From IMG/VR virus record IMGVR_UViG_3300046507_000599: DNA of 64,000 nucleotides, one strand, 5' to 3'. The translations under genes and the position numbers were made by a program. A model generated the notes under the pieces. The model made no database searches, was not told the origin of the DNA, and saw only the letters and a program-made list of their open reading frames with translations. Position 1 is the stretch's first letter; every line of letters starts with the position of its first letter. The stretch comes from an uncultured virus (IMG/VR IMGVR_UViG_3300046507_000599) (Duplodnaviria; Heunggongvirae; Uroviricota; Caudoviricetes). This document shows positions 1 to 64,000 of the stretch, piece after piece.

Positions 1-77
1 CGAGTGGTTTAAGGCAACGGTCTTGAAAACCGTCGACTGTAACAGGTCCATGAGTTCGAATCCCATCGCCTCCGCCA
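1..77 (+). tRNA. tRNA-Ser(TGA), 5' end outside window
   Basis: D-loop AGTGGTTTAAGG, anticodon arm CGGTC-TTGAAA-ACCG, long variable arm, T-loop GTTCGAATC, 3' CCA at 75-77. Confidence 0.95.
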
Positions 78-78
78 T
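18..78 (+). repeat. attL core, 61-bp direct repeat
   Basis: Identical to 56109-56169. Confidence 0.95.
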
Positions 79-85
79 CTTAAGT

Positions 86-122
86 ACGACAAAGCCCTGA
101 TTATTCAGGGCTTTGTCGTTTC
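86..122 (+). terminator. Intrinsic terminator after tRNA
   Basis: ACGACAAAGCCCTGA-ttat-TCAGGGCTTTGTCGT hairpin plus T run; repeated at 56179-56213. Confidence 0.85.
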
Positions 123-154
123 TGGCGTCCTGAAAAATCTCCGCCTAGCCGAAT

Positions 155-189
155 GCGTTCCATAACTTTTGTGGACGCGTTCCATAACT
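155..189 (+). promoter_or_regulatory. Putative integrase arm-type sites (2x GCGTTCCATAACT)
   Basis: Direct repeats at 155-167 and 177-189; third copy at 55994-56006. Confidence 0.7.
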
Positions 190-288
190 CGACCGAGTTT
201 TCCCCTCTCCGGCGTCCTGCCAATAGTTAAAACACTCTTCATGTAACACGGTGCTACGCTGACTCCTTGGCTGCCAAGGAAACCAAAA

Positions 289-498
289 ATGCCCAACTCC
301 GACCTGCTCCCTTCCCTTCTCTTCAAAATCAACGAAAACCAACTCGCCCTCGAAGCCGCCATCATGGAGTTGTCGAACTGGGTCGAACAACGCGGATCGG
401 CAGACGTCGCCGAGAATGTGCGCGGCGCGCTCTGGGCGATCGACAAGAACGAAGAGTTCATCAAGATGACGCTTGCAGTGCTGATGACGCCCGACTGA
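289..498 (+). CDS. Hypothetical protein at prophage end
   Basis: 69-aa ORF with AAGGA RBS. Confidence 0.75.
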   Translation: MPNSDLLPSLLFKINENQLALEAAIMELSNWVEQRGSADVAENVRGALWAIDKNEEFIKMTLAVLMTPD

Positions 499-561
499 CG
501 AATAGACAGCCAGAACCGTTCGGAGATATCTAGGAATACGACTAGGAGGCGTGAGGGTCAA

Positions 562-747
562 ATGGACTTCATTTTCGATTTGATAGCTCATCGTGTTGGC
601 GTCTACGTACTGAGCCTCTTGAGTGGCGGCCGCTTCAAGGGAGAAAGTGGTTTTGCTTGGGGCTGGGCAGTTGTCGTCGGCGCGCTGATTCTGATCTCTC
701 CATTCGCAGCATTCATAGCCTTACTCATCTACACCAGTGGCCCGTGA
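562..747 (+). CDS. Small membrane protein
   Basis: 61 aa, hydrophobic C-terminal segment, GAGG RBS. Confidence 0.55.
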   Translation: MDFIFDLIAHRVGVYVLSLLSGGRFKGESGFAWGWAVVVGALILISPFAAFIALLIYTSGP

Positions 748-753
748 AGTGAT

Positions 754-850
754 GTCTCGCATGGGTCAATAACCGCTCTTCGCGACAGGCGCCAATCGGC
801 CCAAAAAGCTGACGGTACCTACAGGCAGCAATCGACCCACAGCTGCCATT
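754..850. repeat. Array of three ~34-bp-spaced imperfect palindromic units
   Basis: Units start at 754, 788, 824; best unit GGCAGC-N12-GCTGCC. Confidence 0.6.
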
Positions 851-881
851 TAGATCTGTTGTTATCTTTGTTAGAGCGGGC

Positions 882-1139
882 TTACCCGCGCGTAGGCTGC
901 TTGAGCAACGCACATACTCTTCGAGCGATCTCATCTGCGCCATCGGGAATGACCACTGAAATGCCTAAATAGTGTTCAAGGTGCAGGGTAAGCGTGTGTT
1001 CATCCACCACCAGATCCCAATAGCGCTGGTCCGGGCTATCGAGCCTCTCTTTCCAGCAACCGCCCAGCCCTTTCTCAAGAACCCGGGCCGCGTCCTCGAA
1101 AAGCTTCCAGTCGGCTTCTTCTGATACTTCAATCCTCAC
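882..1139 (-). CDS. Small hypothetical protein, DUF3630-like
   Basis: 85 aa; D..YWDL...LTLHLEHY pattern; GAGGTG RBS. Confidence 0.6.
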   Translation of the reverse strand: MRIEVSEEADWKLFEDAARVLEKGLGGCWKERLDSPDQRYWDLVVDEHTLTLHLEHYLGISVVIPDGADEIARRVCALLKQPTRG

Positions 1140-1188
1140 TATGCGTCACCTCACCACCAATAGTCCTCCGATTTTGGTGGCTCCTGCG

Positions 1189-1283
1189 AATGGCCGCAAT
1201 GGGTCGACACCTAGCGGTGAAGGATGACCGCTATTGTCCGGTAGCGGTCGCTTGCAAACATCCGCTTCTGGCCGAAAGTAGCC
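1189..1283. repeat. Second array of three 34-bp-spaced palindromic units
   Basis: Units start at 1192, 1226, 1260; best unit GACCGC-N12-GCGGTC. Confidence 0.6.
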
Positions 1284-1335
1284 GCACCGCTGCAGTTCGT
1301 CGCCTCACCCTCGCCCACCTGCCTCGCCTAGATTA

Positions 1336-1351
1336 CTGTACATGCATACAG
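1336..1351 (+). promoter_or_regulatory. LexA (SOS) box
   Basis: CTGTACATGCATACAG = CTG-N10-CAG, 25 bp upstream of ATG 1376. Confidence 0.75.
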
Positions 1352-1375
1352 CTTTTGTACAGCGAACCCCGCAGC

Positions 1376-2101
1376 ATGAATTTCGACCAGGCAAAAACCC
1401 TACGGCTCCAGCGATGGAGCGCGACTCTCGACGATCAGGACTTCCGTATGCAAAACCCAGAGGGGCATCGGGAAACCCTCCACGAGATGGCAGCTACGCT
1501 CCGCGATGAGGGCCTGATCGACCACCTTGAGCAATTCGACATGAACGAAATGGCAGACGCCGCGTACTGGCACGCCGTCGAGGAGCTGCAGAACTCGCCC
1601 GGGCACTACCGCGGCGCCTCGACCTATGATGTTGTTCAGATCGACAACGGGAGTCTGTTGGGCACTATCAGCCGGTCAATCTTCAACTTCGAAAGTGATG
1701 AACCGCGCGGCGCTTCCTTCGCTTACGACGGCAAGGTCTACTCTGACGCGGATGGTGTGCGGCTGACCTTGGGTCTTTCTCCGAAGATTGGGCGGATTTC
1801 AGGCCTGGTGCTGGAAATGAATGGTCGCCGATATCAGCTTATCGAGACCGAACGAATGATCGCCGGCGTAACGCACCGACCAATTTCCGATGCCGATGCT
1901 TACCGGGCGCTTATAGATGCAGCGCAAGTCGCACATGAAGAACGGGATCTGTACGCTTTTGAAAAGATGCGGCCTCACATTGAGTCGGCGGCCTTCTGCA
2001 TGTGCCCCACCTGCCTCGATCACTTTGATGCCCGGGAGGATTGTCCGACCTGCGCCGGAAAAGGTTTTGTAACGAAGCCCGCGCCGTCGGGTCTACGCTG
2101 A
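1376..2101 (+). CDS. Hypothetical protein with C-terminal CxxC...CxxCxGxG zinc finger
   Basis: ORF track; start moved to the ATG after the SOS box. Confidence 0.75.
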   Translation: MNFDQAKTLRLQRWSATLDDQDFRMQNPEGHRETLHEMAATLRDEGLIDHLEQFDMNEMADAAYWHAVEELQNSPGHYRGASTYDVVQIDNGSLLGTISRSIFNFESDEPRGASFAYDGKVYSDADGVRLTLGLSPKIGRISGLVLEMNGRRYQLIETERMIAGVTHRPISDADAYRALIDAAQVAHEERDLYAFEKMRPHIESAAFCMCPTCLDHFDAREDCPTCAGKGFVTKPAPSGLR

Positions 2102-2117
2102 TAGATCATGCGAGGGC

Positions 2118-2804
2118 TTGGCAATGTGCGGACGACTTTCCCAATACAGCGGCATTCACGACTTCGTGGCGGCGCTCAGCATGCCGAACGCCTTGGTCAA
2201 TTCGACCGGTGAGCAACCCTTCGAACGGTACAACGCCGCGCCGACTGCGCAGCTCGCTCTCTTTCACCAGGAAGGCCAGTTCCTGCACGCCGATATGGTC
2301 CGTTGGGGATGGCGCCCGCACTGGGCCAAGGATCGCGCGGCGCCGATCAATGCACGAGTTGAGAAAGTCGCCCACGGCCCGTTCTTCCGTCCCATCTGGC
2401 CGCACCGGGCGATCGTCGCGATCAACAACTGGTTTGAATGGGTCGAAGAAGGCGGGCCGAAGAAGCAGCCCTATCTGATCAGGCACCGGGACCAGTCACC
2501 AATCCTGTGTGCCGCCATCGGTCAATACCCGAACGAAGAGCACGACCCGGGCGAGCATGACGGCTTTGTGATCATCACAGCCGACAGCGCCGGGGGCATG
2601 GTCGATATCCACGACCGGCGGCCGGTGGCGTTATCGCCTGAACTCGCCCGGGAATGGCTGGATCCGGCCACTCCGAGAGAGCGCGCCGAACAGATGGTGC
2701 TGCACCAGGGCGAACCGACAGAGGTGTTCGAATGGTTCAAGGTTGACCGGGCCGTAGGGAATGTCCGAAACCAGGGCCCGGATCTGCTCAAGCCGATCGA
2801 TTGA
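2118..2804 (+). CDS. SOS response-associated peptidase (SRAP/YedK family)
   Basis: MCGR N-terminus (likely start 2124), RYNAAP, INARVE, WFEW, IHDRRP motifs. Confidence 0.92.
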   Translation: MAMCGRLSQYSGIHDFVAALSMPNALVNSTGEQPFERYNAAPTAQLALFHQEGQFLHADMVRWGWRPHWAKDRAAPINARVEKVAHGPFFRPIWPHRAIVAINNWFEWVEEGGPKKQPYLIRHRDQSPILCAAIGQYPNEEHDPGEHDGFVIITADSAGGMVDIHDRRPVALSPELAREWLDPATPRERAEQMVLHQGEPTEVFEWFKVDRAVGNVRNQGPDLLKPID

Positions 2805-3044
2805 TCAACTGTGCGTCAGCGTTTTCAAGCGCTCAACCAAAGCGGCTTCGAAAATGATGTACAGCCTTTCAGCATCGCCGTCGCGCAAAGCTCCGCCGGT
2901 TTCCAGCCCCAGCACGAAGCCATCCGCCCGTGCCCCCGCCTTCACAGCGATGATCATCGAATCAGCCCGGACAATCTGGGCCAGCAGCCGATCCGCTTCT
3001 CTCTGCATCTTCTCGCTCAGCACCACGCCTTCCAATTCAGCCAC
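2805..3044 (-). CDS. Hypothetical phage protein
   Basis: 79-aa ORF convergent with SRAP. Confidence 0.65.
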   Translation of the reverse strand: MAELEGVVLSEKMQREADRLLAQIVRADSMIIAVKAGARADGFVLGLETGGALRDGDAERLYIIFEAALVERLKTLTHS

Positions 3045-3056
3045 CTATTACCTTCA

Positions 3057-3143
3057 CTACGACATCCAATACATGACGGAAAGAACGACTGAAACCCAAA
3101 TAATCGTCATCAAAATTGAGTAGCCCGCCAGTTGCTTGTCCAT
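3057..3143 (-). CDS. Small hydrophobic peptide (28 aa)
   Basis: Hand translation MDKQLAGYSILMTIIWVSVVLSVMYWMS. Confidence 0.45.
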   Translation of the reverse strand: MDKQLAGYSILMTIIWVSVVLSVMYWMS

Positions 3144-3216
3144 GTTCACCATTCATCCCGTACGAGTCTAAATGATGGTTCACGGCTTGCGACCTCGCAA
3201 GAATGGCGCGGCGCCA

Positions 3217-3726
3217 TCACTCCTGCAGATTCTTCACATACGCCTGGCAAGCCTGCAGCGCGATCAATCCACGGTCGCCGGTGTCGGTGACGGCGATAAT
3301 TCGTTGAGCATGCGCCGGGTCAAGTCGGGCGCGTACGGCTGCATGATCCACGCCGCCGGCGCCGGCGGTGGCAGGCACGTCGCAGCCTTTGTCAACGTCG
3401 GTTGCGTCGAGGAGGACTGACAGCCGCAGATCAGAAGTAGCAAGACGATCGCGCAGGCGATCTTGGTCACGTTGGGCATCGGTCATTTTCTCGAAGTGAG
3501 TTTTCTCGCTGGCCGAAAGCTTCTGCTCGAGCGCCAGGCGCTTGTCCTGCTCGACCTGTTGGGCGGTAGCTGCAGCGATGGTCAATTGATTGAGGGTTTC
3601 CGCGCTCAGCCTCGCCTGCTCCGCCAACTGTTGCCCATAACGCCAATCCTGAAACTGCCAGGCGCTGCCGAAGCCGGCGAGCACCAGCGTAAGCGCACCC
3701 ACCGCTTTCCAAGCTACGACCATCAC
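3217..3726 (-). CDS. Rz-like inner-membrane spanin
   Basis: N-terminal TM, coiled coil, C-terminal LQACQAY; follows endolysin. Confidence 0.85.
   Translation of the reverse strand: MMVVAWKAVGALTLVLAGFGSAWQFQDWRYGQQLAEQARLSAETLNQLTIAAATAQQVEQDKRLALEQKLSASEKTHFEKMTDAQRDQDRLRDRLATSDLRLSVLLDATDVDKGCDVPATAGAGGVDHAAVRARLDPAHAQRIIAVTDTGDRGLIALQACQAYVKNLQE
3264..3479 (-). CDS. Rz1-like outer-membrane lipoprotein spanin embedded in Rz
   Basis: Lipobox ICGC, proline-rich mature part, alternative frame inside Rz. Confidence 0.8.
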   Translation of the reverse strand: MPNVTKIACAIVLLLLICGCQSSSTQPTLTKAATCLPPPAPAAWIMQPYAPDLTRRMLNELSPSPTPATVD

Positions 3727-4145
3727 GGCACATCCCTGAAGAACACGTGACCACCCAGCTTTAGAGTCTGTTTCGCTTTCGCGGTCCATGCCGGTGGCTT
3801 GATGCTGGTGGCGTAATAATGCGTGGCGCCGCCGGTTGGGTCGGGCACCTTGCTGTCGATCACCTGGTCAGCGGCGATACGACACTGCGCCAGCTCGCGG
3901 AACGGAATCTGCTTCACGCCGATCAGGAACTGATAGTTCGGGTCGGTCTTGTTCCAACAGCTGAACTGGTACTTCGCTTGGCACACGCCGGCGTAGCCCT
4001 CACCCCACCACGATTGTTCCCTCCCATCAAACACACGGTTGCGAATCGTCCAGGCCACACCGATCTGGCCGGCAGTCCCTTCGCCGCGAGCCTCGCCCCA
4101 CAGCGTGCGCGCGAGGATGTCTCGATCTTTTTCGGTTGCAGTCAT
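3723..4145 (-). CDS. Endolysin, SleB/Hydrolase_2-type cell wall hydrolase
   Basis: ARTLWGEARGE, QFSCWN, GGATHYY motifs. Confidence 0.9.
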   Translation of the reverse strand: MTATEKDRDILARTLWGEARGEGTAGQIGVAWTIRNRVFDGREQSWWGEGYAGVCQAKYQFSCWNKTDPNYQFLIGVKQIPFRELAQCRIAADQVIDSKVPDPTGGATHYYATSIKPPAWTAKAKQTLKLGGHVFFRDVP

Positions 4146-4201
4146 CACTATCTCCAGGCACAAAAAAACCGCCTCATGGGCGGCCGGGTGTTCGTCATTG
4201 A

Positions 4202-4438
4202 TCAGTTTGAAGTCGGTAATGGGTATCGCGCTTTGATCGCTGCAACCGATGTCACCCAAGGCGTGAAGTCAGGCTCAAGGCCTTGGCTCAATGCGTCGTA
4301 AGCGATCTCCAGACGTACCGGATCAGACTCCGCTTGATAGGCGGCGCGGCGCAGCGCGTAGACCGCGTCAAGTTCGGCCTTGAGCTGATCAGCTTTGCGC
4401 TGCTCGGCGGTGATCACTTTGCTGAAATCGATATTCAT
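4202..4438 (-). CDS. Tail fibre-associated small protein
   Basis: MNIDFSKVIT...AIKARYP, downstream of tail fibre. Confidence 0.7.
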   Translation of the reverse strand: MNIDFSKVITAEQRKADQLKAELDAVYALRRAAYQAESDPVRLEIAYDALSQGLEPDFTPWVTSVAAIKARYPLPTSN

Positions 4439-4725
4439 CGGGGCAGGCTCACTTCGCCGTCGGGCGGGTTGGCGATATCCGCCGGGAAGCACGCGGCCTC
4501 ACTGGCGCCCGTGGTGATCGGTAGCGACAGGGTGATTATAAGTTGGCCGCCGATGCGCTCGACAGGCGCAACGACACGTGCACAGCCAACTGCATCGGCA
4601 GGCAATGTCGCCCCGTCCGGCAATGCGGTGAAGTCGAAGGTCTCGCCATCGATGGTAAGCGCGTCACCGGATTTGAAAAGCGTCATGACGCCTTCCATTC
4701 GAATTGGTGAAAGTTTGATGATCAT
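4435..4725 (-). CDS. Tail fibre-associated protein
   Basis: MIIKLSP...GDALTIDGETFDFTALPDGATLP. Confidence 0.7.
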   Translation of the reverse strand: MIIKLSPIRMEGVMTLFKSGDALTIDGETFDFTALPDGATLPADAVGCARVVAPVERIGGQLIITLSLPITTGASEAACFPADIANPPDGEVSLPR

Positions 4726-4738
4726 TTTGTCTGCCTTT

Positions 4739-5740
4739 TTAGAACCAACGGCCTACTGCCAATAACCGGCAGCCTCGAGCAGTCGAGTCACTGTAAAAAG
4801 AAATCCTCAACCAACTGGCATTCACGTTAGTGGGCGCGCCTGCCAGCCCAATCACCCCGGCGCCGGAGTTGGGTGTGCCGGTTATCACCGGCTCTGTCCC
4901 GGAGGCGAAGGCCGCTGGGTATGTCCACGTCGAAGCACTACTTATCCAGCTGTTACCTGACACGGTTACGGCTCCAATACCCCCCGAGGAATACGTACAA
5001 ATCTGCGTCCCGTCGGCGAATCGGACCCAGTTGCCGTTGGCATTGGAGCCGCTCTCGACGACATTCCGACCGGCAAGCTGAAGTCCGACAGGAACGTTCA
5101 GTACGCCTGCATATGAGTAAGTCATGAACGGTCCGCCGGCGGTGTTGCCGGCATTCACTGAGCGCCAGCTGAAACCACCCGTCCCGCCACCCTGATTGCA
5201 GGTGAAGGACACAGCGCCCGACATGCCACTGCCATTTCCAGTCTCGTTCCATCCAAGGAAGCCGCCGCCTGCTGAAGGCACCGCGCCGGCGGTAACGCGC
5301 AGCGAGTTGAAAGCGGGCGCGTACGAGCCGCCCGCAGAGGGCATTGCGCCGATGCCGGCCAACAGCTCGGAATTGTTGTTCGCGGCGATCCCGGTTCCGC
5401 CCTTGCTCAACGGCAGAATGTCGTAGTTTCCGGTTGTGCCGAGGGCGGCCATTTTCGGGCCATAAGCGTTGACCCAGCTTCGCACCTCGTCACTCAAGGC
5501 TTTTTGGTAGCCTTGCACCGGAGCGACTGCATAGGTCGCATTCGACGCGGTTGGCCCAAGGTAAGGCGGGCTGATTGAAATCACCGTATCGCTCGCGAAA
5601 TTCGCAAGCTCATACAGACGCCCATCAGGGCCAATGAACGCGTCCCCGATGCGCGTGTTCGCTGCGAATGCAGTTCCGACGCCGGTGACAGTTGGTGAAT
5701 TTTGGGTGACAGAAACCATACCCAATCTGTGCCAGGCCAT
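4739..5740 (-). CDS. Tail fibre / receptor-binding protein
   Basis: Gly-rich; C-terminal ESGSNANGNWVRFADGTQIC...AVGRW domain. Confidence 0.85.
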   Translation of the reverse strand: MAWHRLGMVSVTQNSPTVTGVGTAFAANTRIGDAFIGPDGRLYELANFASDTVISISPPYLGPTASNATYAVAPVQGYQKALSDEVRSWVNAYGPKMAALGTTGNYDILPLSKGGTGIAANNNSELLAGIGAMPSAGGSYAPAFNSLRVTAGAVPSAGGGFLGWNETGNGSGMSGAVSFTCNQGGGTGGFSWRSVNAGNTAGGPFMTYSYAGVLNVPVGLQLAGRNVVESGSNANGNWVRFADGTQICTYSSGGIGAVTVSGNSWISSASTWTYPAAFASGTEPVITGTPNSGAGVIGLAGAPTNVNASWLRISFYSDSTARGCRLLAVGRWF

Positions 5741-5760
5741 GAAAGCATCCTTTAAATTGA

Positions 5761-6441
5761 TTAAGCGGCTTGTTTTGCGAAAACTGCTGGAAGGAAAAAA
5801 GCGAACGGATTTGATGCAGCAACAGTGATCGCGTAGAGCTTGTTGTTGGGAAAGTCCCACCAGCAGTAGAGGTTTCGGGGAATCCCGCTACCCGAAGTCA
5901 TGGGCATCCCAAACGTGTTCAGCAGCATGAATTCGTTCTCGGGAAAGTTGAACGGTACGCTGTAGAAGATTCGAGTAAGCCCTTGCTCAGATATGTCGTA
6001 GGTGACGTATGTCCAGTTCTGGAAAGCGCGAGTGAATGTTGCATTAGGGGTGCCGGAGTCAAACAGCAGCTTTCCAGCTCCATCCCACAATCGCATTCCG
6101 TATTGCCCGACAGGCTGAGCACCGAACGTCGCTACAAAATACCGGCCGTTCAGTGCGGCAGCATTTACGTCGTAAGCTCGGACATAGAACCCAGTCCAGT
6201 TTCCCGCCGAGCCGAGAAGCCTCATCTGACACAACCCTGCTACCCCATTGATGGTGTCGGGACGCACAAATACCAGAGGCGGCTCTTGGGACGTGACAGG
6301 CCTAGCGAAGGTTGTAACAGAGCCGAGCCCTTGTTCCTGCGTCGGCGCGTACCGACCCGACGCGATGACCATTAACCTAGAGAATTCAGAATCTAGAGTC
6401 ACCACGTTGTTGTTATTCGTAAACTGGACACCATAGGACAT
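5761..6441 (-). CDS. Putative tail tip accessory protein
   Basis: Position after J; YG..F repeats. Confidence 0.7.
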   Translation of the reverse strand: MSYGVQFTNNNNVVTLDSEFSRLMVIASGRYAPTQEQGLGSVTTFARPVTSQEPPLVFVRPDTINGVAGLCQMRLLGSAGNWTGFYVRAYDVNAAALNGRYFVATFGAQPVGQYGMRLWDGAGKLLFDSGTPNATFTRAFQNWTYVTYDISEQGLTRIFYSVPFNFPENEFMLLNTFGMPMTSGSGIPRNLYCWWDFPNNKLYAITVAASNPFAFFLPAVFAKQAA

Positions 6442-6764
6442 CAACTCCACCTCATTACGATCAAGCGCATCGTTCCGGACGAAACATTGCTAGCCGCGTA
6501 GGTTCGCGTGTGGTTATAAACTCGCGCCACACCATCGAGCATTTCAGTCTCGAACTGCATCTGATTACTGTCATATGTGCCGTTGGGTATTACGATAGCG
6601 GTTCCGTTTCCTGGGCCGACGCCGGGGACGGAGAAGTCCTGACTGCTTTTTGGCCCTACCGGAAAAGTTACCAGTGTCGACAGCACAACTCGAATCGTGA
6701 AAGAGTTTTCGTCTAGCTGGAGCGCCCCGTCGGCGCCCCAGATTCTCACGCCATAAGCACTCAT
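6441..6764 (-). CDS. Putative tail tip accessory protein
   Basis: MSAYGVRIW, translationally coupled to J. Confidence 0.7.
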   Translation of the reverse strand: MSAYGVRIWGADGALQLDENSFTIRVVLSTLVTFPVGPKSSQDFSVPGVGPGNGTAIVIPNGTYDSNQMQFETEMLDGVARVYNHTRTYAASNVSSGTMRLIVMRWS

Positions 6765-9700
6765 GCGTTCAAATTCCCCCACTGATAACGCTTGACGCCG
6801 TTCTCATCAAACACCTTGCCGCCGTTGTTGTTGATGGTTTGACGAGCGCCGCCGCCAAGAGGGCTGTTCAACTCGAAGTTGCCAGCCTTGTCGATGCGCC
6901 ATCCCTGTACGCCGGCGATGTAGTTATCCGACTGAATGAAGAAGCCAATCTTGGCGTTTCCAATCGAAGCGTCTTGGATGAAAGCAGCATTCATGAACAC
7001 CTGCCCGCCCTGCACTGCAAACGGTACCGCGATGGCGCCGCCAGCAATGGTGTTGACGATAGCGAACCGGTCAGCAGCAACTAGGAATTGACTCTGTAAA
7101 CCAGCCCCGGTGTTCTCGATCCCAAGGCCAATGCCAGCAGCGACGTACTGTCCGTTTGCCGTGACCTGCATCTTCACCGACCACATAGTCGTCAGCTTGC
7201 CCGCCGTATCCGCGTAGGCGGTGGACGTCTGCTGAATGGCCGCTGAGTTCTGATCAACCGAAACATTCAGCTGGTCAATTTTCGTCGCCGTTGCCGAAGC
7301 GTTGGTGGCCACCACCTGTTCAAGCTGGGTGATGTTGGCTTCGTTCGCGGCGATCTTTGCATCGAACGTGGTGATGCGCTGGGCGGTGGCTTCGTTTTCA
7401 GACGCCCTGACCTTGCTTTCAGTCGCTATCGACGCCGTGCTCGTCCAGCCCTTCATTGCGTCGGTAAGATCGCCAACCCCGTCATCCTCTCGATACGCCG
7501 CACGCAGAGTCTGCGTAGCCGATGCCTGCGCGGTGACAACCCCATCGAGTTCGATGATCTCGGCGGTGTTGGTCGCCACCTGCTGAGCAAGGCCATTCGC
7601 GGTTTCTACGGTCTGACCAACATCGAGCCAGTACGCAGGGTTTGGTGGTGGAGTTTCGACCGGTACTGGACCTGTCGCCTGATAGATGCGCTTGCCCTGC
7701 ACCACCAGGTCATACTCTTCGTAGGTGGCTTCTGGGTCGTAGCCTTTCAGCCCATCGAGCGCGTCGATTTGCGCCTGCAAGCCTGGGATCTTCTCGATTT
7801 CTGCCAGAAGGTCCTCACCGAGTTCTGTCTCGGTGATCTGTCCCGCGATCATTTCGAGAATTGCGGCTGCATCAGAACTGGATTGCCCCTGCACACCCAT
7901 ACCGATCGGATACCACGGCCCGATGTTGCCGATTTTGTCGACGATCCGGCCCCAGAAGTAGAACGTCACGCCAGCGCGCAGGCCGAGCATGGAGAAGTCA
8001 CTCTGCGGATAGGCCAAGTCAGTCAGCTTGGTTGCCGCTTCCAGCGAGGTCGTTGGCCCGTACCAGATCTCCGTGCGCTGACTGTCCTCGGCACCAGCAG
8101 GGAACCCCCACTTCAGGTAGATACCGAACAGCAGCGGAGTTGCGGTCAGGAACGCCAAGGCCGGCGGCAGACCCTGCTTCCCGCTGAGGTTCGTCAGGAT
8201 TGAGTTGCGCCACGGCGAAGTGATGTCGAACGCGCTCACCGCACGCACCCGCGCCACGTAGGCACCGGCATAGATACCGACCACGTCTACGTTGGTCATA
8301 CCTGTGCGCTGTAGTTTGATCCAGTTTCCGCTGTCCTTGCGCCATTCCACGTCGTAACCGACCGCGCCGTCCACGGCCGGCCAGCTTATGGTCATGGTGG
8401 CCACGGCCAGACCCTGCACGATCGACGACGTCGACGACAGTGTCACGCTCGCCGGCGCCGGAACAACGGTGATCGGGATGACGCTGATCGGGCGTTCTTC
8501 CAGGCGGGCGCCGGTATCGATATAGGCGAACTTGCTCGGCTCGAACTGCAACGCGCTGATTTCGTAGTCGCCCTCGGTAGTGCGCTTGGTGCGCAGCACA
8601 CGGTACAGCGGGATCGCTAGATCATCCGCATCGAGCGCCCATTGCAGTTGCGCAACCGGTGGTTCGCTGTAGGCAACTGTGACGGTCACCGCGCGGTCGT
8701 TGACGCTCTGCACTGTCCGACCTTCTGCGCGCCCACCCGGCAGGTTGATGATCAGCCGGTCGCCGGCCTTGGCCTGGGTATCGCGATCGAGCGTAATCAC
8801 CCGCCCCGCCACTCCCGAGATTCGGCCGCCGACTTCACGACCAGCGAGCAGCGAATCGGCAACCGGGATGATATGGCCAGGCAGCGGAATCACGCCTTCC
8901 ATGCCGGTCTTGAACGACACAGTGCGATCTTGGTTGTTGCTCAAAATCGCCCACTTGCCACGGCGCTGGGCCTCAGATGCGCGTGTGCAGCCAATGGCGC
9001 TCAGCTCGGTCGGGCGGTCGCCGTAGCGGCGCTGCAGATCCAAGTCAGCGAACGGAATGACGTCGGTGTCGTAGTTGTTCGCCGGGTTGTCATAGCTGAC
9101 CAGCGCCCGGGTGTAACGGGTCTTCGCCGGGGCGCTGCCATACGAGAATTTGCCATCGATGACGTTTGCCCGGGTGAAGACGTAGTCGAAGTCCTGCGCT
9201 CGCGGCATGTCTGCCTGCATCACCAGCTGGCCTTGCGCCCAATACGTCATTCCTCGGTAAATCGCCGAGATGTCGCGCAGCAATGACCACGCATCAGCCT
9301 TGCCCTGCAGGTTCATGTCACAGAGGAAGCGCGGCTCCTGCCCGCCCAGCCCGTTCGGCACCAACTGATCGCAGTATTGGGCGATGCGATAAAGCTCCCA
9401 CTTGTCGACCATGAACGGCTTGATGCGCTTGCCCAAGCCGAAGCGCTCTTCAGTGCAAATGCCGTAGGTGATCCACGCCGGGTTATTGGTCCAGGCCGAT
9501 TTCATCGAGCCGTCCCACGTCCCCGTATAGGTGCGCTGAATCGGGTCATAGTTGCTCGGCACCATCCAGCGCCGGGCCTTGCACTTCACGGTCACGGCCG
9601 GAATGTTGGTGAACTGCTCGGCGTCGAACTCGATGTAGAGCAGCGCGGTATTCGGGTAGCGCAGCTTGGCGTCGATGACTTCGGTATATCCGGCCACCAG

Positions 9701-10327
9701 CATGGTGTCGGCGATCTTGTTGGTGTTCTGGTTCGGCGTCAGGCGGCGCACGCGGATCTGCCAGCCAGTGGTTGCATCCGGTAGATCGATGCGGCGCGAG
9801 CGCTCGTAGCGCGTGGTGGTCTTGCCATCGACGGCGTCCACCAGCACCTGCTGATAGGCGCCGCCGTCGGTGGCGACGTCGATCGCGTATTCGATGCGGT
9901 AACCGCCGACATTGCCCTGGTCATCGGAGCGTTGCAGTGCCGGCCAAGCCAGGCGCATGCGCACAGCCGAAAGCTGGATGTTGGTGATTGACCGCACCCA
10001 CGGCGAATCGCTGCGCAGCTCAATGTTCAGCGACGTCTCGTTCTCCACGGACGGAATGCCGGGGATGTAAGTCTGATCCACCGAGCCCGGGCGCCAGTCC
10101 CACTTCACGTTCGGGAAGTTGTAGTTACCGCTGGCATCGCGGATCGGCGTGTTGTCCAGGTAGATGTCGTAATCGGTCGGGACGCTGTCGAACTCCCCTT
10201 CGCCCACGGCGATCAGCAGCTTGGCCAGGTTGGTCGAGCGCAGGCTGTCGCTGGCCTCGGTCGGCGACTTCGGCTTGCTGCTACCGCCCTTCTCGCCGTG
10301 GATGTCGATCTTTGCTGGTGCGCCCAT
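6761..10327 (-). CDS. Tail tip / host specificity protein (lambda J-like)
   Basis: 1188 aa; AWTNNPAW, FN3-like region, C-terminal FLVAADRFAI...VFMNAAFI. Confidence 0.95.
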   Translation of the reverse strand: MGAPAKIDIHGEKGGSSKPKSPTEASDSLRSTNLAKLLIAVGEGEFDSVPTDYDIYLDNTPIRDASGNYNFPNVKWDWRPGSVDQTYIPGIPSVENETSLNIELRSDSPWVRSITNIQLSAVRMRLAWPALQRSDDQGNVGGYRIEYAIDVATDGGAYQQVLVDAVDGKTTTRYERSRRIDLPDATTGWQIRVRRLTPNQNTNKIADTMLVAGYTEVIDAKLRYPNTALLYIEFDAEQFTNIPAVTVKCKARRWMVPSNYDPIQRTYTGTWDGSMKSAWTNNPAWITYGICTEERFGLGKRIKPFMVDKWELYRIAQYCDQLVPNGLGGQEPRFLCDMNLQGKADAWSLLRDISAIYRGMTYWAQGQLVMQADMPRAQDFDYVFTRANVIDGKFSYGSAPAKTRYTRALVSYDNPANNYDTDVIPFADLDLQRRYGDRPTELSAIGCTRASEAQRRGKWAILSNNQDRTVSFKTGMEGVIPLPGHIIPVADSLLAGREVGGRISGVAGRVITLDRDTQAKAGDRLIINLPGGRAEGRTVQSVNDRAVTVTVAYSEPPVAQLQWALDADDLAIPLYRVLRTKRTTEGDYEISALQFEPSKFAYIDTGARLEERPISVIPITVVPAPASVTLSSTSSIVQGLAVATMTISWPAVDGAVGYDVEWRKDSGNWIKLQRTGMTNVDVVGIYAGAYVARVRAVSAFDITSPWRNSILTNLSGKQGLPPALAFLTATPLLFGIYLKWGFPAGAEDSQRTEIWYGPTTSLEAATKLTDLAYPQSDFSMLGLRAGVTFYFWGRIVDKIGNIGPWYPIGMGVQGQSSSDAAAILEMIAGQITETELGEDLLAEIEKIPGLQAQIDALDGLKGYDPEATYEEYDLVVQGKRIYQATGPVPVETPPPNPAYWLDVGQTVETANGLAQQVATNTAEIIELDGVVTAQASATQTLRAAYREDDGVGDLTDAMKGWTSTASIATESKVRASENEATAQRITTFDAKIAANEANITQLEQVVATNASATATKIDQLNVSVDQNSAAIQQTSTAYADTAGKLTTMWSVKMQVTANGQYVAAGIGLGIENTGAGLQSQFLVAADRFAIVNTIAGGAIAVPFAVQGGQVFMNAAFIQDASIGNAKIGFFIQSDNYIAGVQGWRIDKAGNFELNSPLGGGARQTINNNGGKVFDENGVKRYQWGNLNA

Positions 10328-10385
10328 GCTTTCCTCCAGGCATAAAAAAACCGCCTCGCGGGCGGCCGGTGTGCTGCTGTCCTGA

Positions 10386-10994
10386 TTACGCTTTGTCTTC
10401 AGCCAGGATCGAGGCCGAAATGATCATCCCGCCCCACCGGCGTTCGCCGATGCAGATCGGCACCGGGTTGCCGCTGGCTGTGGTGTTCTTGGCGCTGCCG
10501 AAGGCGTAGGACGGGGAGTTTTCGGGGGACGCGCTCTGCTTCAGGCCAGAGGCCTGCGGGCTTAGCATTTGAATGACGCCGCCGATCGCCATCGACGCGC
10601 CGGCCGCATACAAAAACGGCGATGCAGCTGCAAACGGAGTGAACGACAGCACATAGGCTGCGGCGATCATGACCGTACCTATGATGGTCTGCAGACCGCC
10701 GGCGCGCTTGCTTCCACCAATCACAGGAACAATGCGAATCTCCCGCGTGCCGCCGAGATCGAATCCGTCCATCCCGATGTTTGTCCGATTCCGGAAGATC
10801 GCAAACTTCAGCCCAAGGCGCTCCAGTCGTTTAATTTCTTCGGCGAAACCATCAATCGTCGCATTGAGCGCACGGAACACCTCCACGGCCGATCCGCCGT
10901 CGAGAAGGAATAGCTTGCTTCGAAAAAACTTCTTCGCAAGCGAGCCGGACAACATGACTTTCGTCATTGGCGTGTAGGTAATTGCTGAGCACAT
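10386..10994 (-). CDS. Tail assembly protein (lambda I-like)
   Basis: IVPVIGGSK, SYAFGS..NT..GNPVPI..G. Confidence 0.92.
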   Translation of the reverse strand: MCSAITYTPMTKVMLSGSLAKKFFRSKLFLLDGGSAVEVFRALNATIDGFAEEIKRLERLGLKFAIFRNRTNIGMDGFDLGGTREIRIVPVIGGSKRAGGLQTIIGTVMIAAAYVLSFTPFAAASPFLYAAGASMAIGGVIQMLSPQASGLKQSASPENSPSYAFGSAKNTTASGNPVPICIGERRWGGMIISASILAEDKA

Positions 10995-11036
10995 GCCATT
11001 CTCCAGGCAATAAAAAACCGCCCGGAGGCGGTCTGT

Positions 11037-11462
11037 TCAGAGAGTCGTGGGCAGTATGTCGATCTGCCCATCACCACCGGTGAAAACTCGATACTTTTTG
11101 ACCGCGCCGTCTTTCACGATCGCTTCCCGCTCCACTCGGGCTGCACCCATAGAGCAGATGCCAGAGCCGGTGTAAGCGGCGCCAACTGAAACCGAATCAG
11201 GCGGCAGATAGAAAGATGCCTTCTGACCCGGGCCGAGCTTGGCAGCTTGTTTGCCATCGATAAAAACGGCCATTGAACAAAGGCTTCCGGTCTGCCCAGA
11301 GTCGCGGATGACTTGCAGTGTCCCAAATGCTCCTGATGGCTTGGCCTGGTAGGCTGACATCTGACTGGCAGGCGCCTGCTTTGCTTCGCTGGAAAGCACT
11401 GGCGATGTCGCACAACCTGTCATCAGCAAGGATGCCCCCGCTAATGTTATTAAATCTCGCAA
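11037..11462 (-). CDS. Lipoprotein moron
   Basis: Lipobox MTGC; lies between K and I. Confidence 0.8.
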   Translation of the reverse strand: MRDLITLAGASLLMTGCATSPVLSSEAKQAPASQMSAYQAKPSGAFGTLQVIRDSGQTGSLCSMAVFIDGKQAAKLGPGQKASFYLPPDSVSVGAAYTGSGICSMGAARVEREAIVKDGAVKKYRVFTGGDGQIDILPTTL

Positions 11463-11533
11463 TGCCGCCCCCTTATATCAACGATGATGTTTATATGATG
11501 CGTAGTCAACAATGGCAGAACACAAACTACATA

Positions 11534-12886
11534 TTAGCCCTTCAATTTAGCCCATTCAGATCTGAAAATATTCTCAAACGACTCATCCAACTCTGCTATT
11601 GGATGGATTAAAAAATCCTTAAGCGTAGAAACAAACAAATGCTCACCACCGAGCGCTAGCGCCACTTTTATTTTGCTACGAACCTCTTCTTCAGTCGCCC
11701 CCATAACATGCGCACAGTACGCCAAATTTCCTATAACGAATGAATCTTTTCCATTAGACGATAGCGCACGCTCAAGAAAATCTTTAGCTGCATTAAGCTT
11801 TTCGTCACGCCCGTGTTGATCGTGCCAACTTTCTTTCGCTTCACACAGGAGCAAGAAACCGAGGCCGTTATAGGCGCGACTAACTTGATCATTGAGGCCG
11901 TCTTGACGATATTTGGATTCCCACTCCAGAAATTTATAGTAGCCTTCCCTCTCTGAATCGTGCTCACCTAACGAGTTCTGAATAAACGATTTGTTGAGCA
12001 TTGCTTTAGCGGCATAAGCTCTAACCCTCTGCGACTCCCCTTCGGAAAACCTATCAATTAGCGACTCGTAAATCGATATAGCTTTTTTCGGATGGCCGAG
12101 CTGATTGTATGTCACAGCGAGATTGAAAAGTGACTCGGCTACTTCATCGTCAGTTGCATTTGTATGCCTTGCTGCTTTTTCCCAGAAACGAGCAGCGCTA
12201 GCCTTGTCACCCTCATTGTAATAATTGAACGCCAAATTATTCACATCAGTAAAACTATAATCTTGCTCCGACTTGCCTCTAGCAACTTCTGCAACTTCCG
12301 CAAGTGCTAGCGCCGATTGAGCATTGATATCTGATTTAACGACAGAATTACTCAACGGACTGGCTAGCTGCCTCTGCATTTGTTGTCTCGCATCGCTCGC
12401 TCCCGCCTGTACCCAAAGCACATGCTTTTCAAAGCTTTCTTTAGCTTGTAGCTCCAACTCACTAAGGCGCTCTTGAAGCAAATCAAATTTAGTTTTCAAA
12501 GAAACAGAGTTTTCATCAAACCAATCTTTCGCTACTCGCTCCGCCTCTTTTTTAGCCTTCGATTGCACAGACAGAAAACTGAAAACACCAAAAACCGTCA
12601 AAACTATCCCTAGACCCGAAAGAAGATTACCTAGCAGGTCAAGCCCTTGGTCAATTTTAGAGTTTTGTGCATCAACGCGTTTATCGACACCGTCAAACTT
12701 TGCCAAAACCAAGTCAAGATCCTTCCGCGAACTGTCTTTTAACGATTCAATCTTCAGCTGTGTTGACTCCTTTAAAGAATCCAACTGCACCGTCATCCCG
12801 CCACCCGACGACTCACCGGCATTGACTGAATTTGCAAAAAAAGAAAAAGCGCCAATCTGCAGCAGCGTCACCAAGTGCCTTAACAT
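11534..12886 (-). CDS. Membrane-anchored TPR-repeat protein (moron)
   Basis: Signal peptide, TM, coiled coil, TPR-like repeats (ESLFNLAVTYNQLG, AYNGLG); AT-rich DNA. Confidence 0.8.
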   Translation of the reverse strand: MLRHLVTLLQIGAFSFFANSVNAGESSGGGMTVQLDSLKESTQLKIESLKDSSRKDLDLVLAKFDGVDKRVDAQNSKIDQGLDLLGNLLSGLGIVLTVFGVFSFLSVQSKAKKEAERVAKDWFDENSVSLKTKFDLLQERLSELELQAKESFEKHVLWVQAGASDARQQMQRQLASPLSNSVVKSDINAQSALALAEVAEVARGKSEQDYSFTDVNNLAFNYYNEGDKASAARFWEKAARHTNATDDEVAESLFNLAVTYNQLGHPKKAISIYESLIDRFSEGESQRVRAYAAKAMLNKSFIQNSLGEHDSEREGYYKFLEWESKYRQDGLNDQVSRAYNGLGFLLLCEAKESWHDQHGRDEKLNAAKDFLERALSSNGKDSFVIGNLAYCAHVMGATEEEVRSKIKVALALGGEHLFVSTLKDFLIHPIAELDESFENIFRSEWAKLKG

Positions 12887-13065
12887 TACTTATGCTCTAC
12901 AGGGTCATAATGAAAGCTATTTAACATCACTCATCAAATTATCGCCAGATGGGCCTCAGGTTCCCTGCGCTGATCTCATAGCGATTCAACCCATTTTGCC
13001 CGTGCTCGGCTTGCCCCAAAAAAAATTTTCCCGCTGTAGCGACCTCCCGCAGATTCAAGCTGAGG

Positions 13066-13839
13066 TTACCTAAATCGACGTCTTGAATTGTGGTCTGCGG
13101 GCCTGAGGATCATCCGGGTGCGATCCAGCCAAGGGCCACCGAAAACGATGACCTCTGACGGCCTGCCATACAGGTGGTGCAGCAGGAACGGCCCGGGACC
13201 GAAAGTCGCAGCATCCTCACCCGGCAGCGCTGGATCAATGCCGAGGAAGATCCCGGCGTGGTTCGGGTAAACGGTTCTGCCCACCTCCATGACGATCATG
13301 TCGCCGCGCTGCGGCTGGTCGACGCGGTGGAAGCCGGCTGCCTCATAGTTCGCTTCGTACAGGCTGGTGTTGTCCTTGCTTTCCCACCAGCCATCAGCGC
13401 GCTTGAACGCTTCGAACTCCAGCCCCCACTCCTGCTTGTACCAGTCGGCGCAAACCTGCCAGCAGTCCCAGGCGCCGTGCACGAAGGGTCGCTTGAGCAG
13501 CGGCACCTCGCCGGACGGTGTGATGGTGCGAAAATCGCCTTCGGGCCAGCTCAAAATGTGCCAGGGCATGGCCGTCGCTTCGCACATCGCTAGGTCGCGC
13601 GGCGAAGGCCGGCTGGTGGCGTCCGGATGCGAATGCACCACGCCGATCACTTCGCCGACGTCCTCAGCCGCGGCGTACTGCTCCGGGTCGATTCGAAATT
13701 CCTCGTTCGGCTCGGTGGAAATGTTGCGGCACGGGAAATATTGTTGCTTGCGACCCACAGCCAGCAGCAGCCCGCAGCACTCTTTCGGGTACTCGGCCGC
13801 CGCGTGTGCCTGGATCGCGGTCAAGATGTGCTTTCGCAT
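13066..13839 (-). CDS. Tail assembly protein (lambda K-like, JAB + NlpC/P60)
   Basis: ECCGL, VHSHPD, DCW, NHAGI motifs. Confidence 0.93.
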   Translation of the reverse strand: MRKHILTAIQAHAAAEYPKECCGLLLAVGRKQQYFPCRNISTEPNEEFRIDPEQYAAAEDVGEVIGVVHSHPDATSRPSPRDLAMCEATAMPWHILSWPEGDFRTITPSGEVPLLKRPFVHGAWDCWQVCADWYKQEWGLEFEAFKRADGWWESKDNTSLYEANYEAAGFHRVDQPQRGDMIVMEVGRTVYPNHAGIFLGIDPALPGEDAATFGPGPFLLHHLYGRPSEVIVFGGPWLDRTRMILRPADHNSRRRFR

Positions 13840-13840
13840 G

Positions 13841-14590
13841 TCAGCTCCGTGCAATCAAGGAAACAGCAGGGAAGCCACCAAACGGCAGCGGGCTCCCTTC
13901 GCCGAAGCGCGGGATGCAGCCTTTGCCGAGCGTGGCATCGCACTCGTCCAGTTCAGGGTTGTCGGTGATGACACCGTCCTTGGTGATGTACGGGCCGGTG
14001 TAGCCGCAGTTCGGCCCGCGATAGCCGCCGGTAAGGCACCAGTGGCAAAGCGTTGTGGCCTGCCGCCCGATCGACTCATTGCCGACGTCGCCCGGGCTGG
14101 CCAACTCCCAACTGACCGTCTCCCCGTCCTCATTCGTCTTCTGGTCGATGTACCAGACCTCGATCGTCTCTTGGGTAGGGTCGGCCGTTGGGTTGCCGGC
14201 CGGGAAGTTCGCCGCGTCGAGGTAGCTGCCGAGCGTGTGCCGCATCGTCAGCTTGAACTCGAGCAAGTCCTCGAACGCCAGACAGAGCCCGGTGATACGC
14301 CCATTCACGTTGCCCACCGACAGAGTTGGCCGGACCGCTGTGCCGTCGCCGTTCACCTCAATGCCGTCGATCTGCATCGGCCAGGCGCTGTACTCGTTGC
14401 CCTGCCAGTAGATGGCCTTCGCCGGCAGTTGGTCGGCATTGTCGCCGGCGGCAATCAGCTCGGCCGCCGTGTGCGGGATCGCATGTCCGTGGAAGCGCAG
14501 AACGTCCGCGCCATAGTCCGTGCCGTCCAATTCAAAGAGCAGCACTTCGCTGCCAGGCTCAAGCACCTGGATGTCACTGATCAGCGGCAT
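13841..14590 (-). CDS. Minor tail protein (lambda L-like)
   Basis: Cys cluster C.W..YRG.NCGY, FGGFP end. Confidence 0.93.
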   Translation of the reverse strand: MPLISDIQVLEPGSEVLLFELDGTDYGADVLRFHGHAIPHTAAELIAAGDNADQLPAKAIYWQGNEYSAWPMQIDGIEVNGDGTAVRPTLSVGNVNGRITGLCLAFEDLLEFKLTMRHTLGSYLDAANFPAGNPTADPTQETIEVWYIDQKTNEDGETVSWELASPGDVGNESIGRQATTLCHWCLTGGYRGPNCGYTGPYITKDGVITDNPELDECDATLGKGCIPRFGEGSPLPFGGFPAVSLIARS

Positions 14591-14599
14591 GGTTGCCCC

Positions 14600-14938
14600 T
14601 TATGGTTTGAATGCCCGCTCGAACGTGGCGGTGAGTTTGAAGACCTCGCCACCCATTGGTATGGGAGCGGGATTTTTGCAGGTGAACAGTCCGAGTTCGC
14701 CGAGCGGCGTTGCCCAGAGAAACGCCTTCGCCCCGGCGTGCCGGTCGAGGAACGCCATGATCTGCTGCACCTTGGCCTTGTGGCCGACGCAGGTGATCGG
14801 ATAGGAGTCCTCTTTGTTATTTGGTCCGTCGCCGACGTTTTGGGCGTAGCCATTGCCAAACTTCGAGGAGCGCACCCGATAGTTGATATCGGGTGTTTCC
14901 CCGCGCCCGGTTGGCCACGTGAATTTCTCGATGGCCAT
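14600..14938 (-). CDS. Minor tail protein (lambda M-like)
   Basis: FGNGYAQ, FL..H.G.KAF.W..P. Confidence 0.92.
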   Translation of the reverse strand: MAIEKFTWPTGRGETPDINYRVRSSKFGNGYAQNVGDGPNNKEDSYPITCVGHKAKVQQIMAFLDRHAGAKAFLWATPLGELGLFTCKNPAPIPMGGEVFKLTATFERAFKP

Positions 14939-17900
14939 CAGGCCCTCCCATTTGCTTTTCGGAAGCTGGTGCCGCCTGGATACCAAGAGTCAGCGACGGC
15001 TTTTTCGGCCACCGCCCGCATTTGCGACTGAAGGTTTTTCGACAGGGCCTGCTGGTCGATCTGCATCCCTTCGGAGCTGCGATCCTGCGTCATCACCGTC
15101 ACCGGCGCGTTGATGCTGATCGAAGTTCCGGAGCCGCCACCGGCAGCGATAACCCCAAGCTTTCCGCTGGAGGTCCTGGTCAGCGGCATGATCGCCTCCG
15201 GCCCCGCCTCCCCCATGACACCCGCCCCGCCGCCGGCCATCCCGAAGGCGGTCGGCGCGCTGACGATGTTGTTGGTGAAGGCTCCGCCGTTGGCGAACAT
15301 CTGCACACCCGACGACCATGCACCGCCGAGGGCCTGCGGGAAGTAGGTGCTGGAGTAACCTGCCGAGGACGCGCCGAGATTGGAAGAAGTCGCACCAGCT
15401 GATCCAGCCGTCAGCCCATTACCGCCACCACCTCCGGTGAAGTAACTGGTAGCAGCACCTACGAGGCTGCTCAGCAACGCAGAGCTGGCCTGGCGGGTCG
15501 CGATCCGTGCCATGTCCGCCAGAATCGACTTGGTGAAATCGGCGAACGACAACTTCCCGGTCATGGCGAAGTTCACGACCGCGTCTTCCATCGAGCTGAA
15601 GGCGTTGCCGAACAGGGTCTTTGTCTGGCCGGCAATATTGCTCGCCGAGTCTAGGTAATTGGCCCAAGCCGACGTTGCGCCCTTGGTCCAGTCCCCTTGA
15701 GCTTTCTCGACATCGGCGTAGTTCTGCCGGATCTGATCGGTGGCAGCTTTGTTCGCATCGGCGAGAGCCTGCGACTTCCGGGCGAACTCCTCCTCCGACA
15801 TGTTTCGCGACGGATCTGACTTCTGGCTTGCCAGTTCCAGCGACTGCTGAGCGAACCGATCCTGTTGGCTGTTCAGCTCATTGTTGAGTGCGTTCTGTCG
15901 ATCGCCCTGTCCGACGCCAAGCACTGCGCGCTGCCCTGCCAGCTCCAGTGCGCGCTGCTGCTGAGCCAACGCCTGAACGTAGGTCGTGATCGCCCGCTCT
16001 TGCCGGGCAAGGCGGCCGGTTTCATTTGTGGCCAGTACCTCGAGCTGGCTGTCCGCGTCCTTCTGCGCTTTGACCATCCTCGCGCGCGCGTCGGCGATCT
16101 TCTGGTCGAGCTGGATGCCTTGCGCAGCAGAGGTGGTTTTTTTCGCCTTGGCAGATTCCAGCGCTGCGATCTCAGCCTCGTAGGCTGCGGTCACCTCGTC
16201 GCGCTCGTTACCGATCAGCGCTTCGCGCTTCAGGGCATAGTCGGCTTGAGAAACGAGTCCGGCCTTCAGTGCTGCGTCCAGTTCCTTCTGGGCGTTTTTG
16301 TACTCTTCGCCGATGGCTGCCAGGTTGTTCTTGGCATTGTTGAATCTGGTCAGGTCGACCTGAGTGCCTGCCGTTTTTGCATCCTTGAACTGGTCATTGA
16401 TGTTCGCCAGGTTCTTGTCGATTGCCGCCTGATTCAGGCGTGGGTCGTTGGGTGCGACCTTGCGGATATCTTCGAGCTGCCGCTTGTATTCCTTGATCGC
16501 GTCGGTACGTTTTTGCTCATTCGTCCACGCTGACTTAGTGAGTGCGTCTACCTTCGCCATTGAGGAGACGGCATCGCCCTGAGCTTTCGCCTGCTCTCCT
16601 TGCCATTTGGCGATATCGGCTTCGGCAGCCTTCTGATCCTCCAGCATGTTGAGACGATTCTGGTAGAGATCAATCATCTCCTGTTTATTCTGGAACAGGC
16701 CGACATTGCCTGCCTGAGCGCTCGCCAAGTCGCGCTGGGCTTGCTCGATATCGGCGCCGATATCGCTGCGCCCGATATTCTTCAATCCATCAGCAGCCCG
16801 AGCAACGGCGTTGTAGCCCTTCTCCCAGAAACTCAGATTCTCGAGGATTCGAGGTGTGCGCTCGTTGATTGCATCAGCGAACGACTCGGTGGCCAGCTTC
16901 ACGGCGCCGGCATGATCGCCCTGCTTCTCCAGCGCGGTGATTTGCGAGTAAACCGAAGCGGTCAGGTAGTGGTACTGCTCATTCAGCGCGGCAGAGGCCT
17001 TGACCGGGTCGTCGGCGAGCTTGGAAAACTCGGCAACTGTCTCGCTAACGGCTTTACCTGTCGCTTCCTGCATCGACAAGGCGGCTTGGGTGATTCCAGT
17101 GAAGCTCTCCCCGGCGATCTTGCCGTTGTCGGCCAGCAGAGCCAGCACTGCTGCGGCCTGACCAGTGGTGCCAACGGTTGCGCTTACCTGGCGGGCCATG
17201 TCTCCCAATTGCCCGGCGCTCACACCGGCGTAATTGCCGGTCAGGATCAGCGATTTGTTGTAGCTGTCCTGCTCCTCGCTGCCCTTGTAGAAAGCGTATG
17301 CCAGCCCACCCACTGCGGCGGTGGCCAGCGCAAGAGGGCCAAGAATTGCGAGCAGTCCCGCCGCACCCTCACCCGCACCAGCGCCCAATTGCGCGACTGC
17401 GCGAACGCCGCTACCCCAGTCTCCCGAAGACAGCGCATTCCCCAGTTGCACGACGTTTTCCTGTGCCTGGCGCGTGCCAAGTCGCAGTTTGTCGAAACCG
17501 GTGGCGGTTTTGTTGAGCTTGTCGTAGTCCTTGTCGATCTTACTCAGGGCGATGGTGTACTCGTCCTGGCTGATCCGGCCGGCATCCAGATGTTTGCCCA
17601 GTTGCTCGACCTGAGTATCCAGCTTCGCCAGAGCGGCGCGGGCCGGGTCAATGGCGCCCAACAGGCTGTTCAGTGCCTTCTGCTCATCCATGGTCGACTT
17701 GGCCAGCGCTACCTGCTGCTTATCGAGTTGCGCCGAGATCTTCGCGGCCTCCGCCTCGCCATAGGCGCCTGTTTTGGTCAGCTTCGCCAGCGCATCACGT
17801 TGCTTGGCAAGGTCCTGCGTGGTCTTGGCGCTGGTGGAAAGCGACTTCTCCAGCGCCTGCATTTCGTTCATTAGCGAAACGGCAGACTGCTCGGCCCGGC

Positions 17901-17988
17901 CGCCGGCCTTCGCCATTTCATCCAGGCTCGTTTTGGCCTCGATCGCATCGGCCGAGTCGATCGTGACGCCGAGTTCTGCAATGTTCAT
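14938..17988 (-). CDS. Tape measure protein
   Basis: 1016 aa, Ala-rich helical; follows chaperones; GEAGPEAIMPL. Confidence 0.95.
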   Translation of the reverse strand: MNIAELGVTIDSADAIEAKTSLDEMAKAGGRAEQSAVSLMNEMQALEKSLSTSAKTTQDLAKQRDALAKLTKTGAYGEAEAAKISAQLDKQQVALAKSTMDEQKALNSLLGAIDPARAALAKLDTQVEQLGKHLDAGRISQDEYTIALSKIDKDYDKLNKTATGFDKLRLGTRQAQENVVQLGNALSSGDWGSGVRAVAQLGAGAGEGAAGLLAILGPLALATAAVGGLAYAFYKGSEEQDSYNKSLILTGNYAGVSAGQLGDMARQVSATVGTTGQAAAVLALLADNGKIAGESFTGITQAALSMQEATGKAVSETVAEFSKLADDPVKASAALNEQYHYLTASVYSQITALEKQGDHAGAVKLATESFADAINERTPRILENLSFWEKGYNAVARAADGLKNIGRSDIGADIEQAQRDLASAQAGNVGLFQNKQEMIDLYQNRLNMLEDQKAAEADIAKWQGEQAKAQGDAVSSMAKVDALTKSAWTNEQKRTDAIKEYKRQLEDIRKVAPNDPRLNQAAIDKNLANINDQFKDAKTAGTQVDLTRFNNAKNNLAAIGEEYKNAQKELDAALKAGLVSQADYALKREALIGNERDEVTAAYEAEIAALESAKAKKTTSAAQGIQLDQKIADARARMVKAQKDADSQLEVLATNETGRLARQERAITTYVQALAQQQRALELAGQRAVLGVGQGDRQNALNNELNSQQDRFAQQSLELASQKSDPSRNMSEEEFARKSQALADANKAATDQIRQNYADVEKAQGDWTKGATSAWANYLDSASNIAGQTKTLFGNAFSSMEDAVVNFAMTGKLSFADFTKSILADMARIATRQASSALLSSLVGAATSYFTGGGGGNGLTAGSAGATSSNLGASSAGYSSTYFPQALGGAWSSGVQMFANGGAFTNNIVSAPTAFGMAGGGAGVMGEAGPEAIMPLTRTSSGKLGVIAAGGGSGTSISINAPVTVMTQDRSSEGMQIDQQALSKNLQSQMRAVAEKAVADSWYPGGTSFRKANGRA

Positions 17989-18015
17989 CGACTCACCTTG
18001 AATAAGTGCCCGTGG

Positions 18016-18348
18016 TTACGGGCTGTTTTCCCTTTCCTCCGCCATGACGCGCAGGGCTTCGCCTTCCAGCACCTGCAGGTCAGGAAAGATTTCAGCGAGG
18101 TTCTTTTTCTTGATGCCGAGGAATTCGGCGACGTCGCGAATGCAGTTGTAATCGAGGCCGATTGCGCCACCGGAGCCGACCCGCCACTGCGTGGACATTC
18201 GGTTGAACAGGAGAAAGGCCGGCCAGTTGCATGGCCAGACCTCTACATCGTCACCAGACAAATCAGCAGCCGTCAGCCCGAGGATTGCCAACTGCTCAGC
18301 AGATGGTCCGCTTTCGTACAACGCTGCGGCTGCTGCCCTCAGTTTCCC
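18016..18348 (-). CDS. Tail assembly chaperone, frameshifted extension (gpT-like)
   Basis: -1 frame entered at GGGAAAC; QWR....GLDY motif. Confidence 0.8.
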   Translation of the reverse strand, partial: GKLRAAAAALYESGPSAEQLAILGLTAADLSGDDVEVWPCNWPAFLLFNRMSTQWRVGSGGAIGLDYNCIRDVAEFLGIKKKNLAEIFPDLQVLEGEALRVMAEERENSP

Positions 18349-18719
18349 AGCCGTGCCTGATTGAATGCGCTCTGGTAGGCATTCACTACCGCTTCGGCAG
18401 TACCTTGGCATGACTTCACAAGGGCAAGGATGCTCTTGTCGTCGAACTTGTCATCGAAGCCCCAGCCCGCGACCAGGTCCTTGACCTGATGCACCTGATA
18501 TTCGGTTTCGGCAGCAACGACATCTGACAATGTGGTGCCTTCCCCGAACCCCTCGCGCATTTCCTTCGCCTTCCTGTTCCACTCGTCGAACAGCGCGGCG
18601 AGTGCCGGGCGATCGCGATACTTGAAGGTGAACTCGATTGCCTCGGGCTCACACCCAACGACAGGGATGTGCACAAGTGCCCTGAACGTAGGGTTCTGGG
18701 CGATCCTGATCTTTGCCAT
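18339..18719 (-). CDS. Tail assembly chaperone (gpG-like)
   Basis: NPTF.A.V.IP...FTFKY; ends ARLGN on slippery site. Confidence 0.88.
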   Translation of the reverse strand: MAKIRIAQNPTFRALVHIPVVGCEPEAIEFTFKYRDRPALAALFDEWNRKAKEMREGFGEGTTLSDVVAAETEYQVHQVKDLVAGWGFDDKFDDKSILALVKSCQGTAEAVVNAYQSAFNQARLGN

Positions 18720-18728
18720 GGGGAGTCC

Positions 18729-19388
18729 TTATGCGCCGGCCAAGTAACGAAGCGAACGAGCCGAAAGCCCGATGCTGATGGTTCGCGTCATCACGTTGTT
18801 ACGCTCCATCGTTGGATCAGGAGTGATGCTCACATAACCCGGGTAGAGGATCTGATCGCCGTTACGCAACTTCATGCGTACAACGGCCAGCTCTTTGGTG
18901 TCGTCGAAGCCTTCGACAGTCTCGACGTATTGAGCGGTCGGCTGATCCTCCACCACGATGGTGATCGTGGTCGGGTTGCGGTTGGTTGGAAATTGCTTGT
19001 CGTCGTCATCTTCCAGGTAGCCGACAGTTTGGTATTGCTGCTCACCGCCGGAGGATGTGAAGGACGTAACTTTCGAGATTTGCGTCCATCCGGACACAGG
19101 AATCACTGAGCCAGAACCCGCACCGGCAGTGAATTTGTCGGTGTTGGTGGTATTGAGACCAGCCAAGGCAAAAGCATCGGCGGTGACGCCGGACGCCTTT
19201 ACTGCGCGGTCATTGATCAGCGCCCAGCCGGAGTTGATCAGCAAAACGTCGCCGTTTTCAATGTCGTGCCCTACTGAGGCAGCGACCGGCGGTTTCGCAT
19301 TGGTCAATGCAGTGAAAGCGACGGCGGATCCCATAACGCTGGCGATCTCCAGCACAGCGCCGTTCGGCAGCGGGAAGCGTGCGGCCAT
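18729..19388 (-). CDS. Major tail tube protein
   Basis: LPNG, SGGEQQY motifs; position. Confidence 0.9.
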   Translation of the reverse strand: MAARFPLPNGAVLEIASVMGSAVAFTALTNAKPPVAASVGHDIENGDVLLINSGWALINDRAVKASGVTADAFALAGLNTTNTDKFTAGAGSGSVIPVSGWTQISKVTSFTSSGGEQQYQTVGYLEDDDDKQFPTNRNPTTITIVVEDQPTAQYVETVEGFDDTKELAVVRMKLRNGDQILYPGYVSITPDPTMERNNVMTRTISIGLSARSLRYLAGA

Positions 19389-19427
19389 GGTGTGTTTCCT
19401 CTTGAGTGCCCGCCTGACGGCGGTAGG

Positions 19428-19856
19428 TTATGCCCCAGCGGGCGGTAGGTCTGCGACACCTGCGTAGGTGAAGCTGGCCGGGACCGTGTAGGTCGCCGAC
19501 TCTGTGATTGTTGGCCCTTGATCTACTGGTTCCGTGATGAGGCCATCGAACCCGTTGCGGGCCAGTGGCGTGTCTACGCGAAAGAGTTGGGTCAGCTCTT
19601 CAACAAGCGTCTCTGCCCAGGCCATGGCCTGGGCAGATGGACAAACGATGCTGATCTGATAAACACCGGCGTATTCGTAGGCGTCCCCGCCGAGATAACG
19701 GCAAGTGGTGCTGGCTGGTAGCTGGAAGGCCCGGAGATAGGTTTCAGATGGATTTGGAGTGAATGGCTGATTCGAGTAGGCCACTCGTATTGGACGCGCA
19801 GCCGACCATGCGGCCAGCTTCGTTTCGATGGCCTGACGGGCGCGTGCGTGACTCAT
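19428..19856 (-). CDS. Tail terminator protein (DUF4128-like)
   Basis: YLRAFQLPA, GVYQISI; position. Confidence 0.8.
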   Translation of the reverse strand: MSHARARQAIETKLAAWSAARPIRVAYSNQPFTPNPSETYLRAFQLPASTTCRYLGGDAYEYAGVYQISIVCPSAQAMAWAETLVEELTQLFRVDTPLARNGFDGLITEPVDQGPTITESATYTVPASFTYAGVADLPPAGA

Positions 19857-20449
19857 ACCTGATTGTTCCTGATGGCCTCCTGCACAATCTGCTGGAAGCG
19901 AGCCACGGTTACCCGGACCATTCCGCCGGGGGCCTGAGTGGAATGGCCGAACTCCAGAGGAATCGCGTAGGGCAAGTTGTTAATGATGTAGGCCATCTGG
20001 CCGGCGGTGAAGTCGCTCATTGCTGCTACCAGCGCCGCGGTAGTCTCGGCGCCGCTCGGGTCAACCTCGTCGAAGGTGACGCCTTCGACCACACCGAGGG
20101 AAATGTGCCAGTTAGCGCGGAACCGGCCGCCGACGTAGCCTTCAGGCGCCTTTATGTCCATGCCGTCGTTGAGCTTGCGGCCCTTCTTGAGCCTGCCGCT
20201 CTTGGTCAGATTGGCCGGATCGCTACGTAGCGCGCTGTTGTGGTCGTCGACGGCCTTGTTGTACTGGGTTGCTACGGCGTTCTGCGCCCAGATCTCAGGG
20301 TTACCCACTGGAGACATGCGGATTAGGCTGCTGCCGACCTCGATGATGATCTCGCGCACACTGGCGTCGATGGCTTCGCTGGTCTGGGCGGCGAACTCAG
20401 CCAAGCTTAAGGCGAAGCTTCCGGATTGCCCGGCGCCCGTCCGGCTCAT
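19853..20449 (-). CDS. Tail completion protein (HK97 gp10-like)
   Basis: GRFRANW, NNLPYA..LEFGHSTQAP.GMVR. Confidence 0.85.
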   Translation of the reverse strand: MSRTGAGQSGSFALSLAEFAAQTSEAIDASVREIIIEVGSSLIRMSPVGNPEIWAQNAVATQYNKAVDDHNSALRSDPANLTKSGRLKKGRKLNDGMDIKAPEGYVGGRFRANWHISLGVVEGVTFDEVDPSGAETTAALVAAMSDFTAGQMAYIINNLPYAIPLEFGHSTQAPGGMVRVTVARFQQIVQEAIRNNQV

Positions 20450-20817
20450 GACCGCACCTGCAGCTCATAGAGGATCGGCGTGCCGGCTGGATTGACCTCT
20501 TTCAGCGGCGGGACAATTGCCCATGTGCGGCCTTGGGCGACCACCTTGTCGAGCAGGCCCGGCACCCAGGCCAAACCCTGCGCGGCAATCTTCAGCTTCT
20601 TGTCGCCCTGCTTGATGAGGCTGTTGGTCTGGAACTCCTGACCCGTGAAATCGAGCAGGATGCCCTGAGCGGTCTGTTCAATGGTGGCGCCCGGCGTGTC
20701 GCCACCGGTCTCAGGATCATACTCGCCCGGCTCAGTCTTGCTGATGGTCACGGGCTGGCCGAACTGCGTAATCAACCGCAGAGCGGTAGCGGCCGTGCGG
20801 TCGTAGAACGCATTCAT
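20446..20817 (-). CDS. Head closure protein
   Basis: Position; YDP.TG, YELQVR. Confidence 0.75.
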   Translation of the reverse strand: MNAFYDRTAATALRLITQFGQPVTISKTEPGEYDPETGGDTPGATIEQTAQGILLDFTGQEFQTNSLIKQGDKKLKIAAQGLAWVPGLLDKVVAQGRTWAIVPPLKEVNPAGTPILYELQVRS

Positions 20818-20819
20818 TG

Positions 20820-21323
20820 TCAGGCCCTTACAGCAAAGAGGCCTCGTTTGGCCAAGTAATCGGCGAACTGGGTTCGGCTTGGACGATCCGGCGCGGCCGG
20901 CAATAGCCTGCCACTTTTGTTGCTGATCGGGGCGTATTCAACATCGACCGCGCCTTCGACTCGCTCGCGGATTACTGCGCCTTGGCGTTGGTCGACCGGG
21001 TCGATATCGTCGGTGTGGATCTCGGCAGCCAGCGCCATTTGGCCGTACTGGATTCGCGCCGGCAGGTAGTTGTCGGGCTTGATCTCGTAATCCAGCTCAA
21101 CGCTGCGGCGCGGCCAGGACAGGGCCTGCTCGCTGTTGGACTTTCGCCCTTTCCACGTCATGCCATCCATTGCAAGCGCGGCCCGGCGCAGCAGCGCTTC
21201 CTGTGCTGGCACCTCCTCGGGAATGGTCACGCCAAACTTCACGGCGTACATGGCCAGGTCTTCGGCGGATGCGTAGCTTTCGGCGTCAGGCTTGCCGGTG
21301 CCATCCTCAATGATGAGAGTCAT
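20820..21323 (-). CDS. Head-tail adaptor (often annotated DnaT-like)
   Basis: IIEDGTG...AESYAS, QALSWPR. Confidence 0.8.
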   Translation of the reverse strand: MTLIIEDGTGKPDAESYASAEDLAMYAVKFGVTIPEEVPAQEALLRRAALAMDGMTWKGRKSNSEQALSWPRRSVELDYEIKPDNYLPARIQYGQMALAAEIHTDDIDPVDQRQGAVIRERVEGAVDVEYAPISNKSGRLLPAAPDRPSRTQFADYLAKRGLFAVRA

Positions 21324-21378
21324 GAATCAGCTCGCTGTGGTGTTCTGGATCGGGCGCCGAGTTGCCGGCACCCCATTG

Positions 21379-21990
21379 TTACGCCTTCGGAAGTTCCGAT
21401 ACCGCCTTTTCCAGCGACTCTTTCGAGGCGTTGGCCCGATAAGGTACGCCGACAGCGTCGAGTTTAGCTTTCAGCTCGGCGATTTCCTTCGCCTCCTTGG
21501 TCTCGTCCGTTTCCAGCCGAGCCTGAGCGGCCTGAGCCAAGAGGTCGTCCACCTGCTTCTGCAGGAGCCGCGCCTTCTCGGCTCCAGAATCGCGCTCACC
21601 CGCCAGAGTTTCCATCTGTAGGCGAATGCCGTCGAGGGCGTCGAACAGGCGGATCGGCAGTTCGCCGGCGCAAGGGTGCTCCAGGTCCGACAAACCTTCG
21701 GCAGCCTCGATCAGCAACACGATCCCGTCACGCTCAGCGTTCAACTTGTCGATCAACTCCTGCAACGCAGTACCATCAACGCCCGCGCTGCCTGTGATCA
21801 ACAGAACAGGTGCCGAATCAACCTGTCGCACCGTCACTTCTGGCACATCCTCAGCCTCGTCGTCACGGCTTTCAGTGGCGTTCGCGTCAACAATGCGCAG
21901 GCCGTTTTGCTTGGCCAGCGCCTTCACATCTTCCTGGTACTGATGGAATGGACCGGGCAAGTACCAGATATTTTTGTTGCTCATGATCAT
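21379..21990 (-). CDS. Hypothetical head-region protein
   Basis: Follows capsid gene; coiled-coil C-terminal half. Confidence 0.75.
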   Translation of the reverse strand: MIMSNKNIWYLPGPFHQYQEDVKALAKQNGLRIVDANATESRDDEAEDVPEVTVRQVDSAPVLLITGSAGVDGTALQELIDKLNAERDGIVLLIEAAEGLSDLEHPCAGELPIRLFDALDGIRLQMETLAGERDSGAEKARLLQKQVDDLLAQAAQARLETDETKEAKEIAELKAKLDAVGVPYRANASKESLEKAVSELPKA

Positions 21991-22034
21991 TACCTCGTCA
22001 AGCCGGGCACACCGCCCGGCTCAACATTCAGGGG

Positions 22035-23003
22035 TTACTTGGAGGCATCACCGATCAGAGCCACACCAGCGGTGTGCTTGATGCTGGTAGCAGTCTTGTC
22101 CCAGTTGGTACCGGTCGCCAGCTCGGCGTCGGTTGGCGACTTGCCGCCGGTGGTGGTGTCCCAGGTGTAACCCTTCAGGCCCAAGCCGAAGGTGTAATCG
22201 GTTTGGAGCGTGGTTTCGATGCGCTCCTTGCCGTTGGTGGTCTGGACGTTGCTGATGATGTCGCGGCCGTCGTGGACCAGCGCAGCGCCTTGCACCAGGG
22301 AGAGGATGATTTCCTTGTTCGGGGTGCCGGCCTGCATCAGCGCAGGGGCATCCGTCACAACGGAGATCTTGCCGAGGATGTCCACCACGCGAACGTTGCC
22401 CGCCTGGAACAGCTGCTGCTGGTTCGCCAGGTTCTGGCCGACCAACTTGTGGTAGCTGGTACCCTGCATCACCTGGGTGACCAAGTTCTGACTGGCGTCG
22501 CCGAACTTCGCATGCGCGTTGTTCAGGCCTGCGTAGGTGATGCCTGCGGTCGCCGACACATCGTTGACTGCGGCGGCTTGGGCGGTGATCGCTGCAACCA
22601 GTGCCGCGATCGCAGTGTTCAACTGATCCTTCAGCAGGATTTCAGCGAACGCGCGGCTCGCGACTTCGATACCTTGCGCGGTTGGGCGCTCCAGCCAGGT
22701 CATCTGCGATGGCTCATAGCGAATCGGGCCGAAGCCGCCGGCGACCTTCACCGAAGTGTTCTTCAGCTCGGTCAGGTCAGTGGCAGCAACGGCGGCGTTG
22801 GCGCTGTAGCGGTCCACGCGGCGCTGAGCAGCAGCAAGAGTCTGGAAGAACGACTCTTGGAGGAAGTCGCCAGTGAAGCCGTCCGGGGACAGCACAATAG
22901 CGCCCCGGCTCGCAGCGTTGAACGCGGCGAGATATTGATCCAGCGTCTCGAGAGTCGCCGGCATGATGTATTCGTTGAAAACCTGCATTTGCGACAGGGA
23001 CAT
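22035..23003 (-). CDS. Major capsid protein
   Basis: 322 aa after scaffold; GYTWD...NWDK. Confidence 0.9.
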   Translation of the reverse strand: MSLSQMQVFNEYIMPATLETLDQYLAAFNAASRGAIVLSPDGFTGDFLQESFFQTLAAAQRRVDRYSANAAVAATDLTELKNTSVKVAGGFGPIRYEPSQMTWLERPTAQGIEVASRAFAEILLKDQLNTAIAALVAAITAQAAAVNDVSATAGITYAGLNNAHAKFGDASQNLVTQVMQGTSYHKLVGQNLANQQQLFQAGNVRVVDILGKISVVTDAPALMQAGTPNKEIILSLVQGAALVHDGRDIISNVQTTNGKERIETTLQTDYTFGLGLKGYTWDTTTGGKSPTDAELATGTNWDKTATSIKHTAGVALIGDASK

Positions 23004-23014
23004 GAGTTATTTCC

Positions 23015-23722
23015 TTACGATTGAGGGAGATCTGGGAACCGGCTTGCGATTGCAGCCGTGCGTTCCTCTTTGGTACCGCCGATTTTTCCTTTCGGGGCCC
23101 CGCCCCCACCACCTGCACCGCCGGCCCCGCCGCCAGATGCCTTGCTACCCGCGATCAACGGCGCGAACGCCGCGTCATTCGCGATTTCTGCTTTAAGCTC
23201 GTCGAGCGTTGCCGCCGAGAGCTTGCCCTGTGCATCGAGGACGACCACAACAGGCTTCCCGTCGCGCTGCTCGACGCTCAGACGGCGCTCGATGTGCGGC
23301 AACAAGGCTTTGGCGCTGCCTTGCACTGCCAGTGCAGAGGCGATGTCAGTAGCGGTACGACCGACAGTCAGATCCCGGATCTGCCCGCTCAGCGTTCCAC
23401 GCTCCTGTTCCAACATGCCGTTCAGCTCAGCTTCTCGGCGGGTAAATTTTTCAGTCCAGGAACGCTCGAGCTCTTCGACGTTGCCGGACTTGCGAGCGGC
23501 TTCTTCACGCTCCAAACGCGCGGCATCTTCAGCTTCGCGCGCCTTTTTCTCGGCGGCTTTCTTCTCGCCGAGCAGCTCATCAACCTTGGCCTTCAGGCCG
23601 GATACATCCTCTTGCTGCGGCAGACCTTCAATGCCGAGAACGAACTTGCCGTCCTTCTCGGTGTAAAGAGCGCGCACGGCTTCATCTACCCCTTCCAGGG
23701 TATCCAGTTGGAATTTCAGCAT
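23015..23722 (-). CDS. Capsid scaffolding protein
   Basis: Coiled coil with Gly-rich C-terminus, precedes capsid gene. Confidence 0.82.
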   Translation of the reverse strand: MLKFQLDTLEGVDEAVRALYTEKDGKFVLGIEGLPQQEDVSGLKAKVDELLGEKKAAEKKAREAEDAARLEREEAARKSGNVEELERSWTEKFTRREAELNGMLEQERGTLSGQIRDLTVGRTATDIASALAVQGSAKALLPHIERRLSVEQRDGKPVVVVLDAQGKLSAATLDELKAEIANDAAFAPLIAGSKASGGGAGGAGGGGGAPKGKIGGTKEERTAAIASRFPDLPQS

Positions 23723-23815
23723 TGGTTGTCTCCCAGAGACGTAGGTGCAGGCCCTGCCTGCAAGTTAGAAAAGTAGGTAAAGTCTCTGCCTTCAGAGACT
23801 GGACGAGAGATCTAG

Positions 23816-24346
23816 GTGCGTATTCGAAAACCCAAATCAAGCGAAGTCGCCCCTAAAGAGGCAACAACTCCTTTGACGTCAAACATGCTTGCAATTGCAG
23901 TCGTTACCGGTTTCGCTACCTTGGCTGCCGCTGGCTTCGGAGCTTATGCAGTTTTTGCCTCCGCGAAGCTCAGTCGCATCGAGAGCTGCGTCAAACGCAT
24001 AGATGAGCGGGAGTTAGCAACGCGAGAAAAAGCAGCGGCATTGCTAAAAAATCTCGGCGGATTTCTCGCGAGTACAGCTATGTCGGAGGACACTGCTGTC
24101 GTGGGAATACCGGGCACGAGGGTTGTCGAATCGGCATTTGAACTCTTGGCGTACGCACCTCCTGAGCTCAACATCGTAGCGGTTAATATGGGTCTCACCA
24201 TTCGACAAGGGTTGGCCGCTAAAACCCCAAACCAGCAACGAGAAGCCATTGATGCGGGAGGTCATGCCTTTGACGGATGGACACAAACCTATTCGCAACA
24301 TATGAAGTCATTCGACGCTGAACGCGTTGCTTGCCAAACAAATTGA
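23816..24346 (+). CDS. Antisense moron, membrane protein
   Basis: N-terminal TM; opposite strand within head operon. Confidence 0.7.
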   Translation: MRIRKPKSSEVAPKEATTPLTSNMLAIAVVTGFATLAAAGFGAYAVFASAKLSRIESCVKRIDERELATREKAAALLKNLGGFLASTAMSEDTAVVGIPGTRVVESAFELLAYAPPELNIVAVNMGLTIRQGLAAKTPNQQREAIDAGGHAFDGWTQTYSQHMKSFDAERVACQTN

Positions 24347-24349
24347 GAC

Positions 24350-25435
24350 TCAAATGCTGGCGCGAGCAAACGCGAGAGGTTCCAAAGCCTTCATCTGTGA
24401 GAGCGTCAGCGCAGCAAAGTTGCGATCAAGCTGTAGCTCAGCAAAGCGCTCTACGCTTAGCCCGCCTTCACGGAACAGCTTCGCTCGAACCGGACCGATA
24501 GCCTTGTCCTGAAACGCTGCCGGCTGCTGCTTGAGCCAGTCGTAGTAGCTGAGGTCTGCCCTTACCTGCTGCGCGCCAGAGTCGCCGACGGATGCACGCG
24601 TGGCGCCCTCGGCAAACAGCGCGCTGAAGCGAGTCACCGCTACCACCGTCGAACGGCAATTGATGTGGATCGGCGGCCGCGGCCCTTCGGTCAGCTTGAA
24701 ACGGCGCTTGTCGAGCGTCCGGCACTGGCTGGTAGTCTTCGAATCCAGGGTGCTGACCCACTCCACCGACGGCACGACATCAGAGTTCGCCTTCAGCGTC
24801 TCCATGCGCGCCTGGGTAGCGACGTGCTGCACCGCCGTTCGCACGATGGCGCCAGCGTTGCGGTTCGTCGTGGCTAGGATCCCGTCGTTGTACTTGAGCG
24901 CTTTGGTGCCACGGATGTTCTTGATGATCTCGAAGTTGGTTTGGCCTTCGAAGAAGCCCTGCCGGATCGCGCCTGTGAGGCGTTGTCGCTCCGTGGCGGT
25001 GAAGCCATCAATGAACGTCTTGAGCAGCTTGCCGCCATCCGCGCCGCGCACGCTCAGCGGATTGGTGAGGATTGCCGCCCTGATTGCTGCAGCACCTGGC
25101 ACCGCCGCGTCGAAGGTGATGCCTACCGGCGCAGCCCGGGTCAGGCTGGTTGCCTCAAACTCGGCCTCGTAGTTGGCGATATCGACCAAGTCTAGATTCA
25201 GCTTCTCGCTGTACCGGTCGAAGATGCCCAGCAGCAGGCTGTCTACCTCGCTCAGCAGCCGCTCCAGACGCGCAACGGTGTAATCCGTCAGGTCGGCCCG
25301 GGTCAGCCGCTCGCGAATCGAGCGGTCGATCTCTTTGAGGAAAGGTGCGAACTTGGCCACCTCCCCCGACTTCAGTTGCTCAAGGAAGACGGCGTGCCGA
25401 ATCGTGGCATCAAGGATCGCTTGGTTTGCCGCCAT
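24350..25435 (-). CDS. Minor head protein (Mu gpF/SPP1 gp7-like)
   Basis: TLDSKTT..C..LD, PPIHINCRS. Confidence 0.92.
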   Translation of the reverse strand: MAANQAILDATIRHAVFLEQLKSGEVAKFAPFLKEIDRSIRERLTRADLTDYTVARLERLLSEVDSLLLGIFDRYSEKLNLDLVDIANYEAEFEATSLTRAAPVGITFDAAVPGAAAIRAAILTNPLSVRGADGGKLLKTFIDGFTATERQRLTGAIRQGFFEGQTNFEIIKNIRGTKALKYNDGILATTNRNAGAIVRTAVQHVATQARMETLKANSDVVPSVEWVSTLDSKTTSQCRTLDKRRFKLTEGPRPPIHINCRSTVVAVTRFSALFAEGATRASVGDSGAQQVRADLSYYDWLKQQPAAFQDKAIGPVRAKLFREGGLSVERFAELQLDRNFAALTLSQMKALEPLAFARASI

Positions 25436-26873
25436 TTAGGTTTGCCTCGTCGTCGTCATCCAGATCCGGTCCGGTGCTTTGCGCTTCGAGTTCACCCCGA
25501 ATTTCATCGTCCGTCTTCTCTGGGTTGATCACGCCTCGATCGCGCAGGTACTGCCAGAAGTCGCCTTCAGGCAGCTTTCCACCTTGCACTGCGTTAAACA
25601 GCGCTGCCAGGATCGTCGCGTCCAGAGTGATCTGGCTGAAGTCTTGGTTGAGTTTGTAGATCACTTCGCCGGATGCATTCACGAATTCAGCCATCCACGT
25701 CAGGCACTGGCTGTAGGCCTCGCTGACGTTACTGACCACCAGCGACAAAACACTGTGTTCTGCTGCGCTGTCGTTGTCGGCTTGGGTTGCGGTCTTCACC
25801 GCGCTACCACGCTCGATCAGACGGGCGCCGAGCGAAACCATGTCCTGTTTCTTGGATTCCATTGCCTCCTTGGCGACCGTGTTCGGCTGAGCCTGCCAAA
25901 CCCCGCAGGTGCCATTTACTGGAAGCAGCCAAGGTGCGCGGGAGCCGAGGAATATCCCGTTCGTCTCCATGTGATCGCGCCACTGCTCATCGAGACCGGC
26001 CATCCACGGCTGAGGCTGGCCCACCAAGTAGGCAGCTTCTTCGTAGTCCGCACTGTTGCGATAATGGCCGATGTTCACCTCAGCCATGTCGTACAGCGGG
26101 GCGTCGTCGATGGTGGTGTCGTTGTTCTCGCTGCCCAGGAATTGGAACGGGATGACGCGCCATGGCTGGCCTGATCCGCTCAGTGGGGCAAACGGCGCGA
26201 CGGTCATTTCCGTCTTGCTCGCCCCCTCCTCCCACACTTCCTGCGTGTAGACACCGGTAGCATCCAGACGCAGCACACGATATTGCACAACCTGCTCACT
26301 GCCGAACCCGTCATCACTATCGACATCGACCTTTTCGCGCAGCACAACCAGGCTCAGCAGATGCTGACCGCCAACCTGGCGCGTCTTCCAGTTGATGATT
26401 GATTCAGCTGGGTAGCTTGCGACGTTTGCGCGGGCGCGACCGGATTGCTCGTCTGCCTTACTCACGGTGCCGGGCTCAACAGCGGCATAGTCGACCAGCA
26501 GGCCGTGACGACCTACTTCGAGCAAGTGCCCGATAACCGATTGCGATTGCTGGTAAACACTGACGCCCTGCCCGTCGATGTCCTTTGTCACGTAGTTGAG
26601 CGCACCGGGAACAGTCAGCGTTGGCCAAGTGCGGAATACTGCACCTACTAGACTGTGTTTTGTGCGGCCTGTGGCGTTGTAGAGCACCGCGCGCTTCTTG
26701 TACGCGTCATAACGGTCGCGGTTGTCCTGGGACTTGTCCGAGGCATTCGGCCGGGGCAAGTAGTAATCGCCGGCAGCCTTGACCGTTTCCGAGCCCTTGC
26801 AGACGTCGCGCACCAAGCGCCAGCGGTACTGTGCCGCCTTGTACTCGGGGCGAGTAAAAGTGACGTCCGTCAT
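25410..26873 (-). CDS. Portal protein (DUF4055-type)
   Basis: Follows TerL; Y..Y..RA..YN.T motif. Confidence 0.88.
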   Translation of the reverse strand: MTDVTFTRPEYKAAQYRWRLVRDVCKGSETVKAAGDYYLPRPNASDKSQDNRDRYDAYKKRAVLYNATGRTKHSLVGAVFRTWPTLTVPGALNYVTKDIDGQGVSVYQQSQSVIGHLLEVGRHGLLVDYAAVEPGTVSKADEQSGRARANVASYPAESIINWKTRQVGGQHLLSLVVLREKVDVDSDDGFGSEQVVQYRVLRLDATGVYTQEVWEEGASKTEMTVAPFAPLSGSGQPWRVIPFQFLGSENNDTTIDDAPLYDMAEVNIGHYRNSADYEEAAYLVGQPQPWMAGLDEQWRDHMETNGIFLGSRAPWLLPVNGTCGVWQAQPNTVAKEAMESKKQDMVSLGARLIERGSAVKTATQADNDSAAEHSVLSLVVSNVSEAYSQCLTWMAEFVNASGEVIYKLNQDFSQITLDATILAALFNAVQGGKLPEGDFWQYLRDRGVINPEKTDDEIRGELEAQSTGPDLDDDDEANLNGGKPSDP

Positions 26874-28171
26874 CGAGCGACTCCCATTTTCATTGAGGTG
26901 ACCGGTTTAACGATCGGGTACTCGCGGTGAATGAAGTAACCGCCGCCGTCGTTGGCGTGGTCGTTGCCTTGGCTCTTGTCCGGCTCGCCGTTGGGCGCCC
27001 AGATTTGCTGTTCCAGGCCATCGGCGTAGGTCGGGCATCTAAACGGGTTCACTAGGTAACGTCGCTCGCCCTGCGCATTGCAGAACATGGCGTTCATGGC
27101 GTTGATCCGATCCTTCACCGGCGGATTAGCGGCCGGCGCGATGACTGTGAAGCCTGCCTGCTTGAGCATGGCGATATCGGTGAGGCTGGCATTGACCGAC
27201 TTACGCGAATCGCCGGAGGCGTCCGGGTAGATCCGGATCTCGCAGGTCTTCTTGTAGTCGTTGCCGGTGTGCTCCCAGTACCGCTCTTTGATGCGACGAA
27301 TCATGTCCGGCGTGTCGTAGCCATCCATCAACTCGTCCACGGCTCGCGGTAGGCCTTGGTCACGTTTGACGTGGGTGATCGCGGCCATTTTGCCGACGTT
27401 GAAGTCCATGCCGATGAACAGCGGCTCGCCAGCCTGCACAGTGTCGAAGCACTGGTTCAGCTTGCGGTCGTAAGCGTGGTAGATCGATCCGGACGTCAGG
27501 TTGACGAACTGTCCGTTCAGGTACGCGCGGATCAGCTGCTCGGGGTACGACTCCATCAGCGATGCGATGTAGTCGTCAGGCAGGTTCAGCTCGTTGTCGA
27601 AGGTGCTGGCCTGGATCAGGCCATACATTTCCTTTAGCGCCGGCTTGTCGCGTAGCTGCTTTACGAACTGGAGGAAGACGAACTTGAAGCCTTCCGGCGT
27701 CGTGGTCACGTCCACGCCGTTTTTCAGCCCGGGCAGGTTGTAACGCATCCGGGCAATGATCTTGCGCCAGGCCTGCTGCGCCTTGATCGACGTCAGCACG
27801 TCCAGCTCATCGACCAACGCGTGACCTATCTTGAAGCCGACGATGGTTTGCGGCTTCTCCATGGACCGGCAGATCACAGTGCCGCGATACTGCCGGCCGC
27901 TGTAAATGTGAACCTCATGGTTCGCTTGGTTGATCTTGGTCTTCAGCCCCCAGTCGTAAGCCACCTCCTCCATCGTGGGATAGAAGATGTCTCGGATCTG
28001 CGGGTAAGTCGGAGCGAAGTAGCCAGCGTTGACGCCCGGCCACTCCATGAAATGCTTGCTGAGCGCTGAGCATCCGACCCAGGTCTTCCCAGAGCCGAAG
28101 CCAGCAACGAAAGCGCGAAACTTATGGGGCAACAAGAGGAACTGCGACTGCGGAACGTTAAGGCTCGGCAT
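26870..28171 (-). CDS. Terminase large subunit
   Basis: Walker A AGFGSGKT, VDE, TTTPEG, nuclease GMDFN, DH..D. Confidence 0.95.
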   Translation of the reverse strand: MPSLNVPQSQFLLLPHKFRAFVAGFGSGKTWVGCSALSKHFMEWPGVNAGYFAPTYPQIRDIFYPTMEEVAYDWGLKTKINQANHEVHIYSGRQYRGTVICRSMEKPQTIVGFKIGHALVDELDVLTSIKAQQAWRKIIARMRYNLPGLKNGVDVTTTPEGFKFVFLQFVKQLRDKPALKEMYGLIQASTFDNELNLPDDYIASLMESYPEQLIRAYLNGQFVNLTSGSIYHAYDRKLNQCFDTVQAGEPLFIGMDFNVGKMAAITHVKRDQGLPRAVDELMDGYDTPDMIRRIKERYWEHTGNDYKKTCEIRIYPDASGDSRKSVNASLTDIAMLKQAGFTVIAPAANPPVKDRINAMNAMFCNAQGERRYLVNPFRCPTYADGLEQQIWAPNGEPDKSQGNDHANDGGGYFIHREYPIVKPVTSMKMGVAR

Positions 28172-28619
28172 TCGGCTTCCTCGCATCCACTACGTCGACC
28201 TGGATGCGCGTCGGGATTGCCGGCTCATCGTCTGGCTCGTCCTTCCGGTTGCGATTGACGTAGACGTCGCCGACTTCCTTGGCGGCCTGCTCGAGGATCT
28301 GCATGGCCAGGCCTATGTTCTTCATCGTTTCGGCCTTCTCCACAAACCGGTTCATCGCACGAAGGCGGAACGCTCGGTTCGCGATCGGGATTTCGGCTGT
28401 CTCCTCGCGGAAGCGCTTGCGGGTATCTTCAAACACCGCTTTCCACTTCACGCCAAGGTCACGGCCGGCATGCTTCGTTGGGTCGTACTGCTCGCACTGC
28501 TGGCGAGACACCTCGACGCCGAATGTTTCCTTGACCGCCTGCACTACCTGAGTCGGAGTATCAAAGCAGGCCAACGCCTGCACAATGAAGCGCTTCACCT
28601 CATCTTTCAGGGCTGCCAT
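28158..28619 (-). CDS. Terminase small subunit (DUF2280-type)
   Basis: FIVQALACFDTP, ILEQAAKE; upstream of TerL. Confidence 0.88.
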   Translation of the reverse strand: MAALKDEVKRFIVQALACFDTPTQVVQAVKETFGVEVSRQQCEQYDPTKHAGRDLGVKWKAVFEDTRKRFREETAEIPIANRAFRLRAMNRFVEKAETMKNIGLAMQILEQAAKEVGDVYVNRNRKDEPDDEPAIPTRIQVDVVDARKPNAEP

Positions 28620-28651
28620 ATGGGTTTATTCCGTCAAGGTCCTGTCAAGGA

Positions 28652-29278
28652 TCAGGCCGACTTGAGCAGACAGGTTCCGCAGGCCCTCGATATGTTCAAT
28701 TTCCCCACCTCAGCAGGACTGTTTGCAGCATCCACTAACGCTTGAACGTCAGGGCTTGCACCGTAGCGGCGAACCACTCCGACGAACTCTTCGACGTCGT
28801 GGCCGCGCATGCACAACTTAGGCATCCCCTCCTTCGTAAACTTGGGGGCACCGAACGCGTCGAGCTCTTGGGCGATGTGATAAAGCTCGTGTTCGATCAG
28901 GGCGCAGAACTCAGCGTCGGAGCACTGAGCGCAGTAGCTGGCATCCAGGGTTATAAGATATGCCGGCACTCGACCGAACCATTCGATCATCTGTTGCTCT
29001 TGCCTACCCTTCTGCCAAGGACCGCAGCGGAAAGTGACCTGCTCAACCTGGCCGACAATTGTCCGGCCATGCTTGATGAATCCACTGGCAGCCCACAACA
29101 CAGCAAGATCGGCATCAATCAAATGCCCATGGTCTTCGTTATAAAGTTCGCCATTGGGATCAATGATCGTGGAGAACAGCCAATCGGATGCTTCGTGGGT
29201 AGGCAAAAAGAAAGTCGGATGGGAGTCACTTTCGGTGAAGATGCCAAGATTCATTGGCGGAACAGGTCTATTCGCCAT
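28652..29278 (-). CDS. Putative phage metallopeptidase
   Basis: HELYH motif and HDVEEF..VVRRYG. Confidence 0.85.
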   Translation of the reverse strand: MANRPVPPMNLGIFTESDSHPTFFLPTHEASDWLFSTIIDPNGELYNEDHGHLIDADLAVLWAASGFIKHGRTIVGQVEQVTFRCGPWQKGRQEQQMIEWFGRVPAYLITLDASYCAQCSDAEFCALIEHELYHIAQELDAFGAPKFTKEGMPKLCMRGHDVEEFVGVVRRYGASPDVQALVDAANSPAEVGKLNISRACGTCLLKSA

Positions 29279-29378
29279 GGCGTATCTTCTTTTTGTGATT
29301 CAGTTGGCTCGAGTAAGATTATCCAGCATGCTGAAGGCCCAGAATTTATGGGGCCTTCCAAGCATTGGTCACATCAAC

Positions 29379-30458
29379 TCATTTAAGAATGTAGAGCACT
29401 ACTAGGACAGCCAACACCCCCCAGAAGAGTTTTCTGCTCATCCCTTGAACCTGCTGGTGAGGCGCGTGAGTAGGCGCGATCGGAGGGGTCGAATTTGGCT
29501 CCTCCACGCTGACGGCAGCGGGCGGCCTGAAACGAACTTCATCCAACTGTTGTTCCAGATCGGAAATCTCTTGCTCTCGATCCGAAATGATTTTTTCAAA
29601 ATTGCTTGCAAGCAAACTGATCGACTTGATCTGTTCGTTGATATGAGTCCCTGCGGCACTGGGCGTTGCTGCAGAGTGATCGCATATCAAGTCCAGCATT
29701 GTAGAGTTGGCGCTATGCCCTAGCCCAACCACACGATACCCAGGATGATCCGCCAGCGCACTCAACACAACTGGATCGTTGAAAGCCGTAAAATCAGACT
29801 CAGATCCCCCTCCCCGGACAATCGCAAGCACGTCAGCACTTGAGGATCGAATAGCTTCAGCAATAGCAGAGGGGCTGCTCATACGAACTGGAATTGGTTT
29901 CACATCAATTCGAGCCAAACTACTCCCCAGCGCTTGCGTGAAGTCGTCATCAACTTGAGCGCTCGTTGCCGAAGAGTGAATGAGGTTCAACGTTAACGTC
30001 GACAACGTAGGGAAAGGGTTGCGTTTAGCCTTGTAGGACCGAAGTGCGTTCAGATTGGCCTGATCTTCACTACGACGAACCTGTGCCTCTATACCCTCGG
30101 CCGCCTTAATGCTCAGAAGCTTAAGCCGAAATGAAGGACTGCCGTTGTACACAGTTATGATCGGCAAACCTGTAACTTCTACGTGATCCCCATCCTTAAA
30201 ATGCTGTACCAGCGCTAGACTGGAATCAAAATAAACATTTCCATCGCATGCTAACGTCCCGCCCAAAATTTTCGACCAGCCAAGCTCCTTTGCCCTGGCT
30301 ATTTTGTCGGAGATAGAACTAACCGTGCCAAAGGATCGAACCAATAGTTCGAGATCTCCCTCCCACGTTCTTAGCTTCCGATTAGCTATTTCGGCGAACA
30401 ATTGATTTAAATCGCCCGCGCTCAAAAGAATACCGCTTCCCTGCTGATTTTCACTCAT
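29379..30458 (-). CDS. Exonuclease VII large subunit-like protein with C-terminal TM (moron)
   Basis: IVRGGGS..DF..FND, GLGH...T..DL..D....TPSAAG; coiled coil; terminal LFWGVLAVLVVLYILK. Confidence 0.8.
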   Translation of the reverse strand: MSENQQGSGILLSAGDLNQLFAEIANRKLRTWEGDLELLVRSFGTVSSISDKIARAKELGWSKILGGTLACDGNVYFDSSLALVQHFKDGDHVEVTGLPIITVYNGSPSFRLKLLSIKAAEGIEAQVRRSEDQANLNALRSYKAKRNPFPTLSTLTLNLIHSSATSAQVDDDFTQALGSSLARIDVKPIPVRMSSPSAIAEAIRSSSADVLAIVRGGGSESDFTAFNDPVVLSALADHPGYRVVGLGHSANSTMLDLICDHSAATPSAAGTHINEQIKSISLLASNFEKIISDREQEISDLEQQLDEVRFRPPAAVSVEEPNSTPPIAPTHAPHQQVQGMSRKLFWGVLAVLVVLYILK

Positions 30459-30509
30459 ATCCTAGACAGCCCAATACGCAAAAAAACGAACTTTATCATG
30501 GGCTACTAT

Positions 30510-30683
30510 CGCGGTCATTCGACAGCATAAGCCATCCATGCTGTCTCGCTTTCCGCATGGCCGTACAGCATGAAACGATAAATCCTTGAGGCCGTGCGGA
30601 GGCCTTTGCCGTGTCGACGGCCTTTACGATCGCGCTATCCAGCTGGGTCAATGGCAGTGCGTGGCGAAGGCGTGTTACGTGGT
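30510..30683 (-). pseudogene. Frameshifted remnant of a small phage gene upstream of terminase
   Basis: VTRLRHALPL...LDSAIVKAVD..PQGFIV, continues in another frame as LYGHAESET. Confidence 0.45.
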
Positions 30684-30782
30684 AACGATTCACTCCACTC
30701 GGCGAGTTGGCTTTTTTGGGAAAGTGCATTACGCGAGTCGGGTATCATCGGTCCTCCTAGAATTTTCGAGAACGCAACGCTC

Positions 30783-31148
30783 ATGCATGGAAGCCTTTTG
30801 ATGGCCGCGCTGGTTATGTCTCCTTCTCTCGCTATCGCAGCCCCTTCTCCCTACGCCTACGACGAAGCCCCTACTGATGGCTTCATGTATGCCATGAGGT
30901 ATCAGCAAGCGAAATTGGCTTGTGGCTCGCTTCCAGATGACCTTGAAGCGGATTATGCAAAGGCAATGCAATTGACCGCAGAAGCCAGTTCCGAATTTGA
31001 GAAGACCTACACGAAAGGCCTGGCAGCAACCCCAAGGTGGCTTGAACCTGCAACGGCTGAAGAGCAGGAGGCAGAGTGCAATCAAGCACAGGTGGCGCTT
31101 CGTGTGACGGTCAGACTTGCACGCCAGTGGTTCCCTGGCGCCTGGTAA
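30783..31148 (+). CDS. Antisense moron, secreted protein
   Basis: Signal peptide (SLAIA), two Cys. Confidence 0.65.
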   Translation: MHGSLLMAALVMSPSLAIAAPSPYAYDEAPTDGFMYAMRYQQAKLACGSLPDDLEADYAKAMQLTAEASSEFEKTYTKGLAATPRWLEPATAEEQEAECNQAQVALRVTVRLARQWFPGAW

Positions 31149-31180
31149 CAACTAGCAGCGTTCGCAAAGTGCAATTTGAC

Positions 31181-31513
31181 TTACTCAGGCTTGCGGGTCG
31201 GCAACTTGAAGTCAGTAACCCGGTCCGCGATGCTGCGGATCTTCTCCACTCCCAGGAACCCTACCCAGCCACCGGCAAAAGTGGCCATGCTCTGGGGCAA
31301 GCCGAAGAAGTCCAGGCCGCTGATGATGGTCAGGGTCAGGCCGCCGCATATGGCGCCTTCCACAAGCATCTGGCGACGAGTGCCGCCACCGTAAGTGATC
31401 CGCAGCACGGCCATGGCGCAGGACAGCGCAGCCGCATAGAGGATTGGCGAATGCTGGCTCAACCACGCAAGCGCTATCGCCCATGTGTCTGGTTTGTCTG
31501 GCATGTTTGGCAT
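31181..31513 (-). CDS. Holin, lambda S-like
   Basis: Three TMs, GGWVGFLGVEKIR, basic C-terminus; first late gene. Confidence 0.9.
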   Translation of the reverse strand: MPNMPDKPDTWAIALAWLSQHSPILYAAALSCAMAVLRITYGGGTRRQMLVEGAICGGLTLTIISGLDFFGLPQSMATFAGGWVGFLGVEKIRSIADRVTDFKLPTRKPE

Positions 31514-31763
31514 CTCGATTCCTCCCCTTCAGGGAGATAGGAATATCGCAGGCGGTGTCCCGCGGATTTGATTCAGCTCCAACAACACTCCGTGCTCGGA
31601 GCAATGGGTATTGGAACCGAAAACGAAAAAGCCCCTGCGGATGCAGAGGCCTGAATAACGGCCTATGTAGGCGAGCCGGTAATGGGGTTAAAGGGTGCTC
31701 GATCTACTTGACTATAAATGATTGACAAACGAGTCTCGGATTTTGCCAAGACTGGAGAACCTA

Positions 31764-32366
31764 ATGGAATGGAATTTGATCTGGACCACGGTAGCAGCGG
31801 TTGCTGCAGCATTATCAGCCATCACTGGCGCGGCCTCAGCTTACGCGGCCTTCAGAGCAATCAAGGAAAACAATTCCAACCATACAAAAGCTAATGAGGT
31901 GGCGGAAAAAGAGCGAAAAAATGAGCGCCTACTCGCCCATGCGATAACTACATTGGAAAGATCGTATAGCACCCTTGATGGAGGCAAACCCAGCTTAAAC
32001 GTTCCACCCAAAAACCGAATCAATTGGCTCACTTCTGCACGACTCATACAAGAATACAAAAGTACGAAAGCCAGAATTCAAGACCCGTTTATTCTTCAAG
32101 AGTGCATAAGTCACGAAGCGTACTGGCGAAACAAGTTTTACGTTCGCATTGACCCGCTGAGCCATGGCTTCCCGGACTATTTCAAACAAGGGGAAGGGGA
32201 AAATATTCAACTCACATCGGCCATCGTCGTAGCAGATTTTTCGATGTGGCCTGAAGGAAGGGAAGACCCCATAGCTGAGCTCGAAGGCGCGCCAGAGGCA
32301 ATTACTGGGCGGCCACTTCATCTGAAATGGTTCAACCTGCTCCAGATCGTGAAAAGCAGCAAATAA
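31764..32366 (+). CDS. Antisense moron with N-terminal TM
   Basis: GGAG RBS; convergent on the late terminator. Confidence 0.75.
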   Translation: MEWNLIWTTVAAVAAALSAITGAASAYAAFRAIKENNSNHTKANEVAEKERKNERLLAHAITTLERSYSTLDGGKPSLNVPPKNRINWLTSARLIQEYKSTKARIQDPFILQECISHEAYWRNKFYVRIDPLSHGFPDYFKQGEGENIQLTSAIVVADFSMWPEGREDPIAELEGAPEAITGRPLHLKWFNLLQIVKSSK

Positions 32367-32374
32367 CAAACAAT

Positions 32375-32402
32375 AAAAAACCCGGCAGTAGCCGGGTTTT
32401 TT
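32375..32402. terminator. Bidirectional terminator (tR'-like)
   Basis: AAAAAA-CCCGGC-agta-GCCGGG-TTTTTT. Confidence 0.85.
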
Positions 32403-32446
32403 ATCTTCGAGAAAATTGCCGAAGGCAAAACTTTAACATTGACGAA

Positions 32447-32475
32447 ATAGTGCCCTCAGCCGTGCGGGAAGTCAA
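32447..32475 (-). promoter_or_regulatory. Late promoter, pR'-like
   Basis: TTGACT-N17-CACTAT; -35 overlaps the Q stop codon; terminator ~45 bp downstream. Confidence 0.65.
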
Positions 32476-33053
32476 GCGGCCTCTTTCATTTTACAAATCA
32501 CACCGCCAATTGGGCTTAGTGCACGTGCATCGATGTCGTAACAAGCATCAAAGCAAAGCTGCACGAAGGGCTCCCAATCACGCCCCCAAGCTGCGGACGG
32601 CAGCTCGACGTCGTACTCCCCTTTCATCCAGGCTCGGAATAACTCAGGCTTTATCAGCGGATCGGCATTGGCCGATTGTCCGCCTTGGTGCATGTAGCGG
32701 TAACGACGAAACACGCCCTTGACAACGTATTCAGCCCGCTCCCGCTTGCTGGCGGTCATGCGTGCTGCTCGCGAACATGCAAGATTGAAAACCGCAGCTT
32801 CGGCCTCCTCCCGATCATCATCTGTCGGCTCAGCCGCATACATAGCATTGCCGAAAGCCCGCAGTTGAAAGTGAAGCCGTGCGATAGCCGACTGAATGTG
32901 GCCGGATAGCGCCGCGTGCATCGCAGGGTTCGCCGTGGGACCTCGCTCTGTGCTCTGCACCACTACCCCCAGTTCGGCAGCGTCGGAAGTCTGGCCCGGG
33001 ACCGGGTTGTATTTGCAGTCGTGCCACGCTTGGCGCGCTGAGTTGATTTTCAT
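32472..33053 (-). CDS. Probable late antiterminator (Q position)
   Basis: Last delayed-early gene before promoter/terminator/holin; MKINSARQAWHD family. Confidence 0.65.
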   Translation of the reverse strand: MKINSARQAWHDCKYNPVPGQTSDAAELGVVVQSTERGPTANPAMHAALSGHIQSAIARLHFQLRAFGNAMYAAEPTDDDREEAEAAVFNLACSRAARMTASKRERAEYVVKGVFRRYRYMHQGGQSANADPLIKPELFRAWMKGEYDVELPSAAWGRDWEPFVQLCFDACYDIDARALSPIGGVICKMKEAA

Positions 33054-33634
33054 GCTGCGTGCCCCTTTTTCAGTTCTCTGGTCTTCGCCCGATATTCGGC
33101 CTTGATGGTTTTGATTTCTTCGACGGTGTGCTTGCCGGCCGGGCGCGGCCCTTCCAGCCAATCGACCTTTTCCGGACCGATCAGCTGCAAGAGCGAAAGC
33201 CGGTAATTCACCAGGTTGCCGGACAGGTGCGTGTTACATGGCGCGCACTGCTTCCACACATTGAGCGGCTCGAATCTCAGCTCGGGGTTTGCTCCCACAG
33301 AGCGGTAGTGCCCCGCGTGGTATTGGCCTTCGTGATGACGACCGCAGCTCACGCAAGGGCGATCGGAATCACGCAGGCGGACCCACTCGTTGAACGCCGC
33401 CTGTGCTTCGCGCAAGTGATCCGCCCTGCTCTTCAGCTTCTCCTTGCGCACCTGAATCTCGCGGCGGTCGCGCTGGGCGATGGCCTTGCGGGCTTTGTCC
33501 TGATTCTTTGGAGCATCGATCAATGCGCATGCCGGGCTGCAAACCGCCTGCCCCATCCGCGATGGAACGAATGAGGCCCTGCAGGTAGCGACGCGGCATT
33601 TCTTGGGCTTTGGCTGCTTCCTTGCGATCGTCAT
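33050..33634 (-). CDS. ninG: NinG/Rap-like endonuclease
   Basis: CxxC, VCSPAC, CVSCG..H..AGHY, QC..CN..LSGN. Confidence 0.9.
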   Translation of the reverse strand: MTIARKQPKPKKCRVATCRASFVPSRMGQAVCSPACALIDAPKNQDKARKAIAQRDRREIQVRKEKLKSRADHLREAQAAFNEWVRLRDSDRPCVSCGRHHEGQYHAGHYRSVGANPELRFEPLNVWKQCAPCNTHLSGNLVNYRLSLLQLIGPEKVDWLEGPRPAGKHTVEEIKTIKAEYRAKTRELKKGHAA

Positions 33635-34101
33635 GCAGCCTCCTGGCTCAACAGATCATCGAAGTACACGCCCTGCTGAGAGAAGCGCGCGACGATGCGG
33701 TCGGTATAGGCCATGCCCTGTGCGCGGTTGAACAGACTGGTTACCGGGAATCCGTCCGGGCCGAATAGCTTGCAGCCTCCCATCATGGCCAGCTTCGTCT
33801 CGTACGGAAGGTGGCGCATGACGCGGTACCACTCGGCCTGAAACCCGGCGTCCTCATTCAGCAAGATCTGCACGCCGACGTGCAATTTGCAGTACCGGCG
33901 GGCGTCGGCCTCATCGCCGATCTGGGTCATCTCTGCGATGCGTTTGTACATCGCGAACCACAGCCGGTTTTGGTCGAGCGTGCGGTCCTTTCCCGGGCGC
34001 AGCGACACCACGACGAACTTCTTGTCGCGGTACATGGCGCTAAGCTTCGTGATGGCCTCGGAGAGTTTCGCCTGACAGTTCACGGAGATTTTGTCAGCCA
34101 T
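33631..34101 (-). CDS. Nin-region protein (NinB-like)
   Basis: RTLDQN..W motif; position. Confidence 0.6.
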   Translation of the reverse strand: MADKISVNCQAKLSEAITKLSAMYRDKKFVVVSLRPGKDRTLDQNRLWFAMYKRIAEMTQIGDEADARRYCKLHVGVQILLNEDAGFQAEWYRVMRHLPYETKLAMMGGCKLFGPDGFPVTSLFNRAQGMAYTDRIVARFSQQGVYFDDLLSQEAA

Positions 34102-34321
34102 GGGTGGCCACCTTGTTCGGCAATCCGTTGATCAGCTCGCCGAGTTGCTGTGTCAGTCGCTCGTTCTCGGCCAGCAACTCAAGCGCCACCTCTTCCACGG
34201 TTTTCTTCCCGAGAAAGTCCTGCAGTGCCTCAGTGTTGCGCTTCCAGTCTGCACAATCGGTGCTGTACGACGCCGCCTCGGCCCACAGCAGCTTCTGGAG
34301 TTTTTGTTTGTCGATGGTCAT
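34094..34321 (-). CDS. Hypothetical phage protein
   Basis: Coupled ORF; LELLAENERL. Confidence 0.7.
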   Translation of the reverse strand: MTIDKQKLQKLLWAEAASYSTDCADWKRNTEALQDFLGKKTVEEVALELLAENERLTQQLGELINGLPNKVATHG

Positions 34322-35115
34322 TGAGCCGCGCTCCTTGCTTCCAATTGTTCGGCCTGCTGGATAAGCAGCGCCCGGCGATCCGCCAGCTCATTGGCTGCCA
34401 GAATTCGCAGTTCTGTTTTTTCCTCGGCCGATGCTTGGCGCATGGCGAGCATCGAATCCTTCACCGCGGCGAGCTTCTCGCGCAGTTTTGGCGAAGGTCG
34501 CGCAACCTCACCGGTGAGCAGCCCAACGACGGCCCTGCCGTCTTCAGTAATCGGCCCGACACTCAAGTCGGCCAGGTACAACTGCCCGCGCTCATGTGGG
34601 ATCCGTTGCATCTGTACGGCCTTCGTGATCGCCTGGGTGCGGCGGTTGGCGTCGAAACCGACTGACACGTGCCAATTGACGTGTTTGTTGTCCTCACGAG
34701 CCTGGCCCACCAAACGCTCGTAAGCGCTGTTGAACGCCATGCGCGCACCGACCTTGTCGCCGGCGTCGAGTACAGGTTTCGCGGCTGCCAGCGCGAGCAG
34801 GATTTCATCGGTCAGCACCACGGTTTCGAACTCGTCGTTCGTAGTCATGGCGATTGACCAAGCTTCGTCCTTGCCCGGGCGGCCATCTGCAACCTGAACT
34901 CGCTGGAGGATGTCAGCCATGGCCAACTTGCCCTTCACTTCGAAGCGGCAAGCCTTCAGCGCGGCCTTTACCACCTGCACCGGGTAAGCACAGAGATCTT
35001 CGGCCATGATCGCCGCGGTGCCCGGGTTCATTTCCTGACCCATGGCCTCGGCAGTGGCGCAGATCGCAGCAGCGAGCCCGGCGACCTGCTGGTCATTCAT
35101 TTCAAAGGTATTCAT
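34318..35115 (-). CDS. Replication protein, P position (helicase loader-like)
   Basis: Directly after initiator; DGRPG.DEAW. Confidence 0.65.
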   Translation of the reverse strand: MNTFEMNDQQVAGLAAAICATAEAMGQEMNPGTAAIMAEDLCAYPVQVVKAALKACRFEVKGKLAMADILQRVQVADGRPGKDEAWSIAMTTNDEFETVVLTDEILLALAAAKPVLDAGDKVGARMAFNSAYERLVGQAREDNKHVNWHVSVGFDANRRTQAITKAVQMQRIPHERGQLYLADLSVGPITEDGRAVVGLLTGEVARPSPKLREKLAAVKDSMLAMRQASAEEKTELRILAANELADRRALLIQQAEQLEARSAAQ

Positions 35116-36073
35116 TGCGCTCCCCCGCTTGGCGCTTGGCCAAGACCATTTGCGCGGCCTGCTCGGCGGCGGAGACGTTCGCTTCGGTGCGCTCCATCTG
35201 ACGCGCAGTCGTCCCGTTGATGCGCTGACCAGTCACCCACTGGGTGTGGTAGCTCTCGGCGTTGGCCAACAGTTCGTTGAGGCTGTGGCACTTGCGCAGA
35301 ACGGCGGCATCGCTGGTTTTCAGGTAGTGCGCGGCGACGTGGTGAGCGACATCGGCGCCGAGGCGGTCGACCAGTTGCCCAAGCTGGCCACCGACCTTGG
35401 CGTTCCACACCGGCCAGGTGCTGTAGCGCTTGCGGTAGGCCATGGCGTAGTTCGCCCAGACCTTGAAGGTTTTGCAGGACTGGTCCTTGGGGCCCGGCAT
35501 GTCAGCGGGAATCTCAACCCGTGGCGCATCGGTGCGGTCAACAACAAGCACTAAGTTGCGGGACGGCTTGTCCGGGCTGCCTCGCAAGCCCTGACTGGTA
35601 TCCTGATTAGTACCCTGATGATTGGTATCCTGATTTGTCGGAGATTTTTCCGACCCTGCCTCGGATTTTTTTCCGACCTTGATCGGAGATTTCTCCGAGG
35701 TAGATCGGATTTTTTTCCGACCTCCGTTCTTTGGTGGGGTCGGATATTTTTCCGACCCGTCGAGCTTCTGGTTCCACTCGATCGCCTTTTCTGTCAGGCG
35801 AAAAAGTGTGATGTTCGAAGTACTGGAAAGCTCAATCAAACCGGCTTCTTCCAGAGCCTTAAGCATGCGGTAAGCGGTGTCTGGCTTATCCGTAAGCAGC
35901 GGCAGCTCCTCTGTGATCTTGGCCTTGCTCAGAGCGAAGAAGATCCCGTCGTCAGTCTTGATTGGCTTGGTCCAGCTCGGGCAGCCGTAGACGAAGGCAA
36001 ACAGCAGGGCCTGCTGAGAATTTAGCCCCCACTCCAAGGCCTTCACCTGATTGATGGTTACGGTGAACTGCAT
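35102..36073 (-). CDS. Replication initiator (O-like)
   Basis: N-terminal wHTH-like region; iterons in gene centre. Confidence 0.85.
   Translation of the reverse strand: MQFTVTINQVKALEWGLNSQQALLFAFVYGCPSWTKPIKTDDGIFFALSKAKITEELPLLTDKPDTAYRMLKALEEAGLIELSSTSNITLFRLTEKAIEWNQKLDGSEKYPTPPKNGGRKKIRSTSEKSPIKVGKKSEAGSEKSPTNQDTNHQGTNQDTSQGLRGSPDKPSRNLVLVVDRTDAPRVEIPADMPGPKDQSCKTFKVWANYAMAYRKRYSTWPVWNAKVGGQLGQLVDRLGADVAHHVAAHYLKTSDAAVLRKCHSLNELLANAESYHTQWVTGQRINGTTARQMERTEANVSAAEQAAQMVLAKRQAGERNEYL
35638..35755. repeat. Origin iterons, 5x TCGGA-N6-TCCGA
   Basis: Copies at 35638, 35661, 35683, 35705, 35740. Confidence 0.85.
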
Positions 36074-36242
36074 GTCAGGTGTTCCTGACGCAGGATGGAA
36101 AAACAAACGTGCGCGACACGTTCAGTGATTTCCGAAAACGTGTCGCGACAGTGTTGCTGGAATTTGGCTGGTTCTGCATAATCAGGCCTCTCTAGTTTAC
36201 GAATCAGCCGACCTCGACCGTCGGCTTTTTTGTGCCTGTCGT

Positions 36243-36668
36243 TTAGGCTGCCTTCACGGACTGCTTGAACACTTCCAGGCTGACAATCACTTCCTCAGCC
36301 TCTTTAAGCAGGCTCGTTTTCTCGACCGAGCAGACTCGCCCATCAGCCTGTGCGTCGAATGCGAGGCGGGTGACGTCGGCAAGATCAGCATGGAGGCGTA
36401 ACAGCGCGGAGTTGAGGTTGATGCCCTCAGGTTTTTCCTTCGGCACCAAGTCGAAGCCGAACGATTCCGCCCAAGCTTTCAGTGGCCTGAAATCCTGGGT
36501 GAACTTCATGATCCGGTGCAGCTCTTCCACGTTCATGCGGTGGGTTTCGTAATGCGGGTTCGCCTTCTGTGAAACCAGCGTGCGGCTAGTGAAGTCAGCG
36601 CCCTCTGCAATGCGCCCCGCTCCGTGGGTGTCCACCACGTCATAAATGGCTGACATCAATTCCTGCAT
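36243..36668 (-). CDS. CII-like regulator
   Basis: Position after cro; KANP...H...EEL...D pattern. Confidence 0.75.
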   Translation of the reverse strand: MQELMSAIYDVVDTHGAGRIAEGADFTSRTLVSQKANPHYETHRMNVEELHRIMKFTQDFRPLKAWAESFGFDLVPKEKPEGINLNSALLRLHADLADVTRLAFDAQADGRVCSVEKTSLLKEAEEVIVSLEVFKQSVKAA

Positions 36669-36746
36669 GTAACACCTCGAGATTCTTTACGTGGCGCCCT
36701 GCAGTTGCAGAGGCGATCATCTGTTCACGAATTGCGGCCAGCAAAA

Positions 36747-36962
36747 TCATGCGGCGGATCTGGCGCTCTTTCCGCGAGTGCACAACTCGCGAGCAGTAAT
36801 TTTTCCGCCGGTCAACTCCTCCGCTAGAAATGCCTTTTCGGCGCGCATCGGATGAATCCCTGAAACCCAGTACGAAACTGCGGCCTGAGACACGTCGAGT
36901 GCTAAAGCGGTTTTGGTTTGCCCGCCGAAGAAGTCGACGAGCCTTTCGATAGGGGTCATCAA
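36747..36962 (-). CDS. cro: Cro-like HTH protein
   Basis: GGQTKTALALDVSQAAVSYW; divergent from cI. Confidence 0.88.
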   Translation of the reverse strand: MMTPIERLVDFFGGQTKTALALDVSQAAVSYWVSGIHPMRAEKAFLAEELTGGKITARELCTRGKSARSAA

Positions 36963-36974
36963 ACAGCCCTCCTA

Positions 36975-37040
36975 ATAAGCCTGCTTATATCCTATTTAGA
37001 AGCAGGCTTATTTGCAAGCCAATAAGGGAACTTATAAATT
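36975..37040. promoter_or_regulatory. OR operators (3x ATAAG-N4-CTTAT) with pR and pRM
   Basis: Operators at 36975, 36998, 37022; TTGCAA at 37012-37017 with N17 to TAGGAT (-) and to TAAATT (+). Confidence 0.8.
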
Positions 37041-37047
37041 CATGTGC

Positions 37048-37704
37048 ATGAGCACACTTGCAGAACGTCTAAAAGAAGCGCGAAAACATGCCAAGCTGAC
37101 CCAGGCAAAACTTGCCGCAGTTTCGGGCGTTGAGCAGCCACTTATTTCCCAGCTGGAAACAGGAAAAAATCTCCAGAGCGCGCACCTTCCAAAATTCGCC
37201 CACATATGCGGCGTCAGCGCCATTTGGCTTTCGGACAACATCGGTCCAATGGTTGTCGACTCCAAAGAGAAGTCCAACGTGTCTGTGGCTTCGCAGCCGG
37301 CACAGAGTTATCGCTATCCGGTGATCAGTTGGGTGTCTGCGGGATCTTGGGCGGAAGCGGTAGAGCCCTACCCAGCTGGAATTTCGGATAACTACGAATT
37401 TTCGGAGTACGACTCAAAAGGATCTGCTTTCTGGCTCACCGTGAAAGGCGACTCGATGACGGCCCCCGCCGGCCAGAGCATCACGGAAGGCACACTGATC
37501 CTCGTCGACACTGAAGCTGAGGTGGTGCCAGGTAAGCTGGTCGTAGCCAAGCTGCCAGATAGCAACGAAGCCACATTCAAAAAGCTCGTCAGCGACGGCG
37601 GGAGGTTGTTCCTCAAGCCGCTGAACCCTAGTTATCCAATTGAACCGTTTGACGAGAATTGCCGCATCGTAGGCGTAGTGGTGCGTGCACTGCAGAAGTT
37701 CTGA
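37048..37704 (+). CDS. cI: CI repressor (HTH + S24 peptidase)
   Basis: XRE HTH, VSAG cleavage site, GDSM, TFKKL. Confidence 0.95.
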   Translation: MSTLAERLKEARKHAKLTQAKLAAVSGVEQPLISQLETGKNLQSAHLPKFAHICGVSAIWLSDNIGPMVVDSKEKSNVSVASQPAQSYRYPVISWVSAGSWAEAVEPYPAGISDNYEFSEYDSKGSAFWLTVKGDSMTAPAGQSITEGTLILVDTEAEVVPGKLVVAKLPDSNEATFKKLVSDGGRLFLKPLNPSYPIEPFDENCRIVGVVVRALQKF

Positions 37705-37799
37705 TAAAGCCCAACATCCGTCGGCAAGCTGGCCATATCGCTACTCAGTGGTCGCTTGAGCTGATAGCGCCGAACCTACTACAAAGGGATCAAGGATCG

Positions 37800-38051
37800 A
37801 TGGTAGATCTGATGCAGCAGCTTGATGGTCCAAGGACTGCACAGCAGGAGTTGTTCTACGACCTTGAGGACGCTACGGCGATCATCGGCTGGTCAGTAAC
37901 CGAGTTGACTGCAATTGCCGGGGTCGCGCGGCCACCTGATGAATCCGTTTCCTTGATGAAGATGGCTGCACTGCTAACTGCTCAGCAGGAAAAGCTTCGC
38001 GGCTATGCGGATGAGGTGAAGGCCGGGCGGATCGTTCGTGCGGAGGAATAG
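37800..38051 (+). CDS. Hypothetical protein
   Basis: AAGGA RBS; 83 aa. Confidence 0.6.
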   Translation: MVDLMQQLDGPRTAQQELFYDLEDATAIIGWSVTELTAIAGVARPPDESVSLMKMAALLTAQQEKLRGYADEVKAGRIVRAEE

Positions 38052-38160
38052 GCCCTGCAAGGTGCTGGGATGGGCAGAAAGCTAAGGCTCGGTCAAAGCG
38101 TCCTGATAAGTCTACGACCGCCCTGTGCGAGTTCAGCCGACCAAATGTCTTGGCCGCCTA

Positions 38161-38211
38161 TTGCATGCTAATTTTTTCCACCTACAATGTAGGAACGAAA
38201 AATTAGCATGC
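38161..38211 (+). promoter_or_regulatory. Promoter overlapped by 14-bp inverted repeat
   Basis: TTGCAT-N16-TACAAT; GCATGCTAATTTTT / AAAAATTAGCATGC. Confidence 0.6.
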
Positions 38212-38220
38212 GAGCTAAAT

Positions 38221-38886
38221 ATGCCTGATCACAATGCACTGATCATAGATCAACCGGCCTCAGTGCTGGATGCACTTCAGTCTCTGGGAGTGACGCGCGA
38301 AGCTGTGATTCACATTGCCAGGTCTGCGGTATCTGCACGATCTGAATACTTACCTGGAATAGACGCGGTTAATTTTCCCGGTACACGCGCCTATCAAGAG
38401 GGCATCCGCCAAACGCGCCTACGGCTTAAAGCGTTGCCACAGGGATGGGTTACTAGAAAATTCAATAACATAGAGCTCGTATACAGCGCCGATTTGGGGG
38501 TCATGGTTGGTTTTCAAAACGTAGACCGCGCCTGCGGTGACATTGATCCCAAGGCTATCTCTGAGCGCGGAGAAGGCACTAGGCAACTGGTCTCCCTTCC
38601 CTATCAACGCAGCCTTTTCAGCAGCGACAGGGTTGGCACTATTCCAAAAGCTATCGGGGCCTTTCCGGTGATCTGGTTTATTTGCGTTGCCGCTCATTCA
38701 GACCGCATTCAAGTCGAGGTGTCCAGACCAAAGCCGTTCACGTCCGATCAGTTTGAAGGATTTTTTGAGCGGATCTTCATTGCGGACGAGCCTGTAAATG
38801 ACAAGCCACTTGATGAAGTGGTCGTTGACGACCAGGTAGATGAACCCGAAATCTTTATCAGCAAAAAGCAAAATGGCAACTCTTAA
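38221..38886 (+). CDS. Putative toxin of RosmerTA-like pair
   Basis: Overlaps start of the XRE-metallopeptidase gene; acidic C-terminal tail. Confidence 0.6.
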   Translation: MPDHNALIIDQPASVLDALQSLGVTREAVIHIARSAVSARSEYLPGIDAVNFPGTRAYQEGIRQTRLRLKALPQGWVTRKFNNIELVYSADLGVMVGFQNVDRACGDIDPKAISERGEGTRQLVSLPYQRSLFSSDRVGTIPKAIGAFPVIWFICVAAHSDRIQVEVSRPKPFTSDQFEGFFERIFIADEPVNDKPLDEVVVDDQVDEPEIFISKKQNGNS

Positions 38887-39946
38887 TCTTTCGAGACTGA
38901 CCCTGGCAAGAAAGCGCAGGCAGCTGACTAAAAAGCAGCTTGCCGAGATGGCCGGAATATCCAGTATTACCCTGACCCGCATCGATACGGGAGTAATCAC
39001 GTCCCCGGGCGATGACACCGTCGAAGCGCTGGCGCGAGCTTTGGGCTACCCCGTCAGTTTTTTTTATCTAGATGATGTTGATGAGCTGGATGAGAAAGAG
39101 GTTAGCTTCAGAAGCCTAAAAGCCATGACTGCAAGGCAGGCTGATGCAGCCATCGCTAGCGGCTCGCTTGGCTATATTTTCAATGAGTGGGTTTCCGGCA
39201 AGTTCAATATGCCCACTCCAGACCTGCCAGAACTCAGATCTGAGGACCCAGCGTCAGCTGCGGCATCCATTCGAAGGCATTGGGGAATTGGATTCAGACC
39301 GATCCCTAATCTGATAAGGCTGATGGAATCTAAAGGGGTCAGAGTTTTCACTCTCTCGGAAGGGAAAAACGTAGATGCTTTTTCCTTCTGGAGGGATGGA
39401 ACGCCGTTTATTTTCCTGAACACAGTGAAGTCTGCAGAGCGGAGCAGGTTTGATGCTGCTCATGAGCTTGGTCATTTGTTAATGCACTCTCATGGATACC
39501 CCGAAGGTCGAGAGGTCGAGAAGGATGCTGATAGCTTTGCATCACATCTTTTAATGCCTAGAGAGGATGTTTTATCTCAGTTACCAGCTTCCCCATCCAT
39601 CAGAAGCCTGGTGTCTGGAAAAAAAAGGTGGGGAGTTTCGGTGGTTGCATTGGCGCGAACCGCGAAAGATGTAGGGCTTCTAACTGACTGGCATTATCGA
39701 GAACTGTGCAAGCAAATGGCCTCTGCTGGTTATAGATCGGTAGAGCCCGAACCTATTCCTCGCGAAAGATCAGCGCTGTGGAAGATGGTGCTTGAAGAGC
39801 TATGGAAGGATAGGTACACCAAAGAGTCCATAGCCGATCAGCTCGAACTACCGCTAGACGAAATTGATTCCTTGCTGCAAGGAGTGCTTGGCGGACCTGA
39901 CAATTCAAACCAGATTTTTGAGCGAGCGCCCTTGCGTCTTGTGTAA
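38873..39946 (+). CDS. XRE-HTH + ImmA/IrrE (M78) zinc metallopeptidase, RmrA-like
   Basis: N-terminal HTH; RSRFDAAHELGH; E..AD.FA..LLMP. Confidence 0.9.
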   Translation: MATLNLSRLTLARKRRQLTKKQLAEMAGISSITLTRIDTGVITSPGDDTVEALARALGYPVSFFYLDDVDELDEKEVSFRSLKAMTARQADAAIASGSLGYIFNEWVSGKFNMPTPDLPELRSEDPASAAASIRRHWGIGFRPIPNLIRLMESKGVRVFTLSEGKNVDAFSFWRDGTPFIFLNTVKSAERSRFDAAHELGHLLMHSHGYPEGREVEKDADSFASHLLMPREDVLSQLPASPSIRSLVSGKKRWGVSVVALARTAKDVGLLTDWHYRELCKQMASAGYRSVEPEPIPRERSALWKMVLEELWKDRYTKESIADQLELPLDEIDSLLQGVLGGPDNSNQIFERAPLRLV

Positions 39947-39956
39947 AATGTAAAAA

Positions 39957-39981
39957 TAGCCCGGCCCGTGCCGGGCTTTTT
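39957..39981 (+). terminator. Intrinsic terminator
   Basis: AGCCCGGC-ccgt-GCCGGGCT-TTTT. Confidence 0.8.
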
Positions 39982-39998
39982 CGTTCCGCCCTTGCCTG

Positions 39999-40219
39999 CT
40001 ATGTGCCGCCCTCAAGCCCTTCGATTGCCTGGGCAAACTTCACCCCTGCCTTTCTAACGAGTTGTCGCCATTCGGCTGCAGTGAACCCCCTTCCTGCTCC
40101 ATCAAATCGGCCATTTTCAGTAAATCATCATGTTGATCCTCAACATCCATCCGGATCTCGGGTGCGTCCAGCAGCGTGCGCCAAGCGGTAAGTGCGTGTT
40201 CTTTACGATCGTCGCTCAT
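39999..40219 (-). pseudogene. Small gene with probable 1-nt deletion in a G5 run
   Basis: MSDDRKEHAL...EQEG, continues in shifted frame FTAAEWRQLVRKAG...stop at 39999. Confidence 0.5.
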
Positions 40220-40358
40220 GGTGAGCACCAAGTGTGTCTGTGACCGGTAGACGTGGTGGATGGTGGCGTTCAATCGCACCTACATATGGCAAAGCTAGAC
40301 GCACAGACAGTTACGCTCCCCTCCCCCTCGCTCTTGCCAAACCTTGGGAGGATCAATA

Positions 40359-40374
40359 CTGTATGTATATCCAG
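40359..40374 (+). promoter_or_regulatory. LexA (SOS) box
   Basis: taCTGTATGTATATCCAGta. Confidence 0.85.
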
Positions 40375-40393
40375 TATCAGCAAGGAGCTATAA

Positions 40394-40645
40394 ATGCCCG
40401 CTACCGCTTTTCCAGTTACACACTCTCGAGACTCATATGAGCTTGTCGGGCGCCGCATTCAGCGCCTTATAACTGCGCCAAAAATGCAGAAAATCCAGGT
40501 AGTGACTGTCGCCCGAAATGACGACGAAAGCCCTGAGGCGTGGCAGCGAGTAATTCAAGAGATCGGTGAAACCTGCGGTGTGCGCGTCGAACATCTTGAG
40601 GGCGGCACTGTCCGGATCGGCTGGCGAGACTACTGCGACGCCTAA
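40394..40645 (+). CDS. DUF1654-like protein
   Basis: SYEL.G.RIQRLI..P..Q...W; AAGGAG RBS; terminator at 40648-40671. Confidence 0.8.
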   Translation: MPATAFPVTHSRDSYELVGRRIQRLITAPKMQKIQVVTVARNDDESPEAWQRVIQEIGETCGVRVEHLEGGTVRIGWRDYCDA

Positions 40646-40691
40646 ACGAGCCCGCCACTGAGCGGGCTTTTTATCGTGCGCTGAAAATCAT

Positions 40692-40733
40692 ATAAGCCTG
40701 CTTATTGACGAAATAAATAAGCAGGCTTATATT
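40692..40733 (+). promoter_or_regulatory. OL operators (2x) and pL
   Basis: ATAAGCCTGCTTAT at 40692, ATAAGCAGGCTTAT at 40717; TTGACG-N17-TATATT. Confidence 0.88.
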
Positions 40734-40782
40734 TGAGCCATCACAGTGATACAGCCACTGCGAAGGGCCTCAAGAGACCCGC

Positions 40783-40794
40783 TGCTCTTTAACA
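40783..40794 (+). promoter_or_regulatory. boxA antitermination element
   Basis: TGCTCTTTAACA, about 45 nt after the pL start. Confidence 0.8.
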
Positions 40795-41065
40795 GTCAGG
40801 AATCTTCGCGGATCGATCCCCGGAAACGGGCATAGCGCGAAACACAAACTTCGATCTCCATGCAGGCTCTGGAACCTGCCGGACTCTCCATATGGGAGGA
40901 CGCCAAACCATGCAAGCCAACCGGCGAATAACACCGAACACGAAATGTGTGACGCCGGTCAGGTGGGGAAACCGCGGCGCCGAGCATGGGGCGGACAGCA
41001 ACACGGAATTTTTCACTGATGCACCTGGTGACGGGTGCATTGGGAAAACAACCGAGGCCAACACT

Positions 41066-41251
41066 ATGAACAAGGTCATTCACATCACCCTGCGCGGTGA
41101 GCTGCAGGTCTTCGCCGACGCCGACCTAAATGCCTGCATCCGAGAGGCGAACAGGCTCAATGCTGAACGTGGACTCAAGAGCGGCGTGCGGGTTGTTGAG
41201 ACCGTAGACGGCCATCGAATGACGGCGGCTGACTGCAAGGCTGCTGCATGA
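41066..41251 (+). CDS. Hypothetical early protein
   Basis: GAGG RBS; 61 aa. Confidence 0.7.
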   Translation: MNKVIHITLRGELQVFADADLNACIREANRLNAERGLKSGVRVVETVDGHRMTAADCKAAA

Positions 41252-41319
41252 AGATTTCACTGGCTGGCCTTGGCGACAGGGCCAGACGGGAAATCAACCG
41301 ATCAAGCACGGAGCATCAA

Positions 41320-42099
41320 ATGAGCGAACAAACGCTTCAGCAACTGCTGGCCGAACGTGTCAGCACCTACGCCCTGTCTGATCGCCCTCGCGAGCTGATC
41401 GATGAGGGCATCGACAAGATGTTCAAAAGCGTCGTCGAAGACGCCTTCAGATCTTACGGCACCATCGGCGAGTCAATAAAAACGGCCGTGAAGGAAGCCT
41501 TTCCGGCCAATGTCACCGACATGTTTGAGCTTCAGCGCTACAACGCACTGATCGCCAATGCTTTGCGGGAGCGCTGGGAGGCTGCGGGCATGGAGTCGGC
41601 AATCATGAAGCAGGCCGACGCATCCATCACTGAGGTGTTGACCGGTGAAGGTCTGCTCACAGGTGAGATTTCGCTGAAGGATTTGCTCGACGCATTCATT
41701 GATGAACACAAAGAAGAGGCTGCGGACGAGCGATGGAGCGCCCCGGAAATCCGCATCATTGAAGACGACAGCCATTCTCACAAGTTCTACCACATCTACT
41801 TCGATCCGCAGCCAGAAGGTGGGAGTCGGTACAGCTACAGCAATGAGCGCCGTAGCGACTACAGCCTTAAACACAACATCCATGTGATGGTTGAAGGTGA
41901 GCGCGAAACCAGCGACCACTGGAGACCGAAAGTCGAATTCGGGAAGGTGTATAGCGCCCAGCTCGACGCGAAAAAGGTTTCGATCAAAATGAATATCCGC
42001 TCGAAATGGGAGCGCATCATGGCTTCGCTTTATTTCGGTGAAGCCGTCCTGCTGATCGACTGCGAGGAAAGCGATTTCTCTTACGGGTTCGACGACTGA
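41320..42099 (+). CDS. Hypothetical early protein
   Basis: GGAG RBS; 259 aa, acidic. Confidence 0.8.
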   Translation: MSEQTLQQLLAERVSTYALSDRPRELIDEGIDKMFKSVVEDAFRSYGTIGESIKTAVKEAFPANVTDMFELQRYNALIANALRERWEAAGMESAIMKQADASITEVLTGEGLLTGEISLKDLLDAFIDEHKEEAADERWSAPEIRIIEDDSHSHKFYHIYFDPQPEGGSRYSYSNERRSDYSLKHNIHVMVEGERETSDHWRPKVEFGKVYSAQLDAKKVSIKMNIRSKWERIMASLYFGEAVLLIDCEESDFSYGFDD

Positions 42100-42102
42100 A
42101 CA

Positions 42103-42349
42103 ACCAGCGCACGACAGCCTGTCGTTAACTGCCCGATCCTCTCTATGAGAGCGCATCGGTTTGCGATCTTCCAGACAGGGCGCCCGCTCGCGAGGGAGGT
42201 GCTGATTGAAGTTCAGCGAGATCGCAATCCGATGCGGACGAAACTGCGGCCTATAACCGCCCACCTGCATCAAATCCCAGAATCGGTTGTTATCGAGCGC
42301 TGGTGAACTGAACACGGCCGTGGAACTCGGCGCCGGAGACGTAACCGGC
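42103..42349 (+). ncRNA. Putative structured RNA
   Basis: Closing stem 42103-42110/42297-42304, 18-bp stem 42152-42169/42219-42236, several hairpins. Confidence 0.5.
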
Positions 42350-42421
42350 AGCTCTGGCAACTTGAGATGGTCATGCAGGCATGGTCAAATAAGTAATGGC
42401 CTTTTGCTACGGTAATCTCAG

Positions 42422-42850
42422 TTGAAACAGAATCGCGGAATAATCATATTTTTCTCGGCAATGACTTTGCTCTTTATCTTGGTACAGGTATGGCATGCGA
42501 AGACTGCTCCGGAAGAGAAAATGCAGGAGCGTGAACGCCAGCTAAAAGGTCTCGCGCTAATCATGAGTGTTCAGTCCGGAAAAGCATCTGATGACTCAAC
42601 TCGCATTGACTCGGTGACCTACAGCGATGAGGTCATGCGTATCTCTTACACACTCACAAAAGTAGCGAAGGACGAAATCGATACCGATGAGTTCACCAAG
42701 GACGCTAAAGCGCTTGGAGTTTCTGCATTCTGCAATGAAAAAGGTTTAGGACAGTTCGTTAAAACGGGTCTTTCCATTAACCTTCTGTACAAAGATTCAA
42801 CCAGCTCACCGATAGTTGAGTTTCAGATAGGCAAGTCCGACTGCCTCTGA
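42422..42850 (+). CDS. Membrane/periplasmic moron, AspS/PA3611 pilotin-like pattern
   Basis: N-terminal TM; internal and terminal Cys; own terminator at 42863-42890. Confidence 0.6.
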   Translation: MKQNRGIIIFFSAMTLLFILVQVWHAKTAPEEKMQERERQLKGLALIMSVQSGKASDDSTRIDSVTYSDEVMRISYTLTKVAKDEIDTDEFTKDAKALGVSAFCNEKGLGQFVKTGLSINLLYKDSTSSPIVEFQIGKSDCL

Positions 42851-43043
42851 AGACTGCCCACTGAAGCCCGCCTCTCTCGCGGGCTTTTTTCTGCGTGTCG
42901 TACCGCAATGAGACCCCGCAGCTAGTCATCAATCTCCCGACAAATCCCGAATGCACTCCCCTCCGCGCCCAACGGCAGCCAGCGGAGCGAACGAGTGCAT
43001 CCGAGTTTTGTTGGATCAACACCCCGCCACTCTGGAGACGACC

Positions 43044-43448
43044 ATGTCAGCTCTACGCAAGCCCATCCCGGAAGACGACTTTCTCGATACGGAGGCAGGT
43101 CAGGACTGGCTGACCGAGTCGGTCGACGATCTGCTTTATCGGCGCCACGTCGAAGCACCAAATCCGGTAGGCCGAAGCAAGGTTCTGGTCAACGCCGACC
43201 ACTTACCGGAGGCGCTGGCGGATCACATGGCCGCGAACCCAGATCCTGATCGGTACATCGAGAAGATCCTGATCGAACTGATCTGTCGCGGGGATGGCGG
43301 CGTACTGCACAAGTGGGCCATCGAAGCCGTTGGCGGTGATCCGCAGATCGTTCGGTCGCTCGCCAACGACCTGGTCGCGGTGCACGCCAACGAATACCGA
43401 GACGCCAAGCGCGAAAGCGATCGCGTTGAGAGGGAGTGTGGGTTTTGA
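43044..43448 (+). CDS. Hypothetical early protein
   Basis: GGAG RBS. Confidence 0.75.
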   Translation: MSALRKPIPEDDFLDTEAGQDWLTESVDDLLYRRHVEAPNPVGRSKVLVNADHLPEALADHMAANPDPDRYIEKILIELICRGDGGVLHKWAIEAVGGDPQIVRSLANDLVAVHANEYRDAKRESDRVERECGF

Positions 43449-43636
43449 GCCCTCACATCCTGATCGATCAAGCCCTTGATGGTGTGTCGGTGCCCGCCGG
43501 CGAAGAAGACATCAGCCTGCTGGTGCAGGGCCTGATCACCCGCCTCTTCACCGACGGCGCAATCACCACCGACGAGTTCAACCACTATTGCAAACGCCTA
43601 CGTGACACCTGTCAGCGGCGCAAGGAGGACGCATGA
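43445..43636 (+). CDS. Hypothetical early protein
   Basis: Coupled TTG start; GAITTDEF..Y. Confidence 0.7.
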   Translation: MSPHILIDQALDGVSVPAGEEDISLLVQGLITRLFTDGAITTDEFNHYCKRLRDTCQRRKEDA

Positions 43637-43827
43637 GTACGGCACCGGTTAAATCGCTGATCGACGAGCAGCTGGAGGACATCGAACACAAGATCGCCCT
43701 GCTCGGCTTCGGCCTTCCCTTCAATGAGGTGATCGGCCGCAAGCGCGAGGATCTGGTCGCTAATCTCCCGCAGCGCCTGGCGCCGTCCATGAAGGGCAAA
43801 CGGATTGCCGTGAAGGTTCGGCCGTGA
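43633..43827 (+). CDS. Hypothetical early protein
   Basis: ATGA overlap, GGAGG RBS. Confidence 0.75.
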   Translation: MSTAPVKSLIDEQLEDIEHKIALLGFGLPFNEVIGRKREDLVANLPQRLAPSMKGKRIAVKVRP

Positions 43828-43940
43828 CCGGTCGCCAGCTTGCCCGCCGCATTCTGATTCGGCGCGGATCATTCTCTGCCATCGGCGTTTTCACCTTCTT
43901 GATGCTGCTCAGCGCCCTCGCCGACCGCATCACTCAATAA
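43824..43940 (+). CDS. Small membrane peptide (38 aa)
   Basis: GTGA overlap; MTGRQLARRILIRRGSFSAIGVFTFLMLLSALADRITQ. Confidence 0.55.
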   Translation: MTGRQLARRILIRRGSFSAIGVFTFLMLLSALADRITQ

Positions 43941-43983
43941 ACAAAGCATTCAACCGCTGCGCTGGGCGCGGCAAGGATCTCCC

Positions 43984-44802
43984 GTGAGCGCAGTAATGAA
44001 GCAGGAAGACCAACTGCCTGCAATGTCGGAGGCGGCACTCGTTGAAGTGCTGAGCAACAGCCTCTACCCGGGCGCAGAGAAAAATTCGGTAGTGATGGTG
44101 CTGGCTTACTGCCAGGCCGCGCATCTGGACCCAATGCTGAAGCCCGTGCATATCGTGCCGATCTGGAACGCCAAGGCGAAGAAGATGCAGGACACGGTCA
44201 TGCCTGGCATTGGACTCTATCGCATTCAAGCGGCGCGAACCGGACAGTACGCAGGAATCAGCGACCCTGAATACGGGCCACCAATCACCGCCAAGCTGGG
44301 TGGTGTCGATGTCACCTATCCGGAGTGGTGTCGGGTCACCGTCAAGCGCCAGATGTCGAACGGCCTCGTTGCAGAGTTCACCGCTAACGAGCGCTGGCTT
44401 GAGAACTACGCAACGGCCAGCAAGGACACCGTCGCACCAAACTCCATGTGGAAGCGCCGCGCTTTCGCACAGCTCGCCAAGTGCGCCGAGGCCCAAGCGC
44501 TGCGCAAGGCCTTTCCAGAGGTTGGATCGGCGCCGACCGCTGACGAGATGGAAGGAAAGATCTTCGATGAAGCGCCGCGCGATGTAAGTCCGCAGCGGCA
44601 GCAAGAGCCCGAGCCAGAAGCCCTCCCACCCTACTCCGATGATCTTCTGAAAGAGAACATCGAAAAATGGCGGCCGCTCATCGACGCAGGCAGGACCAAC
44701 CCTGAACACATCATCGCCAACGTCAGTAGCAAATACACGCTACGCGACGACCAGATCGAAACCATCCATAACCTGAAAGCCATCGACGGAGACACAGCAT
44801 GA
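43984..44802 (+). CDS. bet: Bet-like single-strand annealing protein
   Basis: LDP..K.VHIVP, GIGLYRI.A.RTG.YAG, KCAEAQALRKAFP. Confidence 0.92.
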   Translation: MSAVMKQEDQLPAMSEAALVEVLSNSLYPGAEKNSVVMVLAYCQAAHLDPMLKPVHIVPIWNAKAKKMQDTVMPGIGLYRIQAARTGQYAGISDPEYGPPITAKLGGVDVTYPEWCRVTVKRQMSNGLVAEFTANERWLENYATASKDTVAPNSMWKRRAFAQLAKCAEAQALRKAFPEVGSAPTADEMEGKIFDEAPRDVSPQRQQEPEPEALPPYSDDLLKENIEKWRPLIDAGRTNPEHIIANVSSKYTLRDDQIETIHNLKAIDGDTA

Positions 44803-46421
44803 AAATTCACAACGTAGCTCAAGGCTCCGCCGAGTGGCACGCACTGCGCGCTCAGCACTTCACCGCCTCCGAGGCGCCAGCAATGATGGGCGCTTCGAAG
44901 TACCAGACCCGCACCGACCTGCTGACCATGAAGAAAACCGGTATTACGCCGGAGGTCACTCAGGCCCAGCAGTACATCTTCGACAAAGGCCATGCAACTG
45001 AAGCGCTTGCCCGGCCGCTGGTTGAAGTCATGATCGGCGAGGAGCTGTATCCAGTCGTGGGCACCGACGGCAATCTGCTCGCCTCCATGGACGGCGCGAC
45101 GATGCTGGGCGAGACCCTTTTCGAGCACAAGCTTTGGAACGAATCGTTGGTCGCCCAGGTGAAGGCCGGCGAGCTGGATTCGCACTACTACTGGCAGCTT
45201 GAGCAGCAACTGCTGGTGAGCGGCGCCGAGCGCGTGATTTTCGTTTGCTCCGACGGCACTGCCGAAAACTTCGTGCACATGGAATACCGACCTGTCGCCG
45301 GCCGCGCAGCGCAGCTGGTCGAGGGCTGGAAACAGTTCGAGGCAGATCTGGCCACCTTCGAAATGGCTGACGCACCATCGATCGTCGTCGGCAAAGCGCC
45401 TGATGAACTGCCAGCGCTACGCATCGAACTGACCGGCATGGTCACCGCGAGCAACCTCAAGGTGTTCGAGGATTCGGCTCTCGCTGTCATCGACTCTGTG
45501 AAAACCACCCTGCAGACCGACCAAGACTTTGCCGACGCCAAGAAGGCGGTCAAGTGGTGCAGCGATGTCGAAGAAGCGGTTGCGGTAGCGAAGAAACAGG
45601 CGCTCTCCCAGACCCAAAGCATCGACGAGCTGTTCTCCTCGTTGGATCGCATCAGCGCTCATGCTCGCGAAACTCGCCTGAAGGTCGACAAGCTGGTCAA
45701 AGCTCAAGAACTGCTGGTGAAGACCAACATCAAGCAGAAGGCTGAGCAGGCGCTCGCGGATCACGTCGCAGCGATCAACAAGACGTTGGGCCGGGTGATG
45801 CTGCCAGCGGTTGCTTCAGACTTCGCCGGCGCGATGAAGAACAAACGCACCATTGCCAGCCTGCAGGACGCTGTCGATACCGAGCTGGCTCGAGCAAAAA
45901 TCGCTGCGAGCCAGTCAGCAGATGCCATTCGCTTGAATTTGACCAGCTTGGCCGAGCTCGTGCCCGACCATGCCTTCTTGTTCAACGACATCCAACAGCT
46001 CGTTCTGAAGGCCAACGATGACCTGGTCGCGCTGATCAAGGTGCGAATCTCTGAGCACCAGAAGGCTGAGGAGCAAAAAGCCGAGGCGCAGCGCGAGCAG
46101 ATCCGCCTACAGGAGCTGAAGCGAATCGATGACGAGGCGAAAGCCAAGGCGCCGGTCGAACCTGCACCGGTCGCCAGTCCAGCACCTGTGAAAGCCTCCG
46201 TTCCAGTTCAACCCGCCTCGAAGCCAGCGACCGCAACTGCGGCGCCGGCGAACCTGCAGGCCGAAGTGTTCGATCTGGAAGAGCTGATCAAAGCAGTTGC
46301 CTACGGCCAAGCGCCTATCTCTGTGTTGACCGTGAGCTGGGAAAACCTCGACGCGCTGGTCGCTGATCAAGGCAACAACTTCAGCATGGCCGGCGTGAGG
46401 CTGGTGAAGGTGGCAGCATGA
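44799..46421 (+). CDS. YqaJ/lambda-exonuclease family protein with long helical tail
   Basis: QGSAEW..LR...TASE, ASMDG, EHK, YYWQ..QQ. Confidence 0.92.
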   Translation: MKIHNVAQGSAEWHALRAQHFTASEAPAMMGASKYQTRTDLLTMKKTGITPEVTQAQQYIFDKGHATEALARPLVEVMIGEELYPVVGTDGNLLASMDGATMLGETLFEHKLWNESLVAQVKAGELDSHYYWQLEQQLLVSGAERVIFVCSDGTAENFVHMEYRPVAGRAAQLVEGWKQFEADLATFEMADAPSIVVGKAPDELPALRIELTGMVTASNLKVFEDSALAVIDSVKTTLQTDQDFADAKKAVKWCSDVEEAVAVAKKQALSQTQSIDELFSSLDRISAHARETRLKVDKLVKAQELLVKTNIKQKAEQALADHVAAINKTLGRVMLPAVASDFAGAMKNKRTIASLQDAVDTELARAKIAASQSADAIRLNLTSLAELVPDHAFLFNDIQQLVLKANDDLVALIKVRISEHQKAEEQKAEAQREQIRLQELKRIDDEAKAKAPVEPAPVASPAPVKASVPVQPASKPATATAAPANLQAEVFDLEELIKAVAYGQAPISVLTVSWENLDALVADQGNNFSMAGVRLVKVAA

Positions 46422-46663
46422 TCAGCAATCACCTCAACCTCGTCGAGCAGCACCGTTCGGATGCCGAATCGATCTCTGAACAAATCGCGCAGTACCTGGC
46501 CACCGGCGGGCGGATCGACCAACTGAAGAGCCCGCCGCGCAATCCGCTGCCACCGCCCCGCTCGAAGAAAATAGACCCTGAAACGGTCCTCAAGCGGCGG
46601 CGGCCGAAGCCGATATCGGCCGCCGACCGCAAGACTCTGCGCAAAATGGCGGACTCGATATGA
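46418..46663 (+). CDS. Hypothetical early protein
   Basis: Coupled ORF; homologue at 57768. Confidence 0.75.
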   Translation: MISNHLNLVEQHRSDAESISEQIAQYLATGGRIDQLKSPPRNPLPPPRSKKIDPETVLKRRRPKPISAADRKTLRKMADSI

Positions 46664-47124
46664 AGTCGAAACGAAAACCCAACAACGGCTTCGCCCGGGC
46701 TGAACGCAGCTGCCGGGCGCTGCTGCGCACCAACCACGTCGCGGTGGTGAACATCGACCCCAGCGGCAGCCAGATCATGGCGAACTGGAAGAGCTGCCGA
46801 CAGATCCGCAGTCTGGCGATCGCCAACGCTATTTTCGATTTCTCGTATCGCTGGACGATCTACATCGGCGCCATGTGTCGCGACGAGCGCGGCGCTGAGT
46901 ACATCAAGTCGGTCGAGATCTCGCCAGAGGGCATCTGCAAGGTCGAGCGCCTGACCGATGCGATCGAGCATTACTATCTGGAGCTGCGCAACAGCTGTAA
47001 CCCGACCCATATGGTGGCGTCAGGCTGGATCGCCATTCCGGACGAAGTTTCGATGGATGAAGCCGAAGCCGCGAAGCTGTTCTACGCCGCCGGCGCCTGG
47101 CATCAGGTGAAGGTAGCTGCGTGA
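46660..47124 (+). CDS. Hypothetical early protein
   Basis: Near-identical copy at 58007. Confidence 0.8.
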   Translation: MKSKRKPNNGFARAERSCRALLRTNHVAVVNIDPSGSQIMANWKSCRQIRSLAIANAIFDFSYRWTIYIGAMCRDERGAEYIKSVEISPEGICKVERLTDAIEHYYLELRNSCNPTHMVASGWIAIPDEVSMDEAEAAKLFYAAGAWHQVKVAA

Positions 47125-47199
47125 GACGTTCCAGACCCCAACAACGCAAACGACAGACCTGGCTGGACTTGCCGGCCAGCGGAATTGAAGAGGTAGGCC

Positions 47200-47514
47200 A
47201 TGGCCAAGACTGGACAAGAGCGATCTGCGAAGGCCGCACTGAAGCGGATCGAGTTCGACGAAAAGGAGCTGCGGCACAGGCTAAGGCTGGGCACCCGGCA
47301 GAAGCTTGAAGAGTTGATGGCTTGGAACGATATCGACGAGATCAGCGAAGCAATCCAGAACCTGATCCTGAACGCCCATGCCCTGGGCCCGACCCTCTCC
47401 TATCAGACAATCGAATGTCCGCGCCACAAAATCACAGTTAGCGAAAACGTGGCGCGGATAATTCAAGCTGCTGGCCAGCGCCAGGCCGCACGACTAGATG
47501 TCGAAGAAACTTAA
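47200..47514 (+). CDS. Hypothetical early protein
   Basis: GAGG RBS; MAKTGQERSAK. Confidence 0.75.
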   Translation: MAKTGQERSAKAALKRIEFDEKELRHRLRLGTRQKLEELMAWNDIDEISEAIQNLILNAHALGPTLSYQTIECPRHKITVSENVARIIQAAGQRQAARLDVEET

Positions 47515-47642
47515 TCATGCAGCGTGACACCTGACACGCCAGCTTTTTGCATCTCGCCAAGACTAGCGCATCGGTTCAAAGCGACAAGCATCGCGGAGTT
47601 GAAACGTAATCCCGGCGACGATTTAGAGGCCCCAACAGCTTT

Positions 47643-47921
47643 TTAAAGTTTCTCTTTTACGTAAGGAAGCATGAGATGCAGGGCGGTGTCTTTCAGCTCA
47701 CCGAACACCGCTTCGTCAACCTGGTCTAGTCGAAGATTGAACGAGGTTTCATGACCGCGAGCTCGGCCGTTTAAGTCCCAACTGATTTCAGGCTGCTCGC
47801 CTCCAACCAGAGGCACATATCCTACGAGCGTGTCAGTGCTTGCGGGATCAATACCATTGATTATCGCAGTGTGTCCGTTGCTGACTTTAATTTCGATCGG
47901 CTTGATCGGGATGATCGGCAT
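47643..47921 (-). CDS. Antisense moron, hypothetical
   Basis: GGAG RBS; 92 aa. Confidence 0.6.
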   Translation of the reverse strand: MPIIPIKPIEIKVSNGHTAIINGIDPASTDTLVGYVPLVGGEQPEISWDLNGRARGHETSFNLRLDQVDEAVFGELKDTALHLMLPYVKEKL

Positions 47922-48107
47922 TTCACAACTCCATCTGTCACCGGCCCCATCGCCGGTCACCCGTAATACCCCAAACCAAACCAAATTGCCACCACCGGTC
48001 ACGGAAGTGGGGGCGCCTGACTGGAGGTATCCACGAGTCACAAGCGCGCGATCGCCGAGGATTAAAACATGAGTCGAATTAGTAAAAATCAATTAAAAAT
48101 CTAAATT

Positions 48108-49010
48108 TCAATCACCCTTGTTAGCTTCAGACTTGTTAAAAAAAGCATTATCTCCAAACATTTCAAGATCATACCTAAAGGCCGCAATTGTTTCCGACGC
48201 CGCTGCTCGCTCGGGGTCATTGCGAAGTGACTTTTCTACTAGACTGTGTTGAGATGAGTTCATCTTGCCATACAGCTCAGATACTTCTCGTGCCTTACCG
48301 AACAGATACTGCGCAAATCCATCTGGCCAATAATAATTCGTAGGCGAAATCTTACCACCCTTAATAGAAACCCGACTTACTCGCATCTTATTTGCCTGAC
48401 TATGCTTGGCAAGTCCAAGCACTATGAATCTTGGTAATTTCGTGTACACCATAATCTCACCGTTCGTACTCACAAGTATATCCATATGCATATTTCTTAG
48501 CAGGTAACGATTTATGTTCACAGGCACGCTTGCGTTAGTGGATTCTATGGGCTCCAGCGGAAAAAGATGCTGCTCATAAATTCCTGGGGTATTTGTCTTT
48601 CCAAGCAGAAAATCAGCAAGCCCCCTCAAAATAGATACTTCTGTATCGTTCTGTTGATCGCAAACTCTGGGATTCTTCTCGCGCATATAGCTAAGAGTGC
48701 GCCAACTCAAAGATGCGCAAAACTTTAAAAGCCATCCCTCATAACTAGCAGTATCATTCTCATTCTTTACGAACGGATAAAATATCTTATTGGCAAACTC
48801 TCGCTCCCAGCCTGAGAAAAGCTGTTCGCAGCTTCCGCACAACCAATAGTCCTTAGCAATGTCTTGTGCCCGCCTATTAATATTTTCACTTAGACGAATG
48901 TATCCAGTTGCAGACGTTTCCTTAACCCATTTGCCCACAAACTTTGGAATAAAGTGACTTAGCTTAAGCTCACCAGACACTCCGCATAACTTGCATTCTC
49001 CTTGAGCCAT
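48108..49010 (-). CDS. Antisense moron, HNH-like zinc-finger protein
   Basis: CKLC...SHFIPK...LCGSCEQ; AT-rich. Confidence 0.7.
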   Translation of the reverse strand: MAQGECKLCGVSGELKLSHFIPKFVGKWVKETSATGYIRLSENINRRAQDIAKDYWLCGSCEQLFSGWEREFANKIFYPFVKNENDTASYEGWLLKFCASLSWRTLSYMREKNPRVCDQQNDTEVSILRGLADFLLGKTNTPGIYEQHLFPLEPIESTNASVPVNINRYLLRNMHMDILVSTNGEIMVYTKLPRFIVLGLAKHSQANKMRVSRVSIKGGKISPTNYYWPDGFAQYLFGKAREVSELYGKMNSSQHSLVEKSLRNDPERAAASETIAAFRYDLEMFGDNAFFNKSEANKGD

Positions 49011-49100
49011 GACTCACCCACTCTTTTATAGTCGAACTACTAATACCCCACTTCTACGAATCACGCCAGCCGGCGAGGCAATCGGCTGTCTGGAGCAATT

Positions 49101-49970
49101 ATGAATCCCTACCTGATCACCGGCCCGGCCCAGATCGGCATCAGTGGTGGTCGCACCAGCGGGCACATGGTCTACCAGATCCTCGAAGCGCACGGCGGTA
49201 CCATGCCGCCAGATGTACACCTGTTCTTTCAGAACACCGGCAAGGAGCGCGAGGAAACGCTGATCTTTATCGATCAGATCGCCAAGCGCTGGAAAGTGAA
49301 CATCGTATGGATGGAATGGTGCCGGGTTTATGGCCAGCCGGACGACGCGCCCTGGTACAAGCTGGTGGACTTCGAAACGGCCAGCCGCAACGGCGAACCA
49401 TTCACCATGATGCTCGAGTATTACGCCGGATACCGGAAGGCAGAGAAAAACCTGCCTCCGGTGCTGCCGAACTTCTCGAACAACATGTGCACCGCGTATT
49501 TGAAGGTGAAGATCGGCGAGAAACACATGCGCGCTTTGGGCTACACCGAGTGGGATTGCGTCGTCGGCATCCGGTACGACGAACCGAAGCGCTACCACCG
49601 CATGATGGCGGCCAACGATCGAGGCGGCACCCGATGGGACAACGTCTGCCCCTCCTACACCGCCGGCATCACCAAGGAGGATGTCGGTTCGTTCTGGTCG
49701 AACCAGCCCTTCGATCTGGGACTGGATTCCGACTTCGGCAACTGCGATCTGTGCTGGAAGAAAAACGAAGGCAAGTTGATCAAGACCATCATGGATGATC
49801 CGTCGCGGGTAATCTGGTGGTCAGGAACAGAGGAACGATTCGGCCAGGTGTTCCGGCAGGACCGTGCAGATTACAAAACCATGGGCTGGTCTGCCGAGCA
49901 ACGCTCCCGGCAGACCGATTTTGATTTCGAATACCTAGCCGAAGATATCGACTGCTTCTGTGGCGACTAG
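49101..49970 (+). CDS. NinC-like / PAPS reductase family adenine nucleotide alpha-hydrolase
   Basis: ISGGRTS PP-loop, NTGKE, CT..LK, GIRYDE, GNCDLC, terminal CFC. Confidence 0.85.
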   Translation: MNPYLITGPAQIGISGGRTSGHMVYQILEAHGGTMPPDVHLFFQNTGKEREETLIFIDQIAKRWKVNIVWMEWCRVYGQPDDAPWYKLVDFETASRNGEPFTMMLEYYAGYRKAEKNLPPVLPNFSNNMCTAYLKVKIGEKHMRALGYTEWDCVVGIRYDEPKRYHRMMAANDRGGTRWDNVCPSYTAGITKEDVGSFWSNQPFDLGLDSDFGNCDLCWKKNEGKLIKTIMDDPSRVIWWSGTEERFGQVFRQDRADYKTMGWSAEQRSRQTDFDFEYLAEDIDCFCGD

Positions 49971-50392
49971 CCCTTCCAGGCAGAAACAAGACCAGTCAAG
50001 GCACCGATGATGCCCACGGTTATGCCAAACCAGTAGGTCACTTTTTCCCTAGCTTGCTTGTTGGCTTCCCACAGATGAGCCTTCACATGCTTTATGCCGT
50101 TCTCGGACAGGTAAAGGATGGGCTCGAGCGGAATTGGATAATCCCATTCGATTCGATCATACATTGAAGGATCGGACTTACTTGGAAGCGGAACGGCTGC
50201 CATCTTCGCTTTGTGTTCGTAATACTTCGAGTGGATCTGATCTAAGCGGCGCCAAGCATGATCGAGATCAGTGTAATAGGAACTAGTGAAGCCGCCCTCT
50301 GGGTCGGGATCGGGATTCGGGTCGTACTCCTCCATCTTTGCGATCACGTGCTCTTGGCGCCATAACGCAAGTCGGTACTCAAAAAAATTCAA
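49967..50392 (-). CDS. Antisense moron with C-terminal TM
   Basis: 141 aa; WFGITVGIIGALTGLVS. Confidence 0.65.
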   Translation of the reverse strand: MNFFEYRLALWRQEHVIAKMEEYDPNPDPDPEGGFTSSYYTDLDHAWRRLDQIHSKYYEHKAKMAAVPLPSKSDPSMYDRIEWDYPIPLEPILYLSENGIKHVKAHLWEANKQAREKVTYWFGITVGIIGALTGLVSAWKG

Positions 50393-50443
50393 CTCTATAA
50401 GCCTCCGAAAATTTCGGCAGAACTATACGTCTGGGAACCCCCT

Positions 50444-51367
50444 ATGCCTACAGCAATCGATTTGTTCGCCGGACTCGGCGGATGGTCCACCGGTGCCCGC
50501 AACGCTGGCGTCGAAGTTATTTGGGCAGCCAACCACTGGCCGGTCGCGGTCGAATGGCACAGCGCCAACCACCCGGAAGCCATTCACATCTGCCAAGATC
50601 TGCATCAAGCGGACTGGTCGAAGGTGCCCGCTCACGACATCATGCTCGCGTCACCCTGCTGTCAGGGCCATTCGAAAGCTCGGGGCAAGAAGTCAGGCAA
50701 TGCGCAGCATGACGCATCCCGCTCGACAGCATGGGCAGTTGTGTCCGCCGCCGAGTTCCACAAGCCCGAAGTAGTGCTGGTCGAGAATGTCGAAGAGTTC
50801 ACGGACTGGGCGTTGTATCCAGCCTGGTCACAGGCCATGGCAGCGCTGGGCTACATGATTGCGCCGCACGTAGTCGACTGCGCCGACCTCGGCGTGCCAC
50901 AGCACCGAGTTCGCCTATTTCTGGTCTGCACCCGCAGCAAATCGCCGCTGATGCTCGAACTGCACCGGCGCCAGCACGTTCCCGCCGCCAGTTTCCTGGA
51001 GTTCAACGATGGGCGCTGGTCACCAATCGAGAAACCGGGACGTGCACAGGCCACCCTCGACCGGGTTCGCAATGGTAGAGAGCGATTCGGCGATCAGTTC
51101 ATCATGCCCTACTACGGCAAGGGCTCAGGGCTAACCGGTCGCGATATCAACCGTCCGATCGGCACCATCACAACGCTGGATCGCTGGGCGCTGGTTCGCG
51201 GCGATGAAATGCGGATGTTGTCGGCAAACGAGGCGCTCGCAGCAATGTCGTTTCCCAAAGAGACCCTTCGTCCCGACAACCACCGACTGACCATGCACAT
51301 GGCCGGCAACGCTGTGCCGCCGCTCGCTGGGCAGCGGATAATCGAAGCTCTATTCGAAGCGGCATGA
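50444..51367 (+). CDS. C5 cytosine DNA methyltransferase
   Basis: DLFAGLGG, SPCCQ, ENV, Q.R.R, GNAV. Confidence 0.93.
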   Translation: MPTAIDLFAGLGGWSTGARNAGVEVIWAANHWPVAVEWHSANHPEAIHICQDLHQADWSKVPAHDIMLASPCCQGHSKARGKKSGNAQHDASRSTAWAVVSAAEFHKPEVVLVENVEEFTDWALYPAWSQAMAALGYMIAPHVVDCADLGVPQHRVRLFLVCTRSKSPLMLELHRRQHVPAASFLEFNDGRWSPIEKPGRAQATLDRVRNGRERFGDQFIMPYYGKGSGLTGRDINRPIGTITTLDRWALVRGDEMRMLSANEALAAMSFPKETLRPDNHRLTMHMAGNAVPPLAGQRIIEALFEAA

Positions 51368-51376
51368 CGCAATAAA

Positions 51377-51625
51377 TTATCGCGTAGATATCAGTTGGTT
51401 CCGATTTGCATCAAACGTCGACAAGAGCGGTGCAGGATCGGAAATCCTGTTTATAGCTACCCAGGCTCGAGTGCGCTCCACATCGAACGACTGCTTTAGC
51501 CCGGACATAGAATCGACCAGTGTTCTTGAAATCCGATATCGGCCGCAGTCCACACAATTGCGCTCATGCCAATCGCCACCAGACTCGTAGGTTACCGCGG
51601 GCTCTTTGCAAATTAGGCAAGCCAT
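51377..51625 (-). CDS. Antisense moron, small zinc-ribbon protein
   Basis: CLIC...CVDCGRY; near-identical copy at 61989. Confidence 0.7.
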   Translation of the reverse strand: MACLICKEPAVTYESGGDWHERNCVDCGRYRISRTLVDSMSGLKQSFDVERTRAWVAINRISDPAPLLSTFDANRNQLISTR

Positions 51626-51715
51626 CTATACCACTCCTTGTAAATGACACTTCAACTGTAGCTGACCCCTCAACAACCTCCACCGCCCGGGCATGCCCCG
51701 GCATAGGTATCCGTC

Positions 51716-52372
51716 ATGCCCACAGAAAACCGTATCGACTGTCCAGCACTGCACAAGCGCAGCAAAAGCTACCCGTTCGGCGACCGCGTGCCGCGCACGG
51801 TGAAGATGTTCACGACCGTCGTGGCTGATCCGATGCCGGGAATTACATCCGCTCTCTTGCAGGGTGATGGCCCGATCTGCCCTGAAGGCCAAATCTTTCC
51901 CGTATGGACCAACAGCCACGGCGCGGTAGCGGCTGTGCTGCCAGATGGCAAGCATCTTGGTCTGCGCCCTGCTGAGTTCGAGGTCGAGACCTGGCATGAT
52001 CTTGCGCCGGCGCCAGCGTCAGGCGTCACGCTTCAGGCCGACCGGGAAAACCGTATCTACTTGGCTGGACCGATGACGGGAATCAAGGACTTCAATTTCC
52101 CAGCCTTCAATACGATGGCAGCCAAGCTCCGCGCCCGAGGCTACACCGTCGCAAACCCGACTGAGCATGGTGTCGTTGAAGGCGCCAAATGGGGCGACTA
52201 CATGGCTTACGACCTGACGCGTCTGGGCTTGTGCGGAATGGTCGCCCTTCTGCCGAACTGGGAAGAATCAAAGTGCGCTCGCCTCGAAGTGCATATAGCC
52301 GAGCAGCTCGGTATGGCCATCGTGGATGCCCATGATCTGGTATCGATGCCGGAATTACGCCGCGATGCCTGA
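51716..52372 (+). CDS. Fusion protein with C-terminal DUF4406-like domain
   Basis: IYLAGPMTG..DFNFPAF...NP...LE. Confidence 0.8.
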   Translation: MPTENRIDCPALHKRSKSYPFGDRVPRTVKMFTTVVADPMPGITSALLQGDGPICPEGQIFPVWTNSHGAVAAVLPDGKHLGLRPAEFEVETWHDLAPAPASGVTLQADRENRIYLAGPMTGIKDFNFPAFNTMAAKLRARGYTVANPTEHGVVEGAKWGDYMAYDLTRLGLCGMVALLPNWEESKCARLEVHIAEQLGMAIVDAHDLVSMPELRRDA

Positions 52373-52398
52373 AGCAGCCGCTCTGTACCGTAATACAG

Positions 52399-53052
52399 CT
52401 ATTTGACCAATCGGAGGTAAGGCCGCTCTTTCGGCCCTAAGAGAAATTCTTCCTTGGTCGCAGCAAGAAGTTTCGATAATTTTTGAAGGTAGATGGAGCA
52501 AAGCTCATCCGTACTCAGATCCCTGAGTTCCTGCGGAATATTCTCTGGCAAGCTATGGAAAACTTGGCGGACCTCTCCAATAGATTTGGGGATACTGACG
52601 TAGTACTTAATCGATTCACCACCACCCAAGTCCATCTCCCATCCAGATCCACCGTTCTGATCACCCATGAAAAATGATGTGGATTCGAACGGCGGCTTTT
52701 CTAACTTTGCTAAGTCATTGCCGTTGAGACTGTGGATCGTTGCTGATACAGAAACATCTAAGCGCCCCTGCTTTTCCAGATTGTTTCTGGCCTCGACGAA
52801 ATAACGCATAAGAGGATCGGCACGCATTTGATCTTGAAATGGTGCGTACCAGCTATTGAATCTGGACTCACCAACAATGGATCGCAGATTTTGTATAACA
52901 AATGTCACGGATCTTCCGAAGACCAAGACGTTCCTCAAGCCCGCTGATCGCGCTGAGGGATCGCCACTTTTGAGAACATTAAGTCCAAAATAGGCGGTAT
53001 CGAGCACTTGCTCGGCACGCTTGATCGCGAGATGTGTCAACTCTGCATCCAT
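52399..53052 (-). CDS. Antisense moron, possibly HEPN-like
   Basis: GRSVTFVIQ...WY...YFVEARNNLEK. Confidence 0.65.
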   Translation of the reverse strand: MDAELTHLAIKRAEQVLDTAYFGLNVLKSGDPSARSAGLRNVLVFGRSVTFVIQNLRSIVGESRFNSWYAPFQDQMRADPLMRYFVEARNNLEKQGRLDVSVSATIHSLNGNDLAKLEKPPFESTSFFMGDQNGGSGWEMDLGGGESIKYYVSIPKSIGEVRQVFHSLPENIPQELRDLSTDELCSIYLQKLSKLLAATKEEFLLGPKERPYLRLVK

Positions 53053-53166
53053 TTTTTTGGCCAGCCTTTTCCTAGGATTTACGAATGTAACCCCGGAATT
53101 GAAAGGCTAAAAGAAAAAACCTCCCCTCCCCCTTCAAAGTCAGCCGCTATAGCGGCAGGAACCCCT

Positions 53167-53661
53167 ATGGTCGATGCAAACATTCACAACTCGTTGAACA
53201 CGCTCACGGCAAGCCAGATGGCCAAGCTGCTGGTGATGCATTACGGAATCGATAAGTTCGACTACAAGTACGACAGCCTAGGCGATGCACCAAATGGCCT
53301 CGTTACGCTTGAAGATTTGGCGTCCATGTCCGGCGAGGATCTGGATCAGCTTTACGAGGAGAGTTCGCACGATGATGCGGTGAACGAGGTGCGTTACAGC
53401 GCAGTAAACTCCCCCGGAATCCCGAGTTGGTGCCACTACAGTTGGGAGCGCAACTACGAGGTCGAGGTGAAGGCCTTCATCCTGCCCGATGGCCGTGCTC
53501 TTGCTTTTTGTGAGATGAGCGGCGGCGGCAAGCATGCCGAGCCAGACGCCTACCCTTGGGTTGAAGAGGCCAAATTCATCAAGTTCTCTTGCGTCGAAGA
53601 GCGCGTCATCAAGACTTACAAATTTGAGGATATTCCAGAAGCCTCAGAGGTGACGCCATGA
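53167..53661 (+). CDS. Hypothetical early protein
   Basis: AGGA RBS; GGGKH motif. Confidence 0.75.
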   Translation: MVDANIHNSLNTLTASQMAKLLVMHYGIDKFDYKYDSLGDAPNGLVTLEDLASMSGEDLDQLYEESSHDDAVNEVRYSAVNSPGIPSWCHYSWERNYEVEVKAFILPDGRALAFCEMSGGGKHAEPDAYPWVEEAKFIKFSCVEERVIKTYKFEDIPEASEVTP

Positions 53662-53710
53662 TCTTCGCCCCGCTCTACATGGCCTACCTCATCTACAAGG
53701 GGCCGTGGCG

Positions 53711-54217
53711 ATGACCGGAATGATCGGCGCCCGCGCGGTGCCGCCGAAGCACAAGAGCGTCGAGTGGTATACGCCGGCCTGGATCTTCGACCGGCTGGGA
53801 TTGCAGTTTGACCTCGACCCATCCAGCCCGCACGACTACGTAACGGCGGTACCAGCGAAGACGAAGTACACGATCTTCGATGACGGCCTGTCGAAGGAAT
53901 GGTCGGGCCGGGTGTGGATGAACCCACCATACGGCCCCGACACAGGGTTCTGGATGCGCCGCCTGATTGCTCATGGCAACGGCATTGCGCTGGTGTTCAG
54001 CCGCACGGATGCCGAGTGGTTTCAGGAAGCAATGGCCAGTGCATCGTCGACCCTGTTGATCAGGGGTCGGATTGCCTTTGTGCCCGGCCACGAAAACAGC
54101 CACAAGAAAGGCCGATCAGGTGCTGGCAGCGCGATGTTTGCCTTCGGCGATGAATGCGCGATCGCGCTACAGAGCCTGGCGGATCTCGGAGTTCTGGTTC
54201 CCCGAATCGCCGACTGA
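53711..54217 (+). CDS. Phage N6-adenine DNA methyltransferase (Dam-like)
   Basis: EWYTP, FDLDP, DGL..W, WMNPPY, RTD..WF, GRI.F. Confidence 0.9.
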   Translation: MTGMIGARAVPPKHKSVEWYTPAWIFDRLGLQFDLDPSSPHDYVTAVPAKTKYTIFDDGLSKEWSGRVWMNPPYGPDTGFWMRRLIAHGNGIALVFSRTDAEWFQEAMASASSTLLIRGRIAFVPGHENSHKKGRSGAGSAMFAFGDECAIALQSLADLGVLVPRIAD

Positions 54218-54284
54218 CCTGTCTTCGATGTAACCCCTCCCCCAACTCAACAGCCTGCCGGTGTGCGGCGGGCGAGGATTCGTT

Positions 54285-54644
54285 ATGTCCGATTTTCAAA
54301 CCGAAACCACGCCCACCGCGCGCAAGCAGCACAAGTGCGGCGAGTGCTACGGCCTGATTGAGCCGGGCCAGAAATACCAGCTTGTGTCTGGCTGCTGGGA
54401 TGGACGCATGGATTCCTGCAAAACCTGCATGCCCTGCCTCGAAGCGCGCGTCTGGGCGATCGCTCAGCCCGAGTGGATGGGTGATGGCGAGCACCTCTAC
54501 TACTTCGGCCGGCTCGACGAGGACTTGGCCGACTTGGCTCAAGAAATCAGGTCGCAAGATGGCCGGCGGTTCCGGACTTATCGATTACAACTGCTCATGG
54601 CTCGACGCAGAAACGCAGCTCAGGCACGTCGCCAAGCTGCATAA
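54285..54644 (+). CDS. Hypothetical zinc-binding phage protein
   Basis: ARK.HKCGEC...CMPC. Confidence 0.75.
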   Translation: MSDFQTETTPTARKQHKCGECYGLIEPGQKYQLVSGCWDGRMDSCKTCMPCLEARVWAIAQPEWMGDGEHLYYFGRLDEDLADLAQEIRSQDGRRFRTYRLQLLMARRRNAAQARRQAA

Positions 54645-54689
54645 CCCATCCCACCTTCTGCCGCCACGCGCGGCATGGAGCAATACCTC

Positions 54690-54932
54690 ATGGAAACCGA
54701 AATCCTCTCTGACGAGGAGCTGGCCGAACTCACCGGCTACAAGGCCAGGGCCTACCAACGCCGCTGGCTAATTGATCGCCAGTGGGTGTTCGTCGAAAGC
54801 CGCGGCAAACGTCCACTGGTGGGTCGGATGTATGCCCGCATGAAGCTGGGCATGATCAGCCCGACCATTGCCGATCCAAACCCGCCGCCGGCCGCGCCGG
54901 CATGGACGCCAGACTATTCGCGAGTGAACTGA
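54690..54932 (+). CDS. xis: Excisionase (DUF4224-type)
   Basis: LSDEELAELTGY....Q..WL...G.P; directly before int. Confidence 0.85.
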   Translation: METEILSDEELAELTGYKARAYQRRWLIDRQWVFVESRGKRPLVGRMYARMKLGMISPTIADPNPPPAAPAWTPDYSRVN

Positions 54933-54933
54933 T

Positions 54934-55983
54934 ATGCGCCCCCGCAAGACCGAGCACCAGCACCTTCCCCCTCGGATGTACAAGCGCTCACGGAAGCGCA
55001 AAAACGGTAGTACATGGACCGCGTATTACTACCGCGACCTGCTCGGCAACGACATCCCTCTGGGCAAGGATCTTGACAAGGCCAGGCTGAAGTGGGCCGA
55101 GCTCGAAGCCAAGGAAAAGCCCCTCGACCTGCGCACCATGAAGGGAATCTTCGACCGGTACATTCGTGATGTGGTGCCAAAGAAAGCACCGCGCACGCAG
55201 AAGGACAACTTGGCGGAAATCAAGCAGCTTCGGCCGATGTTCGATAGCGCGCCGATCGACTCGATCACGCCAGCAACGATTGCTGGCTACCGAGACGCAA
55301 GATCGGCGAAGGTCCGGGCGAACCGTGAGATCGCTACCCTCTCCCACATTTTCAACATTGCCCGGGAGTGGGGGCTAACGACGAAGGAAAACCCCTGCCA
55401 AGGTGTGCGCAAGAACAAGGAGACGCCGAGGGACTATTACGCGAATGATGTGGTTTGGGAGGCGGTTTACAAGAAGGCAGCTCAGGAGCTGAAGGAAGCG
55501 ATGGACCTAGCCTATCTGACCGGGCAAAGGCCGGCAGATGTGCTGGTTATGCGGAAGGATGATGTTGAAGGCGGATATCTGACTGTTCAGCAGAACAAGA
55601 CGCACAAGAAGCTGCGCATTCAGATGACGACCGCCGGAGAGGCGAACAGCCTGGGAGTTTTGATCGCGGCGATCACAGAACGAAACGCCGCGCACGTTTC
55701 GTGTTACCTGATCATCAACCGGAGCGGTAAACGGATGACTGCGACGATGCTGAGGAAGCGATGGGACGCGGCGCGAGAGAAGGCGAAACTGGAAGCTCTT
55801 GAGCAGGGAGACGAGCTGCTGGCTAAGCGGATCGGTGAATTCCAGTTCCGGGATATTCGGCCGAAAGCGGCGTCGGAAATCAGCGATGTTGGTGACGCTA
55901 GCCTGTTGCTCGGGCACACAAAAGGCGACATTACTGAGCGGGTTTATCGCCGTGTCGGCGCGATCGCCAAACCCTCAAAATAG
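54934..55983 (+). CDS. int: Tyrosine integrase
   Basis: TGQR..D, FRDIR, LLGH, VY catalytic residues; adjacent to attR. Confidence 0.95.
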   Translation: MRPRKTEHQHLPPRMYKRSRKRKNGSTWTAYYYRDLLGNDIPLGKDLDKARLKWAELEAKEKPLDLRTMKGIFDRYIRDVVPKKAPRTQKDNLAEIKQLRPMFDSAPIDSITPATIAGYRDARSAKVRANREIATLSHIFNIAREWGLTTKENPCQGVRKNKETPRDYYANDVVWEAVYKKAAQELKEAMDLAYLTGQRPADVLVMRKDDVEGGYLTVQQNKTHKKLRIQMTTAGEANSLGVLIAAITERNAAHVSCYLIINRSGKRMTATMLRKRWDAAREKAKLEALEQGDELLAKRIGEFQFRDIRPKAASEISDVGDASLLLGHTKGDITERVYRRVGAIAKPSK

Positions 55984-56108
55984 ACAAAAAAATGCGTTCC
56001 ATAACTCGAAACACGCCCCTTGTAGAATGCGGTCTGTAGAGGTGCTGCTAAACAAAAGTATTGGAACGAAAAAACGTCTGACGCCGCGTATTCGGCGGCT
56101 TTCCATAG

Positions 56109-56169
56109 CGGTCTTGAAAACCGTCGACTGTAACAGGTCCATGAGTTCGAATCCCATCGCCTCCGCCAT
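56109..56169 (+). repeat. attR core (3' part of tRNA-Ser)
   Basis: Identical to 18-78; lacks D arm and 5' acceptor strand. Confidence 0.95.
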
Positions 56170-56331
56170 ATTTGGTACCGACAAAGCCCTGATTATTCAG
56201 GGCTTTGTCGTTTCTGGGGTTTGAGGTTTCCACCGCGCTGGTTTAGGCGTTACAAAATTTTCTGCTTTTTCTCCTTTCTCCGGCGTCCTGCCAAACGCAA
56301 AAAATTCTTCACGTAACACGGTGCTACGCTG

Positions 56332-57771
56332 GGTTGGACACGAAGCCGAGGCACTTGCTCGGCCGATTCTAGAAGGACGAATTGGCGAGGACCTGTTTCC
56401 CGTCGTCGGCACCGAAGGTGATCACTGGCATCCCTCGATGGCTGCACAATCCTCGGCGACGCACTGTTCGAACACAAAATGTGGAACGAGCAGCTCGCCG
56501 CCGAGGTTCACGCCGGCAACCTTGATGCGCACTACTACTGGCATCTCGAACAGCAGCTGCTGGTGAGCGGCGCCGAGAAGGTAATCTTCGTCTGCTCCGA
56601 CGGTACCGAAGAAAACTTCGTTTCGATGGAATACACGCCGGTGCCGGGCCGGACTGCAACACTCGTAGCAGGCTGGAAACAGTTCCAAGCCGACCTACTG
56701 GACTTCACTCCCGCCGAGGTCGTGCCGGAGGCCGTCGGCAAAACGCCGGAATCATTGCCAGCGCTGCGCATCGAAGTTACCGGCATGGTAACCGCCAGCA
56801 ACCTGGAGCAATTCAAAGCTCACTCCCTCGCTGTTTTCGGCTCGATCAACACCGAGCTGCAAACGGATCAGCACTTCGCCGACGCAGAAAAAGCGCTCAA
56901 GTGGTGCGGTGATGTCGAGGAGCGTCTGGAAGCTGCCAAGCAGCACGCGATGAGCCAAACCGAAAGCATCGACGCACTGTTCAAGACGATCGATGACATC
57001 GCGGCGGAGGCACGGCGCAAGCGCCTAGAGCTGAACAGTTTGGTAAAAGCCCGCAAGCTCAGCATCCGTGAAGACATCGTCATGGATGCGGCCAAGGCAC
57101 TGCAGGCCCACATTGACCAGATCAACGCTTCACTGGGCGGCAAAGCGCGTATGCCGGCGGTGCCTGCGGATTTCGCCGGAGCCATCAAAGGCAAGAAGAC
57201 GATCAGCAGCTTGCGCGACTCTGCCGACTCCGAACTGGCGCGAGCGAAGATCGCTGCAAGCCAAATCGGCGACAGCATCCGGAGTAACTTGGCCAGCCTG
57301 GACGAACTCGCCGCCGACTACCTTTTCCTCTTCAACGATACGCAGCAATTGGTGATGAAGGCGGACGACGACCTGATCGCGCTGATCAAGGTGCGTATTT
57401 CGGAACACCAGAAGGCGGAGGAGCAGAAAGCCGAAGCGCAGCGTGAACAGATCCGTCAGGAGGAGCTGATGCGAATCGAGGACGAGGCGAACCCCAACAC
57501 ACCGTTTGAGCCTGCGCCAGTCGCAAGCCCGGCGCCGGTGAGAGCCTCCTCACCGATTCAGCCTGCATCGAAGCCAGCGACCACAACCGCGGTGCCGGCG
57601 AACCTGCAAGCTGAGGTGTTCGATCTGGAAGAGCTGATCAAGGCAGTTGCCTACGGCCAGGCGCCTATCTCGGTACTGACCGTCAGCTGGGAAACCCTCG
57701 ACGCACTGGTCGCCGAACAAGGCGCCAAGTTCAGCATGGCGGGCGTGAGGCTGGTCAAGGTGGCCGCATGA
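56332..57771 (+). pseudogene. 5'-truncated, frameshifted YqaJ exonuclease
   Basis: Starts at GHEAEALARP with no N-terminus; frameshift near 56423 before LASLDG. Confidence 0.85.
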
Positions 57772-58010
57772 TCAGCCTGAACCTCAACGCAGTTCGTGAA
57801 AAGCAGACTGAGTCGGAACGGATCGCCGCTGCGATGGCTGACTTTTGGGCGCATCCCGGCGGCAGCTTCAAAGAGTTGCCGCCGGCTCGCATGAAGCCAA
57901 GGCCTGCGCGGCGGGACTGGGTAGATCCCGAAACGGTCCTCAAGCGGCGCCCGAAACCGATATCGGCCGCTGACCGCAGGGCTCTGCGCAAAATGGCGGA
58001 TGCGATATGA
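57768..58010 (+). CDS. Hypothetical early protein
   Basis: Homologue of 46418-46663. Confidence 0.75.
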   Translation: MISLNLNAVREKQTESERIAAAMADFWAHPGGSFKELPPARMKPRPARRDWVDPETVLKRRPKPISAADRRALRKMADAI

Positions 58011-58471
58011 AGTCGAAGCGCAAACCCAACAACGGTTTCGCCCGGGCTGAACGCAGTTGCCGGGCGCTGCTGCGTACCAACCACGTCGCGGTGGTGAACA
58101 TCGATCCCAGCGGCAGCCAGATCATGGCGAACTGGAAGAGCTGCCGACAGATCCGCAGTCTAGCGATCGCCAATGCAATCTTCGACTTCTCCTACCGCTG
58201 GACGATCTACATCGGCGCCATGTGTCGCGACGAGCGCGGCGCCGAGTACATCAAGTCGGTGGAGATCTCGCCCGAGGGCATCTTCAAGGTCGAGCACCTG
58301 ACCGATGCCATCGAACATTACTACCTGGAGCTGCGCAACAGCGCGAACCCGACCCATCTGATCGCATCAGGTTGGATCGCCATTCCCGACGAGATCTCGT
58401 TGGATGAAGCCCTGGCCGCAAAGCTGTTCTACGCCGCCGGCGCTTGGCATCAGGTGAAGGTTGCAGCGTGA
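58007..58471 (+). CDS. Hypothetical early protein
   Basis: Homologue of 46660-47124. Confidence 0.8.
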   Translation: MKSKRKPNNGFARAERSCRALLRTNHVAVVNIDPSGSQIMANWKSCRQIRSLAIANAIFDFSYRWTIYIGAMCRDERGAEYIKSVEISPEGIFKVEHLTDAIEHYYLELRNSANPTHLIASGWIAIPDEISLDEALAAKLFYAAGAWHQVKVAA

Positions 58472-58546
58472 GACGTTTTCGCACCCAACAACGCAAACGA
58501 CAGACCTGGCTGGACTTGCCGGCCAGCGGAATTGAAGAGGTAGGCC

Positions 58547-58930
58547 ATGGCCAAGGAAAAGGAACTGACGGAGGAAGCCAAGAAGCAGCGCAGGAAGCGC
58601 GAGAAGGCAGCAGCAAAGGACGCTGCATTGGGCGTCGAGAAGTTTACGGTTGAAGTGGCCGGCGTGTTCAAGCCAGACCTCAAGCGGGTCATGGCCGCCC
58701 ACGGTTTCAACAACCAGCAGGAGGTATATCAGAATCTGCTGCGGAACCTGATCGCCGCTGACTTCGAAACCCAGGCAAAGATGCTGAAATGTGTCACGAC
58801 ACCTTTTATTGTTACCGAAAAGGGGTTGCGACATCTGAGGGATGCCGGGCTGCGACAACTTGTGAAGAATCCTGGCGAACCGGAGGACGAAATCTTTGAA
58901 CAGAACATCAATAGTGAAGCTGACAAATAA
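58547..58930 (+). CDS. Hypothetical early protein
   Basis: Same RBS context as 47200. Confidence 0.75.
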   Translation: MAKEKELTEEAKKQRRKREKAAAKDAALGVEKFTVEVAGVFKPDLKRVMAAHGFNNQQEVYQNLLRNLIAADFETQAKMLKCVTTPFIVTEKGLRHLRDAGLRQLVKNPGEPEDEIFEQNINSEADK

Positions 58931-58953
58931 CAATCCGCGTATTGAACGATCTG

Positions 58954-59898
58954 TTATTCAGCCGCAAATATTATTCCTTCAATCATTTGGAGCGGTCTAT
59001 TTAAATCGAGTCGCCAACCACTTAAATTAGGAGCCCGCGATTGAGCTTCATACTTGACCAGGGTTTCCGAGCAAAAGTCAACAGCAGGCAGCACAGTATC
59101 AAAAACGCTATACATTGTTTTTAGTTCTTCGCCCCGCGTTTGAATTTTGCACTCACCAAAAATGCTCAACTTCCCAAAATTGTCGGACGCTTCTTGAAAT
59201 TCCTGAAAGACCCATTCCCTTTCACTGCGCAAAGAGCATTTGGCCACTGAGCCGTCCGACAACTTAAATTCCGCCATGTGCAACAAAAGACAAAATGAGA
59301 TGAGAATTTTCGATCTGTAAGCGTTCAGATCATGTTCATTAAATTGTATTTCAGTTTTTCTCAGCACCTCGAATAAATCATTCATAAACTCATCTGAACT
59401 GAATACTGGCTCAACCTTAATGAACCGCAACAAATAGACTATCAAATCAAGCTTTGCTTGACTAACGCCTTCCTTTATCATGCAGACATTTTTTACCTTA
59501 TCCTCTTTACATATATTATCAACAATAGACCCTAGCTTTTGAGCAGAACATTTCAGCTTATATTTTAAGTCTTCCTCAGAGCATTTTTTTACCTGATACC
59601 TTAGCAGCCTCTTAACATATAAGGGGAAACCTTTAATATCTAGAGATTGGCTACCGTCTGCCAGAAAGTCATTGAAAAATTTGAGACTAAGATAAAATGA
59701 GTCTATTGATTCATTTGTCAAACCGCGATCACGGGTATCTTTGTGAGCGACGAAATCCGCCGCTTCCCTGAACACCTTGTGATCTCCAGCGTACGCCCTC
59801 AATCGCATAAAAAGCATTTCGACATCAAGCTCATCAAAATTGCCGCTGGAAATTTTATCGATAGTTTTCTGAGCTTTGATTCTTTCAATTAGTTTCAA
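58954..59898 (-). CDS. Antisense moron, hypothetical
   Basis: AT-rich; GGAG RBS plus TTG start; FREAADFVAH motif. Confidence 0.75.
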   Translation of the reverse strand: MKLIERIKAQKTIDKISSGNFDELDVEMLFMRLRAYAGDHKVFREAADFVAHKDTRDRGLTNESIDSFYLSLKFFNDFLADGSQSLDIKGFPLYVKRLLRYQVKKCSEEDLKYKLKCSAQKLGSIVDNICKEDKVKNVCMIKEGVSQAKLDLIVYLLRFIKVEPVFSSDEFMNDLFEVLRKTEIQFNEHDLNAYRSKILISFCLLLHMAEFKLSDGSVAKCSLRSEREWVFQEFQEASDNFGKLSIFGECKIQTRGEELKTMYSVFDTVLPAVDFCSETLVKYEAQSRAPNLSGWRLDLNRPLQMIEGIIFAAE

Positions 59899-59999
59899 GA
59901 CTAACTCCAGCGTCTTTCTGATACGACACAAATACCCCCCTCCTACGAATCACGCCAGCCAACGGGGATCTTCGTTGCGAATCGAGTAATTTTCCGAAT

Positions 60000-60665
60000 T
60001 TACGAGCCCTTGGTGTCTTGTCGCTGGAACTTTTTCGAGAGTTTTGGAAACAACAATCCGCTACCAAACCCAAGATCATTTTTTGTATCAACCCAAGCAT
60101 GTTCAAGTTCTGCTCTCAGTAAGTCGCGATATTCTTTTATCTTTAGTAGAGGCTTTTCGGTTGGACTTTGGTATGCCACCTTAATTGCGATTCGATTGGC
60201 GTCACCACCAAATTTTATTATTTTTCTAGAGCGATCATCGTCTCGACTTAGAAGAAGATTAACTCTTGCTCGAAGCTGCGACATCCTAGAGCATGCTTTG
60301 TAGTATTCATCAGAACCTTTGAAGCCCGTCTGCTTCGAGTTCATATTGACAACGTAAGTCATCAAAGATATCAACTCCGCTGCCGCCTCTCTAAGCTCTG
60401 CCATCCAATGATGCCTAAAATTGCTTAAATTGCCCCGAATTTGGTTTTTCTGAACCCCGACCGTTAACCAAGCCACTAAGATTGCAACTACTACCCCAGC
60501 TCCAGCAGGGATAACGGTTGCCCAATCTGTGTCCGAATCCATATGTACATATATCGGTAATTCTTTCGAACCCACATGAACTTCATTGCCGACTTGCTTA
60601 CCCAGCACTTGCCCGTCATATTTGATATCAGCGGCGTTAAGTTCGAATGATTTAGGTAGATCCAT
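60000..60665 (-). CDS. Antisense moron, single-TM protein
   Basis: AT-rich; TM then FRHHW..ELR. Confidence 0.7.
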   Translation of the reverse strand: MDLPKSFELNAADIKYDGQVLGKQVGNEVHVGSKELPIYVHMDSDTDWATVIPAGAGVVVAILVAWLTVGVQKNQIRGNLSNFRHHWMAELREAAAELISLMTYVVNMNSKQTGFKGSDEYYKACSRMSQLRARVNLLLSRDDDRSRKIIKFGGDANRIAIKVAYQSPTEKPLLKIKEYRDLLRAELEHAWVDTKNDLGFGSGLLFPKLSKKFQRQDTKGS

Positions 60666-60702
60666 ATCGTAATCAGAGTCCAAATTTAAAAGGATATACC
60701 AT

Positions 60703-60807
60703 ATGGCCATCACTTACGGAAGCATCTGCTCCGGCATTGAGGCGGCAACACTTGCATGGAAGCCGCTCGGCATGCGCATGCGCATGCCCCGTTTCGACGG
60801 GATCTGA
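60703..60807 (+). pseudogene. N-terminal stub of a second C5-methyltransferase family
   Basis: MAITYGSICSGIEAATLAWKPLGM, then unrelated sequence and stop. Confidence 0.65.
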
Positions 60808-61055
60808 ATGGGCCTTCTCCTCCAAGAGAAGACCCAACGTATCAGCCAAATTTTACATCGCTACCGCCGATCATCCTGGCCAAAGCCGGAGCAATGCAGC
60901 AATCAACGCCAAAACTGCGATCAACACGTCAAGCCATTCACATACCTGCGCCATCCCACACCTCAATAGTTGTTTGGACTCCTTGCGTAGGGAGATGGCG
61001 AACGCGAACACATAAATTTATTCAACCGTTCGTAAAGGCCCGGAAAGGATCCCGC

Positions 61056-61979
61056 ATGCTCACAACAATTGACTTTTTTTCTGGTTTCGGCGGTTGGACG
61101 CGCGGCGGCAAGGACGCCGGGCTCAATGTCTTATGGGCTGCCAACCACTGGCCTGAGGCTGTTGAGTGGCACACCCGCAACAACCCGGAGACCATCCACG
61201 CTTGTCAGGATTTGCACCAGGCGAACTGGGCCGATGTGCCGAAGCACGACGTTATGCTCGCCTCACCATGCTGCCAAGGGCACACGAAGGCTCGCGGCAA
61301 AGCTGCCAGCAACCCTCAGCACGACAACTCGCGATCGACAACGTGGGCACCGGCGCAAAACGCGGAGGTCAACCGGCCGGAGTTCGCGGTGATCGAGAAC
61401 GTACCGGAGTTCATGGACTGGATTCTCTACCCCGCATGGGCTGACGCGATGCAGCGGCTTGGCTACGCACTGGCGCCGCACATCGTGGACTGCGCCGACC
61501 TCGGCGTGCCGCAGCACCGCGTGCGCTTGTTCATGGTGTGCTCGCGCAGCAAGGCGCCGTTGCACTTGCAACTCCCCGGCTACCGGCACGTGCCCGCCCG
61601 CGAGATTATCGACTTCGACGCCGGCAAGTGGTCGCCGATCAACAAGCCAGGCCGCGCCGCCTCGACGCTGATCCGGGTGAAGAATGGCAGCGAGCGCTTT
61701 GGCGATCGTTTCGTCATGCCCTACTACGGATCTGGCTCCGGCCTCACCGGCCGCAGTCTAGACCGCCCGATTGGCACCATCACAACGCTGGATCGCTGGG
61801 CGCTGGTTCGCGGCGATGAAATGCGGATGTTGTCGGCAAGCGAGGCGCTCGCAGCAATGTCGTTTCCCAAAGAGACCCTTCGTCCCGACAACCACCGACT
61901 GACCATGCACATGGCCGGCAACGCTGTGCCGCCGCTAGCTGGGCAGCGGATAATCGAAGCTCTATTCGAAGCAGCATGA
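61056..61979 (+). CDS. C5 cytosine DNA methyltransferase
   Basis: DFFSGFGG, SPCCQ, ENV, GNAV; paralogue of 50444. Confidence 0.92.
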   Translation: MLTTIDFFSGFGGWTRGGKDAGLNVLWAANHWPEAVEWHTRNNPETIHACQDLHQANWADVPKHDVMLASPCCQGHTKARGKAASNPQHDNSRSTTWAPAQNAEVNRPEFAVIENVPEFMDWILYPAWADAMQRLGYALAPHIVDCADLGVPQHRVRLFMVCSRSKAPLHLQLPGYRHVPAREIIDFDAGKWSPINKPGRAASTLIRVKNGSERFGDRFVMPYYGSGSGLTGRSLDRPIGTITTLDRWALVRGDEMRMLSASEALAAMSFPKETLRPDNHRLTMHMAGNAVPPLAGQRIIEALFEAA

Positions 61980-62319
61980 CGCAATAAATTATCGCGTAGA
62001 TATCAGTTGGTTCCGATTTGCATCAAACGTCGACAAGAGCGGTGCAGGATCGGAAATCCTGTTCATAGCTACCCAGGCTCGAGTGCGCTCCACATCTAAC
62101 GACTGCTTTAGCCCGGACATAGAATCGACCAGTGTTCTTGAAATCCGATATCGGCCGCAGTCCACACAATTGCGCTCATGCCAATCGCCACCAGACTCGT
62201 AGGTTACCGCGGACTCTTTGCAAATTAGGCAAGCCATCTATACCACTCCTTGTAAATGACACTTCAACTGTAGCTGATCCCTCAACAACCTCCACCGCCC
62301 GAGCATGCCCCGGCATAGG
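61773..62319 (+). repeat. ~547-bp near-identical copy of 51161-51707
   Basis: About 8 mismatches counted by eye. Confidence 0.9.
61989..62237 (-). CDS. Antisense moron, small zinc-ribbon protein
   Basis: Copy of 51377-51625. Confidence 0.7.
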   Translation of the reverse strand: MACLICKESAVTYESGGDWHERNCVDCGRYRISRTLVDSMSGLKQSLDVERTRAWVAMNRISDPAPLLSTFDANRNQLISTR

Positions 62320-62341
62320 ACGCCCCATACCCACAGAAAAG

Positions 62342-62926
62342 ATGAAGGCCTATCACGTTGGTGAAGGCTCCGAAGGTGAGCACATCATCACGTTCGCAAC
62401 CAACAGCGCCACGGCGCGCCGCGAGGGCGGCAATGAACTGAACCTGACCTTCGAAGAGGTGGAATTCTGCCGGCGCGCGCCTTGGGCTGACGAGTTTGTC
62501 GGTCAGCGGTTCATCCCGGCCAAGGCGTACCACGCCAATGGCTGGTGGCTGTACTGCAACAACTGTGGGACTGAGCTCTACGAGGATGCCGAAAACGATG
62601 ACGGCCATCCGCTCACGATCATCTACGACGGCCGGCACGCTTACTGCGATCAGGACTGCAAAGACTCGCGCGACAAGCTGATCGCCGATGCGAATGCCAA
62701 GGGCGAAGCCTTCAAGGCGAAGGTGCTGGCCGAGCGTCCGGACCTCACTTTCGACAACTTCAAAATCGGCTATCCGTGGATTGTCATGTCCGCCACGTTC
62801 AAATTTCCGGGCTGCCAGTACGGTGGGTCGGTCAACGACCAGGAGGACAGCGGCGATCTGACCTGGTACGTGGCCCAAGGCGACAAGGCGGCTTGGGACT
62901 TCTACCAGCAGGAGCGTGCAGCATGA
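62342..62926 (+). CDS. Hypothetical phage protein
   Basis: CRRAPWAD...GWW..CNNC. Confidence 0.7.
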   Translation: MKAYHVGEGSEGEHIITFATNSATARREGGNELNLTFEEVEFCRRAPWADEFVGQRFIPAKAYHANGWWLYCNNCGTELYEDAENDDGHPLTIIYDGRHAYCDQDCKDSRDKLIADANAKGEAFKAKVLAERPDLTFDNFKIGYPWIVMSATFKFPGCQYGGSVNDQEDSGDLTWYVAQGDKAAWDFYQQERAA

Positions 62927-63246
62927 AGCGCATCTACCTCAGCGGCCCTATGACTGGCCTGCCAGAACTGAACTTCCCCGCGTTCCACGCGATGACCACC
63001 CAGCTCCGCGCCGCCGGCCATGCTGTCACCAACCCGGCTGAGTTGAACCCCGACGGCGGAAGCTGGACCGACTGCATGCGCCGCGACATTGCCGCGCTGA
63101 TGGACTGCGACACCGTGGCGAGGCTTCCTGGCTGGCACACCTCGAAAGGCGCCCAGCTGGAAGTCCTGATCGCCGAACACCTCGGCATGACGGTTGTGAA
63201 TGCCCATGATCTGGTTTCGATGGAGATTGCACGATACGTGACATAA
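62923..63246 (+). CDS. DUF4406-like protein
   Basis: IYLSGPMTGLPELNFPAF, SKGAQLE. Confidence 0.85.
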   Translation: MKRIYLSGPMTGLPELNFPAFHAMTTQLRAAGHAVTNPAELNPDGGSWTDCMRRDIAALMDCDTVARLPGWHTSKGAQLEVLIAEHLGMTVVNAHDLVSMEIARYVT

Positions 63247-63308
63247 AAACGCCGCAAGGATTTAAATCCCTCGCGGCGCGAGTTGTTGATTGCCTATGAA
63301 TACTTTTG

Positions 63309-63824
63309 TTATGCGGAAAAGTAGTCAATTACTTCGGCAACTGTTTCTTTTGTCAGAACCGACTTATTCGGCCCAGAGCCTTTTTGTGCGCATTCAAACT
63401 TATAACTCGCCAATTTTGCATTTTCCGCCTCTTCAGTTAGGAGACGAAGATCTTCTTCTAAGAGCTGAGTCGCATCACCGCTGCGCACTAATGACCTCTC
63501 GGGCATACCAGTGAAACGTGGAAGAACTCGAACATCGTTCTTCTTGCTGTCAATCAATACGCCAAACCCATGATAGACGCCAATATAGCGTTCTTCAGCG
63601 CTAGGCAAGACGAGTGCTATTTTTAAGTCTTTGTATTGACCCTCTGCACCGGCGGCTGTTTTGGTAACTACGAAATCATTAACCTCTAAGTAACTCATAA
63701 AGTTACTCAGCACTTCTTCATTGATTTGATTTCGAAAACCTTCGTGCAACTCTCCAACCTTCTTAGCAGCAGAGTCCACTTGCTCCCGCACTTCAGCCAA
63801 TTTTTTTGCTTGCTGTAACGACAT
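63309..63824 (-). CDS. Antisense moron, hypothetical
   Basis: GGAG RBS; AT-richer than flanking genes. Confidence 0.7.
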   Translation of the reverse strand: MSLQQAKKLAEVREQVDSAAKKVGELHEGFRNQINEEVLSNFMSYLEVNDFVVTKTAAGAEGQYKDLKIALVLPSAEERYIGVYHGFGVLIDSKKNDVRVLPRFTGMPERSLVRSGDATQLLEEDLRLLTEEAENAKLASYKFECAQKGSGPNKSVLTKETVAEVIDYFSA

Positions 63825-64000
63825 GCTCTGTTCTCCGTGATGAACGCGCGCCAATCATAATGGCTATCTGATTCTGCACCATTCACCGACCCAAACCAAC
63901 CTACCAGCCTGCCGGTGTACGGCGGGCGAGGATTCGTATGTCTGATCAAAAACACCAACTGCGCGAAGTGGCTATCGAATCGATCTCGGATATCGCCCAA

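Follow-up and report, generated by a model that had tools for sequence, protein, structure and literature searches.

The window, by which we mean the whole stretch of 64,000 nucleotides analysed here, holds a lambdoid Pseudomonas prophage that carries an XseA-like gene inside it. Read along the minus strand, a NinB-like gene, NinG, phrog_3373 and a holin gene precede the XseA-like gene, which is followed by PhageMetallopep, DUF2280, large terminase, portal and MuF-like genes and then by the head and tail genes. An earlier note on this DNA had placed an ORF of 359 codons between holin and terminase; the position proved exact, with the addition that one PhageMetallopep gene lies in the same interval. 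The genes and intervals referred to below are:

29379..30458, minus strand: XseA-like ORF encoding the protein P0001 (359 amino acids plus stop; PF02601 at E 6.4e-21, TIGR00237 at 83.6 bits)
31181..31513, minus strand: holin gene (PF05106 at E 4e-31; phrog_126), the upstream boundary of the cargo slot
26870..29278, minus strand: PhageMetallopep, DUF2280 small terminase and large terminase genes, together the downstream boundary of the slot
28652-29278, minus strand: PhageMetallopep gene, between the XseA-like gene and the terminase genes
28158-28619, minus strand: DUF2280 small terminase subunit
26870-28186, minus strand: large terminase subunit
30459..30785: divergent intergenic region of 327 bp, between the XseA-like gene (minus strand) and a small ORF on the plus strand
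3723-4259, minus strand: endolysin gene, at the distal end of the late operon
3217-3789, minus strand: Rz-like spanin gene, likewise distal in the late operon

The GC content of the XseA-like gene is 50%, whereas its flanks, taken over 5 kb, have 58%. Phage Medea1 shares 82% identity with the window from the terminase genes through DUF2280 to the metallopeptidase gene, inside which the match ends; the slot of Medea1 holds small unrelated genes instead of the XseA-like gene. G001, 98% complete and the virus record closest to the window, has matches to its holin (92%) and NinG (88%) genes, has a holin-to-portal distance of 2.86 kb versus 4.27 kb in the window, and gave no match when searched with the profile of the family described below. 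The XseA-like gene is low-GC variable cargo of the holin-terminase slot, absent from the closest phage relatives, in agreement with its earlier designation as a moron. Sampled words of the window sequence were also looked up in sequencing runs: three wastewater metagenomes contained 5-6% of them, and no RNA run was among those listed as containing them.

The claim that no xseB lies nearby was likewise borne out, as none of the 88 ORFs of 45-140 amino acids between positions 22000 and 38000 (about 8 kb around the gene) matches PF02609. Neither a reverse transcriptase nor a retron was found in the examined region of the window. Given its position after the holin gene, we also considered the XseA-like gene as a stand-in for a missing endolysin or spanin and rejected this idea: the prophage has its own endolysin and Rz-like spanin elsewhere, so that the gene does not replace a lysis gene, and the only PHROG match of P0001 is to phrog_9454 ('exonuclease'), with no homology to endolysins or spanins.

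P0001 matches the Exonuc_VII_L family PF02601 with 75.6 bits (cut-off 35.9) through residues 163-309, which cover only positions 22-175 of the 315 profile positions, and its TIGR00237 score stays under the cut-off of 180 for the xseA equivalog. Together with an alignment of the motifs to E. coli XseA, the PF02601 match upholds the XseA-like identity proposed earlier. In direct comparison, P0001 matches E. coli XseA (PDB 8TXR) at E 8.7e-6, and a profile of the P0001 family matches residues 13-321 of the same chain at E 5.7e-25. The second PDB match of this profile, the tail-anchored SNARE VAMP2, is not significant (E 0.55) and was dismissed as a mere resemblance of coiled coil and transmembrane segment. 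An AlphaFold2 model of P0001, built from a 112-sequence alignment (mean pLDDT 89.5, pTM 0.70), led Foldseek to XseA at E 3.8e-18, which provides the structural match on which the earlier note had made its reading depend. Since homologues turned up independently in many genomes and metagenomes, the XseA-like reading lies far beyond chance. The protein is divided as follows:

30093..30440, minus strand: predicted N-terminal OB-fold domain, residues ~7-122
29664..30005, minus strand: catalytic alpha/beta domain, residues ~152-265 (D172, R215-G-G-G, H248 and D256; N251 at the position of E. coli D241)
29529..29663, minus strand: single long helix, residues 266-310 (pLDDT 97-98)
29442..29528, minus strand: Pro-rich disordered linker, residues 311-339 (pLDDT 51-73; 8 Pro in ~30 residues)
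29382..29441, minus strand: predicted C-terminal transmembrane helix or tail anchor, residues 340-359 (model helix 340-358, pLDDT 90-95)

The model begins with a short helix followed by OB-type strands (40-119), in line with the suspected N-terminal OB fold, and its alpha/beta domain spans residues 155-263. The short coiled coil, the Pro-rich linker and the C-terminal transmembrane helix that had been read from the sequence correspond to the modelled helix 266-310, the linker 311-339, which is weakly conserved across the family, and the helix 340-358; the extreme C-terminus contains a hydrophobic 17-mer with a Kyte-Doolittle value (KD) of 2.03. Helix 266-310 aligns with the start of the XseA stalk and is what remains of this coiled coil. 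P0001 is a stand-alone XseA paralogue with its OB fold and catalytic domain intact; only one of the XseB-binding stalk helices is left, and the C-terminal domain has given way to a flexible linker and a transmembrane helix.

The signature motifs start at residue 215 (RGGGS) and at residue 245 (GLGHSAN) of P0001. According to the family-profile alignment, D172 corresponds to D155 of E. coli XseA, R215 to R205, H248 to H238 (an alanine in 8TXR, which is a mutant structure), N251 to D241 and D256 to D246. The mutants D155A, R205A, H238A and D241A of the E. coli enzyme were shown by Poleszak et al. (PMC3439923) to be inactive yet DNA-binding. Three of these four essential residues are kept in P0001, and the fourth, D241, is the asparagine of GHSAN, just as the earlier note had read GHSAN in place of GHExD. 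The XseA motif RGGG(x)nGHxxDxxxxD is accordingly incomplete, with N at the position of D241 and the second D (D256) present, so that the chemistry may be weakened or changed. Across the 112 aligned relatives, D172 is conserved in 109, R215 in 111 and H248 in all 112, and the GGG loop and these three residues are conserved at 97-100%; because D172, R215 and H248 are near-invariant, we take the active site to be under selection. Position 251 is more variable (N in 64, D in 28, H in 12, T in 6, a single Q and a single R), and position 256 holds D in 93 of these sequences and E in another 11.

E. coli XseA (8TXR; PF02601 plus PF13742; TIGR00237) and P0001 have in common an OB fold followed by an alpha/beta catalytic domain, the RGGG and GH motifs, the equivalents of D155, R205 and H238, and a helix after the catalytic domain. 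Beyond this the two differ: XseA measures ~450 amino acids, as opposed to 359, and carries six XseB on a three-helix stalk of ~130 residues, where P0001 has one helix of 45 residues; XseA ends in a C-terminal domain, P0001 in its Pro-rich linker and predicted transmembrane helix; and XseA has D241 where P0001, which scores below the equivalog cut-off, has N. Moreover, P0001 is borne by a prophage, and in the genomes tested the short form is an extra copy beside normal xseA and xseB. In the E. coli protein (PMC3439923), the OB fold binds DNA, the three helices of the stalk (residues 261-389) bind XseB, and residues 390-456 follow; without XseB, XseA was reported not to bind DNA and was presumed to misfold. 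Phage-borne XseA homologues are also encoded by Gordonia phages (Smoothievirus; phrog_9454), with ~25% identity to P0001 over residues 85-319. These phages have a complete soluble-type enzyme, with a 388-amino-acid XseA and an adjacent XseB gene of 64 codons in the early DNA-metabolism region, whereas P0001 has a membrane anchor and is encoded, without XseB, in the late cargo slot.

Relatives of P0001 form a family of their own. A word-based search returned only five, each of which carries GHSAN and has a hydrophobic C-terminus; HMMER, run exhaustively against 1.84 billion representatives, yielded 8040 proteins at E <= 1e-3 (for the most part canonical XseA), 264 at E <= 1e-10 and 40 at E <= 1e-30. 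We estimate that the tail-anchored short XseA-like family is sparse, with about 150-260 clusters; the ten that were looked up are small (1-21 members). After the HMMER search, 153 proteins were analysed, 128 of them with at least 300 amino acids (median length 352.5). A C-terminus was counted as hydrophobic if a 17-mer with a Kyte-Doolittle value of at least 1.6 lay within the last 30 residues, as is the case in 111 of the 128 full-length relatives; 11 of the remaining 17 have such a 17-mer 18-96 residues from the end, and not one of the 128 has a hydrophobic segment in its first 40 residues. The transmembrane helix noticed in the window is therefore conserved among homologues, as the reading in the earlier note required, including the proteins of all 12 loci described below. 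In 108 proteins, a median of 57 residues (interquartile range 50-74) separates the membrane helix from the last residue of the catalytic domain. As a control, none of 30 ORFs at canonical xseA loci had a hydrophobic C-terminus (maximum 0.97), and the true ones among them carry GHExD. In a FastTree phylogeny, 50 family members and 16 canonical XseA separated with a support of 1.0, although the canonical sequences came from one class only, which leaves room for the family to nest within the wider diversity of XseA. Longer, fused forms of the family were not found in the search, which is weak evidence. P0001 itself shows what defines the family: an OB and a catalytic domain within 300-400 amino acids, a short tether, a C-terminal hydrophobic helix and no N-terminal signal.

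The short form does not take the place of the housekeeping gene. Among 400 genomes from the class of one carrier, a tally that includes four unpublished genomes (G041, G143, G298 and G310) on which no other result depends, canonical-type xseA was found in 373 and the short form only in the carrier itself; the canonical matches had E values of 1e-12 to 1e-33 and mostly frames of 400-500 amino acids, the short form an E value of 1e-90. All six genomes with the short form also contain one canonical xseA, and all five carrier genomes tested for xseB have exactly one, unlinked to the short form. In every genome tested, the short form is an accessory addition to normal xseA.

Twelve loci of the family were examined in all. 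They were located with the sub-alignments A1, A4, A5 and A6, the broad alignments A2 and A3 being too diverse; this pattern-based search was non-exhaustive, and several of its scans gave few or no relatives, among them scans of viral contigs with A4 and A6, which gave no family loci. The settings outside the window include:

L037, IMG/VR prophage: two holins, the XseA-like gene and a 95-amino-acid ORF, followed by the terminase, portal and MuF genes
L041, Paenalcaligenes hermetiae: SbcCD/DTW on one side, McrB/McrC-like genes on the other
L048, Terriglobia: less than 5 kb from an integrase, AbiJ and a TIR/bSEFIR protein
L049, Aquabacterium: two SymE toxins, H-NS, SRAP and a type I restriction R subunit
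L050, Sulfuritalea: Gp3-like recombination directionality factor and DUF3799 PD-(D/E)XK protein; phage- or ICE-like
L051, Acetobacteraceae: integrase
L053 and L054, MOBH plasmids of Sulfuricystis and Azospira: divergent from a PD-(D/E)XK gene, near an N-6 methylase
L001, L042 and L043, various: no mobile-element or defence marks; two of the three contigs are short

The homologue in L037 is 41% identical to P0001 and occupies the holin-terminase slot as in the window prophage; the two phages share only 26% identity in their large terminases. The PD-(D/E)XK gene of the two plasmids is 59% identical to that of L050. A C-terminal hydrophobic helix is present in all 12 locus proteins, and no neighbouring gene is conserved across the loci. 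We also looked for a conserved small partner gene and rejected it, as the flanking small ORFs of nine loci are related neither to one another nor to a phage XseB. Nine of the 12 loci are prophages, plasmids or integrase islands or lie next to restriction or abortive-infection genes, a count for which there is no matched background rate. Prophages, plasmids and integrase or defence islands house most of the family, which occurs as a single gene throughout. For the earlier suggestion of a defence gene the outcome is divided: the surroundings of these nine loci speak for it, whereas P0001 matches no family of PADLOC-DB v2 (5027 models) at E <= 0.1; the homologue in L048 gave no match to the PADLOC models either.

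The most likely function of the XseA-like protein, which we put forward with some reserve, is to exclude incoming phage or conjugative DNA or to defend the cell against it. With its anchor at the C-terminus and no signal sequence, the protein would have its OB and nuclease head at the cytoplasmic face of the membrane. ExoVII-type enzymes require free single-stranded DNA ends (PMC3439923 and PMC10835039), and a membrane-held head would therefore meet mainly DNA that crosses the membrane. Its targets might be the termini of a phage genome during injection or the end of a conjugative T-strand that enters first, while the circular chromosome, having no free end, would be spared. By trimming or degrading the entering ends, the head could exclude superinfecting phages or incoming plasmids, and self would be told from non-self by location. 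Several points weigh against this function: the asparagine at the D241 position, the lack of a linked xseB when E. coli XseA on its own did not bind DNA, the shared orientation with the late operon, the missing PADLOC match and the three loci that show no mobile-element or defence marks.

Discrimination by location has been shown for SNIPE, an unrelated membrane-bound GIY-YIG nuclease that, according to a preprint (10.1101/2025.11.03.685801), cuts phage DNA during injection. Removal of its anchor is reported there to cause nuclease-dependent toxicity, the anchor being said to prevent self-cleavage. That account shows the logic of spatial restriction at work in nature, in this case by way of a nuclease unrelated to ours. 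SNIPE and P0001 share a common design, a single protein with one transmembrane helix and with a DNA-binding and a nuclease domain in the cytoplasm (predicted in the case of P0001), although the DUF4041 and GIY-YIG fold of SNIPE is unrelated to the OB and ExoVII domains and its anchor is N-terminal instead of C-terminal. P0001 is not a member of SNIPE, for a Pfam scan gives only PF02601 and no PADLOC match links the two. Among the superinfection-exclusion membrane proteins of prophages, SieA of phage P22 (PMC10883804) is comparable as a prophage-encoded inner-membrane protein acting on incoming DNA, a role that is proposed for P0001; it has no sequence relation to P0001 and is no nuclease homologue.

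More specifically, and only tentatively, tail-anchored ExoVII-like proteins may constitute a single-gene immunity or exclusion family of mobile elements, clipping the single-stranded or cohesive ends of phage genomes, or the relaxase-bound leading end of conjugative DNA, on their emergence into the cytoplasm and thereby blocking circularisation or establishment. The head would then be kept at a fixed distance from the inner membrane, possibly borrowing XseB from the host, and the family would be convergent with SNIPE but made from a DNA-repair enzyme. Place and the requirement for a free end would be all that separates self from non-self. The resident phage has a T4-type (Terminase_6N) large terminase, which may mean headful packaging; if so, it would lack the ends that are targeted.

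As the XseA-like gene shares the orientation of the late operon, it could instead serve the phage itself. In this case it would share a transcript with the holin and terminase genes and be active only in late infection, not in the lysogen, with the tethered nuclease degrading host or competitor DNA or guarding the infected cell from superinfection; we regard this as unlikely. Strand and position fit such a role, the gene lying directly downstream of a holin gene in two distantly related prophages. So do the signals for transcription: hairpins of terminator type are present upstream of the holin gene (32405-32372 and 31652-31629), no hairpin of comparable strength separates the holin gene from the XseA-like gene, and a search of 28500-32600 for consensus sigma-70 sites gave none (3.2 expected in shuffles). 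The protein may thus be produced only late in lytic growth and be absent from the lysogen. The 327-bp divergent intergenic region could, however, possibly hold a promoter of the gene's own, since it includes a weak match (ATGACC-17-TAAAGT, 8/12) that ends ~31 nt before the ATG. Furthermore, the closest phage relatives manage without the gene, and relatives occur in chromosomal and plasmid contexts without phage late genes, which argues for a function independent of the lytic cycle. Alternatively, the anchored protein might be a catalytically impaired tether that binds single-stranded DNA ends at the membrane uncut, either blocking entry, circularisation or establishment or holding the element's own DNA. 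That the D241A mutant of E. coli XseA binds DNA without cleaving it, in the passages cited above from PMC3439923, agrees with this, as do the asparagine at that position in 64 of 112 relatives and the intact OB fold. The near-complete conservation of the remaining active site is nevertheless hard to explain without catalysis, and the 28 relatives of the same architecture that keep D suggest that N and D are interchangeable, making an impaired tether quite unlikely in our judgement.

The nuclease may also act against immune DNA rather than invading DNA, removing single-stranded DNA of an immune system, for instance retron msDNA, or processing the element's own single-stranded DNA during transfer or establishment. 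ExoVII takes part in msDNA maturation (PMC10835039), and on the two plasmids and at one related locus the gene lies by a PD-(D/E)XK nuclease gene, with an N-6 DNA methylase close by, in surroundings that resemble an establishment-type region. Counter-defence or DNA processing would, on the other hand, leave the near-universal membrane anchor unexplained; the loci by restriction and Abi genes and those in ordinary chromosomal settings better fit a host-side function, and the examined region of the window holds no retron, so that we consider this explanation very unlikely. Hardly credible, finally, is the public annotation's reading of the gene as a normal xseA with a housekeeping role. A near-identical protein is named 'exodeoxyribonuclease VII large subunit [Pseudomonas sp. 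S191]' at NCBI, and the PF02601 match is genuine; yet this match is partial and the equivalog score below its cut-off, the protein has a membrane anchor and is encoded in a prophage, full-length xseA is also present in the genomes with the short form, and the family forms a clade apart from the 16 canonical XseA.

A full-text literature search found neither a membrane-anchored XseA-like protein nor an ExoVII homologue as a defence gene. In two defensome papers, 'exonuclease VII' turned out to be a library-preparation reagent and was set aside as a defence gene; a term search of the 2012 and 2024 ExoVII papers brought up no passage on a membrane-anchored form. The catalytic module is already known; what is new is the conserved membrane-anchored architecture and the mobile-element setting. 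If exclusion at the membrane is indeed the function, the family would represent a second, independently evolved immunity that works by confining a nuclease to the site of DNA entry, and a repair enzyme would have been recruited into the conflicts of mobile elements. Should the protein need the XseB of its host, a prophage would be redirecting a host subunit to the membrane. The annotation as 'exodeoxyribonuclease VII large subunit' conceals this distinct, membrane-anchored and mobile-element-borne lineage. Among the nearest neighbours in the ESM Atlas, too, there are several clusters of proteins of ~370 amino acids that bear the name 'exodeoxyribonuclease VII large subunit family'.

The prophage that carries the tail-anchored XseA-like gene also encodes, next to its repressor region, two neighbouring genes with PADLOC matches to the components of a known defence system:

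Window 38125-39946 (+), RmrT match (E 6e-27) and RmrA match (E 7.5e-134).

By these matches, the two genes make up a Rosmer-type defence pair. Further reading frames lie around the start of the late operon, on the opposite strand:

Window 31722-32366 (+), ORF of 214 aa with a hydrophobic segment at its N-terminal end.
Window 32372-32405, strong terminator-like hairpin with a 15-bp stem, 3' of the 214-aa ORF.
Window about 30786-31148 (+), small ORF divergent from the XseA-like gene.

The 214-aa ORF, antisense with respect to the late operon, falls within a second patch of low GC (47-50%) and has no match in Pfam, PHROG, NCBIfam or PADLOC; it is probably a further cargo gene. As the hairpin behind it is flanked on both sides by A and T runs, it may act bidirectionally. 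The small ORF, counted from an internal Met, starts with a signal-peptide-like segment (MHGSLLMAALVMSPSLAIAAP...); family searches returned no match for it, and no counterpart was seen among the other loci examined. Two genes in the tail module may likewise represent additional cargo:

Window 11037-11462 and 11534-12886 (both -), one a phrog_890 'lipoprotein', the other a 450-aa ORF.

The latter ORF is without a PHROG or PADLOC match.

Other nucleases occur both in this prophage and near XseA-like genes elsewhere. The early region of the prophage encodes a RecE-like exonuclease, so that the phage is already equipped with a recombination nuclease of its own:

Window 43984-46421 (+), RecT-like annealing protein and RecE-like exonuclease.

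On two MOBH plasmids, from Sulfuricystis (L053) and Azospira (L054), a PD-(D/E)XK nuclease gene forms a divergent pair with the tail-anchored XseA-like gene. The nuclease is 59% identical to that of a Sulfuritalea locus (L050), where the nuclease gene lies two genes from the XseA-like gene:

L053 5644-6531, L054 5645-6532 and L050 9784-10695, PD-(D/E)XK (DUF3799-like) nuclease.

These loci may represent a sub-lineage with a second nuclease. Gordonia Smoothieviruses, for their part, encode a full XseA and XseB pair, with an Mre11-like nuclease gene close by, as in phage WilliamBoone:

L040 2797-4176, XseA (388 aa) and XseB (64 aa).

The lysis genes of the window prophage are split:

Window 31181-31513 (-), holin, where the late operon begins, ahead of the terminase genes.
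Window 3217-4259 (-), endolysin and Rz-like spanin, past the tail fibre genes and about 27 kb from the holin.

Follow-up and report, generated by a model that had tools for sequence, protein, structure and literature searches.

Across 106 loci related to the prophage analysed here, the conservation of the exo-xis region is reduced to islands of 30-70 bp, designated K0 to K8, both flanks of which are variable. As far as sequence comparison can tell, it is shown that these islands, or linkers, are conserved and ordered, that the cargo varies on both sides of them, that breakpoints cluster there and that gene families keep their slot; the stretch from the recombination genes to xis would be an ordered array of slots, each opening with its own short linker. 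The first-pass annotation of the window, namely the whole stretch of 64,000 nucleotides, had described antisense genes (morons) docked before C-rich leaders, had read the leaders as fixed exchange boundaries, and had suggested aligning relatives on them and cataloguing the slot contents. Our analysis confirmed this observation as real and as larger than first described, and K0 (47150), K5 (53658) and K7 (54640) are linkers beyond the leaders named therein.

The prophage accounts for 56 kb of the window, and its right end is at an att repeat that matches a tRNA at window positions 1-78, which is Ser-TGA (anticodon read directly). The features around the array are as follows.

43984-46421, RecT and YqaJ genes, the recombination genes of the phage
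46660..47124 (+), conserved early gene of 154 aa (phrog_5434), the anchor for fetching relatives
54690-54932, xis, and 54934-55983, int, both after linker K7
56109..56169 (+), att repeat, corresponding to the 3' portion of the tRNA at 1-78
58497..63935 (+), tandem remnant in which K0, K2, K3 and K6 keep their order with different cargo

In the remnant K0 recurs at 58497 and K3 at about 62280, and antisense genes lie at 58954, 60000, 61989 and 63309. That leaders recur there, as had been claimed, holds for K2 (about 59933) and K6 (about 63905), both behind other genes. The leaders do not repeat a single element. The family of these Pseudomonas prophages is widespread. For example, a 23-mer of K2 is matched exactly 83 times in GTDB genomes, with Pseudomonadaceae in 80/80 of the matches listed. 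The phage phiAH14a is a cultured, inducible member of the family; it carries K0, the hairpin U described below, K2, K4, K5, K6 and K7 in that order and has a recombinase of the ERF type. Our starting set comprised 108 regions, i.e. the 106 related loci and the two window copies, of which 95 were kept after de-duplication and a length filter of at least 1.5 kb; at least three linkers are found in 86 of these for the order test and in 90 for the breakpoint and linkage tests. Genes were called by a custom codon-model script, which overlooked the RmrT gene at 38125, and some of its short calls are doubtful.

The general build of a linker is a stop codon, a C/A-rich spacer, a GC hairpin and an RBS, often followed by the first codons, and the window holds the following ones.

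47150..47209 (+), K0: hairpin containing a G.U pair, plus the RBS and start of a 104-aa gene (47200-47514, phrog_5439)
47940..47957 (-), U-type hairpin (U), heading the antisense 5' UTR
47960..48030 (+), K1: C-run, hairpin and RBS, with a weak minus-strand -10 candidate TATTAC
49040..49078 (+), K2: island conserved among relatives
51666..51730 (+), K3: includes a common MPTEN-type start
53121..53160 (+), K4: perfect 14-bp palindrome ahead of the RBS
53658..53714 (+), K5: 18-codon hydrophobic mini-ORF, its stop overlapping the next start
54230..54283 (+), K6: stem of 8 bp including a plus-strand U.G pair
54640..54682 (+), K7: precedes xis and int

The U-type hairpin is common to K1 and K2 in relatives (65 matches in the 95 regions); these two linkers are alike only in their upstream part, and the others are each distinct in sequence, mostly with a single copy per region. 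The sense gene of K1 is decayed in the window, with ACG against ATG in relatives, and the MPTEN-type start of K3 is borne by about ten downstream families. Eleven linker motif patterns gave 24-98 matches each in the 95 real regions against 1 match in shuffled copies. Linker cores are conserved at 0.91-0.99 against 0.853 at fourfold sites of the anchor gene, the linker figures being inflated because linkers were picked by similarity. Linkers are often missing: among the 76 loci extending to K7, K1 is present in 36, K3 in 54 and K8 in 25.

Such an architecture may also be purely cis-regulatory, the linkers serving translation initiation, RNA stability or the binding of phage or host proteins, and the breakpoints gathering at them because selection purges illegitimate recombination elsewhere (moron accretion). 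In fact every linker has an RBS and begins at the upstream stop, the loops of K0, K6, K7 and U vary more than the stems (64-82% against 93-100% conserved), and K0 and K6 have G.U pairs on the plus strand. Moreover, gene ends without a linker are also breakpoints, and passages of PMC3029335 state that boundary sequences are absent at most mosaic junctions. Folded as single sequences, K4, K6 and K7 beat shuffles (z -1.9 to -2.5) and K0-K3 do not. However, the stem alignments have almost no two-sided compensatory change, and the RNA structure of the linkers is therefore unproven; structure should permit such change, whereas the primary sequence is nearly fixed, as homology joints need. A single linker stands before 9-20 unrelated families, contrary to gene-specific control, and free reassortment over 35-bp islands would demand many independent and precise illegitimate events, which leaves a purely cis-regulatory role rather improbable in our judgement. 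As for known RNA elements, the search of Rfam at gathering score over the whole window matched the tRNA solely, and the leaders have no family there, C4 and put included. The GGA-loop consensus of RsmA sites fits the U hairpin weakly, the GGA being lost in a common allele, and the C-rich stretch of the linkers, just about 25 nt, does not suit the length required of a Rho rut site.

Exchange at the linkers as homology joints is addressed more directly by their order and by the ends of shared segments. With K1 excluded from the test, linker order is held in 86/86 loci, and K1 matches are found after K2 as well; in a K4-anchored set, which shares five or more prophages with the first, order is held in 44/46 loci, again without K1, and broken in 2/46. 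Linker windows make up 9.4% of the DNA and contain 332 of 699 left ends of shared segments (47%) and 271 of 825 right ends (33%), the sequence pairs being not independent in this test. Gene families across K2, K3, K4, K6 and K7 are unlinked (p 0.19-0.71), K5 being the exception with linked flanking families (p 0.004), while the slot fidelity of families reaches, for example, 18/18, 18/18, 13/13 and 17/18. The linkers accordingly lie between non-homologous modules at a fixed position and order, and modules reassort across them except at K5. The window itself contains one exchanged-looking segment.

51150..51707 (strand not assigned), shared block, 96-100% identical per 50 bp (98% overall) to remnant 61762-62319

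Its left end is within the methyltransferase gene and its right end at the K3 RBS. Because order is kept, breakpoints lie at the linkers, flanks are unlinked and this block ends exactly at K3, the reading of the linkers as fixed exchange boundaries of the Botstein type is supported by the sequence comparison, with other gene junctions serving as breakpoints too. Arriving shared segments stop at linkers in 83-92% of cases against 35-83% at other gene junctions; at tail-to-tail junctions 83% of the segments coming from the sense side stop, and at leaderless divergent junctions 99% of those reaching from the right. As for the expectation that moron boundaries coincide with leaders across genomes, breakpoints do pile up at the linkers, and non-linker junctions break as well. 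Most linkers are short inverted repeats with a common GCCG..CGGC core directly before the RBS, which might suggest sites of a site-specific recombinase and integron-like cassettes. The linkers, however, are mutually different, single and ordered, and their cargo is slot-faithful, unlike attC arrays; int is the sole recombinase of this kind in 38-56 kb and Rfam gave no match, so that we regard such a system as very improbable.

All five minus-strand ORFs reported to interleave with the plus-strand genes are present, and four of the five begin 36-69 nt before a leader of C-run, hairpin and RBS.

47643..47921 (-), antisense gene 1: 92 aa from an RBS-bearing ATG, no family
48108..49010 (-), antisense gene 2: 300 aa, phrog_26326
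49967..50392 (-), antisense gene 3: 141 aa, phrog_19471, its stop overlapping the sense stop
51377..51625 (-), antisense gene 4: 82 aa, two CxxC pairs
52399..53052 (-), antisense gene 5: 217 aa, lambda Ea47 family (PF26900)

An alternative TTG frame of gene 1 has 149 aa and runs through the leader. Gene 2 has invariant C9, H19, C58 and C61 in an N-terminal zinc motif, which is by inference HNH-like, and the source record of one homologue calls it an HNH endonuclease. Members of the gene 4 family were seen 20 times, in 13 cases ahead of K3, and an atlas search gave unnamed clusters only. Gene 5 has a four-helix bundle for which the HEPN protein 2hsb (Z 8.8, rmsd 3.4, 109 aligned) ties with p130Cas (Z 9.0, rmsd 3.8, 124 aligned); of the HEPN RxxxxH motif R89 is invariant, but K94 stands in place of H. 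Foldseek against PDB at E<=0.001 found no match for the genes at 48108 or 52399. The GC content is 0.43-0.51 for the antisense genes of the window against 0.54-0.61 for its sense genes, and 0.49 for backward against 0.59 for forward genes across relatives. The 95 regions hold 185 backward families, 138 of them singletons, and 167 forward families. Intrinsic terminator-like sites follow 7/192 backward genes (by a custom script that found 3/3 control terminators), the tail-to-tail gap between a backward and a sense gene has a median of 9 nt, and the same tail-to-tail sense neighbour is kept by the moron in 92/191 pairs. The entry point of new morons seems to be the 3' end of the sense gene, with no linker involved.

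It had been further claimed that the leaders supply lysogen promoters, and each leader might itself be a leftward promoter that expresses whatever gene docks before it. In K1 and K2 with antisense upstream, the -10 score does peak at GGGG-TA, 17 nt after TGGC (means 0.7 and 1.2), a hexamer match of at least 4/6 is seen in 17/26 K1 cases, a 5' hairpin and RBS follow the hexamer, and the K2-anchored alleles GATGAT/GATAAT gain the -7 T in 11/79. Moreover the morons are concentrated at K1-K4 (35/48, 57/75, 37/65 and 49/77). The K1 and K2 hexamers, however, lack the -7 T in their dominant alleles, the match of at least 4/6 is found in just 4/25 K2 cases, TATTTG is present in 5/11 cases with a sense gene upstream too, K4 and K6 have no fixed register, and the promoter tool scan gave no promoter-like site in any leader. 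The -10 score exceeds 4 in only 4/27 K1 and 6/46 K2 moron leaders, so that the claim of leader promoters is weakly supported; of the two minus-strand -10-like reads given, GGGG-TATTAC (47967-62) exists and TATTAT is absent, the other reads being GGGG-TATTAG (49045-40) and GGGG-TATTTG (59935-30). A promoter in every leader is consequently doubtful. By eye, the leaders misfit sigma-32 spacing and have no RpoN spacing (consensus TGGCAC..TTGC). At K8 the minus-strand TAnnnT is invariant (16/16), though morons are rare there.

The clear antisense promoters, as predicted from sequence, lie at leaderless junctions and not in the leaders. Their type example precedes the fifth moron (49967), which indeed has no leader as described, yet no other promoter match in the region is as good as the one before this gene.

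50422..50450 (-), predicted sigma-70 promoter TAGGCA-17-TATAGT, its -35 overlapping the methyltransferase start codon

In 26/44 leaderless junctions the -10 lies 16-18 nt ahead of the sense ATG, the -35 overlapping that ATG, and the -10 score exceeds 4 in 29/44 against 1/31 of sense-sense junctions. The -35 score exceeds 1 in 81% against 24% at random, a comparison with few N-terminal alleles in which the CA comes free from the ATG. Morons at K3, K4 and K6 more often have their own -10, at variable places (18/35, 22/42 and 7/10). A half-promoter role, in which -35 and spacer would come from the leader 3' half and the sense ATG, is well supported at leaderless junctions by these predicted sites. 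On the plus strand the tool scan found no promoter-like site in 47000-56300, and a -10 score above 4 at 12-20 nt from the ATG is reached in 0 K junction classes.

The forward cargo of the slots in the window is more readily named.

49101..49970 (+), PAPS-reductase/SspD-like protein, slot cargo
50444..51367 (+), C5 cytosine methyltransferase (PF00145), slot cargo
51716..52372 (+), chimeric protein with C-terminal DUF4406, slot cargo
53711-54217 (+), Dam-like methyltransferase, following K5

In the HMM scans, for which 150/185 backward and 144/167 forward families passed the length and score filters, PADLOC matches of the forward cargo are mostly methyltransferases. The first-pass annotation had proposed defence slots and a PADLOC check of their genes; 12/150 backward families do match and 138/150 do not, but the five antisense genes of the window have no match at E<=1e-5. 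Any Pfam match is found in 22/150 backward families. It is plausible that these are putative defence slots.

Putting these lines together, we think it fairly probable that ordered linker slots acting as homology joints, rare moron entry and two-strand programmes jointly explain the region. The linkers would have arisen as regions of translation start on the pL transcript and would still be so, and the phage RecT/YqaJ (ERF in phiAH14a) would use them as homology joints of 30-70 bp; because each linker differs in sequence, crossovers would swap slot contents with the order unscrambled. Backward genes would enter rarely and non-homologously between a sense-gene stop and the next hairpin, carrying their own -10 or borrowing a -35 from the linker 3' half and the sense ATG, and would then spread by crossovers within the sense gene at one flank and within the linker at the opposite flank. 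The two strands may be two programmes: forward cargo (methyltransferases, PAPS-reductase-like proteins) would counter restriction in lytic growth, and backward cargo would be lysogen-expressed and partly anti-phage defence. Since backward genes lack terminators, we propose that their transcripts run into the early genes and make the strands mutually exclusive, and the proposed silencing of backward genes by pL read-through fits the geometry.

Short conserved sequences that flank modules at a fixed place for homologous exchange are familiar from the lambdoid phages as the linkers of Botstein and Campbell and the boundary sequences of HK620 (Susskind and Botstein 1978; Clark et al. 2001), as outlined in PMC2839356 and PMC3029335. 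Here, by difference, about nine lie in 7-8 kb at the scale of single genes, each with a distinct sequence, and the counts cover about 95 prophages, with tests of breakpoints and of linkage. PMC3945230 mentions that Red-beta has a minimum of 30 bp and that mosaic borders bear traces of homology. The PeSL cassettes of the T4-type phages RB49 and phi1, as presented in parts of PMC2839356, likewise run from stop to ATG with a GC stem-loop and RBS, are ORFan-linked, and were proposed and shown as recombination sites; there are about 50 of them, all repeating one motif that has a terminator and a strong forward sigma-70 promoter, and they recombine among themselves into mini-circles. The linkers here share the stem-loop and RBS between stop and ATG, the stem-loop beating shuffles only in K4, K6 and K7, but are distinct, ordered, without a forward promoter match and accompanied by backward cargo. 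With lambdoid morons and sieB the backward genes have in common that they are low-GC solitary genes against the operon, likely lysogen-expressed, one being a lambda Ea47 relative. The sieB gene lies opposite the pL operon. The moron concept is that of Hendrix and Juhala as given in PMC2839356, and antisense control of sieB in P22 is noted in PMC12197685. In contrast to those morons, few of the backward genes here have the terminator-like site, they sit at conserved joints, and many have a predicted promoter half from the neighbour's start codon. The defence hotspots of P2/P4, according to portions of PMC13586616, similarly swap defence-like cargo quickly between conserved flanks, but at one or two large loci set between core genes, whereas here we see many one-gene slots with flanks of 30-70 bp linkers and few recognisable defence genes. 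The passages covered by the literature search gave no description of these linkers, nor did the phiAH14a paper (PMC4936722) or a P. syringae prophage survey (PMC13182921), both searched by terms; an earlier mention may exist elsewhere.

Whether mosaics arise via conserved linkers or by random joining and selection is an old debate, as sketched in PMC3945230 and PMC3029335, for which this prophage family is a dense and countable case, and phiAH14a permits a direct test. The linkers are usable as search tags, since one anchor led to the backward and forward families of all these regions, most of them unannotated, and these families offer ready candidates for defence and counter-defence functions. 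The promoter overlapping a start codon suggests a simple route by which foreign genes become expressed upon arrival. More speculatively, and only as a tentative idea, the linkers may be a sequence-barcoded natural assembly standard selected for recombination compatibility, with slots of dual use (lytic counter-defence forward, lysogen defence backward), where a latent -35 from the neighbour's start codon turns on new backward genes and head-on transcription shuts them off. If this is true, the roughly 135 unannotated backward families would be a library of single-gene anti-phage systems.

Besides a complete lambdoid prophage, which runs from a tRNA at 1-78 to the tRNA repeat at ~56109-56169, the window contains a tandem remnant that follows it, and almost all relatives of this prophage are prophages of the P. 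fluorescens group. In a BLASTN comparison with the 106 loci (26 genome and 80 viral) fetched by the 154-aa gene at 46660, homology over 46600-56000 shrinks to islands of 30-70 bp with both flanks replaced, all within the part of the leftward early operon that separates recT/yqaJ (43984-46421) from xis/int:

47150, conserved island
47941, conserved island
49033, conserved island
51674, conserved island
53124, conserved island
53655, conserved island
54230, conserved island
54639, conserved island

When the intergenic DNA of 95 non-redundant regions was searched by k-mers, these islands were found again, together with K8 and two elements on the antisense side, U and V; shuffled controls gave 1 match in total for the motifs of these elements, here called linkers (K0-K8). 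Their order, K1 left out, is kept in 86 of 86 loci; when the K4 motif was used to collect loci, 44 of 46 keep it, at least 5 of the 46 being already in the first set and the remaining 34 collected loci being mostly chance matches outside Pseudomonas. Moreover, the cultured phage phiAH14a has seven linker elements, in order. All five backward ORFs and all four leaders of the first-pass annotation are present; the leaders are not repeats, each being a different sequence. Stems are nearly invariant, loops vary more in K0, K6, K7 and U, and compensatory change is almost nil, which fits selection for sequence identity and also for pairing, the two not being separated here. K5 (53658-53714), of which a second, similar allele exists, and K8 (seen in relatives) can be read as very short hydrophobic ORFs whose stop overlaps the next start; they may encode membrane micropeptides or act as translational couplers.

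When shared segments are counted at ≥250 bp and ≥90%, linker windows, with 9.4% of the DNA, hold 332 of 699 left ends and 271 of 825 right ends, and other junctions hold 22-27% of the ends on 10.6% of the DNA. At leaderless divergent junctions, 99% of the segments arriving from the right end there. Per junction, 83-92% of arriving segments stop at a linker versus 35-83% at other junctions, and therefore linkers are the strongest breakpoints but not the sole ones. The family upstream of a linker does not predict the downstream one at K2, K3, K4, K6 and K7 (p 0.19-0.71), the exception being K5, where the two sides are linked (p 0.004); of 191 pairs, 92 keep a backward gene next to the same tail-to-tail neighbour. 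One exchange event is visible in the window itself, where 51150-51707 is nearly identical to the remnant (48-50 matching bases in every 50), from inside a methyltransferase gene to the K3 RBS. This block suggests a two-step history of inserted genes, which would enter rarely and non-homologously at the 3' end of a sense gene and then spread through homology in that gene and the next linker. The pile-up of ends, the unlinked flanks (K5 excepted) and the block ending at K3 thus support the earlier proposal that the leaders are exchange boundaries.

Some further arrangements were observed around the linkers. The remnant has ATA in place of the K3 start codon (62327), and an unrelated 194-aa gene begins at an ATG further on, at 62342, an arrangement that we read as a trace of in-frame docking behind shared first codons. 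In four relative loci (L234, L285, L289, L293) a K2 core is joined to K1-type upstream halves, as expected if recombination in the part shared by K1 and K2 deletes the K1 slot. At 60700-61055, upstream of the remnant methyltransferase, the start of a forward gene has decayed and carries a short CATGCG repeat; a similar relic is found in the relative locus L082. Left of recT, further short islands are conserved between variable flanks, and the linker design seems to extend over the whole leftward operon:

40720-40780, conserved island
40980-41040, conserved island
41240-41300, conserved island
42080-42160, conserved island
42200-42260, conserved island
42920-43040, conserved island
43620-43680, conserved island
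43820-43920, conserved island

As called by our own script, the genes in the slots number 344 on the backward strand (185 families) and 625 on the forward strand (167 families), the backward ones preceding K1-K4 in 57-76% of cases and being rare before K5-K8. PADLOC (E<=1e-5) gave matches for 12 of 150 backward families, namely PDC-S31, SLATT and PDC-S33 (RelA/SpoT), two each, a TIR effector, PD-T7-4, AbiP, a NucC-like family, PDC-S15 and one SEC-C motif artefact; Pfam, with matches for 22 of 150, added putAbiC, PIN and several DUFs. The forward families with a match (22 of 144) are 16 methyltransferase-like, 3 SspD/PAPS-like and 3 of other kinds, among them LmuA and a type IV restriction domain. 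None of the window's five backward genes has a PADLOC match at this threshold. The one at 52399 is a relative of lambda Ea47 and its helical bundle is possibly HEPN-like; that at 48108 has a zinc motif, and a Foldseek search of the PDB found no fold match for it. Family 23, a conserved backward gene of 62 aa that has a leader of its own (V), occurs at 11202-11390 of relative locus L011 and in 23 other copies, preceding K2 in 17 of 24 and sometimes a duplicated K0. Elsewhere in the window, the toxin-antitoxin pair RmrT/RmrA (38125-39946; PADLOC, E 6e-27 and 8e-134) lies between repressor and pL, a rex-like position; an 81-aa early gene (46418-46663), kept in the remnant at 57768, has a weak match to the SutA RNAP-binding domain (E 1.5e-5, below the Pfam cut-off); and other accessory genes (11534-12886, 29379-30458, 23816-24346, 31722-32366) comprise a tail-region TPR protein, an exonuclease VII large-subunit-like gene near terminase and two plus-strand late-region orphans.

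The suggestion that the leaders supply lysogen promoters stands only in part, and judged by motif the linkers are mostly not promoters. At K1 and K2 the GGGG-TA register, followed by hairpin and RBS, outscores its neighbours, but common alleles have no -7 T, and the minus-strand TATTAT reported before was a misreading of TATTAC, TATTAG and TATTTG. For K3, K4 and K6 the stronger -10 matches belong to moron-specific DNA, and their position varies. The clear signal is at divergent junctions without a full leader (n=44), many of which retain only the 3' arm of K2 and the RBS, the 49967 gene being such a case: a minus-strand TAnnnT stands 16-18 nt before the sense ATG in 26 of 44, and 29 of 44 have a -10 score above 4, compared with 7/44 in a shifted window, 4/44 on the other strand and 1/31 at sense-sense junctions. 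A 17-nt spacer there sets the predicted -35 over the ATG and codon 2. For the 49967 gene, a promoter tool scan independently gave TAGGCA-17-TATAGT at 50450-50422, one of the two sites that it listed; with 5.5 expected in shuffles, the scan by itself shows no enrichment.

The array works like Botstein's linkers, all three features testable here being found, namely short conserved sequence between non-homologous modules, fixed order and reassortment of modules. The linkers are not a PeSL, and in the literature passages that we searched no description of them was found. We consider it reasonably probable that this is an ordered slot array with linkers as homology joints and forward and backward cargo as two programmes. 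The backward genes are moron-like, but without terminators (a terminator-like site in 7 of 192); given so few, and a median gap of 9 nt from backward gene end to sense stop, backward transcripts should overlap early genes.
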